A stretch of 64,000 nt of DNA from the IMG/VR virus record IMGVR_UViG_3300038443_001555; one strand, written 5' to 3'. The position numbers were made by a program, and so were the translations under genes. Shown here one piece after another: positions 1 through 64,000 of the stretch. The stretch comes from an uncultured virus (IMG/VR IMGVR_UViG_3300038443_001555). Lineage: Duplodnaviria > Heunggongvirae > Uroviricota > Caudoviricetes. The stretch's first letter is position 1. Each line of letters opens with the position of its first letter. The notes below the pieces were generated by a model. That model had not been told where the DNA came from. It was given only the letters and a program-made list of their open reading frames with translations, and did no database searches.

Positions 1-90
1 GCGGCGTGCGCATGATGACCAGGGCCTGAGCGCGCGTCAGGCCGTAGTGCTCCATGACATGCTCGAGCACCTGGTGAACGGTGGGTTTGC

Positions 91-258
91 TCATAGCCCA
101 CTCCGCGCGACGCCATACCGGGTAGCGCCGCACTTACAGGCGTAGGCGCCTCGCCGGGAAAATTTGACCATGCCCGGTCGCGACGACGTCTTGAGGGTCA
201 CGTCCTTCTTCCATTCCCAGGTGTGCTTGGGGCCGAGGGTGCAGGGTTGGGTTTTCAT
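91..258 (-). CDS. small Cys-containing hypothetical protein (55 aa, MKTQPCTLGPKH...ACKCGATR)
   Basis: Read by hand; ATGA overlaps with both neighbours; below the ORF-track cutoff. Confidence 0.6.
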   Translation of the reverse strand: MKTQPCTLGPKHTWEWKKDVTLKTSSRPGMVKFSRRGAYACKCGATRYGVARSGL

Positions 259-1007
259 TGATCTCTCCATGGTAGTGTGGTTTCGTCGGCCGGCACCTTG
301 ACGGTGACGGAACCTTCATCAGCAGCGATGACCTGACCGCGCGTCGGCGGTATCTCGACATCGCCGTGTAGGCCCTTGACCCAAACAAAGTCGCCCAGGT
401 CTACTTCAGGCATCTCCGCGCGCGCCAACTGCAGCACACCGCGAACTTCAGTTGTGCCCAGCACCGGCTCGCTTTCGGCCAGCAGCAGGTTCGGCAGCGT
501 GCCAGGCGTGTGCAGGCGGCGCCAGTTCTCCTCGCGCATCCGGATCTTGTCCATCAGCGAGAGGTGGCCGGCTGCGTCGTTGCAAGTCCTGTGCGCCAGC
601 GCCATATTGGCGATGTGATCCGGGCCGCCGTGCGTGACAGCGACGAGGTGCTCGACCGACTCGTCGTCGATCGATACCTCGCGGTGGCAGAAGAAGCAAG
701 CGTCACCATCGCGCTGGCGCAGCGCCAGGCAGGTCGGCGTGGACTTGGTGCGCCGTGTCGTGCGCTCGGTACCACGCCAGCTGGCGTTCTTGCCGTTGGC
801 GTTGCGGTAGCCGTCGTAAGCCACAGCCGCCTCGCCAGTGAAGGTGAGGCTGCCGTTGCCCTTGCGGTAGACGATCGAGACGCCGCGGCCGGTACGAAAG
901 CGCAGCATCTCCCACTCATTGGTCGGCGCCAGCACCTCGGCGCCGCGCGCCAGCAGCCAGCCTTCGAAAGCTTCCTGACGCTTGGCGAATCGGTCGCGCT
1001 GGTTCAC
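255..1007 (-). CDS. HNH endonuclease domain protein
   Basis: RDGDACFFC...SVEHLVAVTHGGPDHIANMALAHRTCN is a McrA-type HNH motif; GTG start overlaps the upstream stop. Confidence 0.8.
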   Translation of the reverse strand: MNQRDRFAKRQEAFEGWLLARGAEVLAPTNEWEMLRFRTGRGVSIVYRKGNGSLTFTGEAAVAYDGYRNANGKNASWRGTERTTRRTKSTPTCLALRQRDGDACFFCHREVSIDDESVEHLVAVTHGGPDHIANMALAHRTCNDAAGHLSLMDKIRMREENWRRLHTPGTLPNLLLAESEPVLGTTEVRGVLQLARAEMPEVDLGDFVWVKGLHGDVEIPPTRGQVIAADEGSVTVKVPADETTLPWRDQ

Positions 1008-1324
1008 GACTTCTGCCCCAGCACTCCACGCAGAATTTCCGCCCACATGTAAAGCGGCGGCCAGCTGCCTGCGTTCGGGAAGCTCGACAGACCATCAGGT
1101 GCGCGGTCCCCATTCGGCTCGAATGTCCCATGAAGCACCTTACTGACTGCGGTTTCCAGCTCCTGGATGCGCCAGGCCATGGCCGACACGACATTGGAGT
1201 ACGCCAGGCTCTCCTGGGCCGCTGGCCAAGGATCGCCGTGGCGCATAAACCGCAAAGGTTGGCCGTGCTCCACGGTGATGGTGTATTTGCCACCGTCGAG
1301 CGAGATTACGTAAGGGTGGTGCAT
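1004..1324 (-). CDS. hypothetical protein
   Basis: AAGGAG SD; packed between neighbours. Confidence 0.65.
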   Translation of the reverse strand: MHHPYVISLDGGKYTITVEHGQPLRFMRHGDPWPAAQESLAYSNVVSAMAWRIQELETAVSKVLHGTFEPNGDRAPDGLSSFPNAGSWPPLYMWAEILRGVLGQKS

Positions 1325-1325
1325 A

Positions 1326-1733
1326 TCAGATCTCCTTCAAGTCTTTGAATCGCGGGATGTCATAGGTGTTCTCCGAGGTCGCTACAGGCCTGGGCATGGT
1401 TGGCTCCGGTCCCGGCGCTGCCACCGGGCGACGCTCCAGCGCCTGCTTCTTGTACTGCCGCGCAGTCTCAAGGCTCACGCCCAGGAGTGCGGCGATACCC
1501 TTCAACGTCGCCGTCGGGTACCGCTTCAGGTAGTCGCGGGTCAGCTCAACAGGATCCTCCACCGTCACGCCGTTGCGCACGCGCCGCAGCCACTCGTAGC
1601 CCTGGGTGCGAGACAGCCCGAGCTCATGGGCCATCTGGCCCCCGGTAATGCCCGGCCGGTCGATGACCAGCTGCCGCGCAAGTCTGAGCAGGAACCGGTA
1701 TTCCTGCGTGCGGTACTTGCCAGCCACGTTCAC
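1326..1733 (-). CDS. tandem HTH DNA-binding protein
   Basis: ITGGQMAHELGLSRTQGYEWLRR and ATLKGIAALLGVSLETARQYKK are two HTH-like motifs. Confidence 0.7.
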   Translation of the reverse strand: MNVAGKYRTQEYRFLLRLARQLVIDRPGITGGQMAHELGLSRTQGYEWLRRVRNGVTVEDPVELTRDYLKRYPTATLKGIAALLGVSLETARQYKKQALERRPVAAPGPEPTMPRPVATSENTYDIPRFKDLKEI

Positions 1734-2735
1734 ACCCCGTTGAGCGAGATGTCGGCTAAGGGCATGTCGAACTGCTCGCGCAGGCGCTGGTTCTCCAGCC
1801 GCAGCGCGCGCACGGTGTCGCTCTCGCGCACCTGCATCCAGAACAGCATGTGTTCGAGCTCACCGACCCGGTCAAGCAGCTTGGCCCGCACCTTGGCCAG
1901 CAGTGCCAGCTCGTGGGCCATCTCCTCCGGCGTGCGCGTCTCAAGCAGGTGTTCGGCAAGGGTCTTCATGCCTCGCCTCTTTCACGGTTGTCCAACAAGC
2001 CATCGCAGGCGAGGGCATGAAACACGCACTCGCCGAATTCACGAGCAGCCTGCCCATAGTTGAGACCCTTCTTGACCTGCAGGCCGTATTGCACGGTAAA
2101 GCGATCGATGCCAGTCTGAATGACCTTGACACCAGACGCGGCGCCCGGGCCACGATCAAACAGATGGATGCTAGGCGTAGTCGTTTTCATTGAAGCTCCC
2201 AGGTGTGCGGTAATAGAATTGGCGCCCGTCAAACAGCACCATCACGAGCTTGCCGTCCTTGGCCATGCGGCGCGTCAGCTTGCGCAGCTTCTCGTGGCTG
2301 TCGCGGTACTTGTGGACCACAAGTTCGCGCTGACGCGCAACTATCAGGACCTCCTCCTCGGTCAGGTCGCCGGCGTGGTGCCGGCGACGCACGACCGAAG
2401 CGGCGGTGTCGAATGGGTTGACCATGTCAGGTCCTGTTCTCGATCGCCAGCAGCTGCTGGGCCTTCGCTTCCAGCGCTGTGCACTCGGCCGTCGCCTTGG
2501 CCCGGATCTCTTTCGCTTTCTGGCGCAGCGCCAGCACGGCGTTGCCGATGATTTCGTCCGGCGGCACGATCTCGACGTCGACTTCGACGGTGCCGACCCG
2601 GACATGGCCGATGCTGCTCATGTCGGTCTGGGTGAAGGACAGGTAGGGCGCGACCTTTTCGATGTTGCCCAGGTCTTCACGCTTGAGGGTGGTCAGGTAG
2701 TACTCGGGGATGGCTGCAATCAGGGTGATTTTCAT
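1730..2735 (-). CDS. four small coupled hypothetical genes (1730-1969, 1966-2190, 2171-2425, 2427-2735)
   Basis: Abutting or overlapping ORFs with SD-like motifs, same strand as the array. Confidence 0.6.
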
Positions 2736-2755
2736 GTCTATTCCTTGGTAGGTGA

Positions 2756-3553
2756 TTACGATTTGTCTGCGGCATCCAGGATCCGCAGGAGGTCTTGCCG
2801 CAGGTCGCCAGTCATCGGCCCACAGGCTTCCAGCGCTGGGTCGTCCCACACGCCCTGGATGCGCGCCCTTGCTGCGGCAATGCGAGCTTCGTGGGTGTGA
2901 GCGGGCAACGGCGCGCGGGCTACTTCCGCGAATTTCCGCAGTTGCTTGTACGTCATACACACCTTGAGGCCGTCGGGCGTTTCAATGGTCGTGGCATCCG
3001 GTGGCAGCATGTTCGCCAAGGTTTCGCCATTCAGCAGTGCACCCTCCCTGCTGTGTGCTGGGACAAGGGCTACAACGTCACGGGCAAATGCGCGGTAATC
3101 CTCGACGCCTCCCATCCCGGCATACTTGCGCGCTACAGCGTCAATCTGCTCGTCGGTCAGCGGTGCACGGGCAAGGGCTGCGCTGATTGCCGTGTTCACG
3201 ATGTCATATGTGGTGTCCTTTCCCGACTGGCGGCACTGGTACACGATGTCGTCGATTTCGGATTTCGACAGCGGGGCTTGTGGTGCGCCCTGCTGCGGAG
3301 ACCAATGGTTCGATTCCACTTCCCAGCCTGACGTATCAAGCGCCTCCCGGCTGGGTTGCGTCCCTTCTGTCCGTTGTGATGGGGCGCGGGCAATAGCTGC
3401 GCGGCGAGCGCGCTCCATCCATGCGTCGTGCGCAGCAGCACGGCATGCGTCGATCAATTGCCGCTCCTCACTGCCATCGCACGAAAGCGTCATGCAGAAG
3501 TAGTTTTCGAAGTCTTCTGATTCGCTCGCGCTTGCCGTGGTGTCGTTACTCAT
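2756..3553 (-). CDS. mosaic multi-module hypothetical protein
   Basis: Start MSNDTTASAS after GAGGA SD; short modules joined by Ala/Pro linkers. Confidence 0.7.
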   Translation of the reverse strand: MSNDTTASASESEDFENYFCMTLSCDGSEERQLIDACRAAAHDAWMERARRAAIARAPSQRTEGTQPSREALDTSGWEVESNHWSPQQGAPQAPLSKSEIDDIVYQCRQSGKDTTYDIVNTAISAALARAPLTDEQIDAVARKYAGMGGVEDYRAFARDVVALVPAHSREGALLNGETLANMLPPDATTIETPDGLKVCMTYKQLRKFAEVARAPLPAHTHEARIAAARARIQGVWDDPALEACGPMTGDLRQDLLRILDAADKS

Positions 3554-3797
3554 GGTTCGTTCCTCTTGGTTTATCGTCACGGCGCCACAGCACGAGCCGG
3601 AACCCGGTGCGCTTCGCTTGAATGCAGAATTTTGCGCGGTATCGCTTCGGCCCTGGCTCCCAGCCCTCGAAGCGATACAGGCCCGAGTCGCCGCCAGAGA
3701 TACGGCCACGTAAGTAGATGCGCTCAAACCAGTTCGCGCGAACGTAGCCGTAGCTATGGCCGGGCGTACCTGGCGCACGGAATCGGAATATTTTCAT
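3546..3797 (-). CDS. hypothetical protein
   Basis: ATGA coupling to upstream gene. Confidence 0.55.
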   Translation of the reverse strand: MKIFRFRAPGTPGHSYGYVRANWFERIYLRGRISGGDSGLYRFEGWEPGPKRYRAKFCIQAKRTGFRLVLWRRDDKPRGTNHE

Positions 3798-5212
3798 AGT
3801 TCGCGCGTGCCGCTATCGGTGGTTTGCGCTGCACCAGGGGCGGCGAAATTGGGTCGCGCGTCGTAGACCAATAGGGTGACGCCGTTCTTGTCGTGGTCGT
3901 CGTCCATGACCTCGTTGATGACGCCGAAATAACGATGGCCTGCATCGTGGTCGCCGGTGCTTACGTCCATCGACACTGACATGCCTTCGATGAAATCGCG
4001 CAGTGCGCCGACCATGCGCCCGTCGCGGTCAAGCCACTCGGCAGGCAGTGCGGGCTGGGCAGCTTGTACAGGGGCGCGGCGGTTGACCGACTGAACAAGG
4101 AATTCAGCAAATGCTTCGGCAGCTTTCCTCTCTTGCGCAAGCCCGTCCGTGTCCTTCAGCGAGCGCTGCGTATGGGTGTTGAATTCCATGACGACCTCGC
4201 CGTCAGCATCAAGGATGCTCACCACGTCACGGTGGTCAGTTGCCCACTTGAAAGGGAGAATGTAGCCGTAGCCGGGAGCCTCACCGCTCGCGCTTGCCGT
4301 GGTGGCCGCTTGGGGTGCGCGTTCCATGCGTGCAGCAAAATCATCGGGCGTGCGGTGGTAAAGCTGGCCGATTGTCGTGTCGCGGTAGATGGTGAGGTCG
4401 CACACAAGCACGTCGCGCATTGTGCCAGCGCCCTTGGCCGTGCCCAGCAGTTCATATTCGCCGCCCTTGCCGATGCAGGTATAGAGTTCGGCCTGCTGGC
4501 TTACCGCTTGGGGTGCGGTAGGGGTGAGGGATGCGCGGACAGCCTGATTTAGGACAGCGGCAAGTTGTGCGCGCCACTCGTCGGTGTGTGGCTTAGGTGG
4601 CTCTTGGTCGTAAATAAAACGGTCGAGTGCCGTTTCATCGGAGGTGCCCACGCGGTTGGCAGCTTCCAGATAGCTAGGAATCTCGCCCACCTGTCCGGCG
4701 CTCGGCTGGTCAGTAGATGCGAGGTATGCCGGGACGTTCCATTCGGCGTCGCGCGCTTTAGACGCAACGACAGTCTTGCCCGGCATGGTGCCGTCGATGT
4801 CACACAGGCGCACGTACAGGGCGGGTGCTTCGGGCGCGGCTTGCTGGGTGAGTGCGGCGATACGTTGCGCGAGCACTTCCTCGCCACTCAGCGGAGGTGC
4901 TTTCAAGAACTCGGCAACAACCGGCGCGTGAAGATCGGGGTGCGTAAGCATCATGCGCAGATGCCCGAGCGCCTGCATGCGGTGGCCGTCGAATTGAAGC
5001 GCGAGACGCCGCCAGCTATCCTCGGCGCTCTCTTCCTCATCGTCCGCCTGCTCGGTTACGTGCGGCTCGGCGCGGCGGGCGATGGCATCAGCGATCTTGT
5101 GCGCAAGATCGATCGATCCAGCGTTCTTGACGACGCCGTGAATATCCCAAAGCGTTTCATTGTCCAGGTCTACGCCTGCGGTTGCGCCAGTAGGGGTGGC
5201 GGGGTTAGTCAT
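3794..5212 (-). CDS. mosaic multi-module hypothetical protein (472 aa)
   Basis: Long ORF with AAAGGA SD; shares AGVDLD, AAPEA and ATTASAS linkers with 18052-18615. Confidence 0.75.
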   Translation of the reverse strand: MTNPATPTGATAGVDLDNETLWDIHGVVKNAGSIDLAHKIADAIARRAEPHVTEQADDEEESAEDSWRRLALQFDGHRMQALGHLRMMLTHPDLHAPVVAEFLKAPPLSGEEVLAQRIAALTQQAAPEAPALYVRLCDIDGTMPGKTVVASKARDAEWNVPAYLASTDQPSAGQVGEIPSYLEAANRVGTSDETALDRFIYDQEPPKPHTDEWRAQLAAVLNQAVRASLTPTAPQAVSQQAELYTCIGKGGEYELLGTAKGAGTMRDVLVCDLTIYRDTTIGQLYHRTPDDFAARMERAPQAATTASASGEAPGYGYILPFKWATDHRDVVSILDADGEVVMEFNTHTQRSLKDTDGLAQERKAAEAFAEFLVQSVNRRAPVQAAQPALPAEWLDRDGRMVGALRDFIEGMSVSMDVSTGDHDAGHRYFGVINEVMDDDHDKNGVTLLVYDARPNFAAPGAAQTTDSGTREL

Positions 5213-5399
5213 TGGTCTGTCCTTTCTCGGCGATCTTGGCCAGGTGTTGTTCTTCCTGCTCGCGCACGTTGGTATGCTGGCAGTCCTCGTAGGCGTATTC
5301 CGCCCTGCCTTCCCACCCGCACGAGCACCTAGGGCGAATCCAGCTCGTCATCCCTTGTCCGCCCGTGTCGCGGGACATCTTGTGATCAATCCTGCCCAT
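5205..5399 (-). CDS. small Cys/His hypothetical protein
   Basis: RCSCGWEG motif; coupled to neighbours. Confidence 0.55.
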   Translation of the reverse strand: MGRIDHKMSRDTGGQGMTSWIRPRCSCGWEGRAEYAYEDCQHTNVREQEEQHLAKIAEKGQTND

Positions 5400-5746
5400 C
5401 ACATTACCTCCTCCTTGATCGAAAGTTCGTCTTCGTCCAGCTCGAAGTAGTCGAGCGAGTTCAGCCACCAGCCGTGGCTGCCGTCCATCGGGTACCAGCC
5501 TTCTTCCTCGCCGCGACGCAGCCGGCCTTCCGGATCGAGATCGGTGATGGTCATGGTGAAGGCGCGGAGCGCAAGCATGCGCAGCACGGCGTCCGTGACA
5601 TCGCTGTTGGATTTGGCCAGGCGCTCTTCGGCGCCGGACCAGAAGTTGTTCATCTCGTGGAGCTTCTCGTCCGTCATGACGCTGTGGTCGATGGTGACGA
5701 CCATGTCGAAAGTCCAGGCGTAGGTGACGGTGTAGCGCTTTTTCAT
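5399..5746 (-). CDS. DUF2528-like phage protein
   Basis: IDHSVMTDEKLHEMNNFWSGAEERL...GWYPMDGSHG resembles DUF2528 (recognition from memory). Confidence 0.65.
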   Translation of the reverse strand: MKKRYTVTYAWTFDMVVTIDHSVMTDEKLHEMNNFWSGAEERLAKSNSDVTDAVLRMLALRAFTMTITDLDPEGRLRRGEEEGWYPMDGSHGWWLNSLDYFELDEDELSIKEEVM

Positions 5747-6282
5747 TTTTCGATTCCTAGGTATTCGCGCCACGGGACTTTCTTGCCATCGACAAGGAAG
5801 CCCCAGGTGCCGCGATATTTGAAGGTGATGAACAAGGTCCAGACACCGCCCGGGCTGACCTCGGTGATCTTGTGGAACTCGCCGAAATGCAAGGGCGCGG
5901 TGTCACTGGCACGCCGTCCGTACCTGACGATAGAGGAGGTGACCGGCATCGTCGCCCAGTCCAGCCCTGGGCAGGGCCCATGATGCACGAGCCGGTCCTC
6001 GTTGTACCAGCCGCGCAGGATCACAGTACGCGCGTCCCAGGGATGATCGTGCAGGTGGCGGTCCTGGTCCTCGCGCAGGATCTTGTGCAGACGGATCGAG
6101 GGCATCCAGTCACCCCAGCGCCGCGAGCAGCCGTCGCTCGCTGCCGGATACGGGTTGAACAGCCAGTAGCGTTCCATGTAGACGGTGCCGTCGGCGCCGA
6201 CGATATGAAAGTATGGCGTCTTCGTGGCGCGCCGGATCAGCCAGTCGACGATGCGTGGGTGGGCAAGGATTTTCGTGATCAC
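5743..6282 (-). CDS. conserved phage cupin-like protein
   Basis: YMERYWLF...IRLHKILREDQDRHLHDHPW...FHKITEV...WTLFIT: HxH/H cupin-like metal motif. Confidence 0.7.
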   Translation of the reverse strand: MITKILAHPRIVDWLIRRATKTPYFHIVGADGTVYMERYWLFNPYPAASDGCSRRWGDWMPSIRLHKILREDQDRHLHDHPWDARTVILRGWYNEDRLVHHGPCPGLDWATMPVTSSIVRYGRRASDTAPLHFGEFHKITEVSPGGVWTLFITFKYRGTWGFLVDGKKVPWREYLGIEK

Positions 6283-7849
6283 TGCTGGCCCTCCTTCACG
6301 CCGTAGCCCTGCAGTACGACCTCGCGCCGCACCTCGACCGGCACCCAGCGGATCTTGCGCGCAGCAAGCTCTGCCGCCTCCTTGCGGTCGCCGGGCCGCG
6401 GCCCGGGCTGGTTGCGCACGGTGGCATCGTCGATGTCGGCCACCTCACTGATGAAGACGTGGTGGCCGGTGTGGGTCTGCTGGCTGTTGATGTACAAGAA
6501 GGCGCCGTCTGGCGTAACGGCTACGAAGCCGCGGGTGGTTTTCATCGTGCCTTCTCCACATCGAAAGTCTTCAGCCCGCACAGCTGCAGCATGTCTTCCG
6601 GGCTAACGGCGGCACGTTCGAGCAGCGCGCCAACGATGTCAGCCAACACTTCACTGGGCTCCTTGGCCACCCGATACCGAACAGCGAAATCGATGGCGTC
6701 GCGGCCGCAGCCGACATAGCCGACCCGCTCGTAACCGTTGTCGGTGTAGTTGAGAATATGAAAATCAGGCGTCATGCTAGATACCCTCCTCGTCATCGAC
6801 ATGCCCGCCAAGTCGCGAGCCGCCCGAATCGAGCACGTCGCAGCCAGCTAGGCTACCCGGGTCGAGCACCATGACCAGGCACTTGTTGATGTCGATCTTG
6901 CCGTCAGCATCGAAAAAGTCTTCGCGCGCCAGCCCATCACCGCAGTCCGGATGAAGCAGCGCAGCGGCCAGCAGCTGCTCAGGGTCGTGCACACGCACGG
7001 CAAGAGTGAAGTCCCATATTTCAGTGGTCATGCTTGGTCTCCTGGTTGTGCCGGCGCGCGAGGAAGTCCACGCGCGCCTTGGCGATCGACAGGCCATCCG
7101 CGGTGAGCCGGTAGCTGCTGTCCTCGGTTGAATGGGTGATGCCGGCCCGGTACACGGTGTAGCAGGCGTGCTTGATGTCGCGGTAGACCCAGAACTGGCC
7201 GACCTCGTAGACGATGTCGGCTTCCTTCATGGCCGCACCCAATACAGGGTGTTGAGCAGGGATTTCAGGTCCTGCATGCTGGCCGGTCGCGGTGTGAGGC
7301 CATCGCGCACCGGATCGCCCAGCTCGAGCGTGGCCACTTCCTCGGCCAGCAGCTCCTCCTGCTGTTCGTTCAAGCCATTCGGCGCGATCTCGCTGGCCAG
7401 GTCATCCAGAGCCTCTCGTGCAGCACGTTGCGCATCAACGGCCCTCTGAAGGGCCTGCAGCAGCCTTTCGCTGGCCGGCTTCACGACTGCACCTCGTGCG
7501 CGTTGTCCACCATGTCCTCAGGCAGCGGGATCAGGCCGGCGTCGATCGATGCTTCGATGATGGCGCGGATGTGGTCGGGCTCTTCGACTTCGTGCCAGCG
7601 TTTCCACGCTTCCCGGTTCTCTGACGTGTTGTTCTCGCCCTGCAGGTAAGGCGGATGCTGGTCGAGCAGACAGGCCAAGTCCAGATCGCGCACATCGAAC
7701 GGGTGCATGTCCGTGTTCGAGTAGAGCGTGAAATGATAGCGATTGCGGCCTCGGTCCATATCGTCGTCCTCGTAGGTGTAGAAGACGTTGACGCCGGCGT
7801 GCGTGGTAAAGAAAAGCTCAGGCGCAACCCAGGCAGTGGAAGTGGGCAT
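6279..7849 (-). CDS. six small coupled hypothetical genes (approx. 6279-6545, 6542-6775, 6777-7030, 7021-7230, 7227-7484, 7481-7849)
   Basis: Chain of stop/start-overlapping ORFs. Confidence 0.6.
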
Positions 7850-7850
7850 G

Positions 7851-8156
7851 TCAGGCTCCTTTCATTTTCTCGACATCAGCGAATCGAGGCAAGAAGCAGC
7901 CGCCGAGCTTACCGGTCGTACGATCGATGTGGCGACGGATGCCGCAGATGTCATGCGCGAAGTTGCCCTCGTCGGCCATCAGCAAGTCACGCAGCTTCAG
8001 GGGCATGCCTTGCGCGATGCACGCCGACAGGTCCATCGTGGTGTCGAGCACGGTCTGCTCGATTTTGTGCGGCTTGAAAATCTCGGCGTCAGCACGCCAA
8101 GCGATCTTGATGATCAGGTCGCGCTCTTCGTCGGTGACTTTGAATGAGACGGGCAT
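7851..8156 (-). CDS. DUF6874-like phage protein
   Basis: MDLSAC...PLKLRDLLMADEGNFAHDICGIRRHIDRTTGKLGGCFLPRFA. Confidence 0.65.
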   Translation of the reverse strand: MPVSFKVTDEERDLIIKIAWRADAEIFKPHKIEQTVLDTTMDLSACIAQGMPLKLRDLLMADEGNFAHDICGIRRHIDRTTGKLGGCFLPRFADVEKMKGA

Positions 8157-8157
8157 G

Positions 8158-10584
8158 TCAGTTCCTTTTATAGATGTGGAGGTCGACCAGGTAGGTCAGA
8201 GTGGCAAGGTGGTCGAGCATCGCCTGCGCCGACTTGAAGTTGCCGGGCGCAGCGTAGACGCCGTCGACCGTCTGGACGACGAACGGCCCGACCTTGGCGC
8301 CCAGCTGGCCGCTCATGCCGGCGCTGCGCAGGCTCTCGAGCCGGTCGTGCACGGCTTTCGTGATGGCGGCCATGTCAGAATCCCTCCGCCAGCAGGCGCG
8401 CCACGGCGCGGCCGCGCTGGTAGATGGTGTCAAAGTCGACACCACGGGTCTCGTAGCTGCGCGGCCCTGCATTATCGAAGCCGCGCTGCCAGTCGTCGCG
8501 CGCGCCCGGCGTGCAAAAGGGATTGAGGTCGATGCCGTGTTCGCGATGGCGCGCGATGTCCTCGCGCGCCGCCTTGTCGGCCCAGACGAGGACTTCTTCG
8601 GGCGTATTGAAGCGGCTCATGTCAGGCTCCTTTGAATTTGTTGAGGGCGGCCATCAGACGCCCGTACTTGCTGAAAAATTCAGCGCTGCCACCGGCGATC
8701 CGACAGGCCTCGGCCGCATCCACAAGTTCGGCCAGCGCTGGCAGGCGGCGCAGGGTGTGCAGATGGTGATTGATCACGTTGACGGCGGCGGCGCCGTCGA
8801 TCGGGTCGCCGCCGCCGAAGCCGAGCTCCTCAAGCTCGGTCACGAGGCCGTTGGCCTGGGCATCGGCGAGGCATTCAGCGGTCGTCATCGCGCGGCTCGC
8901 CATCGTACTCGATCCGATTCCAGCACCAACTGCCGGCACCGACGCCCCAAGCCTGCGAGCCATCGGGCATGGTAACCGGCTTGTAGTGGTAGCCCTCGTC
9001 CTCCGGATCGTCCGTGATCTCGAAGACCTTGTCGCCGTCCCAGGAGAGTCGCGCCAGACCCTCGCCACTGAACATTGCGATCAGCTTCTCGACCTCAGGC
9101 CGATTGAAGTAGGGCATGGACCAGCCGTTCCACAGGCTACCGTCCGACCAGCAGGGCAGTGGCTTCTCGCCTTCCATCCAGTCGCCATCGACGACGCCGC
9201 GGCGCCAGACCTTCTCCGGCGCCGGCTTGAACTCGGCATGGAACTTCGCATGCGACATGCTGTACTCGAAGCCGCCGCCGGACGGGTAGAAGCGGACCGG
9301 ATCCGCGCTGGCGTCGCTGGTCGCGACGCGGTCGCCACGGCTGTTAGCGTACTCAGTTTCGGTGATCATATCAGGCTCCCTTCAGGCTCTGCTCGATGAC
9401 ATCGAGGCGCGCCGACAGCAGGCCCCACTGCGCCTTCGTGATCAGGCCGTGCAAGCAGGCGTCGCGGGCGTTAGCCCGGATGCGCGCGACTTCTTCCAGC
9501 TGGGCGTCCGGCTCGGTGGTGGGCACGAGGCTGATGATGCGCTCGAACTCCTGGGCGTTCACGTCGTGCCCAGCCTGAGTGATCGCCGGTACCACGGCCG
9601 GCGCCGGCGGATCGGTGACCCACTTGCCGCTGGCCTCGTCCTGGATGCAGAGGCGCTGATCGCCTTCGATCGAGCGCATCGCGGCCTGGAAGTCGCGGTA
9701 GGTGTGGACGGTTTGGCCGTTCAAGTCGACGATGGGGTAAAGAAGCCCTCTTCCATCGTCGGGTTGGGAGATGATCATGCTGATTCCTTTCTGATGTGTT
9801 GATAGGCGAGGCGCAAGGCCTCGGTCCAGCTGCAGCGCAGCTGCTCCTGGATGCGGCGCGCCTCCTTGATCTCGTGCTGCGCGATGTCGGCCAGCGCGCG
9901 GCGCTCAAGCTCGAGACTTTGGGCGCCGGCGGTGGCGTGGGCGAGGATGCTCATTCGGTAACTCCCATCTCGCGGGCCCGGCGATCACGACGAACTGCAA
10001 GTTCATGCCTGCAGATTGGGCAGTTCGGTAGCTGGCCGCCGTCGTGGCTGCCGACATACGCAGGCTTGTCAAGTGCGCGAGCCAGCCGACCACACAGCGA
10101 CGTTTCGTCGTGACGCATGATGACGTGGCGATCGCTGCCGGGCAGCTGGGCAACATCCCAGTACAGGCCATCACCCCATGTCGAGATGAGCTTGCTCATG
10201 ACTGGACCCTCCCGTCGTCGTGCAGCAGGCTGCCGATGAAGGTATTCAGGCGCCTCCTCGCGACGCGCAGCTGCTCGTCGTAGTCGGTGAAAGCCTGGGC
10301 CCGGTCGCTGCCCTTCCAGCTGTGCTCGACCTCGGCTTTAACAAGGTCACGGATGCGCTTTCTGAGCTCCTGCGCCTGCCTAGTGGTGATGGTCATTCTT
10401 CAGGCCCCAAAAGTTCGTGCACCCGGGTCTCGATCGCCCGCTCGGCGTTGCGGATGGTAGACACCGCGGCGGCGATGTCCGGATCTTCCAACAGCTTGGG
10501 CAGGCACTCGCGCAGCGGCGCCACATAGCCGCAGTACTTGTGCTTGGCATAGCGCCAGGCGTCGATGGTGTAGGGTCCGCTCAT
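8158..10584 (-). CDS. nine small coupled hypothetical genes (approx. 8158-8373, 8375-8620, 8622-8888, 8875-9369, 9371-9778, 9775-9954, 9951-10199, 10196-10396, 10393-10584)
   Basis: Contiguous ORF chain with AAGGAG-type SDs and TGA-N-ATG or ATGA junctions. Confidence 0.6.
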
Positions 10585-11237
10585 GGCTTGACCTCCGGCG
10601 CCAAGTCGCCCCAGGTCTGCTCGGCTGCACGCCAGCCCTGCAGCATCTCGAGGCGATCGGAGATACTGGCCGTCGGCCACCACGACCTGTCCTGTGTACC
10701 GGAAAAATGAAGTCCGGCCACGTCGCCGGTCGTGATGCCGACCTGGTCCATCACACTGCGCACCGCCTCGTCGAGGTCGTCGATTTGTGCCGCGGCGTCC
10801 AGCATGGCGTCGGTGATGGCGTCGCCGGCGCGCGCGGGCGCATCTTCTTCCTCGGCGGCGGCCGCCACATCATCGTCGCCGACCCAAATCCAGGCCATGA
10901 CGTAGGCGCCCGAGTCACTGCCCTTGGAGACGAAGGTGTGCTGGTCGACTTCCATCTCGCCATCGCGCTGGCGGCCTTGCAGGTAAGCCACGTACGGGTC
11001 GTTGGAATCGCTGCCGATGATCTGGGCGGTCTGGCCGACATCGAGGCCTGAGTGATTCAGGCTCTCGCACAGCTGGTCGATCTGCTTAGCATCGAGCGGC
11101 TCGATGGTGCCGTAGTTGGTGGCAATCTCGCGCAGGTTGATCGGCAACGGTAAATTCAACTGCGCCTGGTAGGCGCGCAGCGCAGCCAGCACGGTGGCGT
11201 GCTCGGCGTCGGTGAGGGCGTAGAGTACTTGGGTCAT
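10581..11237 (-). CDS. acidic multi-module hypothetical protein
   Basis: AGGAGGAG SD; ATGA coupling. Confidence 0.65.
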   Translation of the reverse strand: MTQVLYALTDAEHATVLAALRAYQAQLNLPLPINLREIATNYGTIEPLDAKQIDQLCESLNHSGLDVGQTAQIIGSDSNDPYVAYLQGRQRDGEMEVDQHTFVSKGSDSGAYVMAWIWVGDDDVAAAAEEEDAPARAGDAITDAMLDAAAQIDDLDEAVRSVMDQVGITTGDVAGLHFSGTQDRSWWPTASISDRLEMLQGWRAAEQTWGDLAPEVKP

Positions 11238-12775
11238 GCTTGAGTCTCCTCCTGGTACATACCGTGGCCGCGCGCGAGCTCCGCGTCGAAGTCGAAGCCT
11301 TGGCGATCGCACCAGTGCATCAGGTTAGCCAGCAGGTCGGCCAGCGCGTCTTCGCGGTCGGTGCCGGTGATGCGCACGAAAGCCTGAATCGTGGCTTCGG
11401 CCCACTCGGCGCGCTCGTCATTCTGGTTGTCGGGGTCGGGTGGGAGGTTCATTGCAGCCCTCCCAGCTGCAGGCGCAGCACCTCGGTCTTTCCGTGCAGG
11501 ATGGCGACGGCATGCTCGTACTTGCGCTGGGCCGCGGCGACCGCACTACCGGGCAGATCGTCGCTGGCCACGCGGGCTTCAGCTTCGTCCAGCGCCGCCT
11601 GCGCGGCCAGCACGTCGACGCTGGCTTTGGAAAACTCGGCGGCCGCGCTGGCCGCGAGTTCGATTTTGGCTCGGTTCATAGGTTGTCCTTTCTGGTTGGG
11701 CGGGCTGACGCACAGCCCTTCATCGGCGCGGCACATTCCGCAGGGGTTTCGCGCTGCCCAGGTTGGCGCGCCGCAACCTGAGCATGTGACAGTCTGGTAC
11801 GGGTTCACGGCAGCACCGCCGGCATCTCGACCATCACGCGGAGGTTGTCCAGCACCACATAGCGCGCGCCGGTGTCGCGCGTGCCGTAGACGCGGCGCCA
11901 GCGGCCTTCGATGTCGGCCTGGTAGGGCATGGGCACCTTGTCGGGTCGGTACTGGCCATTCTTCGAGAAGTCCTTGCGAATCTGGCCCAGTTCGACCTTG
12001 ATCTTGCGGTAGCCTTTCGGCACGCCCTTGACGAGGGCAAGCTCAAAGCCGTCATCAGTAACGGCCCTGACCTTGCGTATCGCGCGCTCGGGGCAGCCTT
12101 CGGCGCTCATCACGCGCTGACGCGCCGACTGTTCGCTGGTGTCCATGACGTGGATGTCGAGCATGCCGTCGTCGTGCTTGACGCTCAAAATAAATCTCAC
12201 AAGCTGCACGCTAGATCCCTCCCAGAAGGTTGCGGCGCGCGAGCTCCTCGCGCGCCAGGTTAGCGTAGGCGCGACGACCGGCTTTCTGCTCTTTTTCGAG
12301 CACGCCATAGACCTGCCGGTCGGTGCAGGCCTGCAGGTAGGCCTGAAATTCTTCACGATCTTTCTTGGTCATTGCTTATCTCCTTTCGGCACGCACACGG
12401 CGCGCAGGTGGGAAGCAGCGCCACCGGCGCGCCGCAGGATCTGGTTGCCGGCGAACAGGCAGGCTTTCTCGCTGCTGAATTCCTGCATGGTCACAGTCGG
12501 TGCCGGCATTTCGTGAGGGTAGTTCGGGCTGCTGTTGTACCAGACGCTGTTGAGCGCCAGGATGATCAGGATGTGTGTCATTCGTCCTCCGGAATGGTGG
12601 TCCAGTCGATCGAGCCTTCGAAGCTGATCGTCATCTGGCGCATCTCGTTCTTGTTGCGCGCTACGGCGCACACGTCGTGTGGATGCTCGCGGCCGGCCTG
12701 GTACTGCTCGCGGTAGCGGGTCTGGCGCAGCTCGACGAAGCCGTGGGCGTCGCGGGTCAGGTAGTAGGTGGTCAT
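11234..12775 (-). CDS. about seven small hypothetical genes (incl. 11234-11452, 11449-11679, 11805-12209, 12211-12372, 12369-12581, 12578-12775)
   Basis: Contiguous coupled ORFs; 12369-12581 has a hydrophobic N-terminus and C..C pair. Confidence 0.55.
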
Positions 12776-13158
12776 GGCTGCTGCTCCAACCAGTCGGCCA
12801 CCTTGAGGTGGTCAGCGCGCTCAGCGTCATCCGGCGTCGCCCGGCGGATGTAGGCCTGGTACGCTTCTTCGCGCATCGACAGCGGCTTGGCCGCGCCGCC
12901 CATGAACCGCAGGAAGCCGACGCAGTGCTTCTGCAGGTCGGGTGCCTGGACCGTGAAATTCTGCAGGTCGTAGCGGCCCTGGTAACGGAAATCGGCCTCG
13001 GCGTCTTCGATCAGGAAATCGCACTTGTCGTAGCCTTCGCGCGGCGCCGTGGTCGACCAGCGCCACAGGATCTGGTTCGCCCGGGCGAAGGTATCAGCCG
13101 TCTCGGGCTTGCCGCATTGATAGGACGGGCCCTCGGCCCGGGTGAGGGTGATTTTCAT
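12772..13158 (-). CDS. possible LPD25-like domain protein
   Basis: TFARANQIL...GYDKCDFLIE...YQGRYDL pattern; GGAGGAG SD; family call tentative. Confidence 0.45.
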   Translation of the reverse strand: MKITLTRAEGPSYQCGKPETADTFARANQILWRWSTTAPREGYDKCDFLIEDAEADFRYQGRYDLQNFTVQAPDLQKHCVGFLRFMGGAAKPLSMREEAYQAYIRRATPDDAERADHLKVADWLEQQP

Positions 13159-13774
13159 TTCTCCTCCATGGTCTGGACAGCGTCGGCGGGCACCGTAACG
13201 TAGTGGTGGACGAAGTCCCACGGCAGCATGAAGGGCGCGTCCTTGGGATAGCGGACAGCCCACAGGTTGCCCCGCTGGCTCCAGAACACTTCGGTGCCGG
13301 CCTTGACGATGCCCTTGGTGCGACAGGCTGCGTTGCTGTATTCGATGTCGCGGGTGGTGATGCCGGTTTTCATTTCGGCTCCTCGATGAAGTAGCGGCCG
13401 GACCAGTCAACCAGCAGGCGCTGGCCGGGCTTAAGAATCGGGCGACCGATTGCGATGCGGCCCTCAGCCAGCGCCGAGTCGAGGTCGCCGTTGTAATTGC
13501 GACGCGCCTCGGCCTCGCTGCGGTAGTGGTGGGTGCCAACGCGGACAGGGTTGGTGGTCATGCTTGGCTCCTTCAGGGTAAGCTCCTTGGGCATGAAGTA
13601 GGCGATGCCGTTCTTGTACCAGGGGTACTTCGCGGCGTCGTCCAGCAGCACGCCGAAACGGCCGGTGTACACCATGCGCGGCTCGTAGCCTGCCGGGCGG
13701 TCGCTGGCCAGCTCGTGGTTGACGATCTGGCCCAGGCCGTGGGTGCCGGTGTCGACACGGTCTCCGATTTTCAT
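13155..13774 (-). CDS. hypothetical genes 13155-13373 and 13370-13774
   Basis: ATGA coupling with GGAG SDs. Confidence 0.6.
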
Positions 13775-14256
13775 TCCTCGTCCTCCGGCTCGCCGGCCGC
13801 GATGTACGCCTGCTCGATGTCTTCGACCTGGGTGCGGGCGTCGTCATCGAGGGCGCGCACCAGCGGCGCTAGGTGCTGGGTATTCTCGTTAACCTGATGT
13901 ATTCGGATCAGCGCGCGGATGCGCGCGATGACGTCGGCCGGCTTGACGTTGTGCTGCTCATGCGGGGGTGCATACGAGTATGCGCAGAACACATACAGCA
14001 CCTGCTCGCTGGTCAGCTCGAAAAACACCTGCAGGGCGTCGAAGCCGTCGAGTGTCTCGTCCTCGAGGATGAGCAGCGGCCTGGTGCCGGGCATGACGAG
14101 GCCCTGCTCGTTGAACTGCGGATCGAGGGCGGCCCAGCCGGCGGCGCAGCAAACGGTACCGCAGGCGCCGCCGACGCGCCAGTTGCTGATGTCGAAGCGC
14201 TCGAGCGGTACGTTTTGCAGGACAGTGATAAGGTGCTGGAGACGGTCGATTCGCAT
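13771..14256 (-). CDS. hypothetical protein, paralogue A1 (CGT..C..GWAALDPQF family)
   Basis: Aligns by eye with 17557-17916. Confidence 0.75.
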   Translation of the reverse strand: MRIDRLQHLITVLQNVPLERFDISNWRVGGACGTVCCAAGWAALDPQFNEQGLVMPGTRPLLILEDETLDGFDALQVFFELTSEQVLYVFCAYSYAPPHEQHNVKPADVIARIRALIRIHQVNENTQHLAPLVRALDDDARTQVEDIEQAYIAAGEPEDEE

Positions 14257-14257
14257 A

Positions 14258-15430
14258 TCAGGATCTCCTGTACGGTTGGTCAAGGTGTTGGCCCAGCGGC
14301 CAGCTCGGGTTGGTGGAGTGGCAGTCGGTGCCAATGCCGATCCAGCCCGGCTCACCCGGGAACCGGGTATTGTCGTACCACTCCTTGTCGGAGCGGTACT
14401 GCGGGGCGTAGTACCAGGTCGCGGTGCCGCCGCTGTCGCACGGCCTTCTAGCTGCCCAAGTCGGGACATGCTCCATCGTGAAGCGTTGCAGGTATGCGGC
14501 CTTGGCCTGTTCAAAGCTAAGTTTGCGCTTCATGCTCACTCCTTCCGGAAGCCCAGAAACCACTCGCCCTTCTCGGCGAGCAGCTTCATGTTTTCGATCT
14601 CGCAGCAGGTATTGCTGCTGCCTTCATCGCTGCTGCACATCTCCTTGGCTTCGGCCAAGGTCAGGCCTTCGGCGACGATTTCTTGCGGGTGGTTGTCGCG
14701 GTAGAAGCGGACGACCTCGTAGGTATCTTCGGGCATTGTTCTCTCCTTGTTGGTGGCGCGGCCGTTCATTTGATGCCCGCCATCTGCTTGAGCTCGGCCT
14801 TGATGCGGCGCGCGTGCTCGCCGCGCCAGCTGGTCGCGTTGGAAAGGAAGTAGGCGACGATGTCGCGCGCGTCTTCGGCGCCATACTTGGCGTCGATGCC
14901 GCCGTTGATCCGGCCCATGGCTTGCAGGTAGGGCACGGCGCCGTAATTCGGATGGGTCCAGTGCTGACGAATGTCAGCGGCGATCTGGGACAGGGTGCGG
15001 GTGGTCATTTCGGGCTCCGGAGGTGGTCGATGCGTTGAAGGAGGAATTCGATGTGGTTGTGCGGCGCGCCGCGCTGGCCCTTGTAACTGGGGTCGGTGTC
15101 GAAGCTGCGCACATTGGTACGCAGCCAGCCCTCAAGTGCGTCAGCCTGCTCGGCCTCGGTCATCTCGCTCATGCGCATGCCGGCCAGACGAGCGAAGTCG
15201 GGCGCCTTGAGGTGCGCGACCAAAGCCTTGAGCTCGTCGACGGCAGCGTGGTTCAGGGCCGAGCTTTCCAGCGCAAGTTGCTGCATCTTGGCGAGCTGGC
15301 GTTCCTGCCTCAGGATCGTCTGCTCGGCCTCCTGCAGCACGCTGCGGCGCAGTGCGTAAGCCGCGCTGTCCTGCATATCGACAAGGTCGTTCAGCAGGTT
15401 GCTGTGGCGGGATTTGATAGGGTCGGGCAT
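14258..15430 (-). CDS. four hypothetical genes (approx. 14258-14533, 14536-14736, 14766-15008, 15005-15430)
   Basis: Coupled ORFs with SDs; 14766-15008 (PYLQAM...YFLSNATSWRGEHARRIKAELK) looks like a widespread phage family. Confidence 0.6.
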
Positions 15431-15432
15431 TG

Positions 15433-16371
15433 CTACCTCGTGATGATGGCGCCGGTGAGGGCATTGGTTTGTCGAATGATGAAGTCGGCCTTCAGCTGCC
15501 GGATGGTGCGGCGGCGCTGGCGCGCGTTGCCGGACAGGCCGAAGGTGCACAGCAGGCCACGCTCGGACCACACTTCGATGCGGCCAGCGTGCGGGCCGAC
15601 CGGGCTGTCGTAGCTCGGGCGCCGGCGGCGCTGCGCGGCGGCCGCGGCCAGGTACTGGCCGGAGTGCCTGCCCAGGATCTTAAGTTCGAGCTCGCCATAG
15701 TCAAGGCTGGCAAGTCCGTGCGTCTCAAGTCCTCCGGGTGGCGTGGCGCCGGTGTAGGGCGCGCTGAAGGCCGGGCTGGCGCCGGTGCGGCGGCCGGTGG
15801 TCGGCCCCATCGCCCGGCTATATAGGAGGCAGTAGCGTTTAGCGAACGTGGCGGCTTTCCACGCGGCGCGCAGCTTCGGGTCCTGGATACCTGGGTCAAC
15901 CATCTCATCAATCAGCGGAGCCGCAAGCAGGCGTGCTCGCGCGATAGCCTCGATCTCGGCCCTCATCCGCTCGGCGCAAGCCGCGACCTCGCCGTACGTC
16001 ACGAACACGATCACGTTGCCGTTCGCCTCGTAGCTGCCGTCGCTGTGGTGCGCATCCTCGACGCGGATCGGGTTGTGGGCGGTGTCGATGCGCTCGGTCT
16101 TCACGGGGTATGGCAGGGCCGGCAGCAGGCGCTCTTCGACCAGCTGCGCCAGCACGTCGCGCTGCCGGATACCGGTGATCTTCATGGCGTAGAAGGCGCC
16201 GGACAGCAGGTCGCCGTCGGAGAAGCCCCACTTCGAGTACAGGCTGGCGGCATCCAGCGTGACGGTGATGCCGGCGATGACCTGCTGCTCTTTCGACAGC
16301 CCGTTGCAGGTGCAGCGGTCCGGCAGGTACTGGTTGCACTGCGGGCAGCGCATGTCGGATCCAACGCTCAT
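15433..16371 (-). CDS. multi-module hypothetical protein with N-terminal Cys cluster
   Basis: 312-aa ORF, CPQC..CTC, ATGA coupling. Confidence 0.6.
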   Translation of the reverse strand: MSVGSDMRCPQCNQYLPDRCTCNGLSKEQQVIAGITVTLDAASLYSKWGFSDGDLLSGAFYAMKITGIRQRDVLAQLVEERLLPALPYPVKTERIDTAHNPIRVEDAHHSDGSYEANGNVIVFVTYGEVAACAERMRAEIEAIARARLLAAPLIDEMVDPGIQDPKLRAAWKAATFAKRYCLLYSRAMGPTTGRRTGASPAFSAPYTGATPPGGLETHGLASLDYGELELKILGRHSGQYLAAAAAQRRRRPSYDSPVGPHAGRIEVWSERGLLCTFGLSGNARQRRRTIRQLKADFIIRQTNALTGAIITR

Positions 16372-17560
16372 GATGCGTCTCCCGGCAGGTCGCCGAACAG
16401 CTCGAGGTGGATGGCGTCGATGGCCTTGGCCCGGGCCAGGCGCGCAGCCTCAAGCTCGCGCTGCTCGAGTAGCATCTCGGCCACCTGCAGCTTGCGCAGG
16501 GCGATATGGTCGGCCAGCACTTCGGCCCTGACGTCGACATAGAGGTCGTCCTGAGGAACGCCGGCGGCGCCGAAAGTCTGGAACTGCAGGCGCGTGGGCG
16601 AGTGCACGGTCACGTTGACGCTGAGCCAGCGCCAGAAACTGCTGCGCGTGGCCTCTGCGCGCTGGTCGCTGTTCAGGTAGCTGATGAACAGGCGGTCGCC
16701 GACGTCGCGCGGCAGGGTGAAGGGAAAGACGTTCATTGTGCCTCCTTTGTGGTGTAGATGCGGCCGTATTCGGCCTGGTTGTCCCAGGGGAGCGGTGTAA
16801 CCGTGAGGGCGAATGCGCGCACGAAGTCCGCCAGTAGCTCTGGCGTGTCGCACAGGGCCAGCAGCTCGTCCAGCGGCGGGCGGTCTTCGCCTTCGTCAAG
16901 TTCGATCTGCTGCAGGTCGCCATCGGGCGTGAAGCGCACGTACTCGACGCCGGCGCTGTAGTCGTAGCCGGCGCCCCACGTCTTGTCGTAGGCGATGCCG
17001 GCTTCCACCAGGCGGTCTTCGAAGCCGAGCGTGGCGAACCTGATGTCGTCGAACTCGAAGACGCTATGCGGTCCGTCCTCGCTCACCCCGTACGTGAACA
17101 GCCTGGCGCCGAGCTTGCGTACGGCCTTGGCTTGTTCCGTCAGCACGCGCAGTGTGACGTCGGTGCAGTCTCCCATGGCTCACCCTTTCGCAAGTTGCCG
17201 GGCAAGTTGCTGGGCGCGCTCGAAAGTGGCGCATATCTGGGTGGGCGGTTGGCCAAGGAACTCGGCCACAGCCTCAAGGCGCAGGGGGCCGGTGATGTCC
17301 ATGTCAGGCGCCCACACAGCCGCCAGCAGGCGCGCCATGTCGTGATCGGGCTTGAACCCGCGCGCGGCTTCGATCATGGCCAGGATCTGCTCGGGCGTCT
17401 CCTTGACCTTGTAGATGCCGCTATTTGGGTGGTTAGGCGCAACGACGATGGTGCGGTCGATACCATGCTCACGCCAGAGGGCTCTGCTGTCGTCAGCCCG
17501 GATATGCACAATCTTCGGCTGGCGCGGGTCGTAGATGCTGGTGAGGGCGATGAAAGTCAT
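16368..17560 (-). CDS. three hypothetical genes (16368-16736, 16733-17176, 17180-17560)
   Basis: Coupled ORFs with SDs. Confidence 0.6.
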
Positions 17561-17916
17561 GCCAGATACTCCTTGATGCGGTTGATGACGTCTTGCGGCG
17601 CCGGGTTGGGGATGTCGCGCTCGACATAGGACGAGTGCAGGAACAGGTCGATAACCTGCTCCTCGTTCAGGCCGAAGAATTTCCGCACAGCAGCGAAGCC
17701 CTCGAGTAGTGGGCTGCCATCCGCGTAGTCGAAGATCGGGTAGGTGGTGCCCTCGGTGGAGAGCAGCGTGAAGCCCTCGGCCATGAACTGCGGATCGAGG
17801 GCGGCCCACCCACAGGCGCAAGCCGCGGTGCCGCAGTGCCAGTTGTTCAGGTTGAAACGCTCGGGCGGCACGGCTTCGAGGATGGTGATCAGGTGCTGAA
17901 GTCTGGAACGGTTCAT
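17557..17916 (-). CDS. hypothetical protein, paralogue A2
   Basis: RLQHLITILEAVPPERF..NWHCGTAACACGWAALDPQF shared with 13771-14256. Confidence 0.75.
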   Translation of the reverse strand: MNRSRLQHLITILEAVPPERFNLNNWHCGTAACACGWAALDPQFMAEGFTLLSTEGTTYPIFDYADGSPLLEGFAAVRKFFGLNEEQVIDLFLHSSYVERDIPNPAPQDVINRIKEYLA

Positions 17917-18615
17917 GGTTTGTCCTTGGGAGGGTTGTGTTTGGGCTCGCACCAGTAGCGCGTGACGCCCTGGCTGTAGTCGTGCTGGGTGCACAGCACG
18001 CAATCGCTGGGAGCAAGTCCGGTCTCAGCCACGAACGCTGCGCACAGCGCGTCAAGGCCTTGCTGCTGGGCGGCGCTTGAGGCGGAAGGTCAGGGCCTCG
18101 AGGGTGTGCGTGGCCATGGCCGCGCAATCGGTCGGGTGTACGCCGCCATACAGCACAGTGGTGTGCTCGCCCTGCTTGAGATGCACGGTAATGATGAGGC
18201 CGCCTGGTGTTTCGCTGGGCTGGGTGGCGACGGCGATGAGGGTGGGTTGGGTGGTCTGAGGACGGCTGGTAGCATCAGTTCCGCCGGCCTCGATGAAGCG
18301 CTTCCTCCAGTGCTCGGCCTCGAAGCGAGCACTGGCGAGCTGCTCCTGCAATTCGCTCGCGCTTGCCGTGGTGGTGGCCGCAGGCATCTTGGCGTCAGGC
18401 AGGCTGTCCCATGGTTTCACGGCTTCGCGCACTGGGTCTGCCAGTGCTTCGGGTGCGGCATGGCGGGCAAGGTGCGCTTCAACCTCTGCAAAACTGAGCC
18501 AGTCGCCCTGCTTGTCCTCAGTCATTGCAGGGCCGCCGTAGGCAGACTTGGGCATATAGCGGGTCAGCTTATCCAGGTCCACGCCTGCGCTGGTAAAGGT
18601 GGGTTGGTCAGGCAT
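17913..18615 (-). pseudogene. mosaic protein gene with an apparent 1-nt frameshift near 18075
   Basis: ORF 18052-18615 ends in a short tail; a start-less protein-like frame 18074-17913 continues to an ATGA junction with the next gene. Confidence 0.5.
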
Positions 18616-18616
18616 A

Positions 18617-18820
18617 TCAGCTCCATACGGCATAAGGTTCGCCGCCCATGGCGGCCAGGGACACGCCATCCAGATACAGCTCGGGATGGCGCGCGGTGCG
18701 TGCGGCTTGCACGAAGTCTTCGCGCAGGTCGGCATAGGGCTGAGCGGCGCGCACCAGCGGCCAGCCAAGTTTGACCAGCAGCAGTGTCGGGACGAGGCGC
18801 CGACGGGTGAAGGCGTTCAC
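18617..18820 (-). CDS. hypothetical protein
   Basis: GTG start with GAGGAGG SD; GTGA overlap. Confidence 0.5.
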   Translation of the reverse strand: MNAFTRRRLVPTLLLVKLGWPLVRAAQPYADLREDFVQAARTARHPELYLDGVSLAAMGGEPYAVWS

Positions 18821-19152
18821 TGGGCCTCCTCGAGGTCGGCGATCATGCGGTCGAGCCACGCAAGGCGGGCAAGGGTGAAGACGCCGGTCTCGCTGTAGTA
18901 GTCGGCCATGTAGGCCGCACTGTTGGCCAGATTGTCGCGCGTGAACAGGCGGTCGCTGATCCAGGTCGAGAGCAGGGATCTGCCGTCGAGGTTGCCGTGA
19001 ATGTACTTCTTGACCTCGTGGCAGCGATAGGCGAGGTCGGCGGTGCCAGTCTGGGCGACTGCATCGAGCGCATAGCAGATGTAGCGCTGGGCGCCCTGCT
19101 CAATGCAGTAGCGCGCGAACTTGAGGGCGGGTAGATGTCGTTTGTCAAGCAT
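18817..19152 (-). CDS. hypothetical protein, paralogue B1
   Basis: YICYALD ... ARLAWLD shared with adjacent gene. Confidence 0.7.
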   Translation of the reverse strand: MLDKRHLPALKFARYCIEQGAQRYICYALDAVAQTGTADLAYRCHEVKKYIHGNLDGRSLLSTWISDRLFTRDNLANSAAYMADYYSETGVFTLARLAWLDRMIADLEEAQ

Positions 19153-19438
19153 GGGTGGGCTCCTGGTAGAGGGCGATTTGTTTGTCGAGCCACGCAAGGC
19201 GGGCTTGCTTGACCTCCTTGAGGGATCGGGCCTTGGGCAGCTTGTCGCCGAACGTCTTGCAAGGCGCAAGGTGGTGCTGGACGTCGGCCCGGATCTCTTC
19301 GCAGATCCGGTGCACGTTGCGGCGGTGGTCCTGGGCTTCGATGTCGTCCAGCGCATAGCAGATGTACGAGTTGACATCGTGCTGGATGCGGTCTTTGACG
19401 TTTCTCAGGATGCGCACCTTGATGGATTGGGTCGTCAT
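19145..19438 (-). CDS. hypothetical protein, paralogue B2
   Basis: YICYALD ... ARLAWLD. Confidence 0.7.
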   Translation of the reverse strand: MTTQSIKVRILRNVKDRIQHDVNSYICYALDDIEAQDHRRNVHRICEEIRADVQHHLAPCKTFGDKLPKARSLKEVKQARLAWLDKQIALYQEPTHA

Positions 19439-19873
19439 AGGTGGTCGTCCAGTCGGGCCTTGACGCCGTCGGGCAAGCTGGCGGCGAAGCGCGCGGCCTC
19501 GTGCAAGGCTTGCACGATGGGCCAGCTGTGGCTGGTGAGCTCGTAGACGGGCGCTGTGCCCACGACCAACCCCTCGGAGGAGTGGTGCAGCCGGTGGCGC
19601 TTGAGGTTGAAGGGGCGCAGGTGGCGGCGGATCTGGTAGGCGGCGATACCGGCGGCTTCGTGGTAGGCAGCATCCAGGATGGAGTCGATCTCAAGCGTGT
19701 TCATTTTTCAGCCTTTGCAAGCGGTTCTGGTACATGGTCACGTTGGCTTGGGCGCGCTCGAGCGCAAGCTGGGCCTCGTGCAAGGCGATCTCGGTCTCAG
19801 CGAGGTCGTGGTTTTTGATCTCTTGCAAGGTGGGTTGCCTGAAGGGGTTGAGGTGTTTGACGTAATTTTTCAT
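19435..19873 (-). CDS. two hypothetical genes (19435-19704, 19691-19873) heading the leftward array
   Basis: Overlapping ORFs ending at the AT-rich region. Confidence 0.55.
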
Positions 19874-19879
19874 GGAATA

Positions 19880-20400
19880 CTGTGATTTTGAGGGTGAGTG
19901 CAGAAAGTGCGGAATAGTCAGCCAGATAATTGGCTTAGTTTCCGGGAATTTAAACCGTTGCAAAAAGAACCATACAGAAAAATTGTTAAATGTTGATGTC
20001 TTGCTATGCGTAATTTTGGGTATAGTTCAGGTAATTATTTTTAGTTTGATAGGTAACCTATTAGGCACACAGAGAATTCAGGAATTATTGTGACCTTCGC
20101 AGGGTAAAACTGTGATCTTGAGGCACTTTTCAAAACAGAAGCGACCCTACCAAAAACGAACTTCAAGGCGAGGTCCAAATAGATTGACAGGAGAGAAAAA
20201 AATCAAAAACCTCCCAGCCTATTCCTTTCACCAAATCGACTTCGAACGTGCCCACAGATTATAGGATTACCTTTTTTAGGTATTTTTTAGGTCTGTGCTC
20301 TATGAAGAGGCTTGACTCACTTGTGTTTTAGCTGTGATACTGTACACAAGTGAGCTGTACGACTAACGGCACACCTTGCGAAACCCTTGCACCCACTACA
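19880..20400. promoter_or_regulatory. AT-rich divergent control region; candidate rightward promoter TTGACT-18-GATACT (20312-20341)
   Basis: Sharp drop in GC, A/T tracts, short repeats, divergent flanking genes. Confidence 0.55.
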
Positions 20401-20415
20401 ACTTTTGAGGCTCTC

Positions 20416-21180
20416 ATGAACGTAACTAATTACTTGCCAATTTTGCCGCCTGAAGAAGTTCACAAACACTTCGCGCTTGAGGGCTCGAGGCTGTATCGCA
20501 AGCTTGCGACCGGCCAGGGTACACAGCTTAAGAGCCGGGACGGCAACTATGTGGTCACGTTGTTCAAGGGTCACCGCATGCTGGGGGTGGATATCGCGTG
20601 GTGCCTGATCCATGGGAACTGGCCGATGTTTCCGATCGCCCAGATCAGTGCCGATCCTCTGGACTTCTCAGAAGGCAACTTGTTTCCGGCGCGACACCGC
20701 CGCCTGCGCTATGTGCAGAGGTTCAAGGCGGGCATGTATTTCCATCCCTTGAGCCAGTTTGCATACTCCAAGCCGGAGATGTGCCGTGCCGACTGGGAAG
20801 AGCGCGCTAAAGACATCTACCGGAAGGACCTTGCGTATGTGCTCAGGCTGGAGGCGACGCAGCGCGAGCAGCGCGAAATTTACCTGCGTGAGACACGCGC
20901 CATTCGCCGGCCGGAAGTTGTCAGGCCCGCGAAGGAGCCGCGCCCGTCACGGCCTTACGCCGTCCATGGTATGGAGTGGCACTGGTATGGGGGCGAGTGG
21001 ATCAGCGTGCCAGTGGCCTGCCATGTGGCGGATGATTATCGGCGTCGTATTCAGGCGTGGCAGGCTGGCGCGCGGGTTTTCGCCTTCGACCCTGAGTCGC
21101 GACAGGTGCACGCATACCTGCCTGATGGTACGCGCTGGGGTGCGGCACCAGCTGAGGCAGGTCAGCTGGCGCTGTTTTAA
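20416..21180 (+). CDS. degenerate HNH-fold protein
   Basis: IAWCLIHGNWP..PIAQISADPLDFSEGNL parallels HNH_3 consensus with catalytic H/N replaced; GAGG SD. Confidence 0.65.
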   Translation: MNVTNYLPILPPEEVHKHFALEGSRLYRKLATGQGTQLKSRDGNYVVTLFKGHRMLGVDIAWCLIHGNWPMFPIAQISADPLDFSEGNLFPARHRRLRYVQRFKAGMYFHPLSQFAYSKPEMCRADWEERAKDIYRKDLAYVLRLEATQREQREIYLRETRAIRRPEVVRPAKEPRPSRPYAVHGMEWHWYGGEWISVPVACHVADDYRRRIQAWQAGARVFAFDPESRQVHAYLPDGTRWGAAPAEAGQLALF

Positions 21181-22432
21181 GCCGCCTCAAGCGCTTGGTC
21201 TTCGAGGCGATCACGCTGGATGATCGCCTCGCGCCACGTCAGGCAGGTGGCCACGATCCGGCCGGTGTAGTGCTCGACTACGAAGCGGTCGGCGATCGGC
21301 TTGCCGTTGAAGCGGTCGGTGTCGGTGGTGCGGCGCGCGTTGAAGTTCATGGCTGTCTCCTGGAATTTTAAATATGCTTTTTGGGTGCAACTTTACAGGC
21401 CCTTGCTGCGCTTGATGATGTAGTCCTGCTTCTGCTCGTCCCAGACGGACAGCACGACGCCGTAGGCAGGGTTGGGCTTATTCCATGCGTCAAGGCCCGG
21501 CACGGCACGCGAGAATGCCTCGCTGGCCTGACCCTTGCGGGCGCCGATGTACACGATGGAATTCATGCCGCACGGCACACGCAGGCTGTCAGTGCGATCC
21601 ACGCGGTATTTGTTCGGGTCAGTCATGGCCGATCTCCTGTGCGATGCTGCGCACGCCTTCGTACAACATGATGGCATTGATGCCGATGATGATCCAGATC
21701 AATGCGCGGAACGCCAGCCCATAGGCCAGCAGCCCGTCAGGGCCGGCGGCTTGGGTATCGAGCGGGATCAGGGTCACGATCGTGATCATGGCCAGCAGGA
21801 TGCGGAGGTTTTTCATGGTGTCCTCGGTCAGGAGAAGTAGGCGACGGCCAGCGGCAGGCCGACAAACGCGATAAGGAAAGCAGCGGCGGCTTTCCAGTCT
21901 TGGAATTGACGCATGGCTCAGGCTCCTGCCGTGTCGTAGACATGGGCCGGGCCATTGCGCGTGGCCCACTGGATGCCGATCGGGCCCATGTTGCGATACT
22001 CCATCCAGACGTATTGGCCGTCATGGCAGTGGATCTGCTTCACTTCGCAGTCTGCCGGCATGTCGATAGTGAACGTGGCGCCAGCGGCCATGAGCGGCGC
22101 GGCAAGGGTTTCGAGGTCTTTGCGGGTGAAGGGTTTCATGTTGGACTCCAATTGAATGTGAGATTGGTGCGCTGTTCGGACTTGTCAGGGCGGTTCTTCG
22201 CGCCGGGCGCCAGCCTGAGTTCGTCAGGATCGTGGAATGTGCCGCGTTCGACCTGACGGACGCGTCCCGGTCGACGGAATTTGGGCGCCTGGACGAATTC
22301 GGGTTCGAACAGTTTCGAGCGTGACGCGGGTTCTGGCCGCTCGATTTTCGGGTGCGGCGGCGGCAAAGTTTTCGCATACGCGGCCGCATCGCACAGGGCC
22401 GTTTTAATCGGCAATTTCAATGTCCCTTTCAT
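21177..22432 (-). CDS. six small hypothetical genes (21177-21350, 21393-21626, 21619-21816, approx. 21813-21914, 21918-22139, 22136-22432); two are hydrophobic membrane peptides
   Basis: AGGAG/GGAGG SDs and coupled junctions. Confidence 0.6.
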
Positions 22433-22439
22433 GTTACCT

Positions 22440-23125
22440 CCAAGAAATATCGCTGTCCGACTCGGCGCCGCGTAGCAACCCGGCGGCAAGCCGGACAGAG
22501 TATTTCCTTTCCCTATTCGCGCCGGGAAAGGCGCTACCGCTTGCCAAAGCGGTTCCACTCATCGTGGCCGGACTCGCTAAGCCCGGTTTTCACTGCCGCA
22601 CAGTCTTTCCTGAATCGTTGGATCGCGTTATCTGCATGCCCGGTTTTGCCGGTTCGAGTCATTGTGTGCCCTGCGTTTCCCATTTGCGGTATCGCTTTAC
22701 TAGCCGACCCTGTAGCGCGCCGTTTCAAATTCGCGCATGGCGCAACCCGGTATTCTGGTATTGCGAACGCTATCTACATGCAGCCCGATATCATCGTTCG
22801 TCAACCTGAACGCTTCGCTTCCGACTGTGCTTTTCTGCTGATTGCCCATTCCGCAGTCCGCCTGCCTACCGTCCGAAGCGACGCCAGCGACGCCGCCGAA
22901 TCACGGCGCGAAGCTGGCGCACGACGGAACCGGCGCGCGGGTTAGCAGGTGGGCACGTTGTTAAAGATGGTTCCCGAAGCCGGGCGCGACACAGGCGAAT
23001 GGACGCAAGCGAAGCGGGACCGACGACGGCGCGCGCTATGTGCCAGCAGCGTTATGTGCTGGCGCGCGCAGAGACGCATATCAAGGGCTCTGGCCCTTGA
23101 TATGCGCCCCGCACGGGGCGCGATG
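22440..23125 (-). ncRNA. candidate large structured non-coding RNA or leader
   Basis: No convincing ORF; more than 10 stems, several with G-U pairs only on the minus strand. Confidence 0.55.
22958..22968 (-). promoter_or_regulatory. boxA-like antitermination motif ATCTTTAACAA
   Basis: Matches the core of rrn boxA (GCTCTTTAACAA). Confidence 0.55.
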
Positions 23126-23126
23126 G

Positions 23127-23861
23127 TTAGGCGGTTTCGGGTTCGTCGGCGACAATTTCGCCGCTGGCGGCGCGCGCCAGCAGGATTTGCGTTTCGCGCA
23201 ATTGCGCTGCACCGATTACCATACGTTCCGTATCCGCGTCCAGCGCGCCCGTACGCATGGCATCGGCGATGATGCGCGCCATTTCGGACAGCGAGACTTC
23301 TCGTGCGCCCGCCAGCTTTTCGGCTTCGGTCTTGATGGTCTGTTGCAGCTCTTTCGCCTGCGCTTTGGCTTTCGCCTCACGCTTGACTTTGGCAGCTGCG
23401 GCCGCTTCGGTGCGCTCAGCTTCAGTCTTTTCAGGCATGCTGACAGTGGCGACGAAGTGCGACGCGAATTCGTTCGCGTAGGCGTCCGCCAGCGGGTCTA
23501 GCACGGCGTGACGTGCCGCTTTATCGGCTGGCAGTTCCTTTTGCATGTCGGACGGTACGCCCATGTGGTCGAGCGTGATCTGTAGCGCAAAATAGGTCTT
23601 GCGGAAGTGTTTCACGGTGGCATTGACCGTCTTGACGCCCAAAAGCTCTTTGATGCGCTTGGTCGTTTCGGTGGAATCGCTGCCGTACATTTTGGCGTCT
23701 TCGATCAGCTTGTTGAACTGGGTCTTGTTGCCCGCTTGCATGAGGCTATACGCTGCGCTGTAGACCGTGCATGCGATCATGTCGAATTGGGATTCCGGCG
23801 CGCCAGCGAAAGCGCGGAAAAAATCAGACATCGCGATGTTGCGGGATTGAACGGCTTTCAT
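23127..23861 (-). CDS. hypothetical protein, first gene of the leftward early operon
   Basis: 244-aa ORF, AGGAG SD, Ala/Lys/Glu-rich helical C-terminus. Confidence 0.75.
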   Translation of the reverse strand: MKAVQSRNIAMSDFFRAFAGAPESQFDMIACTVYSAAYSLMQAGNKTQFNKLIEDAKMYGSDSTETTKRIKELLGVKTVNATVKHFRKTYFALQITLDHMGVPSDMQKELPADKAARHAVLDPLADAYANEFASHFVATVSMPEKTEAERTEAAAAAKVKREAKAKAQAKELQQTIKTEAEKLAGAREVSLSEMARIIADAMRTGALDADTERMVIGAAQLRETQILLARAASGEIVADEPETA

Positions 23862-24036
23862 GTGAGGCTCCTAAATGTTAACTACGGTCGATCCGGCAAT
23901 CGTTGCCGGCTGGCCACTGTGGCCGGGCAAAACTGAACTACGAGACGTAACTATGAGGGAAAAATTGTGTTGTTTCTAATTGTATTTATTAATTACTTTG
24001 GCGAATCGATAGCGAACGCCTATGCCGGCGGTAAGC

Positions 24037-24091
24037 TGGCCAGACCAGGATGGCAAAGTGGTTAGACCAGTTGGCGCAATTGGCCAGACCA
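24037..24091. repeat. three 11-bp repeats TGG(CC/TT)AGACCA at 22-bp period
   Basis: Starts at 24037, 24059, 24081. Confidence 0.8.
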
Positions 24092-24319
24092 AAATGTTAA
24101 ATCTGCCTGTTATTTAGGCAAAAATCGACGGTTTTGCTTTTGGGCAATGCGGTTTAAACGCGTTAAACGGGCCTGTACGCGGCCTAGACGGTGCGCGGAA
24201 GGATGTTCACGGTAATTGTGTCGTCGCTTGTGGCGGGTTCTGGCGCGTTCTGGACGGGGGTACTTTCTAGGAGGCAATCGGGCGCCGGCGCCTACCTGGG
24301 CCCCCAAAAATACGCGCCC

Positions 24320-24490
24320 CATTTTCAAACTTTTTGCCATCCCAACAAAGTCTGCTATTTCACCCACTTTTTGCCACTTTTGCCCACTTTTTGCCATTTT
24401 TCCTGAAAATTTTTAGAATTTTTGAAATTTTTGGCAAATTTTTGGCGATTTTGGCACAAATCCCGCCAAGATCCCGCCAAAATCTTCAAG
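24320..24490. repeat. phased T-tract repeats (CCACTTTTTG / AATTTTTGGC-like, ~10-11 bp period)
   Basis: Directly visible. Confidence 0.75.
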
Positions 24491-24502
24491 ATTGCTAGGC
24501 AA

Positions 24503-24526
24503 AAATCATGCCATGTGGCATGATTT
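24503..24526. promoter_or_regulatory. perfect 11-bp inverted repeat AAATCATGCCA-TG-TGGCATGATTT overlapping an extended -10 (TG-G-CATGAT)
   Basis: Palindrome just upstream of the HTH gene ATG at 24531. Confidence 0.65.
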
Positions 24527-24530
24527 CGCC

Positions 24531-24818
24531 ATGCTAAGCGAGAAAATCAAACCCTACATCGAGCAAATCCGTCGGCGCGAGCTCACCAATCGCGAGGTAG
24601 CGGCCCTGCTCGGCACGCACGAAACCTACGTTTGCCGTGTGCTCAAGCGCATGAAGGTGGAGCGCGACCCAATCATCAAGCCGCCCAGCACCAAGGAGCT
24701 CAACGCTGCGCGCGCTGAATTCCGCCAGGAGGTCGCCACGACCATGACCGCGAAAGAAGCGGCCAAGGCGGCCGGCTGCAGCCTGCGTACCATCTACCGG
24801 ATCCGGGGCAAGAAATGA
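24531..24818 (+). CDS. tandem HTH DNA-binding protein
   Basis: LTNREVAALLGTHETYVCRVLKR and MTAKEAAKAAGCSLRTIYRIRG. Confidence 0.75.
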   Translation: MLSEKIKPYIEQIRRRELTNREVAALLGTHETYVCRVLKRMKVERDPIIKPPSTKELNAARAEFRQEVATTMTAKEAAKAAGCSLRTIYRIRGKK

Positions 24819-24958
24819 AAACGCCGCGCAGCCTGAGCGAAGGCCGGGCCCTGGTACTGCTGGCCGGCGCCGGCCTCTTCACCGCCCTGTGCGTTGGCCT
24901 GCTGCTCAACGTCATCTGGGCTACCGAAGACATCATCCGCTGGATCGGAGGCCGATAA
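24815..24958 (+). CDS. small membrane peptide (47 aa)
   Basis: ATGA and TAATG coupling; ALVLLAGAGLFTALCVGLLLNVIW. Confidence 0.6.
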   Translation: MKTPRSLSEGRALVLLAGAGLFTALCVGLLLNVIWATEDIIRWIGGR

Positions 24959-25386
24959 TGGCCATCAAGAACCACACGCTGGGCACCAGCCCGGCCACCA
25001 AGGCCGACATCCTCGACGGCCTGTCCGACGAGGAGCTGCTCAGCCTACGCCACCGCCTGGACAAAAAGCTGAACCTGGACCTGACCAAGCTGAACCTTGC
25101 CGATGAGCTGGGCTTGCAGTACCGTTCCGGCATGATCCTGCTGTCGTCGGTGCAGGATGACGAGGGCACGCCGGCGAACCAGAAAGCCCAGGTGTTCAAC
25201 TCGGTCGGCACCATGCTGCAAAACATCGTCAAGCAGCAAAAGGTGGTCTATGACGCCGAGCGCTTAAAGCGTTTCGAGTCGGCGTTCACCAAGGTGCTGG
25301 AAGATATGCCAGTCGAGAGCAAGAGGAAATTCTTCGACCTGTACGGTGAGTATCTGAAGGAAGAGCCGAAGCCGGAGGAAGCGTGA
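24958..25386 (+). CDS. probable terminase small subunit
   Basis: GGAGG SD; helical 142-aa protein just upstream of terL; call by position. Confidence 0.55.
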   Translation: MAIKNHTLGTSPATKADILDGLSDEELLSLRHRLDKKLNLDLTKLNLADELGLQYRSGMILLSSVQDDEGTPANQKAQVFNSVGTMLQNIVKQQKVVYDAERLKRFESAFTKVLEDMPVESKRKFFDLYGEYLKEEPKPEEA

Positions 25387-25481
25387 GCAAGAACACCGCC
25401 AAATGGATCCTGCGCGGTATTGTGCTGCTCTGGCTTTCGCTGCTAATTGCTAGCCTCATTACTGATTACTGCCGCACATGA
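25383..25481 (+). CDS. small membrane peptide (32 aa)
   Basis: GGAGG SD, GTGA and ATGA overlaps; WILRGIVLLWLSLLIASLI. Confidence 0.55.
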   Translation: MSKNTAKWILRGIVLLWLSLLIASLITDYCRT

Positions 25482-27172
25482 GCCACGCCGATCCCGCCCT
25501 CACCGAACACCTTCGCCGGCTCGAGCAGGCGCTGTTCAACAGCTACGACCTAGGCGACGTCGTGCGCTACCTCGAGGAGAAGACCTTCCTCAAGGGCGAC
25601 CGCTTTTCCTTTGTCGACCACGAATTCCAGAAGGACATCATCTCGGACACCAGCCGGGTGGTCTTCGTCCAGAAGTGCGCCCAGGTCGGCATGTCGGAGT
25701 GCTTCGCGCGCTACGGCCTGGCCGTGTCGCGCGTCATGCCCTACTTCTCGGTGATCATGACGCTGCCGTTCGCCAGCGACGCCGCCAACTTCGCCAAGAC
25801 CCGCATCGACCCCATCATCGACGAGTCGCCCGACTTGCGCGACTCGGTCGACAAGGAGCTCAATAACGCGGCGATCAAGTCGATCGGCACCAGCCTACTC
25901 TACATGCGCGGCTGCTCGGGCACGACGACCGCGCTGTCGGTGCCAGCCGACATGCTGATCCATGACGAGATCGACCGCTCGGATCCGGACACCTTGGCCC
26001 AGTTCCAGTCGCGCATCAAGCACAGCAAGTGGAAGCTGACGCGTCGCTTCGGCACGCCGACCGAGGATGGCCGCGGCATTGCGCTGGAAATGACGACGGC
26101 GCGCCGCATGCGCCGCGCCTGCACCTGCCACCTGTGCGGGCACCAGTTCGTCCCGAATTTCCACAAGCATGTCAAGATTCCGGACTACACTGGTGAATTC
26201 CGCGACATCAACAAGCACAACATCGACCAGCTGCGCTGGCAAGAAGCGCGCCTGCACTGCCCCAGCTGCGACGGCGAGCCGAGCCTGGCGCCCGAGCACC
26301 GGCAGTGGATCTGCGAAAACCCGAACGACCAGTTCGAGGCGGTCGGCTACTACGTCACGCCGTTCGAGGTGCCTAACGTCGTCACGATCCCGAGCCTGAT
26401 CCAGGAGATCACGAAGTACAAGACCTGGGCGGAATTCGTCAACCAGGCGCTGGGCGAGACAGCCGACGCCGGCAACAGCCAGCTGGTCGAGGAAGACATC
26501 GAGGCCTGCCGTGCCACGATCCCGCTGGCGTCCAGCGAGCTGCACGCCATGGGCATCGACGTCGGCCAGACCTGCCACATCGCGATCGGGCGCCGGACCC
26601 AGCAAGGCCAGCTGCTGGTGGTGCACAAGGAGCAGTGCCAGCTTGCCAAGCTTGCCGTGCGCCGGCGCGAGTTGGCGGCGAAGTGGCGCGTCCTGATCAC
26701 CGTGATCGACGCCTTCCCCGAGACCAACCTGGTGCACCAGATGCAGCGCCAGGACAAGAATCTCTACGGCGGCGTCTACGCGCAAAGCCGGCTGCTGGCC
26801 ACCTACAAGATCGTGATGGTCGACGAAAACAAGGCGGAAGGCAAGCTGCCGATCAACCAGGCGCAGATCATGCGCGACATCAATTTCGACGAGGTGATGG
26901 CGCTCTACAAGAACCGCGCGCTGCTGTGGGCGCCTACCGGCGACCACACCGACCGCCTGTGGTCGCTGCACATGCTGGACATGAAGCGGACCCAGGTGTT
27001 CGACAAGAACCAGGAGCTGGTCTACACCTGGCAGAAGTCGAAGGAAGGCAACGACCACTTCATGCATACCCTGGGCTACCTGCATGTGGCAAGCCAGCTG
27101 ATGGAGACCGCCTCGCGCGACATCCCGTTCTCGGGTGTCAGCCTGTTCTCAACCTTGCGCGTCAAGCATTGA
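25478..27172 (+). CDS. terL: terminase large subunit (lambda GpA-like)
   Basis: VQKCAQVGMSE Walker A, LIHDEID Walker B, GTPT motif, CxxC pairs, MGIDVG nuclease, NDHFMH. Confidence 0.92.
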   Translation: MSHADPALTEHLRRLEQALFNSYDLGDVVRYLEEKTFLKGDRFSFVDHEFQKDIISDTSRVVFVQKCAQVGMSECFARYGLAVSRVMPYFSVIMTLPFASDAANFAKTRIDPIIDESPDLRDSVDKELNNAAIKSIGTSLLYMRGCSGTTTALSVPADMLIHDEIDRSDPDTLAQFQSRIKHSKWKLTRRFGTPTEDGRGIALEMTTARRMRRACTCHLCGHQFVPNFHKHVKIPDYTGEFRDINKHNIDQLRWQEARLHCPSCDGEPSLAPEHRQWICENPNDQFEAVGYYVTPFEVPNVVTIPSLIQEITKYKTWAEFVNQALGETADAGNSQLVEEDIEACRATIPLASSELHAMGIDVGQTCHIAIGRRTQQGQLLVVHKEQCQLAKLAVRRRELAAKWRVLITVIDAFPETNLVHQMQRQDKNLYGGVYAQSRLLATYKIVMVDENKAEGKLPINQAQIMRDINFDEVMALYKNRALLWAPTGDHTDRLWSLHMLDMKRTQVFDKNQELVYTWQKSKEGNDHFMHTLGYLHVASQLMETASRDIPFSGVSLFSTLRVKH

Positions 27173-27305
27173 CAGCAGGAAATTTCTAGCGTAGCCTGCA
27201 ATTTCTCCGTCTTGATCGATCGGTGAACAGGCCGGGAGCTTCTGGCCTGTAAGGGCTGGGAGCTCCCGGCCGAGAACGAGCCCGCCACGCGCGGGCTTTT
27301 TCTTT
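27169..27305 (+). ncRNA. candidate small RNA unit: promoter, 19-bp GNRA hairpin, intrinsic terminator
   Basis: TTGACA-17-TAGCCT (27169-27197); hairpin 27230-27271; terminator 27279-27305. Confidence 0.6.
27279..27305 (+). terminator. intrinsic terminator
   Basis: AGCCCGC-CACGC-GCGGGCT followed by T tract. Confidence 0.8.
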
Positions 27306-27358
27306 CCTGCAATTTTTCCGTTGAAGCGAAGCAAGAGCTGTGCCATACTCCGGGCACT

Positions 27359-28960
27359 ATGCTCGATTCCATCCGTCAACGACTTGCCGCCGCGATCACG
27401 CCTAAGCCCAAGGGCGGCGCGACCACGCTCGCCCCGGTCACCGGCCAGCCGGTGATGCCGCTGGTCGAGACGCCGAAGGTGCCGAACAAGCAGACGACCC
27501 TGCCCGGCTACCTGCCAAACACGTCGTACATTTCCTCGCCGCTGACGAAGAACGACAGCCGCGCCGCCAGCACCGATCCGGCCGCGGCCGCGCGCCAGGC
27601 CGCGACCACGCCAGGCGTGATCCGGAGTCTGGCGCGCCTGACGCCCGACCTGTCGGCGTCCAAGAACGCATTCCTGCGCGTCGGCATTCCGGAAAAGTGG
27701 CACGTCAAGGCGCGCAACATCGACGGCTCGTTCAACCGCGACGCGACCGCGCTGGCCAACACCATCCTGCGCCAGTTCGATTTCATGCCCGACTACGCGT
27801 CGGGTTTTTCGCAGGTCTCGAGCCTGCGCTCGGTGTGCGAGTCGCTGGGTGGCGAGGGCCTCATTGAAGGCGCCATGGCGCTTGAGCTGGTGCTGGACAA
27901 GAACCGGCTGCCGTACAAGCTGCAGCCGGTGCCGACTTCGCAGATCGTCTTCGTCGAGGACAAGAACATCCAGTCGATCAAGCCGCAGCAGCTGCTGTCC
28001 GGCACCTACATCGACCTGGACATCCCGACCTTTTTCTATACCTCGCTCGACCAGGACTTGCTGACGGCCTACCCGATCAGCCCGCTGGAAAGCGCGGTGC
28101 AGCCGGTGCTGACCGCCGCGGAATTCGCCAACGACATGCGCCGGATCTGCAAGCGCGCCGTGTTCCCGCGCTACGACATCGAGATCGACGAGGAGAAGCT
28201 GCGCGAGCGCATCCCGCCCGAGGTCCTGAACGACAGCGAGGCCCTCAAGAAATTCATGAACGACACGATCAACTCGATCAATTCGGTCATCAACACGATG
28301 AACCCGGAAGACGCGATCGTGCACTTCGACTTTTTCACGGTGACCGTGGTCGACATGAAGACGGCCAACAGCGCCGAGAGCTTCGACACGGTCAAGGGCA
28401 TCATCGACGAGAAGGTGTCGACCGGCGCCAAGACCATGCCCTCGATCCTAGGCCACGGCTCGGGCTCGCAGAACGTCGCGTCGACCGAGACCATGGTCTT
28501 CATGATGAGCGCCAACGGCATCATCCGCCTGAAGCTGCAGGAGATCCTGTCGAAGGCCATGACGCTGGCCGTGCGCCTGTTCGGCATGGACGTCACCGTC
28601 GAATTCCTGTTCGACGATATCAACCTGCGCCCGACCCTGGAACTTGAGTCCTTCAAGTCGATGAAGCAGGCGCGCATCCTCGAGCAGCTCAGCCTCGGCT
28701 TTCTGACCGACGACGAAGCGTCGCTGGAACTGACCGGCGAGATGACGCCGGACGGCTTCACGCCGCTCTCGGGCACCGGCTTCTTCACGCCGATCACTGG
28801 TGGCGGTGGCCAGAGTCCGGATCCGGCCGCGGCGCCGCCGGGCGCCGGCGGCGACGGCACCTCGAAGAAGAAGGACAACCCGATGGGCAACAAGCAGGGC
28901 GCCGCCCAGCAGGCCGGCAAGCCGGACACCCCGAGCAAACCGAAAGGACCGCAGAAATGA
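27359..28960 (+). CDS. portal protein
   Basis: 533 aa between terL and protease; low-complexity C-tail; typical position and size. Confidence 0.85.
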   Translation: MLDSIRQRLAAAITPKPKGGATTLAPVTGQPVMPLVETPKVPNKQTTLPGYLPNTSYISSPLTKNDSRAASTDPAAAARQAATTPGVIRSLARLTPDLSASKNAFLRVGIPEKWHVKARNIDGSFNRDATALANTILRQFDFMPDYASGFSQVSSLRSVCESLGGEGLIEGAMALELVLDKNRLPYKLQPVPTSQIVFVEDKNIQSIKPQQLLSGTYIDLDIPTFFYTSLDQDLLTAYPISPLESAVQPVLTAAEFANDMRRICKRAVFPRYDIEIDEEKLRERIPPEVLNDSEALKKFMNDTINSINSVINTMNPEDAIVHFDFFTVTVVDMKTANSAESFDTVKGIIDEKVSTGAKTMPSILGHGSGSQNVASTETMVFMMSANGIIRLKLQEILSKAMTLAVRLFGMDVTVEFLFDDINLRPTLELESFKSMKQARILEQLSLGFLTDDEASLELTGEMTPDGFTPLSGTGFFTPITGGGGQSPDPAAAPPGAGGDGTSKKKDNPMGNKQGAAQQAGKPDTPSKPKGPQK

Positions 28961-29757
28961 GTTACATCCTCTGGGCCGGCACGCCGGAAAGCTATGACGT
29001 GGTCGAGCGCGCGCGCATCAGCGCGCAGGCCATGGCCGCCGACGTCTTGGCACGCAACCTTGACCAGCCTGAAATGCCCAAGATGTGGCAGAAGCAGGGC
29101 AGCCTGGCCATCATCCCGATCAACGGCTCGATCATCGAGGGTCACGCTGGCTGGCTGTCCTTTTTCGGTGTGACCGGCTACGCCGACATCGAGGACGCGC
29201 TGACCCAGGCGGCGATGGACGGCGACGTCAAACGCATCCTGATCGAGGGCCGCTCTGGCGGCGGCGCCGCCAGCGGCGCCCAGCCGCTGGCCGACTACAT
29301 CAGCCAGGTCAAGGCGGTCAAGCCAATCGACGGCCACATCAGCACCATGGGCGCGTCCGCCGCCTACTGGGCCCTGGTGGCCGCCGACAACCTGTCCATC
29401 AGCCCGATGGGGATTACCGGCTCGATCGGCGCCGTCCAGATTCACACCTCCTATGCGCGCCAGCTTGCCGCCGAAGGTATCGACAAGACCGTGGTCCGCT
29501 CGGGCGAATTCAAGATGCTGGGCAATCCGTACGAGCCGCTGTCGGACACCGCAAAAGCCGAGATGCAGAGCCAGGTCGACGACGTCAGCGCGCTGTTCGA
29601 AGCCCACGTCGGCAAGCAGCTTGGCGTCTCCGCCGAGCATGTGCGCGCACACATGGGCAAGGGCAAGACCTTCCTCGGCCAGCGCGCGGTCGACGCCGGC
29701 CTCGTCAAGAAGGTCCAGACCTTCGACCAGGCTGTTGCCGCAGCGAAAAATCGTTGA
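28957..29757 (+). CDS. S49 family prohead protease
   Basis: SGGG, GASAAYW, TGSIGAV, SGEFK motifs. Confidence 0.92.
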   Translation: MSYILWAGTPESYDVVERARISAQAMAADVLARNLDQPEMPKMWQKQGSLAIIPINGSIIEGHAGWLSFFGVTGYADIEDALTQAAMDGDVKRILIEGRSGGGAASGAQPLADYISQVKAVKPIDGHISTMGASAAYWALVAADNLSISPMGITGSIGAVQIHTSYARQLAAEGIDKTVVRSGEFKMLGNPYEPLSDTAKAEMQSQVDDVSALFEAHVGKQLGVSAEHVRAHMGKGKTFLGQRAVDAGLVKKVQTFDQAVAAAKNR

Positions 29758-29807
29758 CAAAGCAAAATTCGTGCCCAATAATTGCCATCATTCAAAAGGA
29801 TGCCGAA

Positions 29808-30419
29808 ATGAAACTTAACGCCGCACAACTTGCCGCGCTCGCGCGCGGCGCCTCGCAGGAAGAAATTGCTGCTCTGGCGACTGCTCCGGATCCCAGCGCT
29901 TCGGCATCCGCTGCCCCGGCCGAAGGCGCCGAAGCTGCTGCCGCACCTGCCGCTGCCGCACCTGCCGCTGCCGCACCTGCCGAGAATCCGGATCCGTCGG
30001 CTGCCGCTGCTGCACCGGCTGCACCGGCTGCTGCACCGGCTGCTGCACCGGACGCCGCCATCTCGGCCGAGATGGCGCTGCTGAAATCGCAGCTGACCGA
30101 AACCAACGCCGCGCTGATCGCAGCCAAGGTCGAGGCCGAAGGCTTCAAGGCGCAAGCCGCGCAGGTCGATCCGCTGGTGGCCACGCTGCGTACCGTGATC
30201 GGCGAAAAGCTGGTGGCGCTGGGCGGCTCGGCCGACATCGCTGCCGGCTACACCGCGGCGAATATCGTTGCCGAGTTCTCGCGCATCGACGGCGTGTTCA
30301 AAAAACAGTTCCGGGTCGGTGGTGTCGCAGCCGTCGCTTCGCCGGAAGACAAACCCAACGCCAAGGTGACCATCGATCCGATGTTCGCCGCCGCAGTGGA
30401 AAACTCCATCGTCAAATAA
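29808..30419 (+). CDS. capsid scaffolding protein
   Basis: Ala/Pro-rich linker plus coiled coil, between protease and capsid genes. Confidence 0.7.
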   Translation: MKLNAAQLAALARGASQEEIAALATAPDPSASASAAPAEGAEAAAAPAAAAPAAAAPAENPDPSAAAAAPAAPAAAPAAAPDAAISAEMALLKSQLTETNAALIAAKVEAEGFKAQAAQVDPLVATLRTVIGEKLVALGGSADIAAGYTAANIVAEFSRIDGVFKKQFRVGGVAAVASPEDKPNAKVTIDPMFAAAVENSIVK

Positions 30420-30431
30420 GGGGCGCGCACC

Positions 30432-30980
30432 ATGTCCAAAGCACACTTCATTACTCCCGCGGGTGCAACCCCCGACGTCATGGCTGTTCGCCTGGGCTCG
30501 TCCCGCGCGAGCAACGGCGTCCCGGGCACCGGCGGCTCCATGACCTACATCGACGAAGGCAAGCTCGTCAAGCTGGTCGGCGAATCGCAGTTTGACCTCT
30601 GCGCCGCCGGCGATCCCATCGAGGCTCAGATCACCTCGGTCGAAGCCGCGCTGTCGGATGGCTGGGCCATCGGCGGCATCAAGGACGAAGACGAGATCTA
30701 CGCCGTCGCCAACGGCCTGCAGGCGACCGAAGGCACCGGCAACATCGCCGTCGGCGACTACGTCGTGGCCGGCACCCAGGACGCCAAGGGTGTGGTGATG
30801 ACCACCGCCTATCCGAAGGTCCTGAAAGCCACCCAGCAACTGGGCGTCACCCCGGCAGACCTTGCCGGCGCCGCCGCCCAGATGAAGCTGGCTGCATACG
30901 CCTGGCGTGTTGTTTCGCTCGGCCCTGTCGGTACCGGCGCCCCCGGCACCACCATCGTCATTTCTCGCGTCGGGAGCTAA
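30432..30980 (+). CDS. head decoration protein
   Basis: Gly/Ala/Val-rich beta protein directly before the capsid gene. Confidence 0.65.
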   Translation: MSKAHFITPAGATPDVMAVRLGSSRASNGVPGTGGSMTYIDEGKLVKLVGESQFDLCAAGDPIEAQITSVEAALSDGWAIGGIKDEDEIYAVANGLQATEGTGNIAVGDYVVAGTQDAKGVVMTTAYPKVLKATQQLGVTPADLAGAAAQMKLAAYAWRVVSLGPVGTGAPGTTIVISRVGS

Positions 30981-30985
30981 CTAAA

Positions 30986-32209
30986 ATGGCATTTTTCATC
31001 GATAAATCCGGCAATCCGCAGCACGTTCAAATCGACGCTGCTGTGTACGCTGCCGCCAAGGCCGACAAAAAGTCGGTCCCGCAATACCTGAACACCAAGT
31101 TCCATGCGGACGCGGACATGGCGAAGGGCTCGCCCTTCGCCCAGCTGTGCGCCTCGGAAGGTTTGATCACCTCGCCGAAGCAGAACGTCTTCGGCCTGCG
31201 CTCGCCGACCATCGCCGAGATCCTGGACGGCAAGTCCGGTTTCGAAGCGGCCAGCGGCACCAACACGCAGCAGCGCGGCAACCCGTACGGTTCGCAATCG
31301 CGCAACCTGTTCCCGGCCGCGGTGATCGCCGCGATCGAGTCGGCTGTCGATGTCGACCGCACCACCGACACCCAGATGTTCGACGGCATGATCGCCCAGA
31401 AGATCTCGATCGGCGGCGACACCTTCGAACAGCCGGTGATCAACTACACCATCCCGGGTGAGCAGGGTCCGACCAAGGCCAAGGCGCAGCGCGTCGTCCA
31501 GCTGGGCAACGTGCCGACCATCCTGCAGATCACCACGGCCGACAAGCCGCGTCGTCTGCCGACCTACGGTATCGGCATCGAGATGTCGGACCAGGCCGCC
31601 CGCGTCCAGACTCTGGACCTGCTGGCCATGACGGTCAAGCGCTACCTCGAGATCGAGAAGGACCAGCGCGTCTACAACTACATCTCGAGCCTGTTCGTCG
31701 GCGACAACGACATGGTGATCGGCACCGTGCCGACCGTCACCTCGACCTCGCTGGACGCCAATGCGGCCGGCGGCGTGATGACCCACAAGGCCTGGGTGAA
31801 GTGGCTGACCCTGAAGCGCAAGTCGCGCAAGATCACCCACGCGATCTGCGACATCGATACCTACCTGAAGATCGAAGCGCGCGCCGGCCGCCCGGGCCTG
31901 TCCGCCTACGATCCGCGCCTGCCGATCGTCGAAGCGCAGGCTCGCGTGTCGAACCTGGACTTCCAGGACGTGACCTTCTTCATCGTCGACGCAGCTGTCG
32001 ACGGCGGCCCGGTCCCGGCCGGCGAAGTCTGGGGTCTGGACGCCCGCAAGGCGATCACCTCGGTATCGAACACCGAAGCCGAGTACCAAGCGACCGAGAA
32101 CTTCATCCTGCGCCGCAGCTCGATGATGGTGATGCACTGGTCGCAGGAGGTGTACCGCACCTTCGGCGACGCCGAGCTGACCCCGTTCACTCGCCTGGTC
32201 ATCTCGTGA
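30986..32209 (+). CDS. major capsid protein
   Basis: 407 aa, strongly biased codons, followed by strong terminator; position. Confidence 0.85.
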   Translation: MAFFIDKSGNPQHVQIDAAVYAAAKADKKSVPQYLNTKFHADADMAKGSPFAQLCASEGLITSPKQNVFGLRSPTIAEILDGKSGFEAASGTNTQQRGNPYGSQSRNLFPAAVIAAIESAVDVDRTTDTQMFDGMIAQKISIGGDTFEQPVINYTIPGEQGPTKAKAQRVVQLGNVPTILQITTADKPRRLPTYGIGIEMSDQAARVQTLDLLAMTVKRYLEIEKDQRVYNYISSLFVGDNDMVIGTVPTVTSTSLDANAAGGVMTHKAWVKWLTLKRKSRKITHAICDIDTYLKIEARAGRPGLSAYDPRLPIVEAQARVSNLDFQDVTFFIVDAAVDGGPVPAGEVWGLDARKAITSVSNTEAEYQATENFILRRSSMMVMHWSQEVYRTFGDAELTPFTRLVIS

Positions 32210-32225
32210 TCCAGGCAGTGACATG

Positions 32226-32254
32226 AAAACGGCCCTTCGGGGCCGTTTTTCTTT
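32226..32254 (+). terminator. intrinsic terminator (UUCG loop)
   Basis: AAAACGGCCC-TTCG-GGGCCGTTTT-TCTTT. Confidence 0.9.
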
Positions 32255-32324
32255 GCAAGGCAAACACCTTGCGCTGTGTCAGTTTCCATGCAACAATTCT
32301 ATCTCCCACACTGAAGGAGTTATC

Positions 32325-32678
32325 ATGGCAGAAAATCAACGCGCATGGCTGCGCAACGAGGGCAGCTTCCCGATGGTCGATCCGGAGACCAACACCCGTT
32401 TCGAGCCGGGCGAGACCAAGAAGGCCGAAGTGACCGCTTGGGTCAAGAACCAGCCGGCCATCAAGCGCGTCACCGACCCGAACGACGACAGCCCGACCGA
32501 TCGCGAAGTGCAGAAGATCGAAGATCTGAACGCCGCCGACGAAGCCGCGCGCATTGAGCGCGAGCACATCGCCGAACGCGCGCAGCGCCTGGCGAACGGC
32601 CAAGTCCCGGTGGAGGAGGCCATCAGCCAGGCGAACGCGGAAGCTGCCGGTGCCACGCCGGCCACGCCGGCGACCTGA
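32325..32678 (+). CDS. hypothetical protein
   Basis: AAGGAG SD; upstream TTGCGC-17-AACAAT. Confidence 0.75.
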   Translation: MAENQRAWLRNEGSFPMVDPETNTRFEPGETKKAEVTAWVKNQPAIKRVTDPNDDSPTDREVQKIEDLNAADEAARIEREHIAERAQRLANGQVPVEEAISQANAEAAGATPATPAT

Positions 32679-32779
32679 GCATGCAGCCCAAGCTGATGGC
32701 CCTCCTGGTCCGCATGGCTTGCGCACGGATCGGCGCCGAATGGCGGATGAAACAGCAGCAGCTGCACGCCAGCTGAATG

Positions 32780-32807
32780 AAGCTCGCCACCCGGCGGGCT
32801 TTTCTTT
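32780..32807 (+). terminator. intrinsic terminator
   Basis: AAGCTCGCC-ACCC-GGCGGGCTT-TTCTTT. Confidence 0.75.
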
Positions 32808-32857
32808 GCCAAAAGCAATTTCTGTGCCACAATATCTCCTGCCCACAGGAGATCTTC

Positions 32858-33349
32858 ATGTCCACCAATCTCGTCACCACCGACAGCGTGCGCGCCGTCC
32901 TCGGCGTTTCTGCCAAAGAACTTCCCGACACCGTGCTGGGCAGCCAGGTTTACTCGACGCGCCTGCGCGAAGACCTGATCGACATGCACCCGCAGATCAT
33001 CAGCGACTTCGCCGCGATCGGCGCTCTGGCCAGCCCGACCAGCGACCAGCAGCGGTTCCTTGACCTGATGGAGACCTACGCGGCCTACAACGTGGCCAAG
33101 CAGTGCCTGGACGCCTTGCCCATGTTCTCGCCGCTGACCATCAAGGACGAGAAGGCCGAGCTCACGCGCAACGTCGACTCCTATAAGAATCTCAAGGCTG
33201 ACGTCAGCGCTGTGCTCTCGCTCATGAAGGGCAAGCTGCAGAAAGCCTACGCCGCCGTCAATCCGGACGCGCCGGCGCCGACCCCGGTTGACCGCATCTG
33301 GGGCGTGTCGGTCGGCCTTGGCAGCGATCCTGTCACCGCGACGAGCTAA
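32858..33349 (+). CDS. head-tail adaptor (putative)
   Basis: AGGAG SD; helical protein at head-completion position. Confidence 0.6.
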   Translation: MSTNLVTTDSVRAVLGVSAKELPDTVLGSQVYSTRLREDLIDMHPQIISDFAAIGALASPTSDQQRFLDLMETYAAYNVAKQCLDALPMFSPLTIKDEKAELTRNVDSYKNLKADVSAVLSLMKGKLQKAYAAVNPDAPAPTPVDRIWGVSVGLGSDPVTATS

Positions 33350-33352
33350 AGC

Positions 33353-34186
33353 ATGGACTTCGCCGACGTCGCCTCGTTCTTCAACAACGATCCGGTCTAC
33401 GACGCGTATTCCGGAGCGTTTCTGTTCTATGGCCACAGCAAGGCCCAGAACGACCAGCTGTCGGCCGGCGCCACCACGCGCCGGCGCTCCCTCACCACTG
33501 CGCCGGACGCCATCATGCCTGCGCGCGGCGCCATCCGTATGCTGGGCGACAACTGGGTCTCGGGCTTGGGTAACGTCGACGGCTTCCAGGGTGAAGCCAT
33601 CCGACGCGTTTGGGACCTGAAGAAGTCGACCGGTCTGGTGGAGATCGTTTCGCCAGCGCAGGCCGCGGCTGGCAGCGCCGGCTACGCGCTGCATATGCAA
33701 AGAGAGATGATGAACGACATCTCGAACACGGCCAGTACCAGCGACTGGGGCAACTTCTGGAACCTGTATGCGTCGTCCAGCGAGACGGCCGGACGTGGCC
33801 AGTTCGTGCGTGATGGCGCGACCCTTTACCGGATCCGCAACAGCTATGTGGACATCGAGGGCTTCCTGATCCTCGAGGCTGACCAGCTGGACGCCGACGC
33901 GCTGCAGCAGGCCACGTTCACCACCGGCGTGCTGAATCTCGTGACCGACCGGGTCACGAATACCGAAGTCGTCCTGCCGGTGATCCAGACCGACTCGATG
34001 AAGTTCTATCGCTACCGCACCCAGGCCGAAGCCGACAACAAGCCGGGCGACCGGGTCGTGTTCGTGGCCAGCGCCAGCATCGCGCCGCAGCCGAACACCG
34101 AGCTGACGATGCTGGGCGCGCGCTGGCGCGTGCTGTCCACGATTATCGAGCTGGACGCCCGGGTACTGCGCGTGAGGATGGTGTGA
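33353..34186 (+). CDS. head completion/closure protein (putative)
   Basis: Position; beta-rich C-terminus (KPGDRVVF...RWRVLS). Confidence 0.55.
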   Translation: MDFADVASFFNNDPVYDAYSGAFLFYGHSKAQNDQLSAGATTRRRSLTTAPDAIMPARGAIRMLGDNWVSGLGNVDGFQGEAIRRVWDLKKSTGLVEIVSPAQAAAGSAGYALHMQREMMNDISNTASTSDWGNFWNLYASSSETAGRGQFVRDGATLYRIRNSYVDIEGFLILEADQLDADALQQATFTTGVLNLVTDRVTNTEVVLPVIQTDSMKFYRYRTQAEADNKPGDRVVFVASASIAPQPNTELTMLGARWRVLSTIIELDARVLRVRMV

Positions 34187-34734
34187 TCGCGATCAACGCC
34201 ACCAAGCTGGCGGCCTCGATCAAGACGCTCAAGGGCGTGCGCAAAAGGGTGGCCGACACGGCCGACGGCATCTATCGCCAGAAGCTGTACTGGCTGCTTG
34301 AGCAGGCCGTGATGGTGTCGCCGCAGTATTCCGGCCAATTCGCCAGCAACTGGACTTTTGCCGTGAACGGCGACATGCCAGTATTCCGGCCATGGCCGGG
34401 AAAGTACGACGTGCCGTACGGTCGGCACGATGACCTGCGTACCGGCGCCGCGGCGTACCGCGTCACGCCGCACCAGGCAGGCGATCCGGAAGCGGTCGGC
34501 GTGGCGCTGGCGCGCGGCGCCTACCAGCTGCGCGGCGTCACGCGCGCGGATCGCGTGCACCTGGTGAATGCCACCGACCTTGCGGTCGACGAGACCGGCA
34601 ACTTCATGCTTGGGCCGGATGGCCCCGAGAAGCTGCGGCCGGAGAACGTGATCCCGACCGGTACGCGGATTGAAATTTACGTGCGCACCCAGGCGCAGAA
34701 CATTCCCAGCAATCTGAAGGACCCTGCGACATGA
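34183..34734 (+). CDS. neck/tail completion protein (HK97 gp10-like)
   Basis: SPQYSGQFASNW resembles the P..TG.lr.sW motif; position. Confidence 0.6.
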   Translation: MIAINATKLAASIKTLKGVRKRVADTADGIYRQKLYWLLEQAVMVSPQYSGQFASNWTFAVNGDMPVFRPWPGKYDVPYGRHDDLRTGAAAYRVTPHQAGDPEAVGVALARGAYQLRGVTRADRVHLVNATDLAVDETGNFMLGPDGPEKLRPENVIPTGTRIEIYVRTQAQNIPSNLKDPAT

Positions 34735-35147
34735 CCCTCACCGAATTTTCCGAGACCGTGATGGCGGTCGTAGGGCAGATCGTCAACGATCACACCGCCT
34801 ACCCGCTGCTGGTCGAGGCCGACAACCGCGACGTCGTCGACCAGGCCACGCAGATCAACCCCTACCTGCAGGTGACGATCGCGCCGATGCACGGCGAGCA
34901 GGCAGAACTTGGCCAGAACCCGAACGTCAAGCAGTCCGGCCAGATCCTGCTTGCCGCGGTGGTGAAGAGCGGCGCCGGCACGGCGGACGCCAAGGCCCTG
35001 CTCGATTTCGTGCTGCCCTACTTCAGCATGCAGCAGCTTGGAACTATCCAGTGTCAGGCGGCTTACCCGGTCCAGGGTAAATCCGCGAAAGGCTGGTGGT
35101 ATCAGCCGGCCATCATCCCGTACTTCTATTTCAGCTGTGCAAAATAA
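34731..35147 (+). CDS. tail terminator protein (putative)
   Basis: 138 aa preceding tail tube; G.G...A..L.D pattern. Confidence 0.6.
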   Translation: MTLTEFSETVMAVVGQIVNDHTAYPLLVEADNRDVVDQATQINPYLQVTIAPMHGEQAELGQNPNVKQSGQILLAAVVKSGAGTADAKALLDFVLPYFSMQQLGTIQCQAAYPVQGKSAKGWWYQPAIIPYFYFSCAK

Positions 35148-35216
35148 ACAGCAAACTATTTACACATGTCAATAGTTGGCTGATAGACTCCGGAGAAATT
35201 TCCTCGGAGAACTGTC

Positions 35217-36473
35217 ATGCCCGCTCTCACCTACGCAAACTCCAGCCGCGAGCAGATCGCCTACATGCCGGAAGCCAGCTTCGGCACCATTCCTGGCACC
35301 GGCAACTGCTACGCTCTGCGCAACACCGGCGAATCGCTGGCCTTCTCGCTGACCAAGGAGAACGACAAGGAGATGAACGCGACGGCGCAGCTGACCTCGT
35401 CGACTACCACCTATGGCCAGGCCGACGGCGACATCAAGGTGCACGTCCAGTACGCTGAATATGACCGCCTGCTGGCTGGCCTGCTGCGCTCGAGCTGGAG
35501 TGCCTACGGCACCAACGGCGTCGGCACCGCTTTCGGCATCACCTCGATCACCGCCGGTACGGCTGGCGTAACCTCGACGGTCATCACCGCCTCCGCGGCG
35601 CCGACTGGCTCCAGCGCATTCAGCAACCTGGTCCCGGGCCAGTGGATCATGCTGGACCTGACCGGATCTTCGCCGGTGAACAACCCGCTGCGCAATCTGG
35701 TGCGCGTGCTGTCGACCAACGGCACGACCACGATCACGCTGGACCTGAACACCCCGCTGAAGGTCGAGGGTGCGCTGACCGGCGCCAAGATCTCGGGCTC
35801 GCGCCTGATGAACGGCACCACGCTGCAGCCGTTCACGATCGAGAAGCAGTCGCTGGATATCAACCAGTTCCAGACCTTCCGCGGCATGAACGTGTCGAAA
35901 TTCTCGACCTCGTTCGCTTCGAAAGCGCTGACCGAAGGTACCTTCACCTTCCTCGGCAAGGACATGCTGCGCAACGTCGTGACCCAGCTGCCCGGCGCGC
36001 CGGTGGCGTCGAACACCTACGACATCCAGAATGGTGTCAAGGGCATCGGCCAGCTGTGGGAAGGCGGCGCTCCGATCACCTCGACCTCGATCAAGTCGCT
36101 GTCGCTGGACGTCGACAGCGGCCTGCGCGCGCAGGACGCGGCCGGCAGCCTCGGCCTGGTCGGTATCGGCATCGGCACTTTCATGGTCAAGGGCACCCTG
36201 ACTGTGTATTTCGCCAACGGCAGCCTGTACGACAAATTCCTGGCTGACCAGTACACTTCGCTGATCGTGTCGACCCAGGACAGCGCGAGCAACGGCTACG
36301 TGCTCACCTTGCCGCGCGTCATGCTGACCACTGGCAAAGTGGTGGCCGGCTCGAAGGACACCGATGTCATGGCCGTGTTCGACTACGTCGCATACGCTGA
36401 CATGCAGAACGCCAACGCCGCGCTGCGCAAGACCTTGATCATCGATCGCGTCGGCGACGCCGTGGCGCCGTAA
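35217..36473 (+). CDS. major tail tube protein
   Basis: E..FGT.P...LRNTGESL, FTIEKQ..D..QF..FRGM, GTLTVYF..LYDKF: siphovirus tube family. Confidence 0.85.
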   Translation: MPALTYANSSREQIAYMPEASFGTIPGTGNCYALRNTGESLAFSLTKENDKEMNATAQLTSSTTTYGQADGDIKVHVQYAEYDRLLAGLLRSSWSAYGTNGVGTAFGITSITAGTAGVTSTVITASAAPTGSSAFSNLVPGQWIMLDLTGSSPVNNPLRNLVRVLSTNGTTTITLDLNTPLKVEGALTGAKISGSRLMNGTTLQPFTIEKQSLDINQFQTFRGMNVSKFSTSFASKALTEGTFTFLGKDMLRNVVTQLPGAPVASNTYDIQNGVKGIGQLWEGGAPITSTSIKSLSLDVDSGLRAQDAAGSLGLVGIGIGTFMVKGTLTVYFANGSLYDKFLADQYTSLIVSTQDSASNGYVLTLPRVMLTTGKVVAGSKDTDVMAVFDYVAYADMQNANAALRKTLIIDRVGDAVAP

Positions 36474-36495
36474 CAGTTTCGGGTGGGTAGTGGCT

Positions 36496-36523
36496 GGGCG
36501 CGACTTCGGTCGCGCCCTTTTTT
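36496..36523 (+). terminator. intrinsic terminator (UUCG loop)
   Basis: GGGCGCGAC-TTCG-GTCGCGCCC-TTTTTT. Confidence 0.9.
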
Positions 36524-36602
36524 ATTTCCGGCAGGATCTTGACAGAGGGCAAGACAGTATTCAAACTGTCACCTCCACAACCTACACCTACCGGAGAACA
36601 CA

Positions 36603-37043
36603 ATGCTGGATTTTCATGCGCAATATGCGACCGACCCCAAGGCTGAACTCGAAGGCAAGGAATTTGACTGGGGCGGCGGCGTCAAGCTGCTGATCGCGCG
36701 CGCGCACAATCCGAAGTACACCCGCCTGCTGGCGTCGCAGTACGAAGCGCACAAGCACACTCTGGACAAGAAGGACACCCCGGAGGACCTGGCCGCGGCC
36801 GAAGATCGTTCGAACAAGATCATGGCTTACGTCATGGCACGCTCGATCCTGCTGGGCTGGTCGGGCGCCGTCAAATTCAAGGGCGAAGACTTCCCGTACT
36901 CGGTGGCCAACGCCGAGACGCTGCTGCAGATGAAGGATTTCCAGTCCGAGGTCGCCAAGAAGGCCGCAGACTTCCGCAACTTCCGCTTCGAGACCGAAGA
37001 GGTCGACGCAAAAAACTCGCAAGCTACCTCCAGTGGGACCTGA
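36603..37043 (+). CDS. tail assembly chaperone (gpG analogue)
   Basis: Between tube and tape measure; ILLGWSG..F.G...PYS..NA motif. Confidence 0.85.
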   Translation: MLDFHAQYATDPKAELEGKEFDWGGGVKLLIARAHNPKYTRLLASQYEAHKHTLDKKDTPEDLAAAEDRSNKIMAYVMARSILLGWSGAVKFKGEDFPYSVANAETLLQMKDFQSEVAKKAADFRNFRFETEEVDAKNSQATSSGT

Positions 37044-37345
37044 CCTGGGGGCCGCAGCTCGAGTTCCTTAATCAGCTGAAGGAAGACGGCACGGTCCCGC
37101 AAGCCCTGCGGGACCGCCCAGTCCTCGACCTTCGCCAGCACTACTACTACACGGCGTATCAAGCTCTCTCGCGGAGCCGCAACGTGAGCATGGGGGGTCC
37201 GCTGCCGATACCGGTGTCCGAAATTTTGTCGTACTGCCTCCTGTTCCAAATCGACAACCTGACAGAACGCGAGCGGATCCTCAAATACGTGAACCGGCTT
37301 GACAGCGTGTACCTCGAGCATGTCTCGAAGTCCAACAAGACGTAA
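37010..37345 (+). CDS. -1 frameshift extension of tail chaperone (gpGT analogue)
   Basis: Slippery A AAA AAC at 37010-37016; -1 frame open to TAA 37345 (LSRSRNVSMGGPLPIPVSEI..Y). Confidence 0.85.
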   Translation, partial: KKLASYLQWDLTWGPQLEFLNQLKEDGTVPQALRDRPVLDLRQHYYYTAYQALSRSRNVSMGGPLPIPVSEILSYCLLFQIDNLTERERILKYVNRLDSVYLEHVSKSNKT

Positions 37346-37414
37346 TTTCCCAGCAGAACTTGCTTCAAGGAAGCCCCCGTTAGATAATGACAAGCTAACG
37401 GGGGCTTTGCATAT

Positions 37415-40400
37415 ATGAGCGACAACATCGATATTCCAATCGAAGCGAGTGGCGACGACGGCGTCAACCGGCTGACGTCTGCGATCGATCGCCTGACCGC
37501 GTCGATGGAGCGCCTCGGCGAGACCAGCGCTGCCGGCAACCTCGCCAAGCAGATGGAGCAGATGCAGGGCGCCATGAACACGGCCCTCGGCACGCTCACC
37601 ATGCAGATGCAGGAGATGAAGCAGGTGTTGGCCACCGGCTTCGCCGACATCTCGGCCACCAACGAGAAGCTGATCGAGGGTATGGGCGCGCGCCAGGTGC
37701 GCGCGATCGAAGAGAGCGGCGAGAAAGCCGCAGCCGCGCTCGATGCGGCGGGCCTGAAGATCAAGGCCGCCGACGCCCGTACCTGGGAGCAGATCGGGCG
37801 CGGCTCGGCCAGCAACGTCACGGCCGCCTTCTATCAGCTTGCGCAAGGCATCCCGGTCGAGGCGGTCGAAGCGCGCTTCGGCCAGCTGGCCACCAGCACG
37901 GCGGCCGGCCTGAACGGGCAACTCGAGCAGCTCAAGCAGTTCCAGGCCAACGCCAAGTCCCTGTACCAGACCGATTACAAGCCGCTGGCCGGCGCTACCG
38001 CTGCCGAGATCGAGCAGGCGAATGCCATGAACGCCGCCTGGGGCGATGCGATGCGCGTCAAGTCGGCGTCGAATGTCGATCCGCGCACGCTGCTCGGCTT
38101 GCCTAGCGAGGCTGAGGCCCGCTCTATTGGCCGCTCCATTGCCGCGCAGTTCCGCGCTGGCGTGGCCGAAGAGAAGGCGGCCCTCAGCGTTGACCCTCGA
38201 ACTCTGCTCGGCCTGCCCGCTGAGGCGGAAATGAAGGCGTTTGGTACCCAACTTGCCATCGAGATGCGTACTGCCGCCGAGCGTGCGGGTGCTGCGTCGA
38301 GCGTCGACCCGCGCACACTGCTTGGATTGCCGTCAGAAGCTGAGTCGCACTCTATCGGGCGCTCAATCGCCGCGCAATTCCGGGCTGGCGTCGAAGCCGA
38401 AAAGACCACAGTCAGCGTCGACCCGCGCATACTGCTCGGCCTGCCGTCCGAAGCCGAGATGCATGCCTTCGGTACCCAGCTGGCCATCAACATGCGTACG
38501 GCAGTCGAGGAGGAATCCTTACGCGCGAAGTCGGCACCGAGTGTCGATGCCCGCACGCTGCTGGGCCTGCCGAGCGAGACCGAGGTGCGCTCGATGGGCC
38601 AGCAGATCGCCGCCCAGATGCGCGAAGCTGCGGCGCTGGAACAAGCCAAACTCCGGCTGAACACGCTTGACGCCGCTTACGCTACCGCCAGCCCGACGTC
38701 GCAGGTGCGCACTGCAGCGCAGGCCCAACTGCTCGCCTCTATGTCGGGCCAGGAGGCTGCTGCGCAGCGCTTCGGCCCGCTCGCGGCGTCCGCGGGTGCA
38801 CTGGCAGCCGCCGAGGCGCGGTTGGCCGAATCCGCTGCTGCCGCCGGCCTTGCCCACGGCGGCCTGAACGGCGCACTGCGCCAGGCCGAAAGCGTCTTCA
38901 AGGGCGCCGCCCATGAGGCGGGCGTCTACGGTCTGGCGCACGGCCAGCTGATCGCGCTGCTCGCCGGCGGCGCCCTCGCCGCGGCCTTGCACCACATCGC
39001 CGAGACTGGCGCCGAGGTGCAGTTCGAGCTGGCATCCCTGAGCGCCTTCAGCGCTTCGATGGAGCCTGTCGACGTCAACAAGTTTGTCGGCATCACGGCA
39101 GGCACCCTGACTGGCCTGAAAGACGCCGCCGAGGGTGTGCATGCGCTGGCCGAGGCCGGGCTAAACCAGACCCAGGCATTCGCTGCACTGCCGGACGTGA
39201 TGCGCCTTGCCTCACTTGGCGAGATGAGTGTGGCGCAGGCTGCTGAGATGGGCGTCGAATCGATGCATGCCTTCGGCAAGGAAGTAGCAGATCTCGACCA
39301 AATCGGCGACATCCTGGTCGCCGTCGGCACCAAGTCGAACGTCTCGGTACACAGGCTGGCCGAGGACATGAAGAGTGCCGCCACAATGGGCGAGCTGCTC
39401 GGCATGACCATGGAAGAAACGGCGGCCGCCGTCGGCACGCTGGCCGAGCGCGGCCTGACCATCCAGCCATTGTCGTCGGCCATGCTCAAGCTGTACGAGC
39501 CGTCGGACAAAGCTGCCAAGGTGATCAAGCAGCTGGGGCTCGAAGTCAAGGACCAGGCCACCGGCGCCTTCCGCCCCTTCAGCGACATCATCGCTGACCT
39601 ATCTGGCAAGCTGATGCAATTTTCCAGCTCTGGCGCCACCGATACCCTCAAGGCCATGGGTTTCTCCTCGCGCGACATCAAGGCGATGGAGGCGATGACC
39701 CAGCATCTCGACGACTATCAGCACCTGCTGCATGAGGCCGAGAACTCGCAAGGCAAGATGTTCGATGCGATGACGGTCAAGGAGGATACGGTCAAGGGCG
39801 CCTGGGAGCGCCTAGGCAGCACGCTGGACGGTACTCTCGTCAAGGGCTTCCAGAACGCCAGCCCGGTGATTCAGCAGGTCGAGAATGACCTGATGCACCT
39901 GGTCGGCAGCGGCGGCGCGGTGGAGCTGGTGACCAACCTTGCGGCTGGTTTTGCGCGGCTGACGCAGGTGCTGGTCGAGAATGCCGGAATCATCGGCAGC
40001 GTTGTTGCCGGCTACGTGGCCCTGAAGGCGATCTCCGGCTTGACCACGCTGACTGTGGAATTCACGGTGGCCGAACTTGCGGCCACGCGCGCCATGGCAG
40101 CGAATCGAGTCGAGACGGCTGCCGCCGGTGCGCAGCTTTCCCTGTTTGCGGTGGAAGAAGAAGCTGCCGGCGCTGGCGCTGGTGCGCTAGAAGCTCGGCT
40201 GTTGGCCGCTGGCGCTGGTGCACGTCTGTTTTCGGCAGCTTTCGGCTGGATCGCCGTTGCGGCGACCGCTGCTATTACCGCTTACGAGCTGCTGTCAGGC
40301 AAGGTCTCGGAAGTCGACGGCAAATACCAGGCCGCCATCAACACCTCCAACACGACGATCGACGCCTACGACCGCGAGATCGAGCGCCTGCGGGAGATGA

Positions 40401-43400
40401 ATTACCAGCTGGAACACGTCGGCACCAACGCCCAGGAGGCCGGCGGCAAGCTTGCCCTTATTGGCCTGCAGGGCCAGAAGGCCCAGCTGGAACTGTCGCT
40501 GCAGCAGTACGACAGCAAGATGGCAGCATACAATCGCGGTGAAGGCCCGAACCCGATGGGCTGGAGCTGGAACGACCCGCGCAAGGAGCTTCAGGGGCAG
40601 CTTGACCAGGTCAACGAGGCGTTGGCAAAGCTCGGCCAAAAACAGACCGAGATGGCTGCCGAACGCTCGAAAAACTCGCTGCTGGAGGATGCCAGGAAAA
40701 TCAATGACGCGCTGGCGCACATCCCGCTCGCCGACGACATGTCGGCCAAGTTGGGCATCAAGGATCCGGCGGTCATCCAGAGCCTGCAAGAGCGCCGCAA
40801 GGAGATCCAGTTCACCGTCGTCGATGAGAAGAACCACGCTGAAGTGCTCGAGAAGGTCAAGCAGCTGGAACTGGATATCAACGCAGCCAAGAAGCCGGGC
40901 CTGACGCCTGTTGTCGGTGACAAGGATATCGCGCGCGTGCGTATCGAGCAGCTGCAGGAAGAGCTGCGCTTGATGCAGGAAGCCTCCAAGATCCGCGTTG
41001 ATGACTTGAAGTCGCAGAACAAGCGCGGCGATCTGGGCGACCTGCAGCTGATCAACGAGGAGTTGGCCGAGAAGCTGAAGCTGGATCAGAAGGCACTCGA
41101 CATGGCCATCGCCGAGAAGGCCGCAGCCGGCCCGCTCAAGCCGGGTCAGCAAGAGCGCTACAACAGCCGTATCAAGTCGGCTGCGGCGCGTCTCGGGCCG
41201 GACGGCCTCGACGCTCAGGCCGCCGAGCGCCAGCGCCTCGACGCTATCGATCAGATGAACACCGAGGAGCTGCAAGCGCGCGCCAAGGCGCTGGCCAGCA
41301 TGGGCCAGCTCGAGCAGGCCTACCTGATCGGCTGGGAAGCCAAATACGGCGACACGCTTGCGCGCATCAATGCCGACATCGCCGACAGCCGCAACGAGGC
41401 ATATCGGCAGGACCTGGAGCGCTACAAGGCCCACCTGGAGGAGATGCGCCGGCTGGGCGCCAACGACGCCCGCTTCAGGGAGGCGAAGAACGACTTCGGC
41501 GCGGCGTCGGCCGAGCTCAACCAGCGCCTGAACTACCTGCGCCTGCAGAGCGGCCCGGGCACCGGGCTGGGCTCGCAGCTGAGCAACATGGCTGACCAGC
41601 GAGACGTCTACGCCGACATGCTGCCGCAGATGCAGGCTGCACAGAGCCGCGTGCAGGCGCTGTCGTCGGTGATGTACTCGGGCCCGGACGCCAAGGAAAA
41701 GCTGAAGGAGGCCAAAAACGAGCTGGCCGAGATCCAGAGCCAGATGGCCGCCATGCGTAACGCCGCGGTCACCATGGGCGAAGCCATCGCCAAGGCCTTG
41801 ACCGAAGCCTACGGCAAGGGCGGGGCGGCGTTGGGCGGCATGATCACCACGGCCACTGCCTACGACACGAAGATGAAGGAGATCCAGGCGACGCTTGCCA
41901 GCTCCGGCAACACCGAAGCCGACAAGCAAAAGGCCGCCGAGGCCACTGCCTCCGCCCAGATCAAGGCCTACAGCGACATGGCCGGCGCAGCCAAGGGCTT
42001 CTTCGACGCCAACTCGAACGGCTACAAAATCATGGCGGCCGCCGAGAAGGCGTTCCGCGTGATGGAGCTGGTCGAGGCGGGCGCCACGCTGGCCAAGAAG
42101 CTCGGCTTCAAGACGACCGAGGTGACCGCCACGGTCGCCGCCGATGGTATCAAGACCGCCAGCGGCACCGCCGCCACCGCGGCGGACGTCGCCAACGCTG
42201 GCGCCTCGTCGTCGGCCTGGGGCATCACCGCCGTGGTCAAGGCCATCGCCTCGATGCCGTTCCCGATGAACCTTGTGGCCGGCGCCGCCACCCTTGCCGC
42301 CGTCACCGCCGTCGGTGCCAAGGTGATGGGTGCCTTCGGCGGCAGCGACACCACGGCGCAGGACCGGCAGGCTGCCCAGGGCACTGGCACCGTGCTGGGC
42401 GATCCGAACGCCAAGACCGACTCGATCGCCAAGTCGCTCACGCTGATCCAGCAGAACACCTACGACGGCCTGACCGTGTCGCAGGGCATGCTCACGTCGC
42501 TGCAGGCCATCGAAACCAATATCAGCAGCTTTGCCGGCCTGCTGATGCAGACCGCAGGCTTCAGCACCACAGCGGCCGGCACCGACCTGAGCGCCGGCAT
42601 CGGTGCCTCGATCCCGCTGGTCGGTCATCTGCTGTCGTCGATCTTCGGCGGCAAGCAGACGCTCGACGACACCGGCTTCACGATGAACGCCGCGACCCTT
42701 GGCCAGATCGCCAGCCAGGGTGTGAGCGCCAGGACGTATGCCGACATCACCACGTCGGGCGGCTGGTTCCGCGGCGACAGCCACGACACCAAGACGATGG
42801 ACCTGTCGTCGGCGGCCAACCAGCAGATCGGCCAGATCATCACCAGCATCGGCGACACCGTGAAAGCGGCCGGCGCCGCGCTGGGCCTGGACGGCAACCA
42901 GCTGGCGGCCCAGCTGAGCGGCTTCGTGGTCGACATCGGCAAGGTGAGCCTGAAGGGCCTGTCCAGCGCCGACCAGCAGGCCGCGATCCAGGCCGTGTTC
43001 TCGAAGCTGGGCGACCAGATGGCGTCCTCCGCGGTGTCGACCATCACCCAGTTCTCGAAGGCCGGCGAAGGCGCGCTCGAGACCTTGACCCGGGTGGCCA
43101 CCGACTACCAGGCGGTCGATGCTGTGTTCAAGTCGTTCGGCACGACCTTCGGTCAAGTGGGCACCGCTTCGATCGCCGCGCGCGAGAACCTGATCAATCT
43201 GGCTGGTGGCCTCGACAAGTTCACCAGCCAGGCCGAGTACCTGCTGAAGAACTTCCTGACGCAGGGCCAGCAGGCCGCCGCGCTGCACGCCGCGATCGAC
43301 CCGACCCTGGCCAAGTACGGCCTGTCGACCAGCAGCGCGAACGCCCTGCAGCAGTTCGCCAACGTCACCATCGCCTTCGGCCAGATGGGCGACGCTGGCG

Positions 43401-44791
43401 CGGCCGCGTACACCGAGCTGATGCAGATCGCGCCGGCCTTCAAGAGGCTGGTCGACGCCGGCCAGGACCTGCAGAACCAGCTCAATCAGCTGACCCTGAA
43501 CCAGACCCAGCAGGATGCGATCGCGCGCGCCCAGCTGGACCCGGCCAACCAGGCGCTGTTCGATCAGGTGCAGCAGGCCAAGCTGGTGTCGCAGGCCAAG
43601 GCCGACCTGGTCACAGCCTACCAGGCCGAGAGCCAGTCGATCCAGACCGCAATCGACCGCCTGAAGTCGTTCAGCCAGTCGCTGCGCTCCTTCGTCAACT
43701 CGCTGCAGCTGGGCGCCCTGTCGCCACTGAACCCGACCGATAAGTACGGTGCCGCGCTGGCCCAGTTCAACGACACGCTCGTCAAGGCGCAGCATGGCGA
43801 TACCGTCGCCCAGAGCAACCTGCAGTCGGCGGCGCAGGCCTTCCTGCAGGCCTCGCGCGACGCCAACGCATCGAACAGCACCTACCAGGCGGACTACCAG
43901 CGCGTCGTGGCCGCGACCAGTGGCATGGCCGATTGGGCCGACAGTCAGGTCAACGTCGGTCAGGCCAGCCTGAACGCCCTGCATGACCAGGTCGCGCAGC
44001 TGGTCGACATCCATACGGCCACCATGACCGTCGCGGATGCGATCAACAACCTTGCGATCATTATGTCGGCAGGCAAGGACACGTCGATCAACAGCACGAC
44101 GCTGGATACCTTGTACAAGGAGCTGCTGGGCCGTCCGGCCGACGACGCCGGCAAGGCGTTCTACCAGGACCTGCTCAATCGCGGCATCCCGCTGTCGGTC
44201 GTCATTGACGACATCACGCACAGCGCCGAGTACGCCAGCTACACCGCGATGAAGACGCCGACGTCGACGGTCACGCCCAGCACTGGTGGCGGCTCCGTCG
44301 TGTCGATGCCGGCATCCCCGGTCGTCTCGGCACCCAGCCCGACGCTGCAGATCGACACCCTCTACCAGCAGATTCTCGGCCGCCCGGCTGACGCCGCGGG
44401 CGAGGCCTACTGGGTCGACCGGCTACAGAATGGTGTACCTCTGTCGACCATCGCTGACGCAATGCGCCAGAGCACCGAGGCCCGGAATCCGGCCACGGCA
44501 ACCGTGGCCCCGCCGGCATCGGTGACCGAGGCGCCGGTGGTCGACAACACGCCGCCGGCGAGCGATCCGTACGCCGGCATCGTGGCGTCGAACGCGCAGA
44601 TCGCCGCGCAGCTGGCCGCCGTCAACCAGAACATCACCCAGCTGCGCACCGAGCAGCAGGTGCAGACCGACCAGCAGGTCACCGCAACCATGCAGGCCGG
44701 CGCTGACACCGCGGATAACGTGGCCGGCGCCATCACCGAGGCCAGCCGCGCCACGGCTTGGACTGCCGCCAACAAAGTGGAACTCCGATGA
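37415..44791 (+). CDS. tape measure protein (2458 aa) with N-terminal 38-aa repeats and C-terminal DUF4214-like pair
   Basis: Very long Ala-rich helical ORF after chaperones; minor-tail core (LAEAGL...ALPDVMRLA...DIL..G.KSN). Confidence 0.93.
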   Translation: MSDNIDIPIEASGDDGVNRLTSAIDRLTASMERLGETSAAGNLAKQMEQMQGAMNTALGTLTMQMQEMKQVLATGFADISATNEKLIEGMGARQVRAIEESGEKAAAALDAAGLKIKAADARTWEQIGRGSASNVTAAFYQLAQGIPVEAVEARFGQLATSTAAGLNGQLEQLKQFQANAKSLYQTDYKPLAGATAAEIEQANAMNAAWGDAMRVKSASNVDPRTLLGLPSEAEARSIGRSIAAQFRAGVAEEKAALSVDPRTLLGLPAEAEMKAFGTQLAIEMRTAAERAGAASSVDPRTLLGLPSEAESHSIGRSIAAQFRAGVEAEKTTVSVDPRILLGLPSEAEMHAFGTQLAINMRTAVEEESLRAKSAPSVDARTLLGLPSETEVRSMGQQIAAQMREAAALEQAKLRLNTLDAAYATASPTSQVRTAAQAQLLASMSGQEAAAQRFGPLAASAGALAAAEARLAESAAAAGLAHGGLNGALRQAESVFKGAAHEAGVYGLAHGQLIALLAGGALAAALHHIAETGAEVQFELASLSAFSASMEPVDVNKFVGITAGTLTGLKDAAEGVHALAEAGLNQTQAFAALPDVMRLASLGEMSVAQAAEMGVESMHAFGKEVADLDQIGDILVAVGTKSNVSVHRLAEDMKSAATMGELLGMTMEETAAAVGTLAERGLTIQPLSSAMLKLYEPSDKAAKVIKQLGLEVKDQATGAFRPFSDIIADLSGKLMQFSSSGATDTLKAMGFSSRDIKAMEAMTQHLDDYQHLLHEAENSQGKMFDAMTVKEDTVKGAWERLGSTLDGTLVKGFQNASPVIQQVENDLMHLVGSGGAVELVTNLAAGFARLTQVLVENAGIIGSVVAGYVALKAISGLTTLTVEFTVAELAATRAMAANRVETAAAGAQLSLFAVEEEAAGAGAGALEARLLAAGAGARLFSAAFGWIAVAATAAITAYELLSGKVSEVDGKYQAAINTSNTTIDAYDREIERLREMNYQLEHVGTNAQEAGGKLALIGLQGQKAQLELSLQQYDSKMAAYNRGEGPNPMGWSWNDPRKELQGQLDQVNEALAKLGQKQTEMAAERSKNSLLEDARKINDALAHIPLADDMSAKLGIKDPAVIQSLQERRKEIQFTVVDEKNHAEVLEKVKQLELDINAAKKPGLTPVVGDKDIARVRIEQLQEELRLMQEASKIRVDDLKSQNKRGDLGDLQLINEELAEKLKLDQKALDMAIAEKAAAGPLKPGQQERYNSRIKSAAARLGPDGLDAQAAERQRLDAIDQMNTEELQARAKALASMGQLEQAYLIGWEAKYGDTLARINADIADSRNEAYRQDLERYKAHLEEMRRLGANDARFREAKNDFGAASAELNQRLNYLRLQSGPGTGLGSQLSNMADQRDVYADMLPQMQAAQSRVQALSSVMYSGPDAKEKLKEAKNELAEIQSQMAAMRNAAVTMGEAIAKALTEAYGKGGAALGGMITTATAYDTKMKEIQATLASSGNTEADKQKAAEATASAQIKAYSDMAGAAKGFFDANSNGYKIMAAAEKAFRVMELVEAGATLAKKLGFKTTEVTATVAADGIKTASGTAATAADVANAGASSSAWGITAVVKAIASMPFPMNLVAGAATLAAVTAVGAKVMGAFGGSDTTAQDRQAAQGTGTVLGDPNAKTDSIAKSLTLIQQNTYDGLTVSQGMLTSLQAIETNISSFAGLLMQTAGFSTTAAGTDLSAGIGASIPLVGHLLSSIFGGKQTLDDTGFTMNAATLGQIASQGVSARTYADITTSGGWFRGDSHDTKTMDLSSAANQQIGQIITSIGDTVKAAGAALGLDGNQLAAQLSGFVVDIGKVSLKGLSSADQQAAIQAVFSKLGDQMASSAVSTITQFSKAGEGALETLTRVATDYQAVDAVFKSFGTTFGQVGTASIAARENLINLAGGLDKFTSQAEYLLKNFLTQGQQAAALHAAIDPTLAKYGLSTSSANALQQFANVTIAFGQMGDAGAAAYTELMQIAPAFKRLVDAGQDLQNQLNQLTLNQTQQDAIARAQLDPANQALFDQVQQAKLVSQAKADLVTAYQAESQSIQTAIDRLKSFSQSLRSFVNSLQLGALSPLNPTDKYGAALAQFNDTLVKAQHGDTVAQSNLQSAAQAFLQASRDANASNSTYQADYQRVVAATSGMADWADSQVNVGQASLNALHDQVAQLVDIHTATMTVADAINNLAIIMSAGKDTSINSTTLDTLYKELLGRPADDAGKAFYQDLLNRGIPLSVVIDDITHSAEYASYTAMKTPTSTVTPSTGGGSVVSMPASPVVSAPSPTLQIDTLYQQILGRPADAAGEAYWVDRLQNGVPLSTIADAMRQSTEARNPATATVAPPASVTEAPVVDNTPPASDPYAGIVASNAQIAAQLAAVNQNITQLRTEQQVQTDQQVTATMQAGADTADNVAGAITEASRATAWTAANKVELR

Positions 44792-46284
44792 CCAACGCAC
44801 AGTACACCGCCTGGCTGAATGACCCGACCGCAATTCGCAACGTGCTGGTAGAGGCCACCGCCAATGTGAATGGCACCGACACCACTTTCTACCTGTCGGT
44901 GCTGCCCTACGCCAGCTGGGCGACCGATACGCCGGCGAACCAGCCGTACCGCGCGGTGCTGGTCAAGGACGACATCCAGACCAGCGAACAGCTGTCACTC
45001 GACGGCAGCGCCACGATGACGATCGGCGACATCGGCGTGTCCAACGGCGACGGCGCCTTCGACGTCTGGCTCACCTACGTCTGGACCAACCGCCCGGTCA
45101 CCATCCTGTTCGGTGACGTGCGCTGGGCACGCAGCGACTACCAGGTGGTGTTCAGCGGCGTCTCGAACGACATCGGCGCCAAGTCGCGCGACTCGGTGAA
45201 CCTGAAGATCCGCGACAAGCTTGAGCGCCTGAACGTGGCTATTTCCGAGCATCTGCTGGGCGGCACGACCGCCAACCAGAATGCGATGGTGCCGATCGCC
45301 CTCGGCGAGGTGGTTAACGTCACGCCGCTCCTGATCGCGCCCACCACCTTCCAGTACCAGGTGCACGACGGCCAGTTCAACGGGCTGGTCGAGGTGCGCG
45401 ACAATGGCGTGCCGATCGCCAACGACTCGATCGGCTGGGCCGCGGTGACGGTCGACCTTGCGCACGGCACCTTCCAGCTGAACAACTCGCCGGCCGGCAC
45501 GATTACCTGCACCGTGCAGGGCGACGCCAATGGCGGCTACGTCAACACCGTGGCCGGCATCGTCAAGCGCATCGCCAAGAACTACGGCTACGCCGGCAAC
45601 CGCTTCACCGACAGCGAGATCGACCTCACCAACTTCAATGCTTTCGACGCCGCGCATCCGCAGCCGATCGGCATCAGCGTGACCGGCACGACCAACGCGA
45701 TCTCGGTGATCCAGCAGGCGACCAACGCCCTGGGCGCGCAACTGACCGTCTCGCGTGCGGGCCTCCTGCAACTGAAGCAGATCGACTTCGCAAGCCTTGC
45801 GCCGACCTTCACGATTCAGCCACAGCACATGGCCGAGCATAACATCTACCCGGTCGACCGCCAGCCGGTGCAGGGCGACGTCTGGCTGACGTTCTGCCAG
45901 AACCAGACCCAGCAGACCAACCTGGCGACCAGCCTGCCGGCCGAAGCCTTGTCGCTGATGGGCGTGCCCTACCTTGACACACATCAGGTGGACATTGCCA
46001 CCAAGACACTGTATAAACTCACTGCCGAGCCGACGAAGGAAGACACGGTGCTGTTGCGCCGTACCGACGCCAACGCCGAGGCGCTGCGCCGGCTGGCGAT
46101 CCGCAAAGTGCCGCGCACGACCTACCAGTTCGACGCGTTCGCGCCGCTGTTCCAGCTGACGCTGGGCCAGGCTGTGCAGCTGTTTCACCCGCGCTACAAC
46201 CTGTCCGGAGGCGTCAACGGATTGGTGGTCTCGATGAGCACGAAGTGGGCCGCCGGCCGCACCACCGTAGGAGTCATGGTCTAA
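44788..46284 (+). CDS. tail tip/hub structural protein
   Basis: Follows TMP with ATGA overlap; PIALGEV.NVTP.L, VRDNGVP motifs. Confidence 0.7.
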   Translation: MTNAQYTAWLNDPTAIRNVLVEATANVNGTDTTFYLSVLPYASWATDTPANQPYRAVLVKDDIQTSEQLSLDGSATMTIGDIGVSNGDGAFDVWLTYVWTNRPVTILFGDVRWARSDYQVVFSGVSNDIGAKSRDSVNLKIRDKLERLNVAISEHLLGGTTANQNAMVPIALGEVVNVTPLLIAPTTFQYQVHDGQFNGLVEVRDNGVPIANDSIGWAAVTVDLAHGTFQLNNSPAGTITCTVQGDANGGYVNTVAGIVKRIAKNYGYAGNRFTDSEIDLTNFNAFDAAHPQPIGISVTGTTNAISVIQQATNALGAQLTVSRAGLLQLKQIDFASLAPTFTIQPQHMAEHNIYPVDRQPVQGDVWLTFCQNQTQQTNLATSLPAEALSLMGVPYLDTHQVDIATKTLYKLTAEPTKEDTVLLRRTDANAEALRRLAIRKVPRTTYQFDAFAPLFQLTLGQAVQLFHPRYNLSGGVNGLVVSMSTKWAAGRTTVGVMV

Positions 46285-48036
46285 ATGGTCGCACCTGTCA
46301 ACGAGTTCGATACGATCCTTCAGGCCGAGCCGAAGCGTACGCTCGCGCCGCGTGGCGGCATCATCCTCTCGGCCACGCCCAACGTGGTGACCGTCAATGG
46401 TGGCGTCGGCACGCCATCGATCGTCACGCTCGTGGCCTCGCCGCTGGTGGTGGCCGGCTCGGTGGCCTGGTCGACGTCGCCGACCGTGCCGCTGACTTTC
46501 GATTCGACCGGCCTGATCGCGACCCTCAGGTATAGCGACATGGGTACCGGATCGGTGACGGTGACCGCCACCCTGACCTCGAACGGCTTGACCTATACCG
46601 ACAGCCGCACCATTTCGCAGGTCTCGATCGGTAGCCTAGGCTACACCGGTGCGCTCAACGCCACCGCCAACAATACCGCCCAGGGCACGCTCGCCAACCG
46701 TCCCACCGGGGGCAATGGCGACTTCTATTTCGCGACCGATACGCTGACGCTGTACCAGAAAGTGGGCGGCGTCTGGCAGGCTGCTGGTAACAATTTCACG
46801 AACACCTCGCAGCTGATCGACGGCGCCGGACTTGGCACGACCGCAACCTGGGGTGGTGTGTCCGGTACGGGCAAGCCTGCGGACAACGCCACGGCTAACG
46901 TGTTCTCGCAGGGCACCCTACTAAACCGGCCGACAGGCAGTAATGGCGATCTGTATTTTGCGACCGACACCCAGACCCTGTATCAGAAGGTAGGCGGGAG
47001 TTGGGTGGCCGCCGCGAACAACTACACGAATACCAGCCAGCTGACGGATGGTGCCGGCCTTGGGCAGACTGCCGTGTGGGGCAGCGTGTCGGGCACAGGC
47101 AAGCCGGCGGATGGCGCCACGGTGAACAACGTGTCTCAGGGCACGCTGGCTGCGCGCCCAACCGGGGGCAACGGTGATTTTTACTTCGCCACCGACACCT
47201 TGATCCTGTACCAGAAGGTGGCTGGCGCATGGGCGGTAGCTGGCAACCACTTCACGAATACGACGCAGCTGACCGACGGCGCAGGCCTTGGCCAAACCGC
47301 GACCTGGACAGGCGTGACCGGTAGCGGCAAGCCTATCGATTTTCGGGTCATCACGCAGGGCAATTCGCGCACTGCGACCCTGCCGGCCGCACTAGGTTTT
47401 TATATCGGCGGCACGATCAATTCGGTTGCCAGCGCCAGCATCCAGCGCAGCTACTCCTTGGTGGTGTTGAATCGGGCCACCGGCGCTGTGATATCCGCGA
47501 CCGCCTATGACGTATACGGGGTAGGGACCAGCGGGGTCACCACCAAGACCGCCACGGACCTTGCCAACGACCTGAACGCGCTCGGCCCTGACAAGGTCGT
47601 GGTGGTGACCAGCTACGACGAGCCCCAGACTAATCGCCTGACCGGGGGCCTCTCCACCGCGATGCTGCGATGCGGGGCCAGCCGCACTGTATTCGGTTCT
47701 GCCAACTTCAAGCTGCGCTCTGCGTATGTCCTGGTGGGTATTCCAGGCTGCGGTGAAGGTAACGGCGCCGAGGCCTACCAAGGCAGTATCGACAACGATC
47801 CGAATGCCTGGGTGGACGTCGGCTTCACCTTGACCAATGGCGCGCTGACAGGCATCACGGGGGTGTACTCGCCTGTCAACCTGAGTGACTTCAGTAAGGC
47901 CACCAACCTGTCCGATATCGGTACCGCTATCGGCACTTACGTATCCCCGGGCACCGCGCGTACTCAAATCAGCGACACCGGTATTCGGGTGTATGACAGC
48001 AGCAATAACCTCCGCATCAAGATTGGTCAACTGTAA
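46285..48036 (+). CDS. tail fibre protein with 3x76-aa repeats and ILEI/GG-type lectin-like domain
   Basis: Repeats at 46681, 46909, 47137; SYSLVVLNRATG..YDVY..VVVTSYDEP..RSAYVLVG; C-terminal IRVYDSSNNLRIKIGQL. Confidence 0.8.
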   Translation: MVAPVNEFDTILQAEPKRTLAPRGGIILSATPNVVTVNGGVGTPSIVTLVASPLVVAGSVAWSTSPTVPLTFDSTGLIATLRYSDMGTGSVTVTATLTSNGLTYTDSRTISQVSIGSLGYTGALNATANNTAQGTLANRPTGGNGDFYFATDTLTLYQKVGGVWQAAGNNFTNTSQLIDGAGLGTTATWGGVSGTGKPADNATANVFSQGTLLNRPTGSNGDLYFATDTQTLYQKVGGSWVAAANNYTNTSQLTDGAGLGQTAVWGSVSGTGKPADGATVNNVSQGTLAARPTGGNGDFYFATDTLILYQKVAGAWAVAGNHFTNTTQLTDGAGLGQTATWTGVTGSGKPIDFRVITQGNSRTATLPAALGFYIGGTINSVASASIQRSYSLVVLNRATGAVISATAYDVYGVGTSGVTTKTATDLANDLNALGPDKVVVVTSYDEPQTNRLTGGLSTAMLRCGASRTVFGSANFKLRSAYVLVGIPGCGEGNGAEAYQGSIDNDPNAWVDVGFTLTNGALTGITGVYSPVNLSDFSKATNLSDIGTAIGTYVSPGTARTQISDTGIRVYDSSNNLRIKIGQL

Positions 48037-49118
48037 TGTCAGACTTTGGTATCCAGTTTCTCCGCCCAAATGGTAGCGTCTCCATTGACAGCACCAATAA
48101 GGCAGGGGTGTATGTTGAAACTCTGTCGTTGCAAGGAGATCAGTCCGGCAGCAAGATTTATACTGATATTCCGGCGGGTTACCTTTATTTCATTATCGCT
48201 TCGGCTGACCAGCCGCACAGCATCGTCGTAGATAATGACAGCTTAGGCCACGCTAGAATTACGTGGACAGCTAGTACGCTGGGTACGATGTACCAGACCA
48301 CGTCCGTGGTTATTTTCGCCCGCAGAACCAACTCTTCAGACAGCGCGACTATCCTGAATGCCGACGGCGATTACCTAGCTGACCTGAGTTACGCCACGTT
48401 GCAATATAGCAGGACTATAGCTCCCTACGCGCAGAATAGAAATAACTCGCTTTACGTTTCAGGTGGCGGGGCTTTCATCGAAGCTACTTACCAGGCGGGC
48501 AGTAATACGCTTGGAGAGTTATTTTTCCTGAATGTGCCGGATTCGACGGATGACAACGTCTGGTACGCTTTCAACCCGTATTCGGGGGCGTACAAGGAAT
48601 TAAAGGTGTATATCTACACGCCGAACGGGACAGGGAAAATCGTAAAGCTGCCTTCTGTGCATGCCTATTCACTGGGCACTCCTGTAAGCGCGGGTAGCCC
48701 TTTCGGGATGCAATGCCTTAAAGCCAACTCGGCGCTCACATTTGATTCTTCGGCGGAAAACATAGCGATTAAGGATACGGCAACGATTACGCCGCAAGGC
48801 AAGAATTACTTCCCTACACCGGACAACTATACGGTAGCCATGCCGGCTACCTGCGGCATTATCGCCCCATTCTATAAAGAAAAATGGTTCAGCAACTACG
48901 ACAATCAGGATGGTAGTATTGTCGAGTATTGGATGGCTATGTTCCAGAGAAAAGGAAGCACGTTTAGCTACCAGATGCTGCTGGTTTCTGGCACTCCTGG
49001 GCAGGGGCAATACCAAGCCCAATATGCTATCGGGGAAGGCGCTAATGGCGGCGGTGCGATCTTCATCGATATTTCACAGGTTAATCCCTCTCCCAGTTAC
49101 ATAAGCATCTTCAGCTGA
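48036..49118 (+). CDS. tail-tip/receptor-binding accessory protein, lower GC
   Basis: FGIQF....G.V.IDS and FGMQC....LTFDS motifs typical of tail-tip accessory proteins; AT-richer codons. Confidence 0.65.
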   Translation: MSDFGIQFLRPNGSVSIDSTNKAGVYVETLSLQGDQSGSKIYTDIPAGYLYFIIASADQPHSIVVDNDSLGHARITWTASTLGTMYQTTSVVIFARRTNSSDSATILNADGDYLADLSYATLQYSRTIAPYAQNRNNSLYVSGGGAFIEATYQAGSNTLGELFFLNVPDSTDDNVWYAFNPYSGAYKELKVYIYTPNGTGKIVKLPSVHAYSLGTPVSAGSPFGMQCLKANSALTFDSSAENIAIKDTATITPQGKNYFPTPDNYTVAMPATCGIIAPFYKEKWFSNYDNQDGSIVEYWMAMFQRKGSTFSYQMLLVSGTPGQGQYQAQYAIGEGANGGGAIFIDISQVNPSPSYISIFS

Positions 49119-49127
49119 GGAACCAAT

Positions 49128-49838
49128 ATGGCAATTTTAATGGATCACACCGCCCCCAATGGGGCACAAGGAAACTACTTCCGCATTAACCGGATTGAGG
49201 GTATTTTTGCCCCAAGAGAACCAGTCCCGCGCTGGGAAGTGTGGGTGGGTTTTTACGCCAGTCAGGAGGTCCGGGCCGAGAATACAGACCCGATCATGAC
49301 ATATCGGATTAACGTTCCCTTCGCTAACCTGCCCGCTGACCCACGCACCGGAGGCATGCCCAGCTTCTACTCGGTAATCAAGGATTACGAGCCGTTCGCA
49401 GGCAACGTGGTACAGGACGTGCTGGAGGACTCCCCGGATCTTGCGCTCGACGTCGAGAAGGCCTTGAAAAAAGCCGAGCTGGACCGGGCATGGTTGGCGG
49501 CCAATAAGAGCACATTCCCTTACCAGGGCAAGGAATTCGCTATCGATGAGATAGGCTACCAGAACATGATGACGACCCAGGCCACCATCCAGGCTACAGG
49601 TGACTTTCCGGCCGGCTGGCCAGGAGGCTGGAAAACGACTGACCCTTACCCGAACGAGACGTATATCTCGATCACGACTGTCGATGCCTGGGCGCCTTTT
49701 TTCGCTGCCATGACTGCTAAGGGCGTGGATAACTTTAATCGCGCCCAGGCCCTCAAGAAGATGGTCAACGAAGCCACCTCGGTGAATGACGTCCGCCTGA
49801 TCTCGTGGGAGACGCCGATCAGCACATCGGCCAGCTAG
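49128..49838 (+). CDS. tail fibre assembly-like protein with DUF4376-like C-terminus
   Basis: F.YQGKEF..D...WKT.D....L...V..A.....V..ISW pattern; GAGGA SD. Confidence 0.65.
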   Translation: MAILMDHTAPNGAQGNYFRINRIEGIFAPREPVPRWEVWVGFYASQEVRAENTDPIMTYRINVPFANLPADPRTGGMPSFYSVIKDYEPFAGNVVQDVLEDSPDLALDVEKALKKAELDRAWLAANKSTFPYQGKEFAIDEIGYQNMMTTQATIQATGDFPAGWPGGWKTTDPYPNETYISITTVDAWAPFFAAMTAKGVDNFNRAQALKKMVNEATSVNDVRLISWETPISTSAS

Positions 49839-49892
49839 TCAGCAGCCTTGGGTTGTGGTATTTTCGGGAAGAAATTTCCTCCCGAAAATACT

Positions 49893-51314
49893 ATGGCCAA
49901 CCTCCGCGTCATCTCTGACAATGCTATCGACCGCGCCGCCCTGAGCGCATCATCGACGGCTGGCGCCTTCGCTGCGACCAACCTGCAGCTGGCGCGCAAG
50001 TCGGATGTGTGGCGCGCGACCGGCACGACGGCCCGCCTGACTGCAACCTGGGCTGCAGCTGAACCCTTGCAGGCCGTGGCCCTCCCGTTCTGTAACCTGT
50101 CGCCGACGGCGACAATGCGCGTGCGCGTGACCGGCGAAGCGTCGGTCACCAACCTCTTTTCCTACAGCGAGCAGCCCGCGAATGCGGTCTGGGCCAAGAC
50201 AGCCACCACTGTTACGGGTAGTGCAGGCCCGGCGCCGGACGGATCCACTAATGCCAGCTACCTGAAAGAGGACACAACCGCCAGCAGTGCGCACGAGATC
50301 CGGACGCCGAACGTAACTCTGGCTGCCAACACGGCGTACACCATGAGCGTGTTCGCGAAGGGTGACACCCGGCGCTACCTGCGCGTCGGGTTCTCTTCCG
50401 TGTTCAGCTCGACGGCCTTCTCGGCCTATATTGTGTTCGATCTGCAAACTGGCACGATCGCAAACTCCGCGGGCACCGGCGTGAGCGGGAGCTGCACCAC
50501 ACGTCCGGAGTGGGGAGGATTCTACCGCTGCTCGGTCATGTTCACCGCCACCAAGGCGGCGACCGGCACCAACTACATCGGGCTGCAGAATGCCTCTGCG
50601 ACCTCGACCTACACCGGCGACGGGGTGAGCGGGCTGTACATCTGGGGTGCGCAGCTTGAGGCCAGCGCCACAGCCACCTCTTACTACCCCACCACCAGCG
50701 CGGCCGCTGCGCGTCCGCTGGGCTATATCGATTCCTGGCAGCCCTACACCTACGACAGTGGCGCCCAGCTGGCCTGCCCGGCCCCGGCTGTCAGCCTGCG
50801 TGGATTCACCGCGGCGCAGGCTGCCAGTGCCTACGCTTTCGGCGGCGGCGCCACCGGCCGCGCGTGGCTGCCGTCCAGTGTCAGCGCCTACGGCCTGGCC
50901 GTCGACATCGTCGACACCGCCAGCCTGCAAGGCTATATCGAGGCCGCTTACCTGGTGGCCGGGCCGTACTGGGAGTCGGCCACCAATTTCGATTACGGTG
51001 CCAGCGCGCAGCTGGTCGATTCGTCCAAGAACAATCGCAACGACGCGGGCGACCTGATCAGCGACGCCGGCACCATCAGCAAGAAGCTCAGCCTGCAGCT
51101 GTCCAAGCTGGCACCCAGCGATCGCGCATCCCTGTGGTCGATCCTGCGCTCAGGCGGCATCCGCTTCCCCCTGTTTCTCAGCATGTTCCCGGGTGACACG
51201 GACCTTGCGCGCGAGCGCGACCACCAGGTCTACGGCAAGCTGGTCCAGCTGCCCGCCATGGCGCTGCCCTTCTTCAACCTTGCCTCGGCAACCGTCGAGG
51301 TCGAATCCGTTTGA
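49893..51314 (+). CDS. tail structural protein with inserted carbohydrate-binding-like domain
   Basis: Insert TNLFSYSE...GDGVSGLYIWGAQLE...TSYYPT within a distal-tail-like scaffold. Confidence 0.65.
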   Translation: MANLRVISDNAIDRAALSASSTAGAFAATNLQLARKSDVWRATGTTARLTATWAAAEPLQAVALPFCNLSPTATMRVRVTGEASVTNLFSYSEQPANAVWAKTATTVTGSAGPAPDGSTNASYLKEDTTASSAHEIRTPNVTLAANTAYTMSVFAKGDTRRYLRVGFSSVFSSTAFSAYIVFDLQTGTIANSAGTGVSGSCTTRPEWGGFYRCSVMFTATKAATGTNYIGLQNASATSTYTGDGVSGLYIWGAQLEASATATSYYPTTSAAAARPLGYIDSWQPYTYDSGAQLACPAPAVSLRGFTAAQAASAYAFGGGATGRAWLPSSVSAYGLAVDIVDTASLQGYIEAAYLVAGPYWESATNFDYGASAQLVDSSKNNRNDAGDLISDAGTISKKLSLQLSKLAPSDRASLWSILRSGGIRFPLFLSMFPGDTDLARERDHQVYGKLVQLPAMALPFFNLASATVEVESV

Positions 51315-51324
51315 GGAGCCTCTC

Positions 51325-51858
51325 ATGGACTACGCCCTTGCCCGCCCCCAGATCCAAGACGGTGACCTGATCGCCGTGCGCGATGTGCACGGTCTGCTCG
51401 GCCGGGCCACGACGCTCTTCACGCGCTCGCCCTACACCCACACCGGCGTGGCCACCTGGGTCGGCGAGCACCTGTTCATGGCGGACCTGAACAGCGGTCG
51501 CAACCACCTGACCGCGGTGTCCTGCCTCGGGAAATTCGACGTGTGCGAGCCGCCCGACGGCTTGCCGCGCGACCTGATCCGTGACGCGACCTTCGACTGG
51601 TTGGCCAGGCCGATCAGCTATGGCTACCTCGCCTTCATCGTGATCGGCCTGAAGTGCGCGCTGCGCATCCGCAGGTTCATCCACTGGCGCCAGATCGTCG
51701 TGTGCTCGGGCGGCTCGGTCGAGATCTACGAAAAGGCGGCCGCCGCGGCGCGCATGCTGCGTGGCATCGTGGTGCCGGGCTGGGAGGATCACGACCAGAT
51801 GATCTCGCCTGGCGAGCTGGCTGGCGATCTGACGCTTAAGTTGCGCGTTGGATATTAA
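51325..51858 (+). CDS. permuted papain-like (YiiX/YaeF, NlpC/P60 superfamily) protein
   Basis: GDLI...SPYTHTGV (His first) ...Y...VCS (Cys later)...ISPGEL. Confidence 0.75.
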   Translation: MDYALARPQIQDGDLIAVRDVHGLLGRATTLFTRSPYTHTGVATWVGEHLFMADLNSGRNHLTAVSCLGKFDVCEPPDGLPRDLIRDATFDWLARPISYGYLAFIVIGLKCALRIRRFIHWRQIVVCSGGSVEIYEKAAAAARMLRGIVVPGWEDHDQMISPGELAGDLTLKLRVGY

Positions 51859-51936
51859 TCACTGGCACATTTATTGCTGGACTATCTGAACAGCAACATC
51901 TAAAATTTCCTGAAGTTAACCTTTCGGAGGTGAAGC

Positions 51937-52032
51937 ATGCGGAATCCTGTCTTCCTGTTTCACCTCTGGGCCGAATTTCTCGGCGAGCTGATCACTGAAC
52001 TCTTCGACAACGATTACGAGGCGCGCGAATGA
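51937..52032 (+). CDS. 31-aa acidic peptide heading the lysis cassette
   Basis: GGAGGTG SD; ATGA overlap with holin; upstream TGGACT-17-TAAAAT. Confidence 0.55.
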   Translation: MRNPVFLFHLWAEFLGELITELFDNDYEARE

Positions 52033-52262
52033 CCCTGGCGGATATCAAACACACCTGGGAGTCACTCGACCCCATCAAGCCACACCTCGACGTGGCGGCT
52101 GTCGGCAGCTTCGTGCTGGCCTTGCTGGGCTGGCTGCCCGGCCTTATGACAGCCGCAACTACCGCCACCACGCTGGTCTGGTCATGCATCCGCCTCTACG
52201 AGACCCAAACCGTACAGAACTGGCTCGCACGCCGGCGCGCCGCCAAGGAGGCCCTCAAATGA
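52029..52262 (+). CDS. holin (putative)
   Basis: Hydrophobic segments, basic C-terminus, RLYETQTVQ; upstream of endolysin. Confidence 0.7.
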   Translation: MTLADIKHTWESLDPIKPHLDVAAVGSFVLALLGWLPGLMTAATTATTLVWSCIRLYETQTVQNWLARRRAAKEALK

Positions 52263-52513
52263 AGCTCGACAATATTGTCGCTGCTGCGCGCGCGGAAGCA
52301 CGTAAGGCGATGACCTGGGCGCGTGTAGGACTGCTGGCCGCCCTGCCTTTCGCCAGCGATATCCACGCCGCGCTCAAGAACGGTCTGCCTGACCTGCAGC
52401 CCTATCTGCCGGACAACATCTATAAGTTCATGGGCGGCGCCGTTGTTGCTGGTGGCATCGTCCTGAGCTTTATCGCCTCCCATCGCGCAGTGAGAGTTAA
52501 AGATGACGCCTGA
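52259..52513 (+). CDS. second holin/antiholin-like membrane protein
   Basis: Two hydrophobic segments; overlaps endolysin start. Confidence 0.6.
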   Translation: MKLDNIVAAARAEARKAMTWARVGLLAALPFASDIHAALKNGLPDLQPYLPDNIYKFMGGAVVAGGIVLSFIASHRAVRVKDDA

Positions 52514-53132
52514 TCAGCTGCGCCACGTCATCCCGGCCATGCCGATCGGCGTGGCACACGATGCGGCCGCAGCCATCAACTCGGCATGTGCACGCTTCGA
52601 CATCGGCACGACCCTGCGCCAGGCGCACTTCGCCGTGCAGTGCCTGCACGAGTCGCAGGGCTTCATGCGCATGATCGAGAACCTGAATTACTCGGCCGAG
52701 CGGTTGCTGGCGATCTGGCCGAAACGCTTCACGCCGGAGACCGCGCGCCTGTACGGCCGCACCGCAGAGCGCCCAGCCAACCAGCAGATGATCGCCAACG
52801 TGGCCTACGCCAACCGGATGGGCAACGGCTCGATCGAGAGCGGCGACGGCTGGCGCTACCGCGGGCGCGGCCCGGGCGAACTGACCGGCAAGGACAATTA
52901 CCGGCGCTGCGGTGCCGTGCTGGGCCTGAACCTTGTCGAATTCCCCGAGCAGGTGGCCCAGATCCAGGTCGGCACGGCCGCCTTCGGCTGGTTCTGGCAC
53001 GTCAACGGCCTGAACGCCGTGGCCGACGCCGATAACCTGCTGAGCTGCCGCATAAAGGTCAACGGTGGCACGCTCGGACTGGACGACTGCAAGGACCTGC
53101 TCAGGCTCATGAAGGAGGCCTTAGGATGCTGA
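52503..53132 (+). CDS. endolysin, glycoside hydrolase family 19
   Basis: AHF..Q..HES, ENLNYS, YANRMGNG, GDGWRYRGRG..LTGKDNY, VNGGTLGL. Confidence 0.92.
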   Translation: MTPDQLRHVIPAMPIGVAHDAAAAINSACARFDIGTTLRQAHFAVQCLHESQGFMRMIENLNYSAERLLAIWPKRFTPETARLYGRTAERPANQQMIANVAYANRMGNGSIESGDGWRYRGRGPGELTGKDNYRRCGAVLGLNLVEFPEQVAQIQVGTAAFGWFWHVNGLNAVADADNLLSCRIKVNGGTLGLDDCKDLLRLMKEALGC

Positions 53133-53710
53133 GCGCCTTGACCAGTCTCGTCGTCCCGCCCTGGGCGCGCTGGGCCGCGCTGATCGTGCTGGCCACCGCC
53201 TCGTACGGCCTTGGCCGCGTGCAGCAGGCCGAGCATGATGCCGGCGCAGCACAGGCGCAGGCCGCCAAGGTGGTCACGAAGGTTGTGACGGTCGTCCAGC
53301 ATGAGGTGCAGACGGTGACCAAGGTGCAGACGGTCTACCAGGACCGCATCCAGAAGATCTACGCCCAAGGAGTGCAGCTTGATGAAAGAATCCCTGATCT
53401 GGTTTCGCCTGACACTGACCGGCGCCTACCTCTGCCAGCTGGTTTCGTGCGCGTCCTCGACGCCGCCTGGCTTGGTACCACTGTTGGACCCGCCAGCGAC
53501 GCTGACAGCGAACCCGCCGCCGTTCCGCCCAGCGTCGTCGCCGCGAACGAAGCCGACAACGCCACCAGCTGCCTCGTCTGGCGCGAGCAAGCCCTTGGCT
53601 GGCGCACTTTCTACGCCGAGCAGCAGCTGAACATCAACGGCAAGGTCGGCGACTGGTACAAGCCGGAGGCCAGCAGTGGAACTGAACCGAGTACGGATGG
53701 TGCAAGGTGA
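53126..53710 (+). CDS. inner-membrane spanin (Rz-like)
   Basis: N-terminal TM then periplasmic domain, after endolysin. Confidence 0.7.
   Translation: MLSALTSLVVPPWARWAALIVLATASYGLGRVQQAEHDAGAAQAQAAKVVTKVVTVVQHEVQTVTKVQTVYQDRIQKIYAQGVQLDERIPDLVSPDTDRRLPLPAGFVRVLDAAWLGTTVGPASDADSEPAAVPPSVVAANEADNATSCLVWREQALGWRTFYAEQQLNINGKVGDWYKPEASSGTEPSTDGAR
53382..53630 (+). CDS. embedded outer-membrane spanin candidate (Rz1-like)
   Basis: +1 frame, AAGGAG SD 9 nt upstream, LVSC lipobox-like motif, Pro-rich body. Confidence 0.5.
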   Translation: MKESLIWFRLTLTGAYLCQLVSCASSTPPGLVPLLDPPATLTANPPPFRPASSPRTKPTTPPAASSGASKPLAGALSTPSSS

Positions 53711-53772
53711 GGAGGTCTCAGATCTCATCTGCGAAGTCATCGACGGCCAGCTGACACTACCGGAGGACTCTG

Positions 53773-54540
53773 ATGACTCGCATTCTCGTGATTCCGGACT
53801 CCCAGGTACGGCCGGGGGATGACCTTGAGTTCCTACGCTGTATCGGCCGCATGATCGTGGCCGAGAAACCCGACGTCGTCGTGCACATCGGCGACTTCGC
53901 CGACATGCCATCGCTCTCGTCCTACGACAAGGGCAAGAAGTCGTTCGAAGGGCGCCGCTACCGCGCCGACATCGAGGCCGCGCACGCCGGCATGGAGGCC
54001 CTGCTTGGGCCGCTGCGCGACTACAACCGGCGCCGCCTGGCGACCAAGCATGGCATCTACCGGCCGCGCCTAGTGCTCACGATGGGCAACCACGAAGAGC
54101 GCATCCTGCGCACCATCAACAGCGAGCCGATGCTGGCCGGAGCGATCGGCCTAGAGGATCTCTGCTACGCACAGTATGGCTGGGAAGTGCATGACTTCCT
54201 TGAGGTAGTCGTGATCGAGGGCGTGGCCTTCAGCCACTATTTCCAGACCGGGGTCATGGGCCGGCCGGCGTCGAGCGCCCAGGCCCAGCTGAATAAGAAG
54301 CTGATGAGCTGCGTGGCTGGCCACCAGCAGGGGCGCCAGATGGCGCGCGCCTACCGCGCCGACGGCCGCCCGGTCACGTCCATCATCGCCGGCAGCTGCT
54401 ACGAGCACGAGGAAGGCTATCTCGGCCCGCAGGGCAACAAGCACTGGCATGGCGTGGTCATGCTCAACAACGTTGAGGATGGTTGCTTCGACGAGCTGTT
54501 TATCCCACTCGCCGACGTCAAAAAGAAGTACGCCGCCTGA
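53773..54540 (+). CDS. calcineurin-like metallophosphoesterase
   Basis: IPDSQ, HIGDFAD, GNHE, FSH, GHQQ motifs; GGAGG SD. Confidence 0.85.
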   Translation: MTRILVIPDSQVRPGDDLEFLRCIGRMIVAEKPDVVVHIGDFADMPSLSSYDKGKKSFEGRRYRADIEAAHAGMEALLGPLRDYNRRRLATKHGIYRPRLVLTMGNHEERILRTINSEPMLAGAIGLEDLCYAQYGWEVHDFLEVVVIEGVAFSHYFQTGVMGRPASSAQAQLNKKLMSCVAGHQQGRQMARAYRADGRPVTSIIAGSCYEHEEGYLGPQGNKHWHGVVMLNNVEDGCFDELFIPLADVKKKYAA

Positions 54541-54551
54541 GCGGCGGCGTA
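54520..54551 (-). terminator. terminator hairpin at convergence of late and replication blocks
   Basis: TACGCCGCC-TGAGC-GGCGGCGTA with A tract on the left. Confidence 0.6.
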
Positions 54552-54555
54552 TGGG

Positions 54556-54947
54556 TTACTTCTGCTCGGCTCGGCGCCGAGCCTCTGCCTGCAGGTCAGT
54601 TAAGCTGTAGCCGCAGAAGCGGCACTGGCCATGCCCCCAAGGACCCGGCCAGCTGTGGCGATTCCATACCTTCTTTCCGGTTACTGGGCTGACGCCGCCC
54701 ATAGACATGCAGGATGGCAGCCGCAGTTTGGCGTTCATGCCCGCCTCCACTTCCGCCAGTACCAGACCAGCCCGGCCGGCCAGAGCAGCACCAGCCAGAA
54801 CATCACGCCCGCTGGCGACAGCCAGAGGCAGTTCCGGCGCCGGATCAGGTCCCGGCCCATCGCGTATCCGGTGCTGTGATCGACCAGGTACATCAGGCTG
54901 AAGCCGGTCGCGAGCCAGAGGACCGCTCCAAAGAGCACCAGAATCAT
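54556..54947 (-). CDS. two small genes (54556-54738 Cys-rich; 54735-54947 membrane protein)
   Basis: GGAGG SDs and ATGA overlaps. Confidence 0.55.
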
Positions 54948-55156
54948 GCTTCCTCCTTCAGTTTGCCCTTCGCCAGCAGCCACTCGCGCGCGGCCGGCTC
55001 GTTGACGTAACACACGCCGCCCGACGGCGACGAGAGGTACTCGCCGCGCGGCCAGATGCCGTCGACCACGCGCTTGTGCACCGTGTTCTTGCGCTCGCCA
55101 TACTTCTCGCAGTAGGCCTCAAGCTCGATCCAACCGTTGCGGTCCTGGGCGCTCAT
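54944..55156 (-). CDS. excisionase-like winged-helix DNA-binding protein
   Basis: WIELEAYCEKYGERKNTVHKRV..GIW..G...YVN..A..EW. Confidence 0.6.
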   Translation of the reverse strand: MSAQDRNGWIELEAYCEKYGERKNTVHKRVVDGIWPRGEYLSSPSGGVCYVNEPAAREWLLAKGKLKEEA

Positions 55157-55395
55157 ACAGCCTCCGTCGTGATGCCCACCGAGACGACTGGGTGCATCTC
55201 CTGGTAGATACCCAGCTGGATGCTGTGGCCGGCGTTGAGGAGAGCCAGCTCCTCGGCGCTCGGCTTCCAAAACGAGAATAGGCCAAGTCCGATGTCGGTC
55301 TCGACAGCGATCACCGGCAGGTCGGAGACCTTGTCCTCCTGCCCCGGCGGCGCCGTGAAGACGTGATTGGTCTGAGGGTGTCGTACGATTTCCAT
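55153..55395 (-). CDS. conserved phage hypothetical protein
   Basis: AAGGAG SD; SFWKPSAEELALLNAG..I.L...HPVV. Confidence 0.65.
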   Translation of the reverse strand: MEIVRHPQTNHVFTAPPGQEDKVSDLPVIAVETDIGLGLFSFWKPSAEELALLNAGHSIQLGIYQEMHPVVSVGITTEAV

Positions 55396-55405
55396 GTGCT
55401 TCTCC

Positions 55406-57601
55406 TTAAACAGTGATGATGCGGTCGGCGACAGCGTCGACCAAGTCGTTATGGCTGATCGTGATGATCTGGCCAAAGTTCAGCGTCGACAGCATGCCAA
55501 GCATGCGGGTCTCGCGCGCGTCGCTGCAAGCCGCGCCCGGTTCATCCAGTTGCAGCATGTCGATGCCCGGCAGGAAGGTCTTCGTGAGCGTGATGCGCAT
55601 CGCCAGCCCAAGCATGTCTTCGGCCGAGCCGGACAGACCCGAGACCGGGAAGCCGTTGCACTTGAACATGCCGTCGGCCCGGGTAATGACGGAGTCGCTG
55701 CCGCGCACTTCGGAGAAGTGCTTCGAGACGCCGGCCAGCACGATGTTCCACAGCTTGTTCGTGATGACCGGGCGCGCCGCGCGTACCTTCTTGATGAGCA
55801 GGTTGTACTTCTGCATGGCGGCCAGCTCACCTTGGGCCTGCTCGAGCTGGGCACGCACCTGGGCCATCTGGCGCTGGGCCTGCTCGGCCAGCGCCTCCTT
55901 GGTGGCGAGGTCAGCCTTGAGAGCTGTCCATGCCCGAGCCATTTCAGCCAGTTTGGCCTCCTTCACCTTGATCAGGTCGGTCAGCGCCGCCGCGCGCGCC
56001 AGCACCCGACCAGCCGCCTCGAGGTTCAGCTTCTGGCGGAAGCTGACGTCAGCTTCGCGCGCCGCGACCAAACCGGCGCGCTGCTTCGTTTTCTCGCCGC
56101 GGCGCGCGGCGTCCTGCAGCGCCTCGCGCGCGAGCGTCTCGAGATGGGCCAGCTGATTGGCGGCACCGCGCGTGCCGCTCACGGCCGGAGCCGGACCGGT
56201 CCAGCGCCACTGGCCCGGTACCACTCGGCGGTCGACCTCGATGAAGTCGGCGGCGCGCGCGTACAGCTGCTCGACCTTGGCATTAACGGTAACGACAGCC
56301 TGCAGGTCGCGCAAGTAACTGCGGTACTCGACAGCGTCCTGCCTGGCCAGGTCGCGCAGCTTCTCGCGCTCGCGGATCTTATCGTCCAACTCGCCAGTGG
56401 CACGGATGGTCTGCGACTTGAGCTCGTTGATCTGGCGCTGCAGGTCGCTGTTCGTGCGCACCACCTCCGGCACGTCGGTCAGATCTTTCTGGCACAGCGC
56501 ACAGGTGGTCTCCTTGATCAGGCGCCCTTCCAGCTGAGCAGTCTTCACGGCGCTGTCGCGTCGCGCGTCGGACAGCTGCCGCTCGAGGTTGGCCAGCACC
56601 ACGGCAGAGTCATCAGCACGCTGCGACGCCTGGTCCAGCTTCTCCTGCGTCGTCATGATTTCAGCCTCTAGCGATGCCAGATCCTTGTCCCATTGTACTG
56701 CCGTGTCGGCACGCTCCAGCTCCGCGCGCAGCAGCTCCGCGCGCGCCCGGTGCTTCTCGCGCTCGACCGCCTCGCGCGCGGCCGCGAGCTCGGCGTCGCT
56801 CGGCCCCAGCACGGCCGGCCTGGCCAGCTCGCGGTCGATCTCGTCGATTTCATAAGTCAGCTGCTGGATGTCGCGGCTGCGTGTGGCGTGCTCGTTCGTG
56901 CAGTTGGTGGCGCCGGCGACGTCCAACTCATCGAGCTGCGCACGCAAGTCAGCAAGCGCCGACTGAGCCATCGTCACGTCGTGCTCAGCATCCACAACCT
57001 TTTCGCGCAGTGGCCCTAGGTCCTCTGCTGGCGTCTCCACCAGCTGCGCCTGCAGCGCCGTGATGCGCCCCTCGACGCCCGCCGTGTTGCCGGTCTGGCG
57101 CCGCGTGGCGATGCTTTCCGCCACGCGGTCGATCAGGTCGAAGTTGGCCAAGTCCTCGATCATGCGCCCGGCGTCGGTCGGGCCGGCCTTGAGCGACTCG
57201 GCTAGACTCTTCTGCGAGGCGAACATCAGCTTGCCGGCCATCTTGGCATCGGTACCGAACAGGTCCTCGAAGAACTTCGTCAGCTCGCGCTGGCCAGTGA
57301 CCAGCACCTTGCCGCCGGCCGACACCTCGGCCCCGGACTTGCCGCGGTAGCCGGTGTAGGTCACGCCTAGGTGCTCGAGCTCGACATCGACGCGCAACTT
57401 GGAGACCGGCTGGTGGTAAGTCACAACGTGCTCGAGTGATTCGCGCAACGCGCCGGCGCCGAAGCAGAAGTAGGTGAATGCTTCGAGGCACGTCGTTTTT
57501 CCTGCCTCATTCGGACCGCGGACTGCATTCATCCCAGGCCCGAATTCAAATTCGCGATCTTGGTGCTGGCGGAACGAGGTAAGTTTCAATTTCTTTAACA
57601 T
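55406..57601 (-). CDS. SbcC/Rad50-like ATPase
   Basis: GPNEAGKT Walker A, coiled coils, CALC hook, LSGSAE signature, LDEP Walker B, ISH. Confidence 0.92.
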   Translation of the reverse strand: MLKKLKLTSFRQHQDREFEFGPGMNAVRGPNEAGKTTCLEAFTYFCFGAGALRESLEHVVTYHQPVSKLRVDVELEHLGVTYTGYRGKSGAEVSAGGKVLVTGQRELTKFFEDLFGTDAKMAGKLMFASQKSLAESLKAGPTDAGRMIEDLANFDLIDRVAESIATRRQTGNTAGVEGRITALQAQLVETPAEDLGPLREKVVDAEHDVTMAQSALADLRAQLDELDVAGATNCTNEHATRSRDIQQLTYEIDEIDRELARPAVLGPSDAELAAAREAVEREKHRARAELLRAELERADTAVQWDKDLASLEAEIMTTQEKLDQASQRADDSAVVLANLERQLSDARRDSAVKTAQLEGRLIKETTCALCQKDLTDVPEVVRTNSDLQRQINELKSQTIRATGELDDKIREREKLRDLARQDAVEYRSYLRDLQAVVTVNAKVEQLYARAADFIEVDRRVVPGQWRWTGPAPAVSGTRGAANQLAHLETLAREALQDAARRGEKTKQRAGLVAAREADVSFRQKLNLEAAGRVLARAAALTDLIKVKEAKLAEMARAWTALKADLATKEALAEQAQRQMAQVRAQLEQAQGELAAMQKYNLLIKKVRAARPVITNKLWNIVLAGVSKHFSEVRGSDSVITRADGMFKCNGFPVSGLSGSAEDMLGLAMRITLTKTFLPGIDMLQLDEPGAACSDARETRMLGMLSTLNFGQIITISHNDLVDAVADRIITV

Positions 57602-57602
57602 T

Positions 57603-58271
57603 TCAGGTGTCCTTATACGCTTTTAGTTTTTGGACTGCATTAGAGGCTGTGGTGATAGAGACAGAGAAGGCGCGCGCCAGTGCGCTGAAGCTTTCGCCGG
57701 CAGCGTGCCGGGCGCGCATGGCAACTAGATCGTCGGGCGTGAGCTTCGCGTGCACGCTGGCCAATCCGCGGGGAACACGGCTCATGTCCGGCTTGGGTCG
57801 CGGCTTATACGTGCGACCCGGGACCTTACCGCCAGCCTTAACTGGCTTCGTGAACGCCTCCTCAATGGAGTAGCCAAGTCGATTCAGCCTCGCTTTCAAT
57901 GTTCCGGCCTTCCAGCCGAATCGCCGCTCCCAAGCGGCCACCGTCATGCTCTCGCCCTGCCACTCGACGGTAGCGATGCAACGCCGGTTTTCAGCCTGCG
58001 CCTGTCGCGTGGCCCAGACACAATTGCCCGGTTCGTAGTTACCATCATTGTCGCGACGCTCCAGCGTGAGGCCGTCCGGCCGAAGGCCCATGTCTTCGAC
58101 GAAGTTTTCAAACGACTGCCAGCGATCGCACACGCGGATCCCGCGCGCGCCGTAATAAGCGTAGTCGGCATGCCGAGGGTTCTGGCACTTCTGTTTCGTG
58201 TTTCGCCAGGCCAGCAGCATGTCGCGCACCGTCTCAGGGTGAGAGAGCCGCAGCTCCTCCAACTTGCTCAT
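57603..58271 (-). CDS. free-standing HNH homing endonuclease
   Basis: YGARGIRVCDRW..FENF..DMG.RP...TLERRDNDGNYEPGNCVWAT. Confidence 0.9.
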   Translation of the reverse strand: MSKLEELRLSHPETVRDMLLAWRNTKQKCQNPRHADYAYYGARGIRVCDRWQSFENFVEDMGLRPDGLTLERRDNDGNYEPGNCVWATRQAQAENRRCIATVEWQGESMTVAAWERRFGWKAGTLKARLNRLGYSIEEAFTKPVKAGGKVPGRTYKPRPKPDMSRVPRGLASVHAKLTPDDLVAMRARHAAGESFSALARAFSVSITTASNAVQKLKAYKDT

Positions 58272-58318
58272 CAGTCCTCCAATAATGTAGTGTTACCGAA
58301 AGATAACTCTACTGGAGG

Positions 58319-59371
58319 TTACTGTCCAGCATTTTCTTCTCCCATGATCTTGTCGACCTCGGCCGCGTCGTCCGGCCCAAGGTATTCGCGTAGCGCCTCC
58401 ATCACGTTGAACGACGTGACGTCCTCGTGCGACAGCACCATCTCGGCGCCGTCGGCGACGCCTTCGATCTTCACCGCGTTGGTGATGACCAGGGCTTTCG
58501 CCTCGCGCCGGAAGCGCCCCAGCACCGTCACGACCTTGTCGGCCTCGGCGGCCGTCGCGGTGCCGGTCACGCGGATGAAGCGGCCGGTGTCGGTCAGCCC
58601 GCGCCAGTCCTGCTCGCTATAATCGATGCCGGTAACAATGCCGACCGGCTCCCAGGTCGTGTGCATCTCGTAGCGACCGTCGTCGCGCACGACCAGCAAC
58701 TGCTTGTCCGTGTGGCCAAGGCAGTCGCTGATCGAGCTTGGGAACTGGTTCCCGACGATCACGACCTTGCCGCCAAGCTCCGTCCGGCCCTGGTGCTCGT
58801 GGCCGAACACGATGTACTCGACCGGCAACTGCTCGGCCTGCTCTTTCGACAGGTTCAGCGAATGGTCCGATTCGACCGCGAACTGGTTGTCGTAGTTGCA
58901 GTGCACGAACAGGAAGCGGCAGGCCGGGACCTTGGCCAGCTCGAGATTGAACAGGTCCTGGTTGGGCATGTGACAAATTACATACGCGTCATGCTGGTCA
59001 AGGTGCGTGCCCTCGGTGATGTGCGCGACGCGCTCCGGATACAGGCTGACCAGCAGCTGAGCGAAAAACTGAAACGACGACAGGCGCGTGCTGTTCTTGT
59101 CAAGGTCGTGATTGCCGTTCGCAAGGAACAGATCACCGGTGCCGCGCGCCAGCCAGTCACTGAACATGTGGACAGCCGCCAGTAGATCCGCACGCGGGAT
59201 ATCCGGGCCATCGAACAGATCACCATTGACGAGCAGATCGCCGTTGATGTTGTTGAGGATGTCGGCACCGGCGCGCAGCAGATCCTGGCGCAGCTGGTAG
59301 GCCGTCGCCGGTGTGGTGCCGGCACTGCGGTTGGCGCCGAGGTGCCAATCGCTCACGCAGGTAAGGGTCAT
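58319..59371 (-). CDS. SbcD/Mre11-like nuclease
   Basis: SDWHLG, GDLFD, GNHD, VHC, GHEH motifs. Confidence 0.9.
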   Translation of the reverse strand: MTLTCVSDWHLGANRSAGTTPATAYQLRQDLLRAGADILNNINGDLLVNGDLFDGPDIPRADLLAAVHMFSDWLARGTGDLFLANGNHDLDKNSTRLSSFQFFAQLLVSLYPERVAHITEGTHLDQHDAYVICHMPNQDLFNLELAKVPACRFLFVHCNYDNQFAVESDHSLNLSKEQAEQLPVEYIVFGHEHQGRTELGGKVVIVGNQFPSSISDCLGHTDKQLLVVRDDGRYEMHTTWEPVGIVTGIDYSEQDWRGLTDTGRFIRVTGTATAAEADKVVTVLGRFRREAKALVITNAVKIEGVADGAEMVLSHEDVTSFNVMEALREYLGPDDAAEVDKIMGEENAGQ

Positions 59372-59988
59372 TTGTTATAGTCTTTCTTGGGTAAAGTGAT
59401 TCCATGGCCGATCACATGGCCACGGACGATGCGGGAGCGGATGGTGTCGTAGTTGGTGCCGGTGATTTCGACCGCCTCAGCAAGGGACATCTTCTTGCCG
59501 TTGAGCAGAACCCACAGCGTGTTTCTCTTGTTACGGTTTTGCTCCTTGCGAGTGGCCCAGCGGCAGTTGGATTTGCTATAGCTTTCGTCGTTCTTCACCC
59601 GCTCGATCTCGGCCCCTGGCCAGGGTTTTGGTCCGACGTCCGCTAGGAACTGGCCAAAGTCATCCCACTCTTTCGGGTACGAAATTCCGCGACCACCATA
59701 GTCTAGGTAGTCTCTATTACGAGGGTTGTTGCAGCGATCACGTAAATGTGACCAGGACTTGTACTCTGAGGATCGCGTATCGTAGCCCTTATAGAGGCGG
59801 GCAGCTGCCAACTCATTTTTCAAGCAGCCACAGCTTTGTGAGCCACCGCTGCGCAAATTACCTCCGGCAACTACCCGCTCGGTCCCGCAGATGCAACGGA
59901 CCTTCCACATGCGCCGCGCGCTCACCACGCCGGCAAACTCCAGCACGGTGAGGCGGCCAAAAGTACGGCCTATCATTTCGACTACCAT
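59368..59988 (-). CDS. free-standing HNH homing endonuclease
   Basis: G.TFGRLTV, C.CG, SCGC, YGGRGI, IERVKNDESYSKSNCRWAT. Confidence 0.9.
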   Translation of the reverse strand: MVVEMIGRTFGRLTVLEFAGVVSARRMWKVRCICGTERVVAGGNLRSGGSQSCGCLKNELAAARLYKGYDTRSSEYKSWSHLRDRCNNPRNRDYLDYGGRGISYPKEWDDFGQFLADVGPKPWPGAEIERVKNDESYSKSNCRWATRKEQNRNKRNTLWVLLNGKKMSLAEAVEITGTNYDTIRSRIVRGHVIGHGITLPKKDYNK

Positions 59989-60033
59989 CGATTTCCTCCT
60001 GAAAGTGCAGAGTACCTCCTAGGAGGAAATTCG

Positions 60034-60462
60034 TCAACTACCGAACAGCCTGTCCAGCAGCGCAGCATGGGTAGGGAAGGTATCGTAGGCAGTTAGGTCC
60101 CAGGACGGCAGGCGCTCGGCGAACGCAAGGATCGGCGCCAGTCGCCACAGCTTCGTGGTGCGGTGGTAGATCACCACCCAGCACTCGCCTCCAGCGATCC
60201 GGAACTTGTTCATGCGTGCCACCTTGTCAGCCGAGAAGTTCTTGGCCGGCAGCCTGAAGTCATGATCCACCTCCTTCACCTCGACCAGATAAGGCACCCC
60301 AAGCCGTAGGGCGCCGAAGTCAGCAGGTACGGCCTGCAGGGATCCGGCCCGAGGGTCCGGGTACCTGTACATCCAGAAGGCGGCCTCAGCGTCGCTACGC
60401 TTCGTCATCCAGGCCTTGACCTTACCTTCGGCGAATTTCCCACGTTGTCCTACAGTCGCCAT
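60034..60462 (-). CDS. Holliday junction resolvase-like PD-(D/E)xK nuclease
   Basis: RGKFAE, PADF, LVEVKE. Confidence 0.7.
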   Translation of the reverse strand: MATVGQRGKFAEGKVKAWMTKRSDAEAAFWMYRYPDPRAGSLQAVPADFGALRLGVPYLVEVKEVDHDFRLPAKNFSADKVARMNKFRIAGGECWVVIYHRTTKLWRLAPILAFAERLPSWDLTAYDTFPTHAALLDRLFGS

Positions 60463-60463
60463 G

Positions 60464-60649
60464 TCAGTCCCCCAGTTTGGCAAGTGCGTTGAATATCCGG
60501 TCGCTGATCGCATCAAGCTGGCGGTGCAGCCAGCTGTCAACGGTCTTGCCCTGCAGGGCAGCGATCTCGCGCTGTGCCAGGTGCAGGTCGTTTGTGATTT
60601 CGTCGACCAGCTCCTGGATGCGGCGCGGCCCTTCTGCCGGCGCGTTCAT
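60464..60649 (-). CDS. hypothetical protein
   Basis: ATGA coupling with thyA. Confidence 0.55.
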   Translation of the reverse strand: MNAPAEGPRRIQELVDEITNDLHLAQREIAALQGKTVDSWLHRQLDAISDRIFNALAKLGD

Positions 60650-61593
60650 ACGGCCATCGGCGCTTTGATCGCCGGGTGATGTTGGTAGTTGGTGAGCTGA
60701 ATGTCATCCGGATGCATACCAGACACCAGCGCTTCCAGCGGGGCCGTCTTAACGTCTTTAAAACCTTGTAGCGGGTTCAAGATGTACAGCCCAGGCAGCG
60801 GATACTCCTCGCGCGCCAACTGCTCCTTCACCTGGTCGATGTGGTTGACGTAGATGTGGGCGTCGGCCAGGAACATCGTCAGCGTGCCGGCGGTGTAGCC
60901 GGTCCACGCCGCGAACAGCTCGAGCAGCAGTGCATAGCTGGCGATGTTGAAGGGCACGCCAAGGAACATGTCGCAGCTGCGCTGGTACATCGTCATGTGC
61001 AGCACGCGGCTGTCAACGTGCGGCAGCAGCTGAAACAGGACGTGGCAGGGCGGCAGGGCTGCTTCGTTCATTTGCGTCGGATTCCAGGCCGAGACCAGGA
61101 TGCGGCGGCTGGTCGGGTTGTAGCGTACCTCGTGCAGCGCCGCCGCGATCTGGTCGACTTTCACCGAAGCCATGGTCAGGCCCGCGTGTCCGTGCAGCCC
61201 TTCCGGATCGCTCCAGGTATGCCCGAAGCGGCGCCACTGCGCACTGTAGATCTGGCCGAGGTCGTCATGCCCCTTGCGGGCCGGATTTGACAGCCACTTG
61301 TTCTCGACGTGGTTGCCCTGCATGTCGACGCCATGCTCGTTCGCGTTCTGGTCCCAGACCGTGCAGCCCAGCGCGCGGAAGTCGGCTGCGTTCGTATAGC
61401 CGCGCAGGAAGCCGATCAGCTCGCCCTTGACCTGATTGAAGGCCAGCTTCTTCGTGGTGATGGCCGGGAAGCCATCGCGCAAATCGAACTTGAGCATGGC
61501 GCCGGGCAGCGTCAGGGTGTCGATGCCCGTGCGGTTGGACTGCTGGATGCCGTTGTCGAGAATCTCTTGGAGTAAATTGTGATAGTTTTTCAT
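60646..61593 (-). CDS. thyA: thymidylate synthase
   Basis: RTGIDT, SRR, LPPCH, YQRSCDMFLGVPFN, DAHIY.NH, APMAV terminus. Confidence 0.97.
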   Translation of the reverse strand: MKNYHNLLQEILDNGIQQSNRTGIDTLTLPGAMLKFDLRDGFPAITTKKLAFNQVKGELIGFLRGYTNAADFRALGCTVWDQNANEHGVDMQGNHVENKWLSNPARKGHDDLGQIYSAQWRRFGHTWSDPEGLHGHAGLTMASVKVDQIAAALHEVRYNPTSRRILVSAWNPTQMNEAALPPCHVLFQLLPHVDSRVLHMTMYQRSCDMFLGVPFNIASYALLLELFAAWTGYTAGTLTMFLADAHIYVNHIDQVKEQLAREEYPLPGLYILNPLQGFKDVKTAPLEALVSGMHPDDIQLTNYQHHPAIKAPMAV

Positions 61594-61793
61594 GCCTCAG
61601 CTTTCGGTTTCAGGGTTGCGTTCAGGTAGACGAGAGTCCGCGTCGGCGCGCCGACGCGCACTTCTTCGCGAGGATTGGCCCAGGTGATCTCAACCATTTC
61701 GCGGCCGGTCTTCTCTTTGACCAGCTGACGAATCGCCGCGTCGACCTCGGCTGCGTCGATCTCGACGACATCGAGTGTGGTGCGGATCTTCAT
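61590..61793 (-). CDS. hypothetical protein
   Basis: AAGGAGG SD; ATGA overlaps both sides. Confidence 0.65.
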   Translation of the reverse strand: MKIRTTLDVVEIDAAEVDAAIRQLVKEKTGREMVEITWANPREEVRVGAPTRTLVYLNATLKPKAEA

Positions 61794-62800
61794 GCCGCCT
61801 CCTTCTTCAAGTCCAGGTCCTCGATGATGGCCAGGTCGGCCGGCGTCATGTCGGCGCGCGAGCGCAGCGTGATGAAGCGGGCCTGGCGCGGCGCGTCCTT
61901 CACGCCGGTGTCGAGGCTGCAGTATTTGAAGGGCTGGCCGACCAGCAGGGACGGATCCTTGAAGGCGGCGACACGAAAGGCGTGCGTCATCTTGCCCGGG
62001 CCGACACGGATCGGCTTGCCGGTCTCGACGTCGATCGCCAGCACCGTGCCGACCATGCCGTTGCCGACCTTGTTCTCCTTGTGGCTGCTGCGCTCGGTGC
62101 GCCCTAGGCTGTTGGTCTTGGCCTCGTTCAGATTGGTCTCGGCCTCTTCGAAGCCGGTGCAGACCGCGTCCTTGTCCGAGGTCGGCTTGAAGCGCCAGAA
62201 CTCGTTGTCACGCTTGCCCGGCCGCCCAGACTTGTGCAAGGCCTTCGGATTGCGGAAGATGGCGCCCTCGTACTGCAGGTCCAGGCACTTGGCGATGAAG
62301 GCCAGTGCCTGCTCGGCGTTCTCGATGACCTCGTAAGGCAGCACATGGAGATGCTGGGCGAGCACTTCCGGCATTGCCAGGACGTGGGTGCACAGCGCGG
62401 CATAACGCTCTTCATACGGCAGGTGCACGATGTCCGGATGCAGGAAGTCGAACAGGTTCCACTTTGCGTTATCCGGCAGGCACTCCTCGCCCTTTTTCAG
62501 CTTGCTACGGTTGCACAAGCCGGTGGTCAGGCTGCACAGCGTCTCGCCCTCGGGCAAGCCTTCGGCCGTCAGCAGGCCGTCGATGGTCAGCTCGCCGTCC
62601 AGGCCGGCGTACAGGTCGTGCGAAAACTTGAAGTTCAGGGCGTGGTTCTTGAAGGGATCCATCGAGCGACCGACGAAGCCGCGCACGGCGGCCGCGCGCA
62701 CGCCGTCGACCTTGGGGAAGCCCCAGAGCGGGAAGGAGACACCCTTGAAGGTTTCGGTGTCGATGTCGTGGGCCAGCTGGCAGGTGATTTCTTGGGTCAT
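61790..62800 (-). CDS. ATP-dependent DNA ligase (minimal type)
   Basis: KVDGVR, LDGEL, FD, YEGAIFR, RFKP..D.DA, G.KDAPR. Confidence 0.92.
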   Translation of the reverse strand: MTQEITCQLAHDIDTETFKGVSFPLWGFPKVDGVRAAAVRGFVGRSMDPFKNHALNFKFSHDLYAGLDGELTIDGLLTAEGLPEGETLCSLTTGLCNRSKLKKGEECLPDNAKWNLFDFLHPDIVHLPYEERYAALCTHVLAMPEVLAQHLHVLPYEVIENAEQALAFIAKCLDLQYEGAIFRNPKALHKSGRPGKRDNEFWRFKPTSDKDAVCTGFEEAETNLNEAKTNSLGRTERSSHKENKVGNGMVGTVLAIDVETGKPIRVGPGKMTHAFRVAAFKDPSLLVGQPFKYCSLDTGVKDAPRQARFITLRSRADMTPADLAIIEDLDLKKEAA

Positions 62801-62846
62801 TTTCTTCTTTCTGTGGTTGATGCCCGGCGAGCGCCGGGCGGGTGGG

Positions 62847-63203
62847 TTATCGTTTCTTGCCTTTCTGGTTGCGGCGATACACGGTCAGCTGGGCCAGCGC
62901 CTTGAAGATGTGCTGGGTCTCCTTGCCGTACAGGAGGACCACATCGATCCGACCCTGGAGGTGGCTAGGCCCGTACGCATCCTGCACTTCAAGTTGTTGG
63001 AGCGCCCAGCTGCCGCGGCGCTCGCCCATCTGAAGTCGGTGCAGGCTGGTACGATCCGCGACAACCCTGACACGTAGTTCGGTGCGGATCATGCCCGGCG
63101 TGCCCGGCATACCATTCTGCTGGGCGTTCAGCTCCCAGCCCGAGATGAGCCTCGACGAGAGGCCCAAGGTCCGGGCGACTGCTTCGGCGACGAGGTCCTT
63201 CAT
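62847..63203 (-). CDS. hypothetical protein
   Basis: AAGGAGG SD; ATGA overlap with polymerase stop. Confidence 0.65.
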   Translation of the reverse strand: MKDLVAEAVARTLGLSSRLISGWELNAQQNGMPGTPGMIRTELRVRVVADRTSLHRLQMGERRGSWALQQLEVQDAYGPSHLQGRIDVVLLYGKETQHIFKALAQLTVYRRNQKGKKR

Positions 63204-64000
63204 GCTGCCTCCTTGAGTTCGCCACGCTTACGCATGCCGTCGTACATCTCGGCCAGACCCTTGTCGATCGCCTCACGAGTCGGGTAGGCGCCGATCTCGG
63301 TCTGGCGATAGAAGTTAGGGCCGAACGAGATGGTCGAGACCACCTCGAGGTCCATGGTTTTGTACGGCGCCGTCATCGCCGCGTGGCAGCGCGGCAAGAA
63401 CTCGTACAGGTCCTTGATGCGCACCGACCAGACCACCTCGTCGTGGATCGGGCCGTAGCAGATCGCATCGAAGTCGTAGGCCAGGTTGTCGCGCCACATG
63501 CGGCCCTCGGCTAACTTGGTCTGCTCGCCGGCCGCGCCCTGCACCTTGAAGTTCACCGCCTGGCGCTCGGCCTTGCTCTTGTCGAAGCTGGTGCCGTTCT
63601 GCAGCACGTCGCCAAGGTGGCGCACGGCGCCACCCAGCGTACGCACCACGCCGTTCTGCTTGACCTCGTCGCGGATCGCCTGCTTCCACTGCTCGGCAAC
63701 CGGATACATCGCCTCGCGCGCGTCCAGGAACAGCTGCGCGCGTTCGACCGAGATCATGAGCGTTGCGGCCACCTTCTCGGCCATGGCGCCGTATTCGGCC
63801 GTGAAGTTCACCTTCTTGCCCAGCGCGCGCACCTCCTTGGCCACCTTGTACATCTCGTCGCCTAGGGCTTTCTCCAGCGCGCGCTCGTAGTCCTCGTACG
63901 TCCAGTCCAGGCGCTGCTCTTCGCGGATGATGCCCAGCGCCGTAATGGTGTGCGGCGACTTGCGCTTCTCGCCCTGGAAGCAAGACAGTGCGTTCGGATC
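63200..64000 (-). CDS. polA: family A DNA polymerase, C-terminal part (runs off window)
   Basis: Motif B R..GKKVNFTAEYG, ERQAVNFKVQG, motif C IHDEVV. Confidence 0.93.
   Translation of the reverse strand, partial: DPNALSCFQGEKRKSPHTITALGIIREEQRLDWTYEDYERALEKALGDEMYKVAKEVRALGKKVNFTAEYGAMAEKVAATLMISVERAQLFLDAREAMYPVAEQWKQAIRDEVKQNGVVRTLGGAVRHLGDVLQNGTSFDKSKAERQAVNFKVQGAAGEQTKLAEGRMWRDNLAYDFDAICYGPIHDEVVWSVRIKDLYEFLPRCHAAMTAPYKTMDLEVVSTISFGPNFYRQTEIGAYPTREAIDKGLAEMYDGMRKRGELKEAA

Follow-up and report, generated by a model that had tools for sequence, protein, structure and literature searches.

Comparative evidence for a large multi-domain structured RNA, with a boxA-like sequence, in the leftward operon of a clade of soil siphoviruses

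Comparison of nine related viral genomes points, with near certainty, to a functional structured RNA encoded on the minus strand of an uncultured soil siphovirus, where it fills the whole 694-nt interval (positions 22433–23126) between the stop codon of one protein-coding gene and the start codon of the next. The window analysed here, a 64,000-nt stretch of DNA, represents most of a ~85-kb siphovirus genome from soil metagenomes and is present in 10 sequencing runs, all of them DNA from soil or rhizosphere metagenomes. Its rightward module encodes a large terminase, portal, protease, major head protein, tail terminator, 2458-aa tape measure and endolysin. Genes for replication and repair occupy the right end of the window, on the minus strand, and small genes, for the most part unknown, form a leftward block that extends from 23861 towards position 1. 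A divergent control region (23862–24490) lies 0.7 kb from the RNA; it bears phased A/T-tract repeats together with sigma-70-like sites that face both ways. Within its ~24-kb leftward operon the RNA comes second, preceded on its 5′ side by the first gene of the operon (23127–23861, minus strand, 244 aa), whose stop codon limits the gap, and followed on its 3′ side by a 98-aa gene on the same strand (22136–22441, minus strand; Shine–Dalgarno sequence GGAGG at 22441–22437, ATG at 22432, stop at 22136). No DNA-level match to the RNA region was returned by blastn against GenBank phages, and the TerL protein of the window is at most ~30% identical to that of known phages.

Relatives were collected from IMG/VR by protein-anchored and pattern scans, which yielded eight contigs of 12.6 to 93.5 kb. 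In all nine genomes (the window and its eight IMG/VR relatives) the same element lies between homologues of the same two genes, and the five complete relatives carry terminases 82–89% identical to that of the window. The element is 676–730 nt long in seven of the nine. One relative (L006) has a 929-nt gap, with a small ORF inserted after the RNA, and another (L024) has an RNA of ~465 nt that lacks a central domain (D3, below) and is also followed by an inserted ORF; in these two of the nine genomes, where another small ORF lies between the RNA and the downstream gene, the RNA keeps its form although a different ORF comes next. So far the RNA is known only from this one clade of ~85–93-kb soil siphoviruses. 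The clade exceeds the nine sequences, because the flanking proteins form 25 (downstream) and 33 (upstream) clusters at 90% identity, all of them hypothetical. Several further candidates were set aside as chance matches: three plus three pattern matches in metagenome and genome collections (L015 and L016 being one contig), none of whose five loci matched our covariance model R1; two loci from a looser IMG/VR pattern (L028 and L034), which hold the pattern alone and do not match the model either; and a single 24-bit match of model R1 among 151 genomes of the order of G006, without the 3′ rod and the conserved loops. Two genomes searched with model R1 gave no match.

Conservation within the element differs from that of its neighbours, with the core of the 3′ domain (the three hairpins and pseudoknot of D4) showing a mean pairwise nucleotide identity of 83% compared with 64% and 63% for the upstream and downstream genes (58% and 60% in amino acids). 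At least eight of the nine sequences agree throughout in a number of runs, the longest being CGCUUUGGCAAGCG in hairpin Pc, the unpaired CUUUAACAA between domains D1 and D2, CGAUGAG in the loop of Pb, CGCUUCG in D2 and AACGCU in the loop of P3. A preliminary description of the window had taken the gap to be non-coding, and this held across homologues: among the six compared, no open frame is conserved, each sense frame holding 4–19 stops in every homologue, and in one relative (L005) all six frames have at least seven. Substitutions show no 3-base periodicity, mismatch counts being flat over codon positions in 15 of 15 pairs drawn from these six homologues.

The structural case is carried by covariation. 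A full-length RNAalifold prediction from the nine sequences contains 141 pairs, 83 of which keep pairing through changes on both sides, and the abundant covariation extends over four domains, all on the minus strand: D1 (23126–22974; 93.3% of alignment cells paired, 30 of 48 pairs changed on both sides), D2 (22955–22843; 89.4%, 11 of 20), D3 (22830–22598, in the six sequences that share one architecture; 96.2%, 31 of 64) and D4 (22586–22443; 97.7%, 25 of 43, figures that lean towards structure because alignment A9 was realigned to the covariance model). The 89–98% of cells paired in the domain alignments compares with 25–58% in slid controls over all four domains, where cells stand for sequences and not for independent events and, as the nine sequences fall into few subgroups, the independent changes are fewer than the cell counts. 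In every domain, none of 500 shuffles reached the observed covariation score; for D2, one of five measures (further pair types) did not rise above the shuffles and was reached by 137 of 500.

Single-sequence folding energy, a check suggested at the outset, was better than that of dinucleotide shuffles on both strands (z of −3.15 on the minus and −3.47 on the plus strand, 20 shuffles each), so that folding energy alone gives neither strand nor function. The strand is instead indicated by wobble pairing, as had been argued from a few G-U pairs: the predicted helices contain 113 G-U cells compared with 13 A-C cells, and on the opposite strand each of these 113 would read as a mismatch. The prediction was made for the minus strand, which favours G-U, and the ratio is large nonetheless.

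D1 opens, directly after the stop codon of the upstream gene, with the small hairpin P1 (23106–23119, minus strand; GCCCC/GGGGC), in which four of five pairs changed on both sides and 97.6% of cells are paired (alignment A10, helix 1). It is followed by P2 (23075–23106, minus strand), a long perfect hairpin with a 14-bp stem (23106–23093 with 23088–23075) that had been noticed from the window alone and that shows compensatory changes in the relatives, where 13 of its 16 aligned pairs changed on both sides (A10, helix 2). P2 has no clear U-tract on its 3′ side, its tails are not U-rich in most homologues, and the terminator scan made no call there. The two-part hairpin P3 (23030–23070, minus strand) has two of seven and five of six pairs changed on both sides in its two helices (A10, helices 3 and 4) and presents the loop AACGCU at 23053–23048, conserved in at least eight of nine sequences. 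P4 (22974–23029, minus strand) is irregular and the weakest part of D1, with 73–91% of cells paired and six of 14 pairs changed on both sides (A10, helices 5–7). Between D1 and D2 runs an unpaired joiner, CAUCUUUAACAAC (22957–22969, minus strand), whose core CUUUAACAA occupies 22966–22958.

D2 is one long irregular rod (22843–22955, minus strand), closed by UGCCCA/UGGGCA, that recurs in the per-sequence folds of most homologues, slid controls of its alignment (A11) being 27–58% paired. It holds the conserved CGCUUCG (22880–22874) as well as a stem listed in the preliminary description, GCGCCAGC (22920–22913) with GCUGGCGU (22888–22881); this stem is present, and the part of it that was tested is paired with covariation in the full-length fold. 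A scan for long-range covariation paired CGCUU of D2 (22880–22876) with AAGCG in the 3′ strand of Pc through one compensatory change, in L002, which is too little for a claim. D2 is linked to D3 by a second joiner, AUCAGCAGAAAAGCAC (22827–22842, minus strand), whose alignment columns are conserved and which is missing from L024 together with D3.

D3 (22598–22830, minus strand) forms the centre of the RNA; it is variable and multi-branched, with GCACAGUC/GACUGUGC as its closing helix. It occurs in two architectures, one shared by the window and L002, between which 11 pairs changed on both sides in a two-sequence fold, and the other found in six further homologues; L024 has no D3. Two suggestions of the preliminary description fall here. 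The stem CGCAAU (22765–22760) with GUUGCG (22746–22741) is present and has the two-sequence fold of the window and L002 as its one line of support, and the long-range pairing of CGCUUCG with CGAAGCG found none, CGAAGCG (22817–22811) pairing within D3 in that same fold.

D4 contains three core hairpins (22536–22586, minus strand), whose helices 1–3 are 96–100% paired with three, three and two pairs changed on both sides (A9, the realigned alignment): Pa (22586–22568), Pb (22567–22555), which has an invariant GAUGA pentaloop on a 4-bp covarying stem, and Pc (22553–22536), which carries the 14-nt conserved run CGCUUUGGCAAGCG. Downstream of these lies an H-type pseudoknot (22508–22534, minus strand) that stands outside the nested model. 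Its first stem, S1 (GCGCC at 22534–22530 with GGCGC at 22523–22519), is paired in nine of nine sequences and nearly invariant, and its second, S2 (loop UUUCCC at 22529–22524 with GGGAAA at 22513–22508), is complementary in nine of nine through five sequence versions. The element ends in a 3′ rod (22443–22507, minus strand) comprising a basal helix, a 12-bp stem and an inner stem with the conserved apical sequence GGUUGNUACG. The basal helix (GGAAAUA at 22507–22501 with UAUUUCU at 22449–22443) is found in nine of nine sequences, with A-U, U-A and C-G at one pair; changes on both sides affect every pair of the 12-bp stem and five of the seven in the inner stem. The U-rich tail on the 3′ side of the rod covaries to AUUACC in three of nine homologues and is the paired strand of the basal helix, so the rod is not an intrinsic terminator; the intrinsic-terminator scan likewise made no call on it.

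All of the stems read by eye from the window were found on the minus strand at or beside the positions first given, and several belong to D4, where they are kept in the relatives with compensatory changes: CUGUCCGGCUUG (22498–22487) with CGAGUCGGACAG (22464–22453), which form the 12-bp stem; CCUUUCCC (22531–22524) with GGGAAAGG (22513–22506); ACCGCUU (22553–22547) with AAGCGGU (22542–22536); and CCGGGCUU (22586–22579) with GAGUCCGG (22575–22568). The repeat AAAACCGGGC also occurs twice as reported, at 22647–22638 and 22590–22581.

This RNA probably belongs to a class that has not been described before. At the gathering score, Rfam 15 (including GOLLD, ROOL, OLE, RNase P, tmRNA, group I/II introns, small ribozymes and riboswitches) gave no match anywhere in the window; permissive searches of 22300–23300, 22433–22610 and 22800–23126 gave hairpin-level matches only (E≥0.65, far below gathering), and the same applied to the eight homologous loci, where the matches were two, to miRNA models and on the P2 hairpin (E≥0.29). 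ARAGORN called no tRNA or tmRNA gene in the window, and our literature search returned no description of the RNA. The main doubt comes from a catalogue of 10,006 candidate structured RNAs (csRNAs) from IMG/VR viruses by Fremin, Bhatt and Kyrpides 2023 (PMC10690425), which shares with the present work an intergenic IMG/VR source and the same kind of evidence, CMfinder/R-scape covariation. By its abstract and methods, that collection is characterised mainly as tRNA-like structures, terminators and short cis-regulatory structures and mentions no large multi-domain RNA, a distinction drawn by description only; fragments of our RNA may be among its motifs, unnamed.

As a broad kind, large phage RNAs without an assigned function have precedents, and nothing known is homologous to the present RNA. 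Close in character are GOLLD and ROOL, large 'ornate' RNAs borne by phages and prophages that form RNA cages (PMC12286853). Like these, the present RNA is phage-encoded and has an elaborate covarying structure with a pseudoknot, and it falls within their 0.6–0.8 kb size range (PMC12286853); GOLLD in addition has a constant 3′ region and is more variable elsewhere, as is our RNA (same source). Many GOLLD and ROOL loci have tRNA neighbours (PMC12286853), whereas ARAGORN found none near the present RNA, which moreover matches neither Rfam model and has protein genes of an early operon on either side. To our knowledge, few bacterial and phage RNAs above ~500 nt are this structured, and almost all of those that are understood are ribozymes or the cores of RNA–protein machines. 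A class unrelated to GOLLD and ROOL would lengthen this short list, and the material available for its study includes nine sequences, a testable secondary structure and, in L024, a natural variant with one domain deleted.

One concrete handle on function is the joiner between D1 and D2. No conserved unpaired run is longer than its core CUUUAACAA (9 nt, eight columns identical in nine of nine sequences), and the joiner is unpaired in most single-sequence folds. The 10-mer UCUUUAACAA recurs letter for letter within the E. coli rrn boxA-spacer RNA, printed as ugcucuuua followed by acaauuua (PMC2724277, Table 1). The boxA sequence is UGCUCUUUA in rrn and CGCUCUUA in lambda, and a consensus GYTCTTTAANA has been derived (PMC5725501); the joiner agrees with this consensus at 9–10 of 11 positions in nine of nine homologues, the consensus being that of gamma-proteobacteria and possibly not that of the host. 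The copy in the window has two mismatches to the 11-nt consensus, and matches of this quality number 24 in the window compared with 27.7 expected, which is chance level. The likeness was found by motif recognition and therefore carries a look-elsewhere cost; what weight the match has comes from its conservation in nine of nine, its unpaired state and the exact 10-mer.

Single-stranded boxA RNA is bound by NusB–NusE, which starts assembly of the antitermination complex (PMC3177189). Nus factors are able to prevent termination by Rho even when lambda N is absent, and their main effect at rRNA is to aid folding (PMC5725501). The boxA-like motif of the present RNA is internal, ~160 nt from the 5′ end, and the best boxB-like hairpin, Pb with its GAUGA loop, lies ~390 nt downstream of it and is not adjacent. 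Pb shares the general format of lambda boxB (PMC2724277), a 5-bp stem with a 5-nt loop to which N binds. The hairpins that precede the motif, P3 and P4, have loops different from that of boxB. In rrn leaders, boxB comes before boxA.

We tentatively propose, as the likeliest single role, that the RNA acts in cis as a platform that travels with RNA polymerase, keeps it from terminating and is nucleated at the boxA-like site. As a minus-strand product of the leftward early operon, it would amount to an oversized nut-like or rrn-leader-like platform, whose exposed joiner (YCUUUAACAA) would bring host NusB/NusE, along with the remaining Nus factors, to the host RNA polymerase during transcription. 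Its folded domains, above all the 3′ core with its three hairpins and pseudoknot, would remain tethered to the polymerase and may cooperate with the basic, disordered protein encoded downstream, and the polymerase would become resistant to Rho and other terminators over the 700 untranslated bases and across the ~24-kb operon. The preliminary description had offered two possibilities, a large phage non-coding RNA or an antitermination/processing leader, perhaps of an undescribed class; our results support this proposal as a whole, none of the three refuting outcomes named with it (a conserved translated ORF, a lack of covariation, folding energy no better than shuffles) having been observed, and do not choose between the two. 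The boxA-like motif gives the second some substance.

Several features suggest the antitermination platform. The longest conserved unpaired run matches both the rrn boxA-spacer and the consensus, the RNA lies near the promoter, one gene into a long operon that runs in a single direction, and 700 untranslated nucleotides inside an operon should need protection from Rho. A weaker pointer, comparable to the boxB format of Pb, is the basic and predicted disordered nature of the downstream protein. The layout of the operon resembles lambda cro-nutR, and lambda N is itself small, basic and disordered and encoded just after nutL. With the lambda nut site and the rrn leader (boxB/boxA/boxC; NusA, B, E and G) the present RNA shares an unpaired, boxA-like sequence near the start of a long operon, surrounding hairpins with conserved loops, and a small basic protein encoded beside the RNA. 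The differences are of scale and arrangement: nut, rrn and put signals span tens of bases, while the present RNA is ~10 times their size, contains a pseudoknot besides its four covarying domains, and has its boxA-like motif in an internal position with no hairpin of the boxB kind adjacent, the link to Nus factors being drawn by analogy. The put RNA of HK022 provides a precedent for processive antitermination by RNA only, with two short stem-loops, ~70 nt and no Nus factors; it resembles the proposed platform as a folded nascent RNA on a polymerase made termination-resistant with no dedicated protein, in a comparison made through Rfam only.

Against the antitermination platform, sites resembling intrinsic terminators are not enriched in the operon (12 compared with 14.1 expected). 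The 700 nt, four domains and pseudoknot have no explanation under this proposal, and the same side of the balance holds the small ORF inserted before the downstream gene in two of nine genomes, the ~390-nt distance of Pb and the chance level of the boxA match. A simple translational leader of the downstream gene is argued against by the independence of the RNA from the next ORF (L006, L024) and by the dispensable D3.

The flanking proteins were examined with Pfam, PHROGs, PDB sequence profiles, the ESM Atlas, AlphaFold2 and Foldseek, which gave no functional lead for either. The downstream protein is small and very basic, and it is predicted to be disordered: all 25 homologues have a pI above 10, the AlphaFold2 model has a pTM of 0.19 and one 7-residue helix, and the ESM model a pLDDT of 0.27. 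It has no arginine-rich N-terminus, and no relative with a known function was detected, both of which count against the antitermination platform. The upstream protein is modelled by AlphaFold2 as all-alpha (pLDDT 81); it gave no significant match to Pfam or PHROGs, none to PDB folds at E≤0.001 and none by tblastn among GenBank phages.

A wider and more doubtful claim is that the RNA founds a new class among the large 'ornate' RNAs of phages, one that exploits the host's rRNA-type transcription machinery through a boxA of its own, as an antiterminator or as a sink for NusB/NusE. If so, Nus factors would protect the RNA and chaperone its folding, and once folded it would stay with the polymerase and, as an RNA, confer processive antitermination; or else, produced in large amounts early in infection, it could soak up NusB/NusE and starve the host rRNA operons. 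A genuine boxA-like site would connect the Nus system with a large structured RNA in a non-lambdoid phage, and, were the whole claim true, rRNA would cease to be the only known case of a large structured RNA with a Nus-loading site built in.

The strongest competitor, nearly as likely as the cis-acting platform and compatible with it, since the two are not mutually exclusive, is a stand-alone, trans-acting large non-coding RNA (an RNP scaffold, a decoy or an RNA-only assembly) that is cut from, or stabilised in, the early transcript by its terminal hairpins; its boxA-like motif would then only guard against Rho and aid co-transcriptional folding, as for rRNA. Here the size, the four domains and the pseudoknot are at home, being typical of large functional RNAs, and the 83% identity of the 3′ core, set against 63–64% in the flanking genes, points to specific contacts, whether tertiary or with protein. 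This reading also accommodates the stable, covarying hairpin found at either end (P2 and the 3′ rod), a form that persists when a different ORF comes next, and a variable, deletable central domain beside a constant 3′ region. A stand-alone RNA has less to show in other respects: the scan found no promoter or terminator of its own, the neighbouring tRNAs of many GOLLD and ROOL loci are missing, and sites complementary to two conserved unpaired motifs occur in the window as chance-level matches only.

There is a small chance that the element acts as a ribozyme or self-processing unit and cuts the early transcript, which is polycistronic. Catalysis is common among large, highly conserved RNAs that combine pseudoknots with conserved unpaired joiners, and the present RNA has both, but no known family matched it even in permissive Rfam searches. 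Group I and group II introns were considered and rejected, as in the homologues examined the flanking genes are complete, with their own stop, Shine–Dalgarno sequence and ATG, and no intron model matched.

Still less probable is a replication or packaging element, whether an origin primer RNA or a structure at the DNA level. The proximity of the divergent control region with its phased A/T-tract repeats, and a peak of the cumulative GC skew of the window at 23–24 kb, would suit such an element, but the skew turns at the point where the genes change direction, the sole direct repeat looked for in the RNA is the 10-nt AAAACCGGGC, in two copies, and the excess of G-U over A-C cells indicates selection at the RNA level on one strand, not DNA cruciforms.

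Finally, a hidden protein gene, a pseudogene or fast-evolving junk with stems born of high G+C, to which opposite-strand ORFs of 197 aa and 129 aa in the window and a single-sequence z of only about −3 might seem to point, is so improbable that we regard it as refuted by the coding tests (no frame open across homologues, mismatches even over codon positions) and by covariation, in D4 above all, with pairing far above slid controls and a score that no shuffle reached. Long opposite-strand ORFs are common where G+C is ~61%.

A natural variant of the structured non-coding RNA, carried on the plus strand of the IMG/VR relative L024 (3260–3725), is without the entire central domain (D3) and the joiner preceding it, and retains D1, D2, D4 and the boxA-like motif, the last with one change. 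Precisely at the boundary between the RNA 3′ end and the homologue of dn, the 98-aa gene that follows the RNA, this relative and a second one, L006, each carry an inserted small ORF, different from dn and with its own SD (L024, about 3726–3905, plus strand; L006, about 2679–2900, minus strand). Because ORFs were inserted exactly there in both relatives, insertion apparently favours the RNA/dn junction.

Within the RNA, a CGCUU segment of D2 (window 22880–22876) repeats the sequence of the 5′ strand of Pc, a hairpin of D4, and is complementary to the Pc 3′ strand, AAGCG (22542–22538). Both sides of this D2/Pc pair are altered jointly in a further relative, L002, as CGCCU with AGGCG; the same change, when placed within Pc itself, produces a U-G pair. 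Judging from this single event, D2 CGCUU and Pc AAGCG may form an alternative pairing or switch.

The leftward operon is separated from the rightward genes by a divergent control region (23862–24490) that contains phased repeats (TTTTTGCCA / TTTTGGCA) spaced 9–11 nt apart and present as six copies in repeat family D1 (distinct from the RNA domain of that name), an imperfect inverted repeat of 34 nt, and sigma-70-like sites in both orientations (24391–24437). This region resembles either curved DNA or an array of operators or iterons, and the array is possibly the target of the DNA-binding protein encoded at 24492–24818. Embedded in the minus-strand operon is a 276-aa plus-strand ORF (20350–21180), which lies in a patch of low G+C (0.52), has its own promoter-like site (20312–20341) and terminator-like hairpin (21148–21169), and matched nothing in PHROG. 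The ORF has the appearance of a moron that was inserted here.

Elsewhere, two related minus-strand HNH endonuclease ORFs (57603–58271 and 59368–59988) flank an SbcD-like gene (58319–59371, minus strand), and an SbcC-like gene (55406–57601, minus strand) adjoins them, the whole group spanning 55406–59988. The two HNH ORFs and a third one (255–1046) probably encode homing endonucleases. The tape measure protein (37415–44791, plus strand) comprises 2458 aa, which implies that the tail is very long in relation to the genome size of about 85 kb.

Follow-up and report, generated by a model that had tools for sequence, protein, structure and literature searches.

The spacer between the large terminase gene (terL) and the portal gene of this phage contains a small accessory cassette, which, judged from its sequence, is somewhat better than an even bet (probability roughly 0.55) to be a terminator-proximal 3'-end RNA module that is equipped here with its own promoter. 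The window, i.e. the whole stretch of 64,000 nucleotides that was analyzed, comes from an uncultured virus of the class Caudoviricetes. According to this reading the cassette would consist of a host-type promoter at or near the upstream stop codon, a variable hairpin region and a conserved 3' core with a terminator. Core and terminator would end the transcripts that arrive from terL as well as those that start at the cassette promoter. Such transcripts would gain a doubly hairpinned, exonuclease-resistant 3' end, and the module would also shield the nearby portal promoter from read-through. Transcription from the cassette promoter would yield a stable RNA of about 100 nt, reaching from about 27204 to 27303. 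Because the core is conserved in sequence and not in shape alone, a host or phage factor probably recognizes it.

Anatomy of the cassette and its neighborhood

The upstream neighbor of the cassette is terL (25478–27172, + strand), a 564-aa ORF with a TGA stop at 27170–27172. The cassette, which is encoded on the same strand, opens with a promoter-like site (27169–27197) in which TTGACA (27169–27174) overlaps this stop and is followed after 17 nt by TAGCCT (27192–27197). Further downstream the RNA can form a long hairpin of 19 pairs with a GUAA loop (27230–27271). An intrinsic terminator comes next (27278–27305), with a stem at 27278–27298 and then a TTTTTCTTT T-run to 27305. These elements had been listed in a preliminary description of the locus and can all be read directly in the sequence. 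The terminator hairpin has eight pairs, six of them G-C, and a loop of 5 nt; pairs of the GAGA/UCUU type lengthen the base of its stem. Only two strong + strand terminators are called between 23000 and 42000, and one of them is the terminator of the cassette.

The conserved core (27251–27274) comprises an unpaired AAGGG, the G+C hairpin P3 and GAG, and includes the columns that are invariant in relatives. In P3 (27254–27271) nucleotides 27254–27260 pair with 27265–27271 around an AGCT loop. The 5' arm of the long hairpin, P2 (27230–27247), is a near-copy of P3: the two arms are direct repeats, 83% identical and 24 nt apart, and each of them is an 18-nt near-palindrome. Since the arms are both near-palindromic and mutually repeated, two 7-bp hairpins represent an alternative to the long fold. 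A repeat search furthermore detected two 16-nt direct repeats, identical at 15 of 16 positions, with the hairpins and the terminator between them. Copy 1 (CCTGCAATTTCTCCGT) occupies 27195–27210 and copy 2, immediately upstream of the portal promoter, 27306–27321; the latter is the counterpart of the post-terminator sequence in the relatives L006 and L013. No further copies of the repeat CCTGCAATTTYTCCGT exist in the window, and hence it is not a general promoter motif. Both the repeated, near-palindromic arms and the repeats that bracket the unit had been missed in the preliminary description.

The + strand of 27169–27310 folds with a minimum free energy of −76.9 kcal/mol, compared with −50.8 ± 4.2 kcal/mol for shuffled sequences (z −6.22), and none of 200 shuffles folds as well. 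The fold of the − strand is worse, as its upper stem is broken where the + strand has G-U pairs. The earlier statement that no ORF with a Shine-Dalgarno sequence lies inside the cassette is borne out: no ORF with a ribosome-binding site is present there, and by eye only a 9-codon GTG frame can be found. In relatives the P3 loop varies between 3 and 5 nt and the terminator loop between 3 and 6 nt; these changes shift the reading frame, which indicates that the element is non-coding.

The portal protein downstream belongs to phrog_3753 (E 7.5e-74), and its N-terminus aligns from residue 1. The gene is preceded by a promoter-like site (27321–27361, + strand) with TTGAAG and, at a spacing of 17 nt, an extended −10 (TG-C-CATACT). 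The ATG of the portal gene lies 9 nt past this −10 region, and a Shine-Dalgarno sequence is absent. Relatives have the same promoter layout between terminator and portal ATG, which agrees with the previous suggestion that the portal has a promoter-like site of its own after the terminator. The mRNA of the portal gene seems to begin at its own ATG or no more than 3 nt away from it and to be leaderless; this promoter is a second testable oddity beside the cassette.

TerL is of the lambda gpA type (Pfam GpA_ATPase PF05876, E 1.3e-14). The closest cultured TerL proteins, from Vibrio SHOU24-like, Caulobacter Seuss and Pseudomonas PMBT3 phages, are at most 30% identical. A nucleotide search against 50,697 phage records gave no match to the window, and a TerL search of genome contigs found nothing. 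In IMG/VR 21 loci are related by TerL; a metagenome scan returned only two distant loci, both already known. Eight sequencing runs contain the sequence; all are from soil, rhizosphere or biocrust DNA and none is an RNA run, and the reads of four of them yielded no information on transcripts. The window encodes DNA polymerase, ligase, thymidylate synthase and SbcCD, and neither an integrase nor a repressor was found among 63 scanned window ORFs. The phage thus looks lytic from its gene content. Given these replication genes and the lack of an integrase in the window, expression from a prophage is unlikely. A small HTH protein, encoded at 24492–24818, weakly matches the late transcriptional activator family phrog_836 (E 9e-6).

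Distribution and conservation in related phages

The cassette is carried by a clade of uncultured soil phages of about 85–93 kb. It is placed behind either terL or a small additional gene downstream of terL, and mostly just ahead of the portal promoter. The model R1 of the element gives one match each, with 73–92 bits, in nine of ten close relatives. The score drops to 45 bits for L011 and to 27 bits for L014-16, and the cassette is weaker in the 66–67% TerL group; in L009/10 the terminator part alone scores. The model has no match in L005 or L017-L021, and 12 further, more distant loci with related portals gave no match at E≤0.1. A terminator-anchored pattern produced two chance matches in genome contigs, both without P3.

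Among complete genomes, four have exactly one copy each, and G004, a 100%-complete close relative, has none. This distribution shows, at the level of sequence, that the cassette is single-copy, accessory and dispensable. The terL 3' spacer varies in length from 60 to 2844 nt and is a hot spot that contains protein-coding extras and has breakpoints exactly at the terL stop. Insulation of the portal promoter cannot be essential, because L005/G004 lacks any terminator between terL and portal. Adjacency to this promoter is not obligatory either, since in L007 2.7 kb separate the cassette from the portal gene.

The comparison of relatives reveals which parts of the cassette are maintained. The consensus fold of nine elements contains a P3 hairpin of 7–8 bp and the terminator, with three pairs changed on both sides. 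In an alignment of 11 elements, which had been fitted to the model and so favors structure, 97.2% of the cells are paired and seven pairs are changed on both sides; none of 500 shuffles equals this. All 11 aligned elements have the terminator, with 97.7% of its cells paired, and both-side changes occur in 5 of its 12 pairs. Covarying stems are, for example, GCCUGC/GCAGGC in L004 and GCCCAC/GUGGGC in L011. When the two variable pairs of P3 were left free in a search, 53 of 54 matches paired at both positions, in eight different paired combinations plus one C-A. The commonest halves of P3, GGTTGGG/CCCGGCC, are asymmetric as DNA and pair as RNA only via two G-U pairs; the loops in relatives have 3–5 nt and are of the RGNU type. 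Together, these comparative data show that selection has maintained the core as an RNA structure of the + strand.

The long hairpin has a different status. It is the minimum-energy fold in only 3 of 11 elements, namely the window, L007 (where the stem is 8+10 bp with an internal loop) and, marginally, L001; seven of the 11 fold best with the short P2 and P3 hairpins only. P2 is different but homologous in L001, L002, L006, L007 and L008, and the 5' part is the least conserved part of the cassette. The 19-bp hairpin exists only because the 5' arm in the window became a near-copy of P3, and by this comparison it is a local by-product and not a conserved feature. The alignment of spacers, to which the preliminary description had looked for structural conservation, thus upholds P3 and the terminator and leaves out the hairpin from which that description had started. 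The 19-bp stem of the window is a possible RNase III site, which would not be a conserved property.

The evidence for a promoter comes mainly from recurrence. A scan of 26000–28500 called no promoter; TAGCCT matches the −10 consensus at three of six positions and falls below the criterion of the tool, so that the promoter in the window is plausible on sequence only. The site is homologous to a TTGACA-16-TATCAT-type site which precedes a small ORF in L001-L004 and L008. Upstream of the terminator, at a distance of no more than 190 nt (55–170 nt), 11 of 12 elements have either an extended −10 or a TTGnnn-16..18-TAnnnT motif; the background for these motifs is 0.039 and 0.031 per 150 nt. The sites lie in at least four different sequence contexts, and both L002 and L014 carry duplicates of tiny promoter-terminator units. 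With a promoter-like motif retained in 11 of the 12 elements, the cassette can fairly be regarded as a self-contained unit that runs from promoter to terminator, and a terminated RNA of about 100 nt from the window cassette is plausible. The dedicated small RNA of the preliminary description survives in part: it agrees with the + strand-specific structure, the terminator and the recurrent promoter-like motif, and it is weakened by the −10 that the scan did not call and by the capsid-linked cores described below, which lack a promoter motif.

The core behind capsid genes and its interpretation

In IMG/VR the exact 24-nt core followed by a terminator is present at 55 loci, many of which are near-identical, so that they stem from no more than a handful of independent lineages. 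At 42 of the 55 the distance from the stop of the major capsid gene of other phages to the start of the core is −2 to 17 nt; the identity of the capsid gene was verified in 10 representatives. The phages that share the core have unrelated capsid and terminase genes, and the terminator stems that follow the capsid-linked cores are mutually unrelated. By eye no conserved promoter motif was seen upstream of these 42 cores. With 42 of 55 copies directly behind a capsid stop, the core is not conserved as an independent unit wherever it is present, and its location right behind the capsid genes of unrelated phages argues for a signal at transcript ends and not for a packaging RNA. A loose P3 pattern gave chiefly chance matches in coding sequence, with AAG upstream in 12 of 81. 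An attenuator with alternative pairing between P3 and terminator is conceivable by eye in the capsid-context group and is absent from the window.

Known RNA families do not account for the motif. Rfam, to which the preliminary description had pointed, returned no family at gathering score over the whole window. The eight matches up to E 10 in 27100–27400 were all below threshold (e.g. isrB with 21 bits versus 35 and Trp_leader with 20.6 versus 41), and pRNA was not among them. Nothing was found on the capsid-context loci, and Rfam 15 contains no family for the 24-nt core motif. Judged by eye, none of the following seems to fit the conserved positions: CsrA-type GGA sites, a K-turn, a tRNA T-arm, HDV-like ribozymes, type III antitoxin repeats and CRISPR-repeat mimics. 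A literature search found no description of the motif in the accessible parts of the publications, including PMC7657543, PMC5737381 and PMC10690425, and the motif string does not occur in the searchable part (six files) of the PMC10690425 supplement. The motif may already be listed, unnamed, elsewhere in the catalogue PMC5737381 or PMC10690425.

A trans-acting small RNA or protein decoy, in which the core binds a factor or pairs with a target and the capsid-gene copies are 3'-UTR-derived versions of the same RNA, is a possible but rather doubtful explanation. It would agree with the promoter-like motif in 11 of 12 elements and several unrelated contexts, with the duplicated mini-units in L002 and L014, and with a core sequence that stays constant in unrelated phages, although the terminator stems are exchanged. 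Bacterial small RNAs are usually built with a U-tailed terminator preceded by a purine-rich tract, and the cassette has both. However, the 42 capsid-linked cores without a visible promoter motif do not fit this explanation, and the 5' part, the usual seed region, is conserved least. An exact-complement scan found at most 12 nt of perfect complementarity between the RNA and the rest of the window, which is about chance, and a complete close relative lives without the element.

A plain role as stabilizer or terminator leaves the conservation of AAGGG, GAG and the P3 sequence unexplained while terminator stems are freely replaced. An unlikely explanation, less probable than the small RNA, is that AAGGG-hairpin-GAG is the site of an RNA-binding factor that marks the ends of capsid messages and has been freed here as a promoter-driven decoy or regulatory RNA. 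The factor could then belong to a host RNA-decay, termination or defense pathway, or be a phage protein.

Control by antitermination, in the manner of nut, put or Q, is improbable. P3 would load a phage factor onto RNA polymerase, which would then pass the terminator into the portal and head genes, and the short RNA would be the unmodified product, like lambda 6S. In lambda PR'-tR' and cro-nutR-tR1 a promoter, a hairpin, a strong terminator and essential late genes follow each other in the order seen here; a word resembling boxA (CGCUCU, by eye) occurs in P2 of L006, L007 and L008, and the HTH protein at 24492–24818 has its weak phrog_836 match. Nevertheless, a separate conserved promoter precedes the portal gene, which has no ribosome-binding site for internal initiation. 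The boxA-like word is absent from the window, L003, L004 and L013; the 3–5-nt RGNU-type loop of P3 is no GNRA-like pentaloop. In the window no pairing was found that competes with the terminator, and L005 needs no such device.

Equally little, or slightly less, can be expected of a signal at the DNA level, in which a protein would bind to the two tandem 18-bp palindromes, or these would promote the exchange of modules as a conserved boundary at a recombination hot spot. The two near-identical palindromes 24 bp apart, the breakpoints exactly at the terL stop of the post-terL hot spot and the direct repeats flanking the unit suggest such a role. Against it, the halves of P3 are asymmetric as DNA, + strand RNA pairing is kept in 53 of 54 matches, the second P3-like palindrome exists only in the window, and the − strand folds worse. 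A packaging RNA which acts with terminase and portal as an analogue of phi29 pRNA, a role raised in the preliminary description, can practically be dismissed, because beyond the terL-portal position nothing points to it: Rfam gave no pRNA match up to E 10, the terminase is complete and of the lambda gpA type, neither the complete close relative G004 nor any of the 12 more distant loci has the element, and the core is found elsewhere chiefly behind capsid genes.

The preferred reading, a 3'-end module attached to a terminator, has a wider meaning. Terminators of structural genes are ordinary; an attached 24-nt hairpin motif that is conserved in sequence is not, and the fact that unrelated phages share it suggests that a specific factor recognizes it. 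The clade of the window offers a natural experiment, in which a single copy with its own promoter can be compared with a complete sister phage that lacks the core. Identification of this factor, if achieved, would explain how phages control what becomes of the late messages that are most abundant, and it would provide a compact and portable 3'-end module.

Comparison with known systems

Terminators and 3' stabilizers stand behind highly expressed structural genes of phages, as the T-phi terminator follows gene 10 of T7. The cassette shares with terminators of this type the G+C hairpin and U-run of the coding strand at a structural-gene boundary, followed by a new promoter, and 42 of the 55 exact cores are likewise directly behind the major capsid gene. 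It differs from them by the additional, sequence-conserved AAGGG-P3-GAG hairpin immediately 5' of the terminator; in the clade of the window, moreover, the unit follows terL and has its own promoter-like site.

The cassette also resembles the morons, a concept attributed to Hendrix and colleagues for extra genes of lambdoid phages that lie between late genes with their own promoter and terminator. Like these, it has a terminator and, as judged from the sequence, a promoter-like site of its own, is located between conserved late genes and is patchy in close relatives. In contrast to morons its cargo is a structured RNA without an ORF, and the phage looks lytic.

The name of the Rfam family Mu-gpT-DE (RF03012) denotes a conserved RNA located after Mu-gpT-like major head genes, and most copies of the present core have this location too, but the covariance model of the family does not match the present motif. 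It was not among the matches up to E 10 on positions 1440–1640 of locus L187, and none of five records scored above the cut-off; the best scores were 7.8–13.2 bits versus 49 and lay away from the motif.

With phi29 pRNA the cassette has in common that a small structured phage RNA is encoded near packaging genes; it differs in the lack of a model match, the type of terminase, its dispensable and patchy nature and its loops of only 3–5 nt. The 6S and nut layouts of lambda likewise have a strong terminator before late genes, preceded by a promoter and a short transcript with structure. No antiterminator gene was identified in the present case, and the cassette departs from the lambda arrangement in that a separate conserved promoter follows the terminator and boxA and boxB are not conserved.

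The terL-portal cassette and its setting

The window is a piece of phage genome with a G+C content of about 63%. Replication and nucleotide-metabolism genes form a leftward block, and a rightward structural block starting at about 24.5 kb contains TerL (25478-27172; Pfam GpA_ATPase), the portal (27359-28960; phrog_3753), an S49 protease, the major head protein (30986-32209) and tail genes. A DNA polymerase fragment, a ligase, a thymidylate synthase, an SbcCD-like nuclease and HNH genes suggest that the phage is lytic; no integrase was found among the 63 window ORFs scanned. TerL shares at most 30% identity with cultured phages, and DNA of the window was found in metagenome runs from soil and rhizosphere. 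The structural block is headed by a 108-aa helix-turn-helix protein (24492-24818) with weak matches to phrog_664 (4.9e-8, DNA-binding) and phrog_836 (9e-6, late-transcriptional-activator); this protein may regulate the repeated promoters with the words AAGCAA..TGTGCCA.

All items listed in the preliminary description were found in the 186-nt gap between terL and portal. These are a promoter-like TTGACA-17 nt-TAGCCT (27169-27197), in which TTGACA overlaps the terL stop, a 19-pair hairpin capped by a GUAA loop (27230-27271) and an intrinsic terminator (27278-27298, T-run to 27305). The minimum free energy of the + strand is -76.9 kcal/mol versus -50.8 +/- 4.2 for shuffled sequences (z -6.22), and none of 200 shuffles was as good. 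The upper stem is lost in the - strand fold, because its four G-U pairs turn into C-A. Both hairpin arms are 18-nt near-palindromes and direct repeats of each other (83% identical, 24 nt apart). The hairpins and the terminator are flanked by the two copies of a direct repeat of 16 nt (27195-27210 and 27306-27321, 15/16 identical); with a 2-nt gap the repeat lengthens to about 25 nt. In two relatives, L006 and L013, its second copy is the usual sequence 5' of the portal promoter; judged from these sequences it therefore looks as if the 111-bp unit arose by recombination in that stretch, through either acquisition or duplication.

The portal gene lacks a Shine-Dalgarno sequence, and its ATG is preceded, at a distance of 5-9 nt, by an extended -10 (TG-n-CATACT/GATACT/CAnAAT; window 27321-27361), and by our own reading the same layout occurs in about 19 further relatives' loci (among L001-L018 and L057-L064). 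The -10 is within an inverted repeat (TGCC..GGCA) ending at the ATG. This suggests that the portal mRNA may be leaderless and that the ATG would be hidden within a hairpin on read-through transcripts. Besides the cassette terminator, the structural block has just one strong intrinsic terminator on the + strand (36496-36517; 9 pairs, 8 of them G-C, UUCG loop); it comes after a 418-aa tail gene (35217-36473).

A conserved RNA hairpin joined to a terminator

An IMG/VR search with TerL gave 21 loci with 30-100% identity, many of them on contigs of 82-93 kb. The terL-portal distance in the ten closest phages is 60, 172, 186, 203, 525, 553, 554, 601, 675 and 2844 nt; the DNA 3' of terL forms a hot spot for insertions, with the loss of homology starting precisely at the terL stop. 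A recognisable element with the same terminator is present in nine of these ten (the window, L001-L004, L006-L008 and L013), a count that leaves out L012, the duplicate of the window. The L005 spacer has 60 nt only. The 5' parts of the elements are wholly different, and the sequences can be aligned from "YAAGGG" onward.

The consensus fold of the nine elements is a 7-8-bp hairpin (P3, 27254-27260 with 27265-27271) adjoining the terminator. The 19-pair hairpin emphasized in the preliminary description exists in the window, but it is not the consensus. The minimum-energy fold consists of separate P2 (27230-27247, the 5' arm of the long hairpin) and P3 hairpins in 7 of 11 elements; L004 is borderline (-76.8 vs -76.7 kcal/mol), and the long form is favoured in three, namely the window (-66.8 vs -56.1 kcal/mol with P3 forced), L007 and, marginally, L001. 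Between P2 and P3 of the window 15 of 18 positions agree, and this P2 is closer to that P3 than to the P2 of relatives; the long hairpin is therefore a local elaboration.

In 11 aligned elements, with the caveat that the alignment had been fitted to the covariance model, 97.2% of the cells are paired and seven pairs are changed on both sides, which 0 of 500 shuffles match. The terminator stem is for instance GCCUGC/GCAGGC in L004 and GCCCAC/GUGGGC in L011; in P3 one pair becomes A-U in L014 and another U-G in L002. A less biased test of P3 used a collection-wide pattern in which two variable pairs were left free and the sole requirements were the flanks and a T-run further downstream. At both free positions 53 of 54 matches pair, with eight paired combinations and one C-A. 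The commonest form, GGUUGGG/CCCGGCC, contains two G-U pairs and pairs only as + strand RNA; this is evidence against a symmetric DNA site and makes a DNA-level role of the element a weak alternative. Since the loops vary in length (P3 3-5 nt, terminator 3-6 nt), no reading frame is preserved. These data show that an RNA hairpin on the + strand, conserved in sequence, is joined directly to an intrinsic terminator.

Distribution in the clade and behind capsid genes

The covariance model R1, built from the nine-element alignment, gave one strong match in each of the nine (73-92 bits) and weaker ones in L011 (45 bits) and L014-L016 (27 bits). It matched the terminator part only in L009 and L010, and nothing in L005 and L017-L021. 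Over whole contigs there was one copy in each of four complete genomes and none in G004, the complete genome of the L005 phage. A search with the portal extended the set by 11 contigs that are more distant. R1 had no significant match in 12 distant loci (sole hit E 0.26, opposite strand), most of which have the portal promoter directly after terL. From this distribution it follows that the element is accessory, single-copy and limited to a subclade.

The spacers carry various other sequences. In L001-L004 and L008, terL and the element are separated by a 99-aa ORF that matches no known family. L011 has two small ORFs, one of them phrog_2428; L014 has a 55-aa ORF and a 78-aa ORF (phrog_3540), L018 an ORF of about 190 aa and L007 2.7 kb of opposite-strand DNA. 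The window itself has a second terminator-plus-promoter junction at 32777-32860, with the same promoter words AAGCAATTTCTGTGCCACAAT as at 27329-27349. Its 24-nt leader forms a hairpin that includes AGGAG, the ribosome-binding site for the gene that begins at 32858, and a candidate 31-codon ORF (32681-32776) occupies the space from the preceding gene's end at 32678 to the terminator near 32780. R1 scores only 12.9 bits at this junction and P3 is absent there.

The preliminary description had also proposed an independent RNA gene of about 100 nt. The promoter-like site of the window combines a perfect -35 with the best spacing, and its -10 has only 3 of 6 matches; the promoter scan did not call the site. 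An extended -10 (TGnTAnnnT) or TTGnnn-16..18-TAnnnT is found at most 190 nt 5' of the terminator in 11 of 12 elements; in 338 kb of these loci the background is 0.039 and 0.031 per 150 nt. The contexts differ: the stop codon of the 99-aa ORF, TGTGGTAGAGT just past the terL stop (also in L018 and L014), TTGAAC-17-TACAGT/TAGAGT in the distant group and TTGACA-17-TAGCCT in the window. As sequence evidence, these sites support a predicted RNA of about 100 nt in the window that is transcribed on its own. L002 and L014 have two promoter-terminator mini-units in tandem. Tiny units of this type precede the portal promoter, in tandem or alone, in L002 (5166-5250), L014 (5156-5343) and L009 (4755-4833); their predicted RNAs are about 40-75 nt, and in some units the terminator hairpin follows the -10 almost directly.

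The 24-nt core (27251-27274), searched in IMG/VR as AAGGG, P3 with Y/R freedom and GAG, occurs exactly in 55 loci. Eight belong to the clade of the window. In 42 it starts -2 to 17 nt past the stop of a gene that encodes about 301-309 aa (L219: 410 aa), with a terminator coming next; the context of contig-truncated copies was judged via near-identical upstream sequence. An outer terminator-like stem encloses P3 in two loci, and three without a terminator look like chance matches in coding sequence. Among ten representatives in which the upstream gene was checked, Phage_capsid_4 and/or Mu-like_gpT was above the cut-off in L187, L189 and seven of a further batch of eight; the gene in L219 matches another major head family, phrog_1357. 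The core is nearly invariant. The terminator stems after it in these capsid-context loci are unrelated to that of the window (e.g. GGGGC-UUCG-GCCCC), and by eye no conserved promoter motif was seen upstream. The core occurs behind capsid genes of unrelated phages; in the clade of the window it stands behind terL with its own promoter-like site and is dispensable. The Rfam family Mu-gpT-DE (RF03012) was considered as the identity of the motif and rejected, as its model gives no match there; no other Rfam family matches the motif in the capsid-context loci. In one of these, L230, a possible tRNA gene starts after 1324, about 15 nt past the terminator of the motif (by eye).

Possible function and known systems

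We propose that the core acts as a terminator-proximal 3'-end module, which would end the transcript and provide it with two adjacent hairpins. Because the sequence and not the shape alone is conserved, a still hypothetical factor likely recognises the core. In the window the module would also end the RNA of about 100 nt from its own promoter and keep read-through off the portal promoter. Two points count against this proposal: a plain stabiliser does not need conserved flanks, and L005 shows that neither termination nor insulation is essential at this spot.

In the main rival reading the RNA itself may function in trans, either as a small RNA or as a decoy. The conserved promoter-like sites suit such a product better than they suit a 3'-end module. 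Three observations suit it less well: the capsid-context copies have no promoter, the 5' part is not conserved, and no complementary target was found in the window. An antitermination site is a weak alternative. The analogy to packaging pRNA in the preliminary description failed every test that could be made.

A catalogue from 2023 lists over 10,000 structured viral RNA candidates, of which 1,241 from IMG/VR have predicted terminators (PMC10690425), and the motif may be one of these; its string was not found in the six supplement files that the search covered. The nearest known systems are morons and the terminators and 3' hairpin stabilisers that follow structural genes of phages. The cassette is a new sequence-defined variant of these types.
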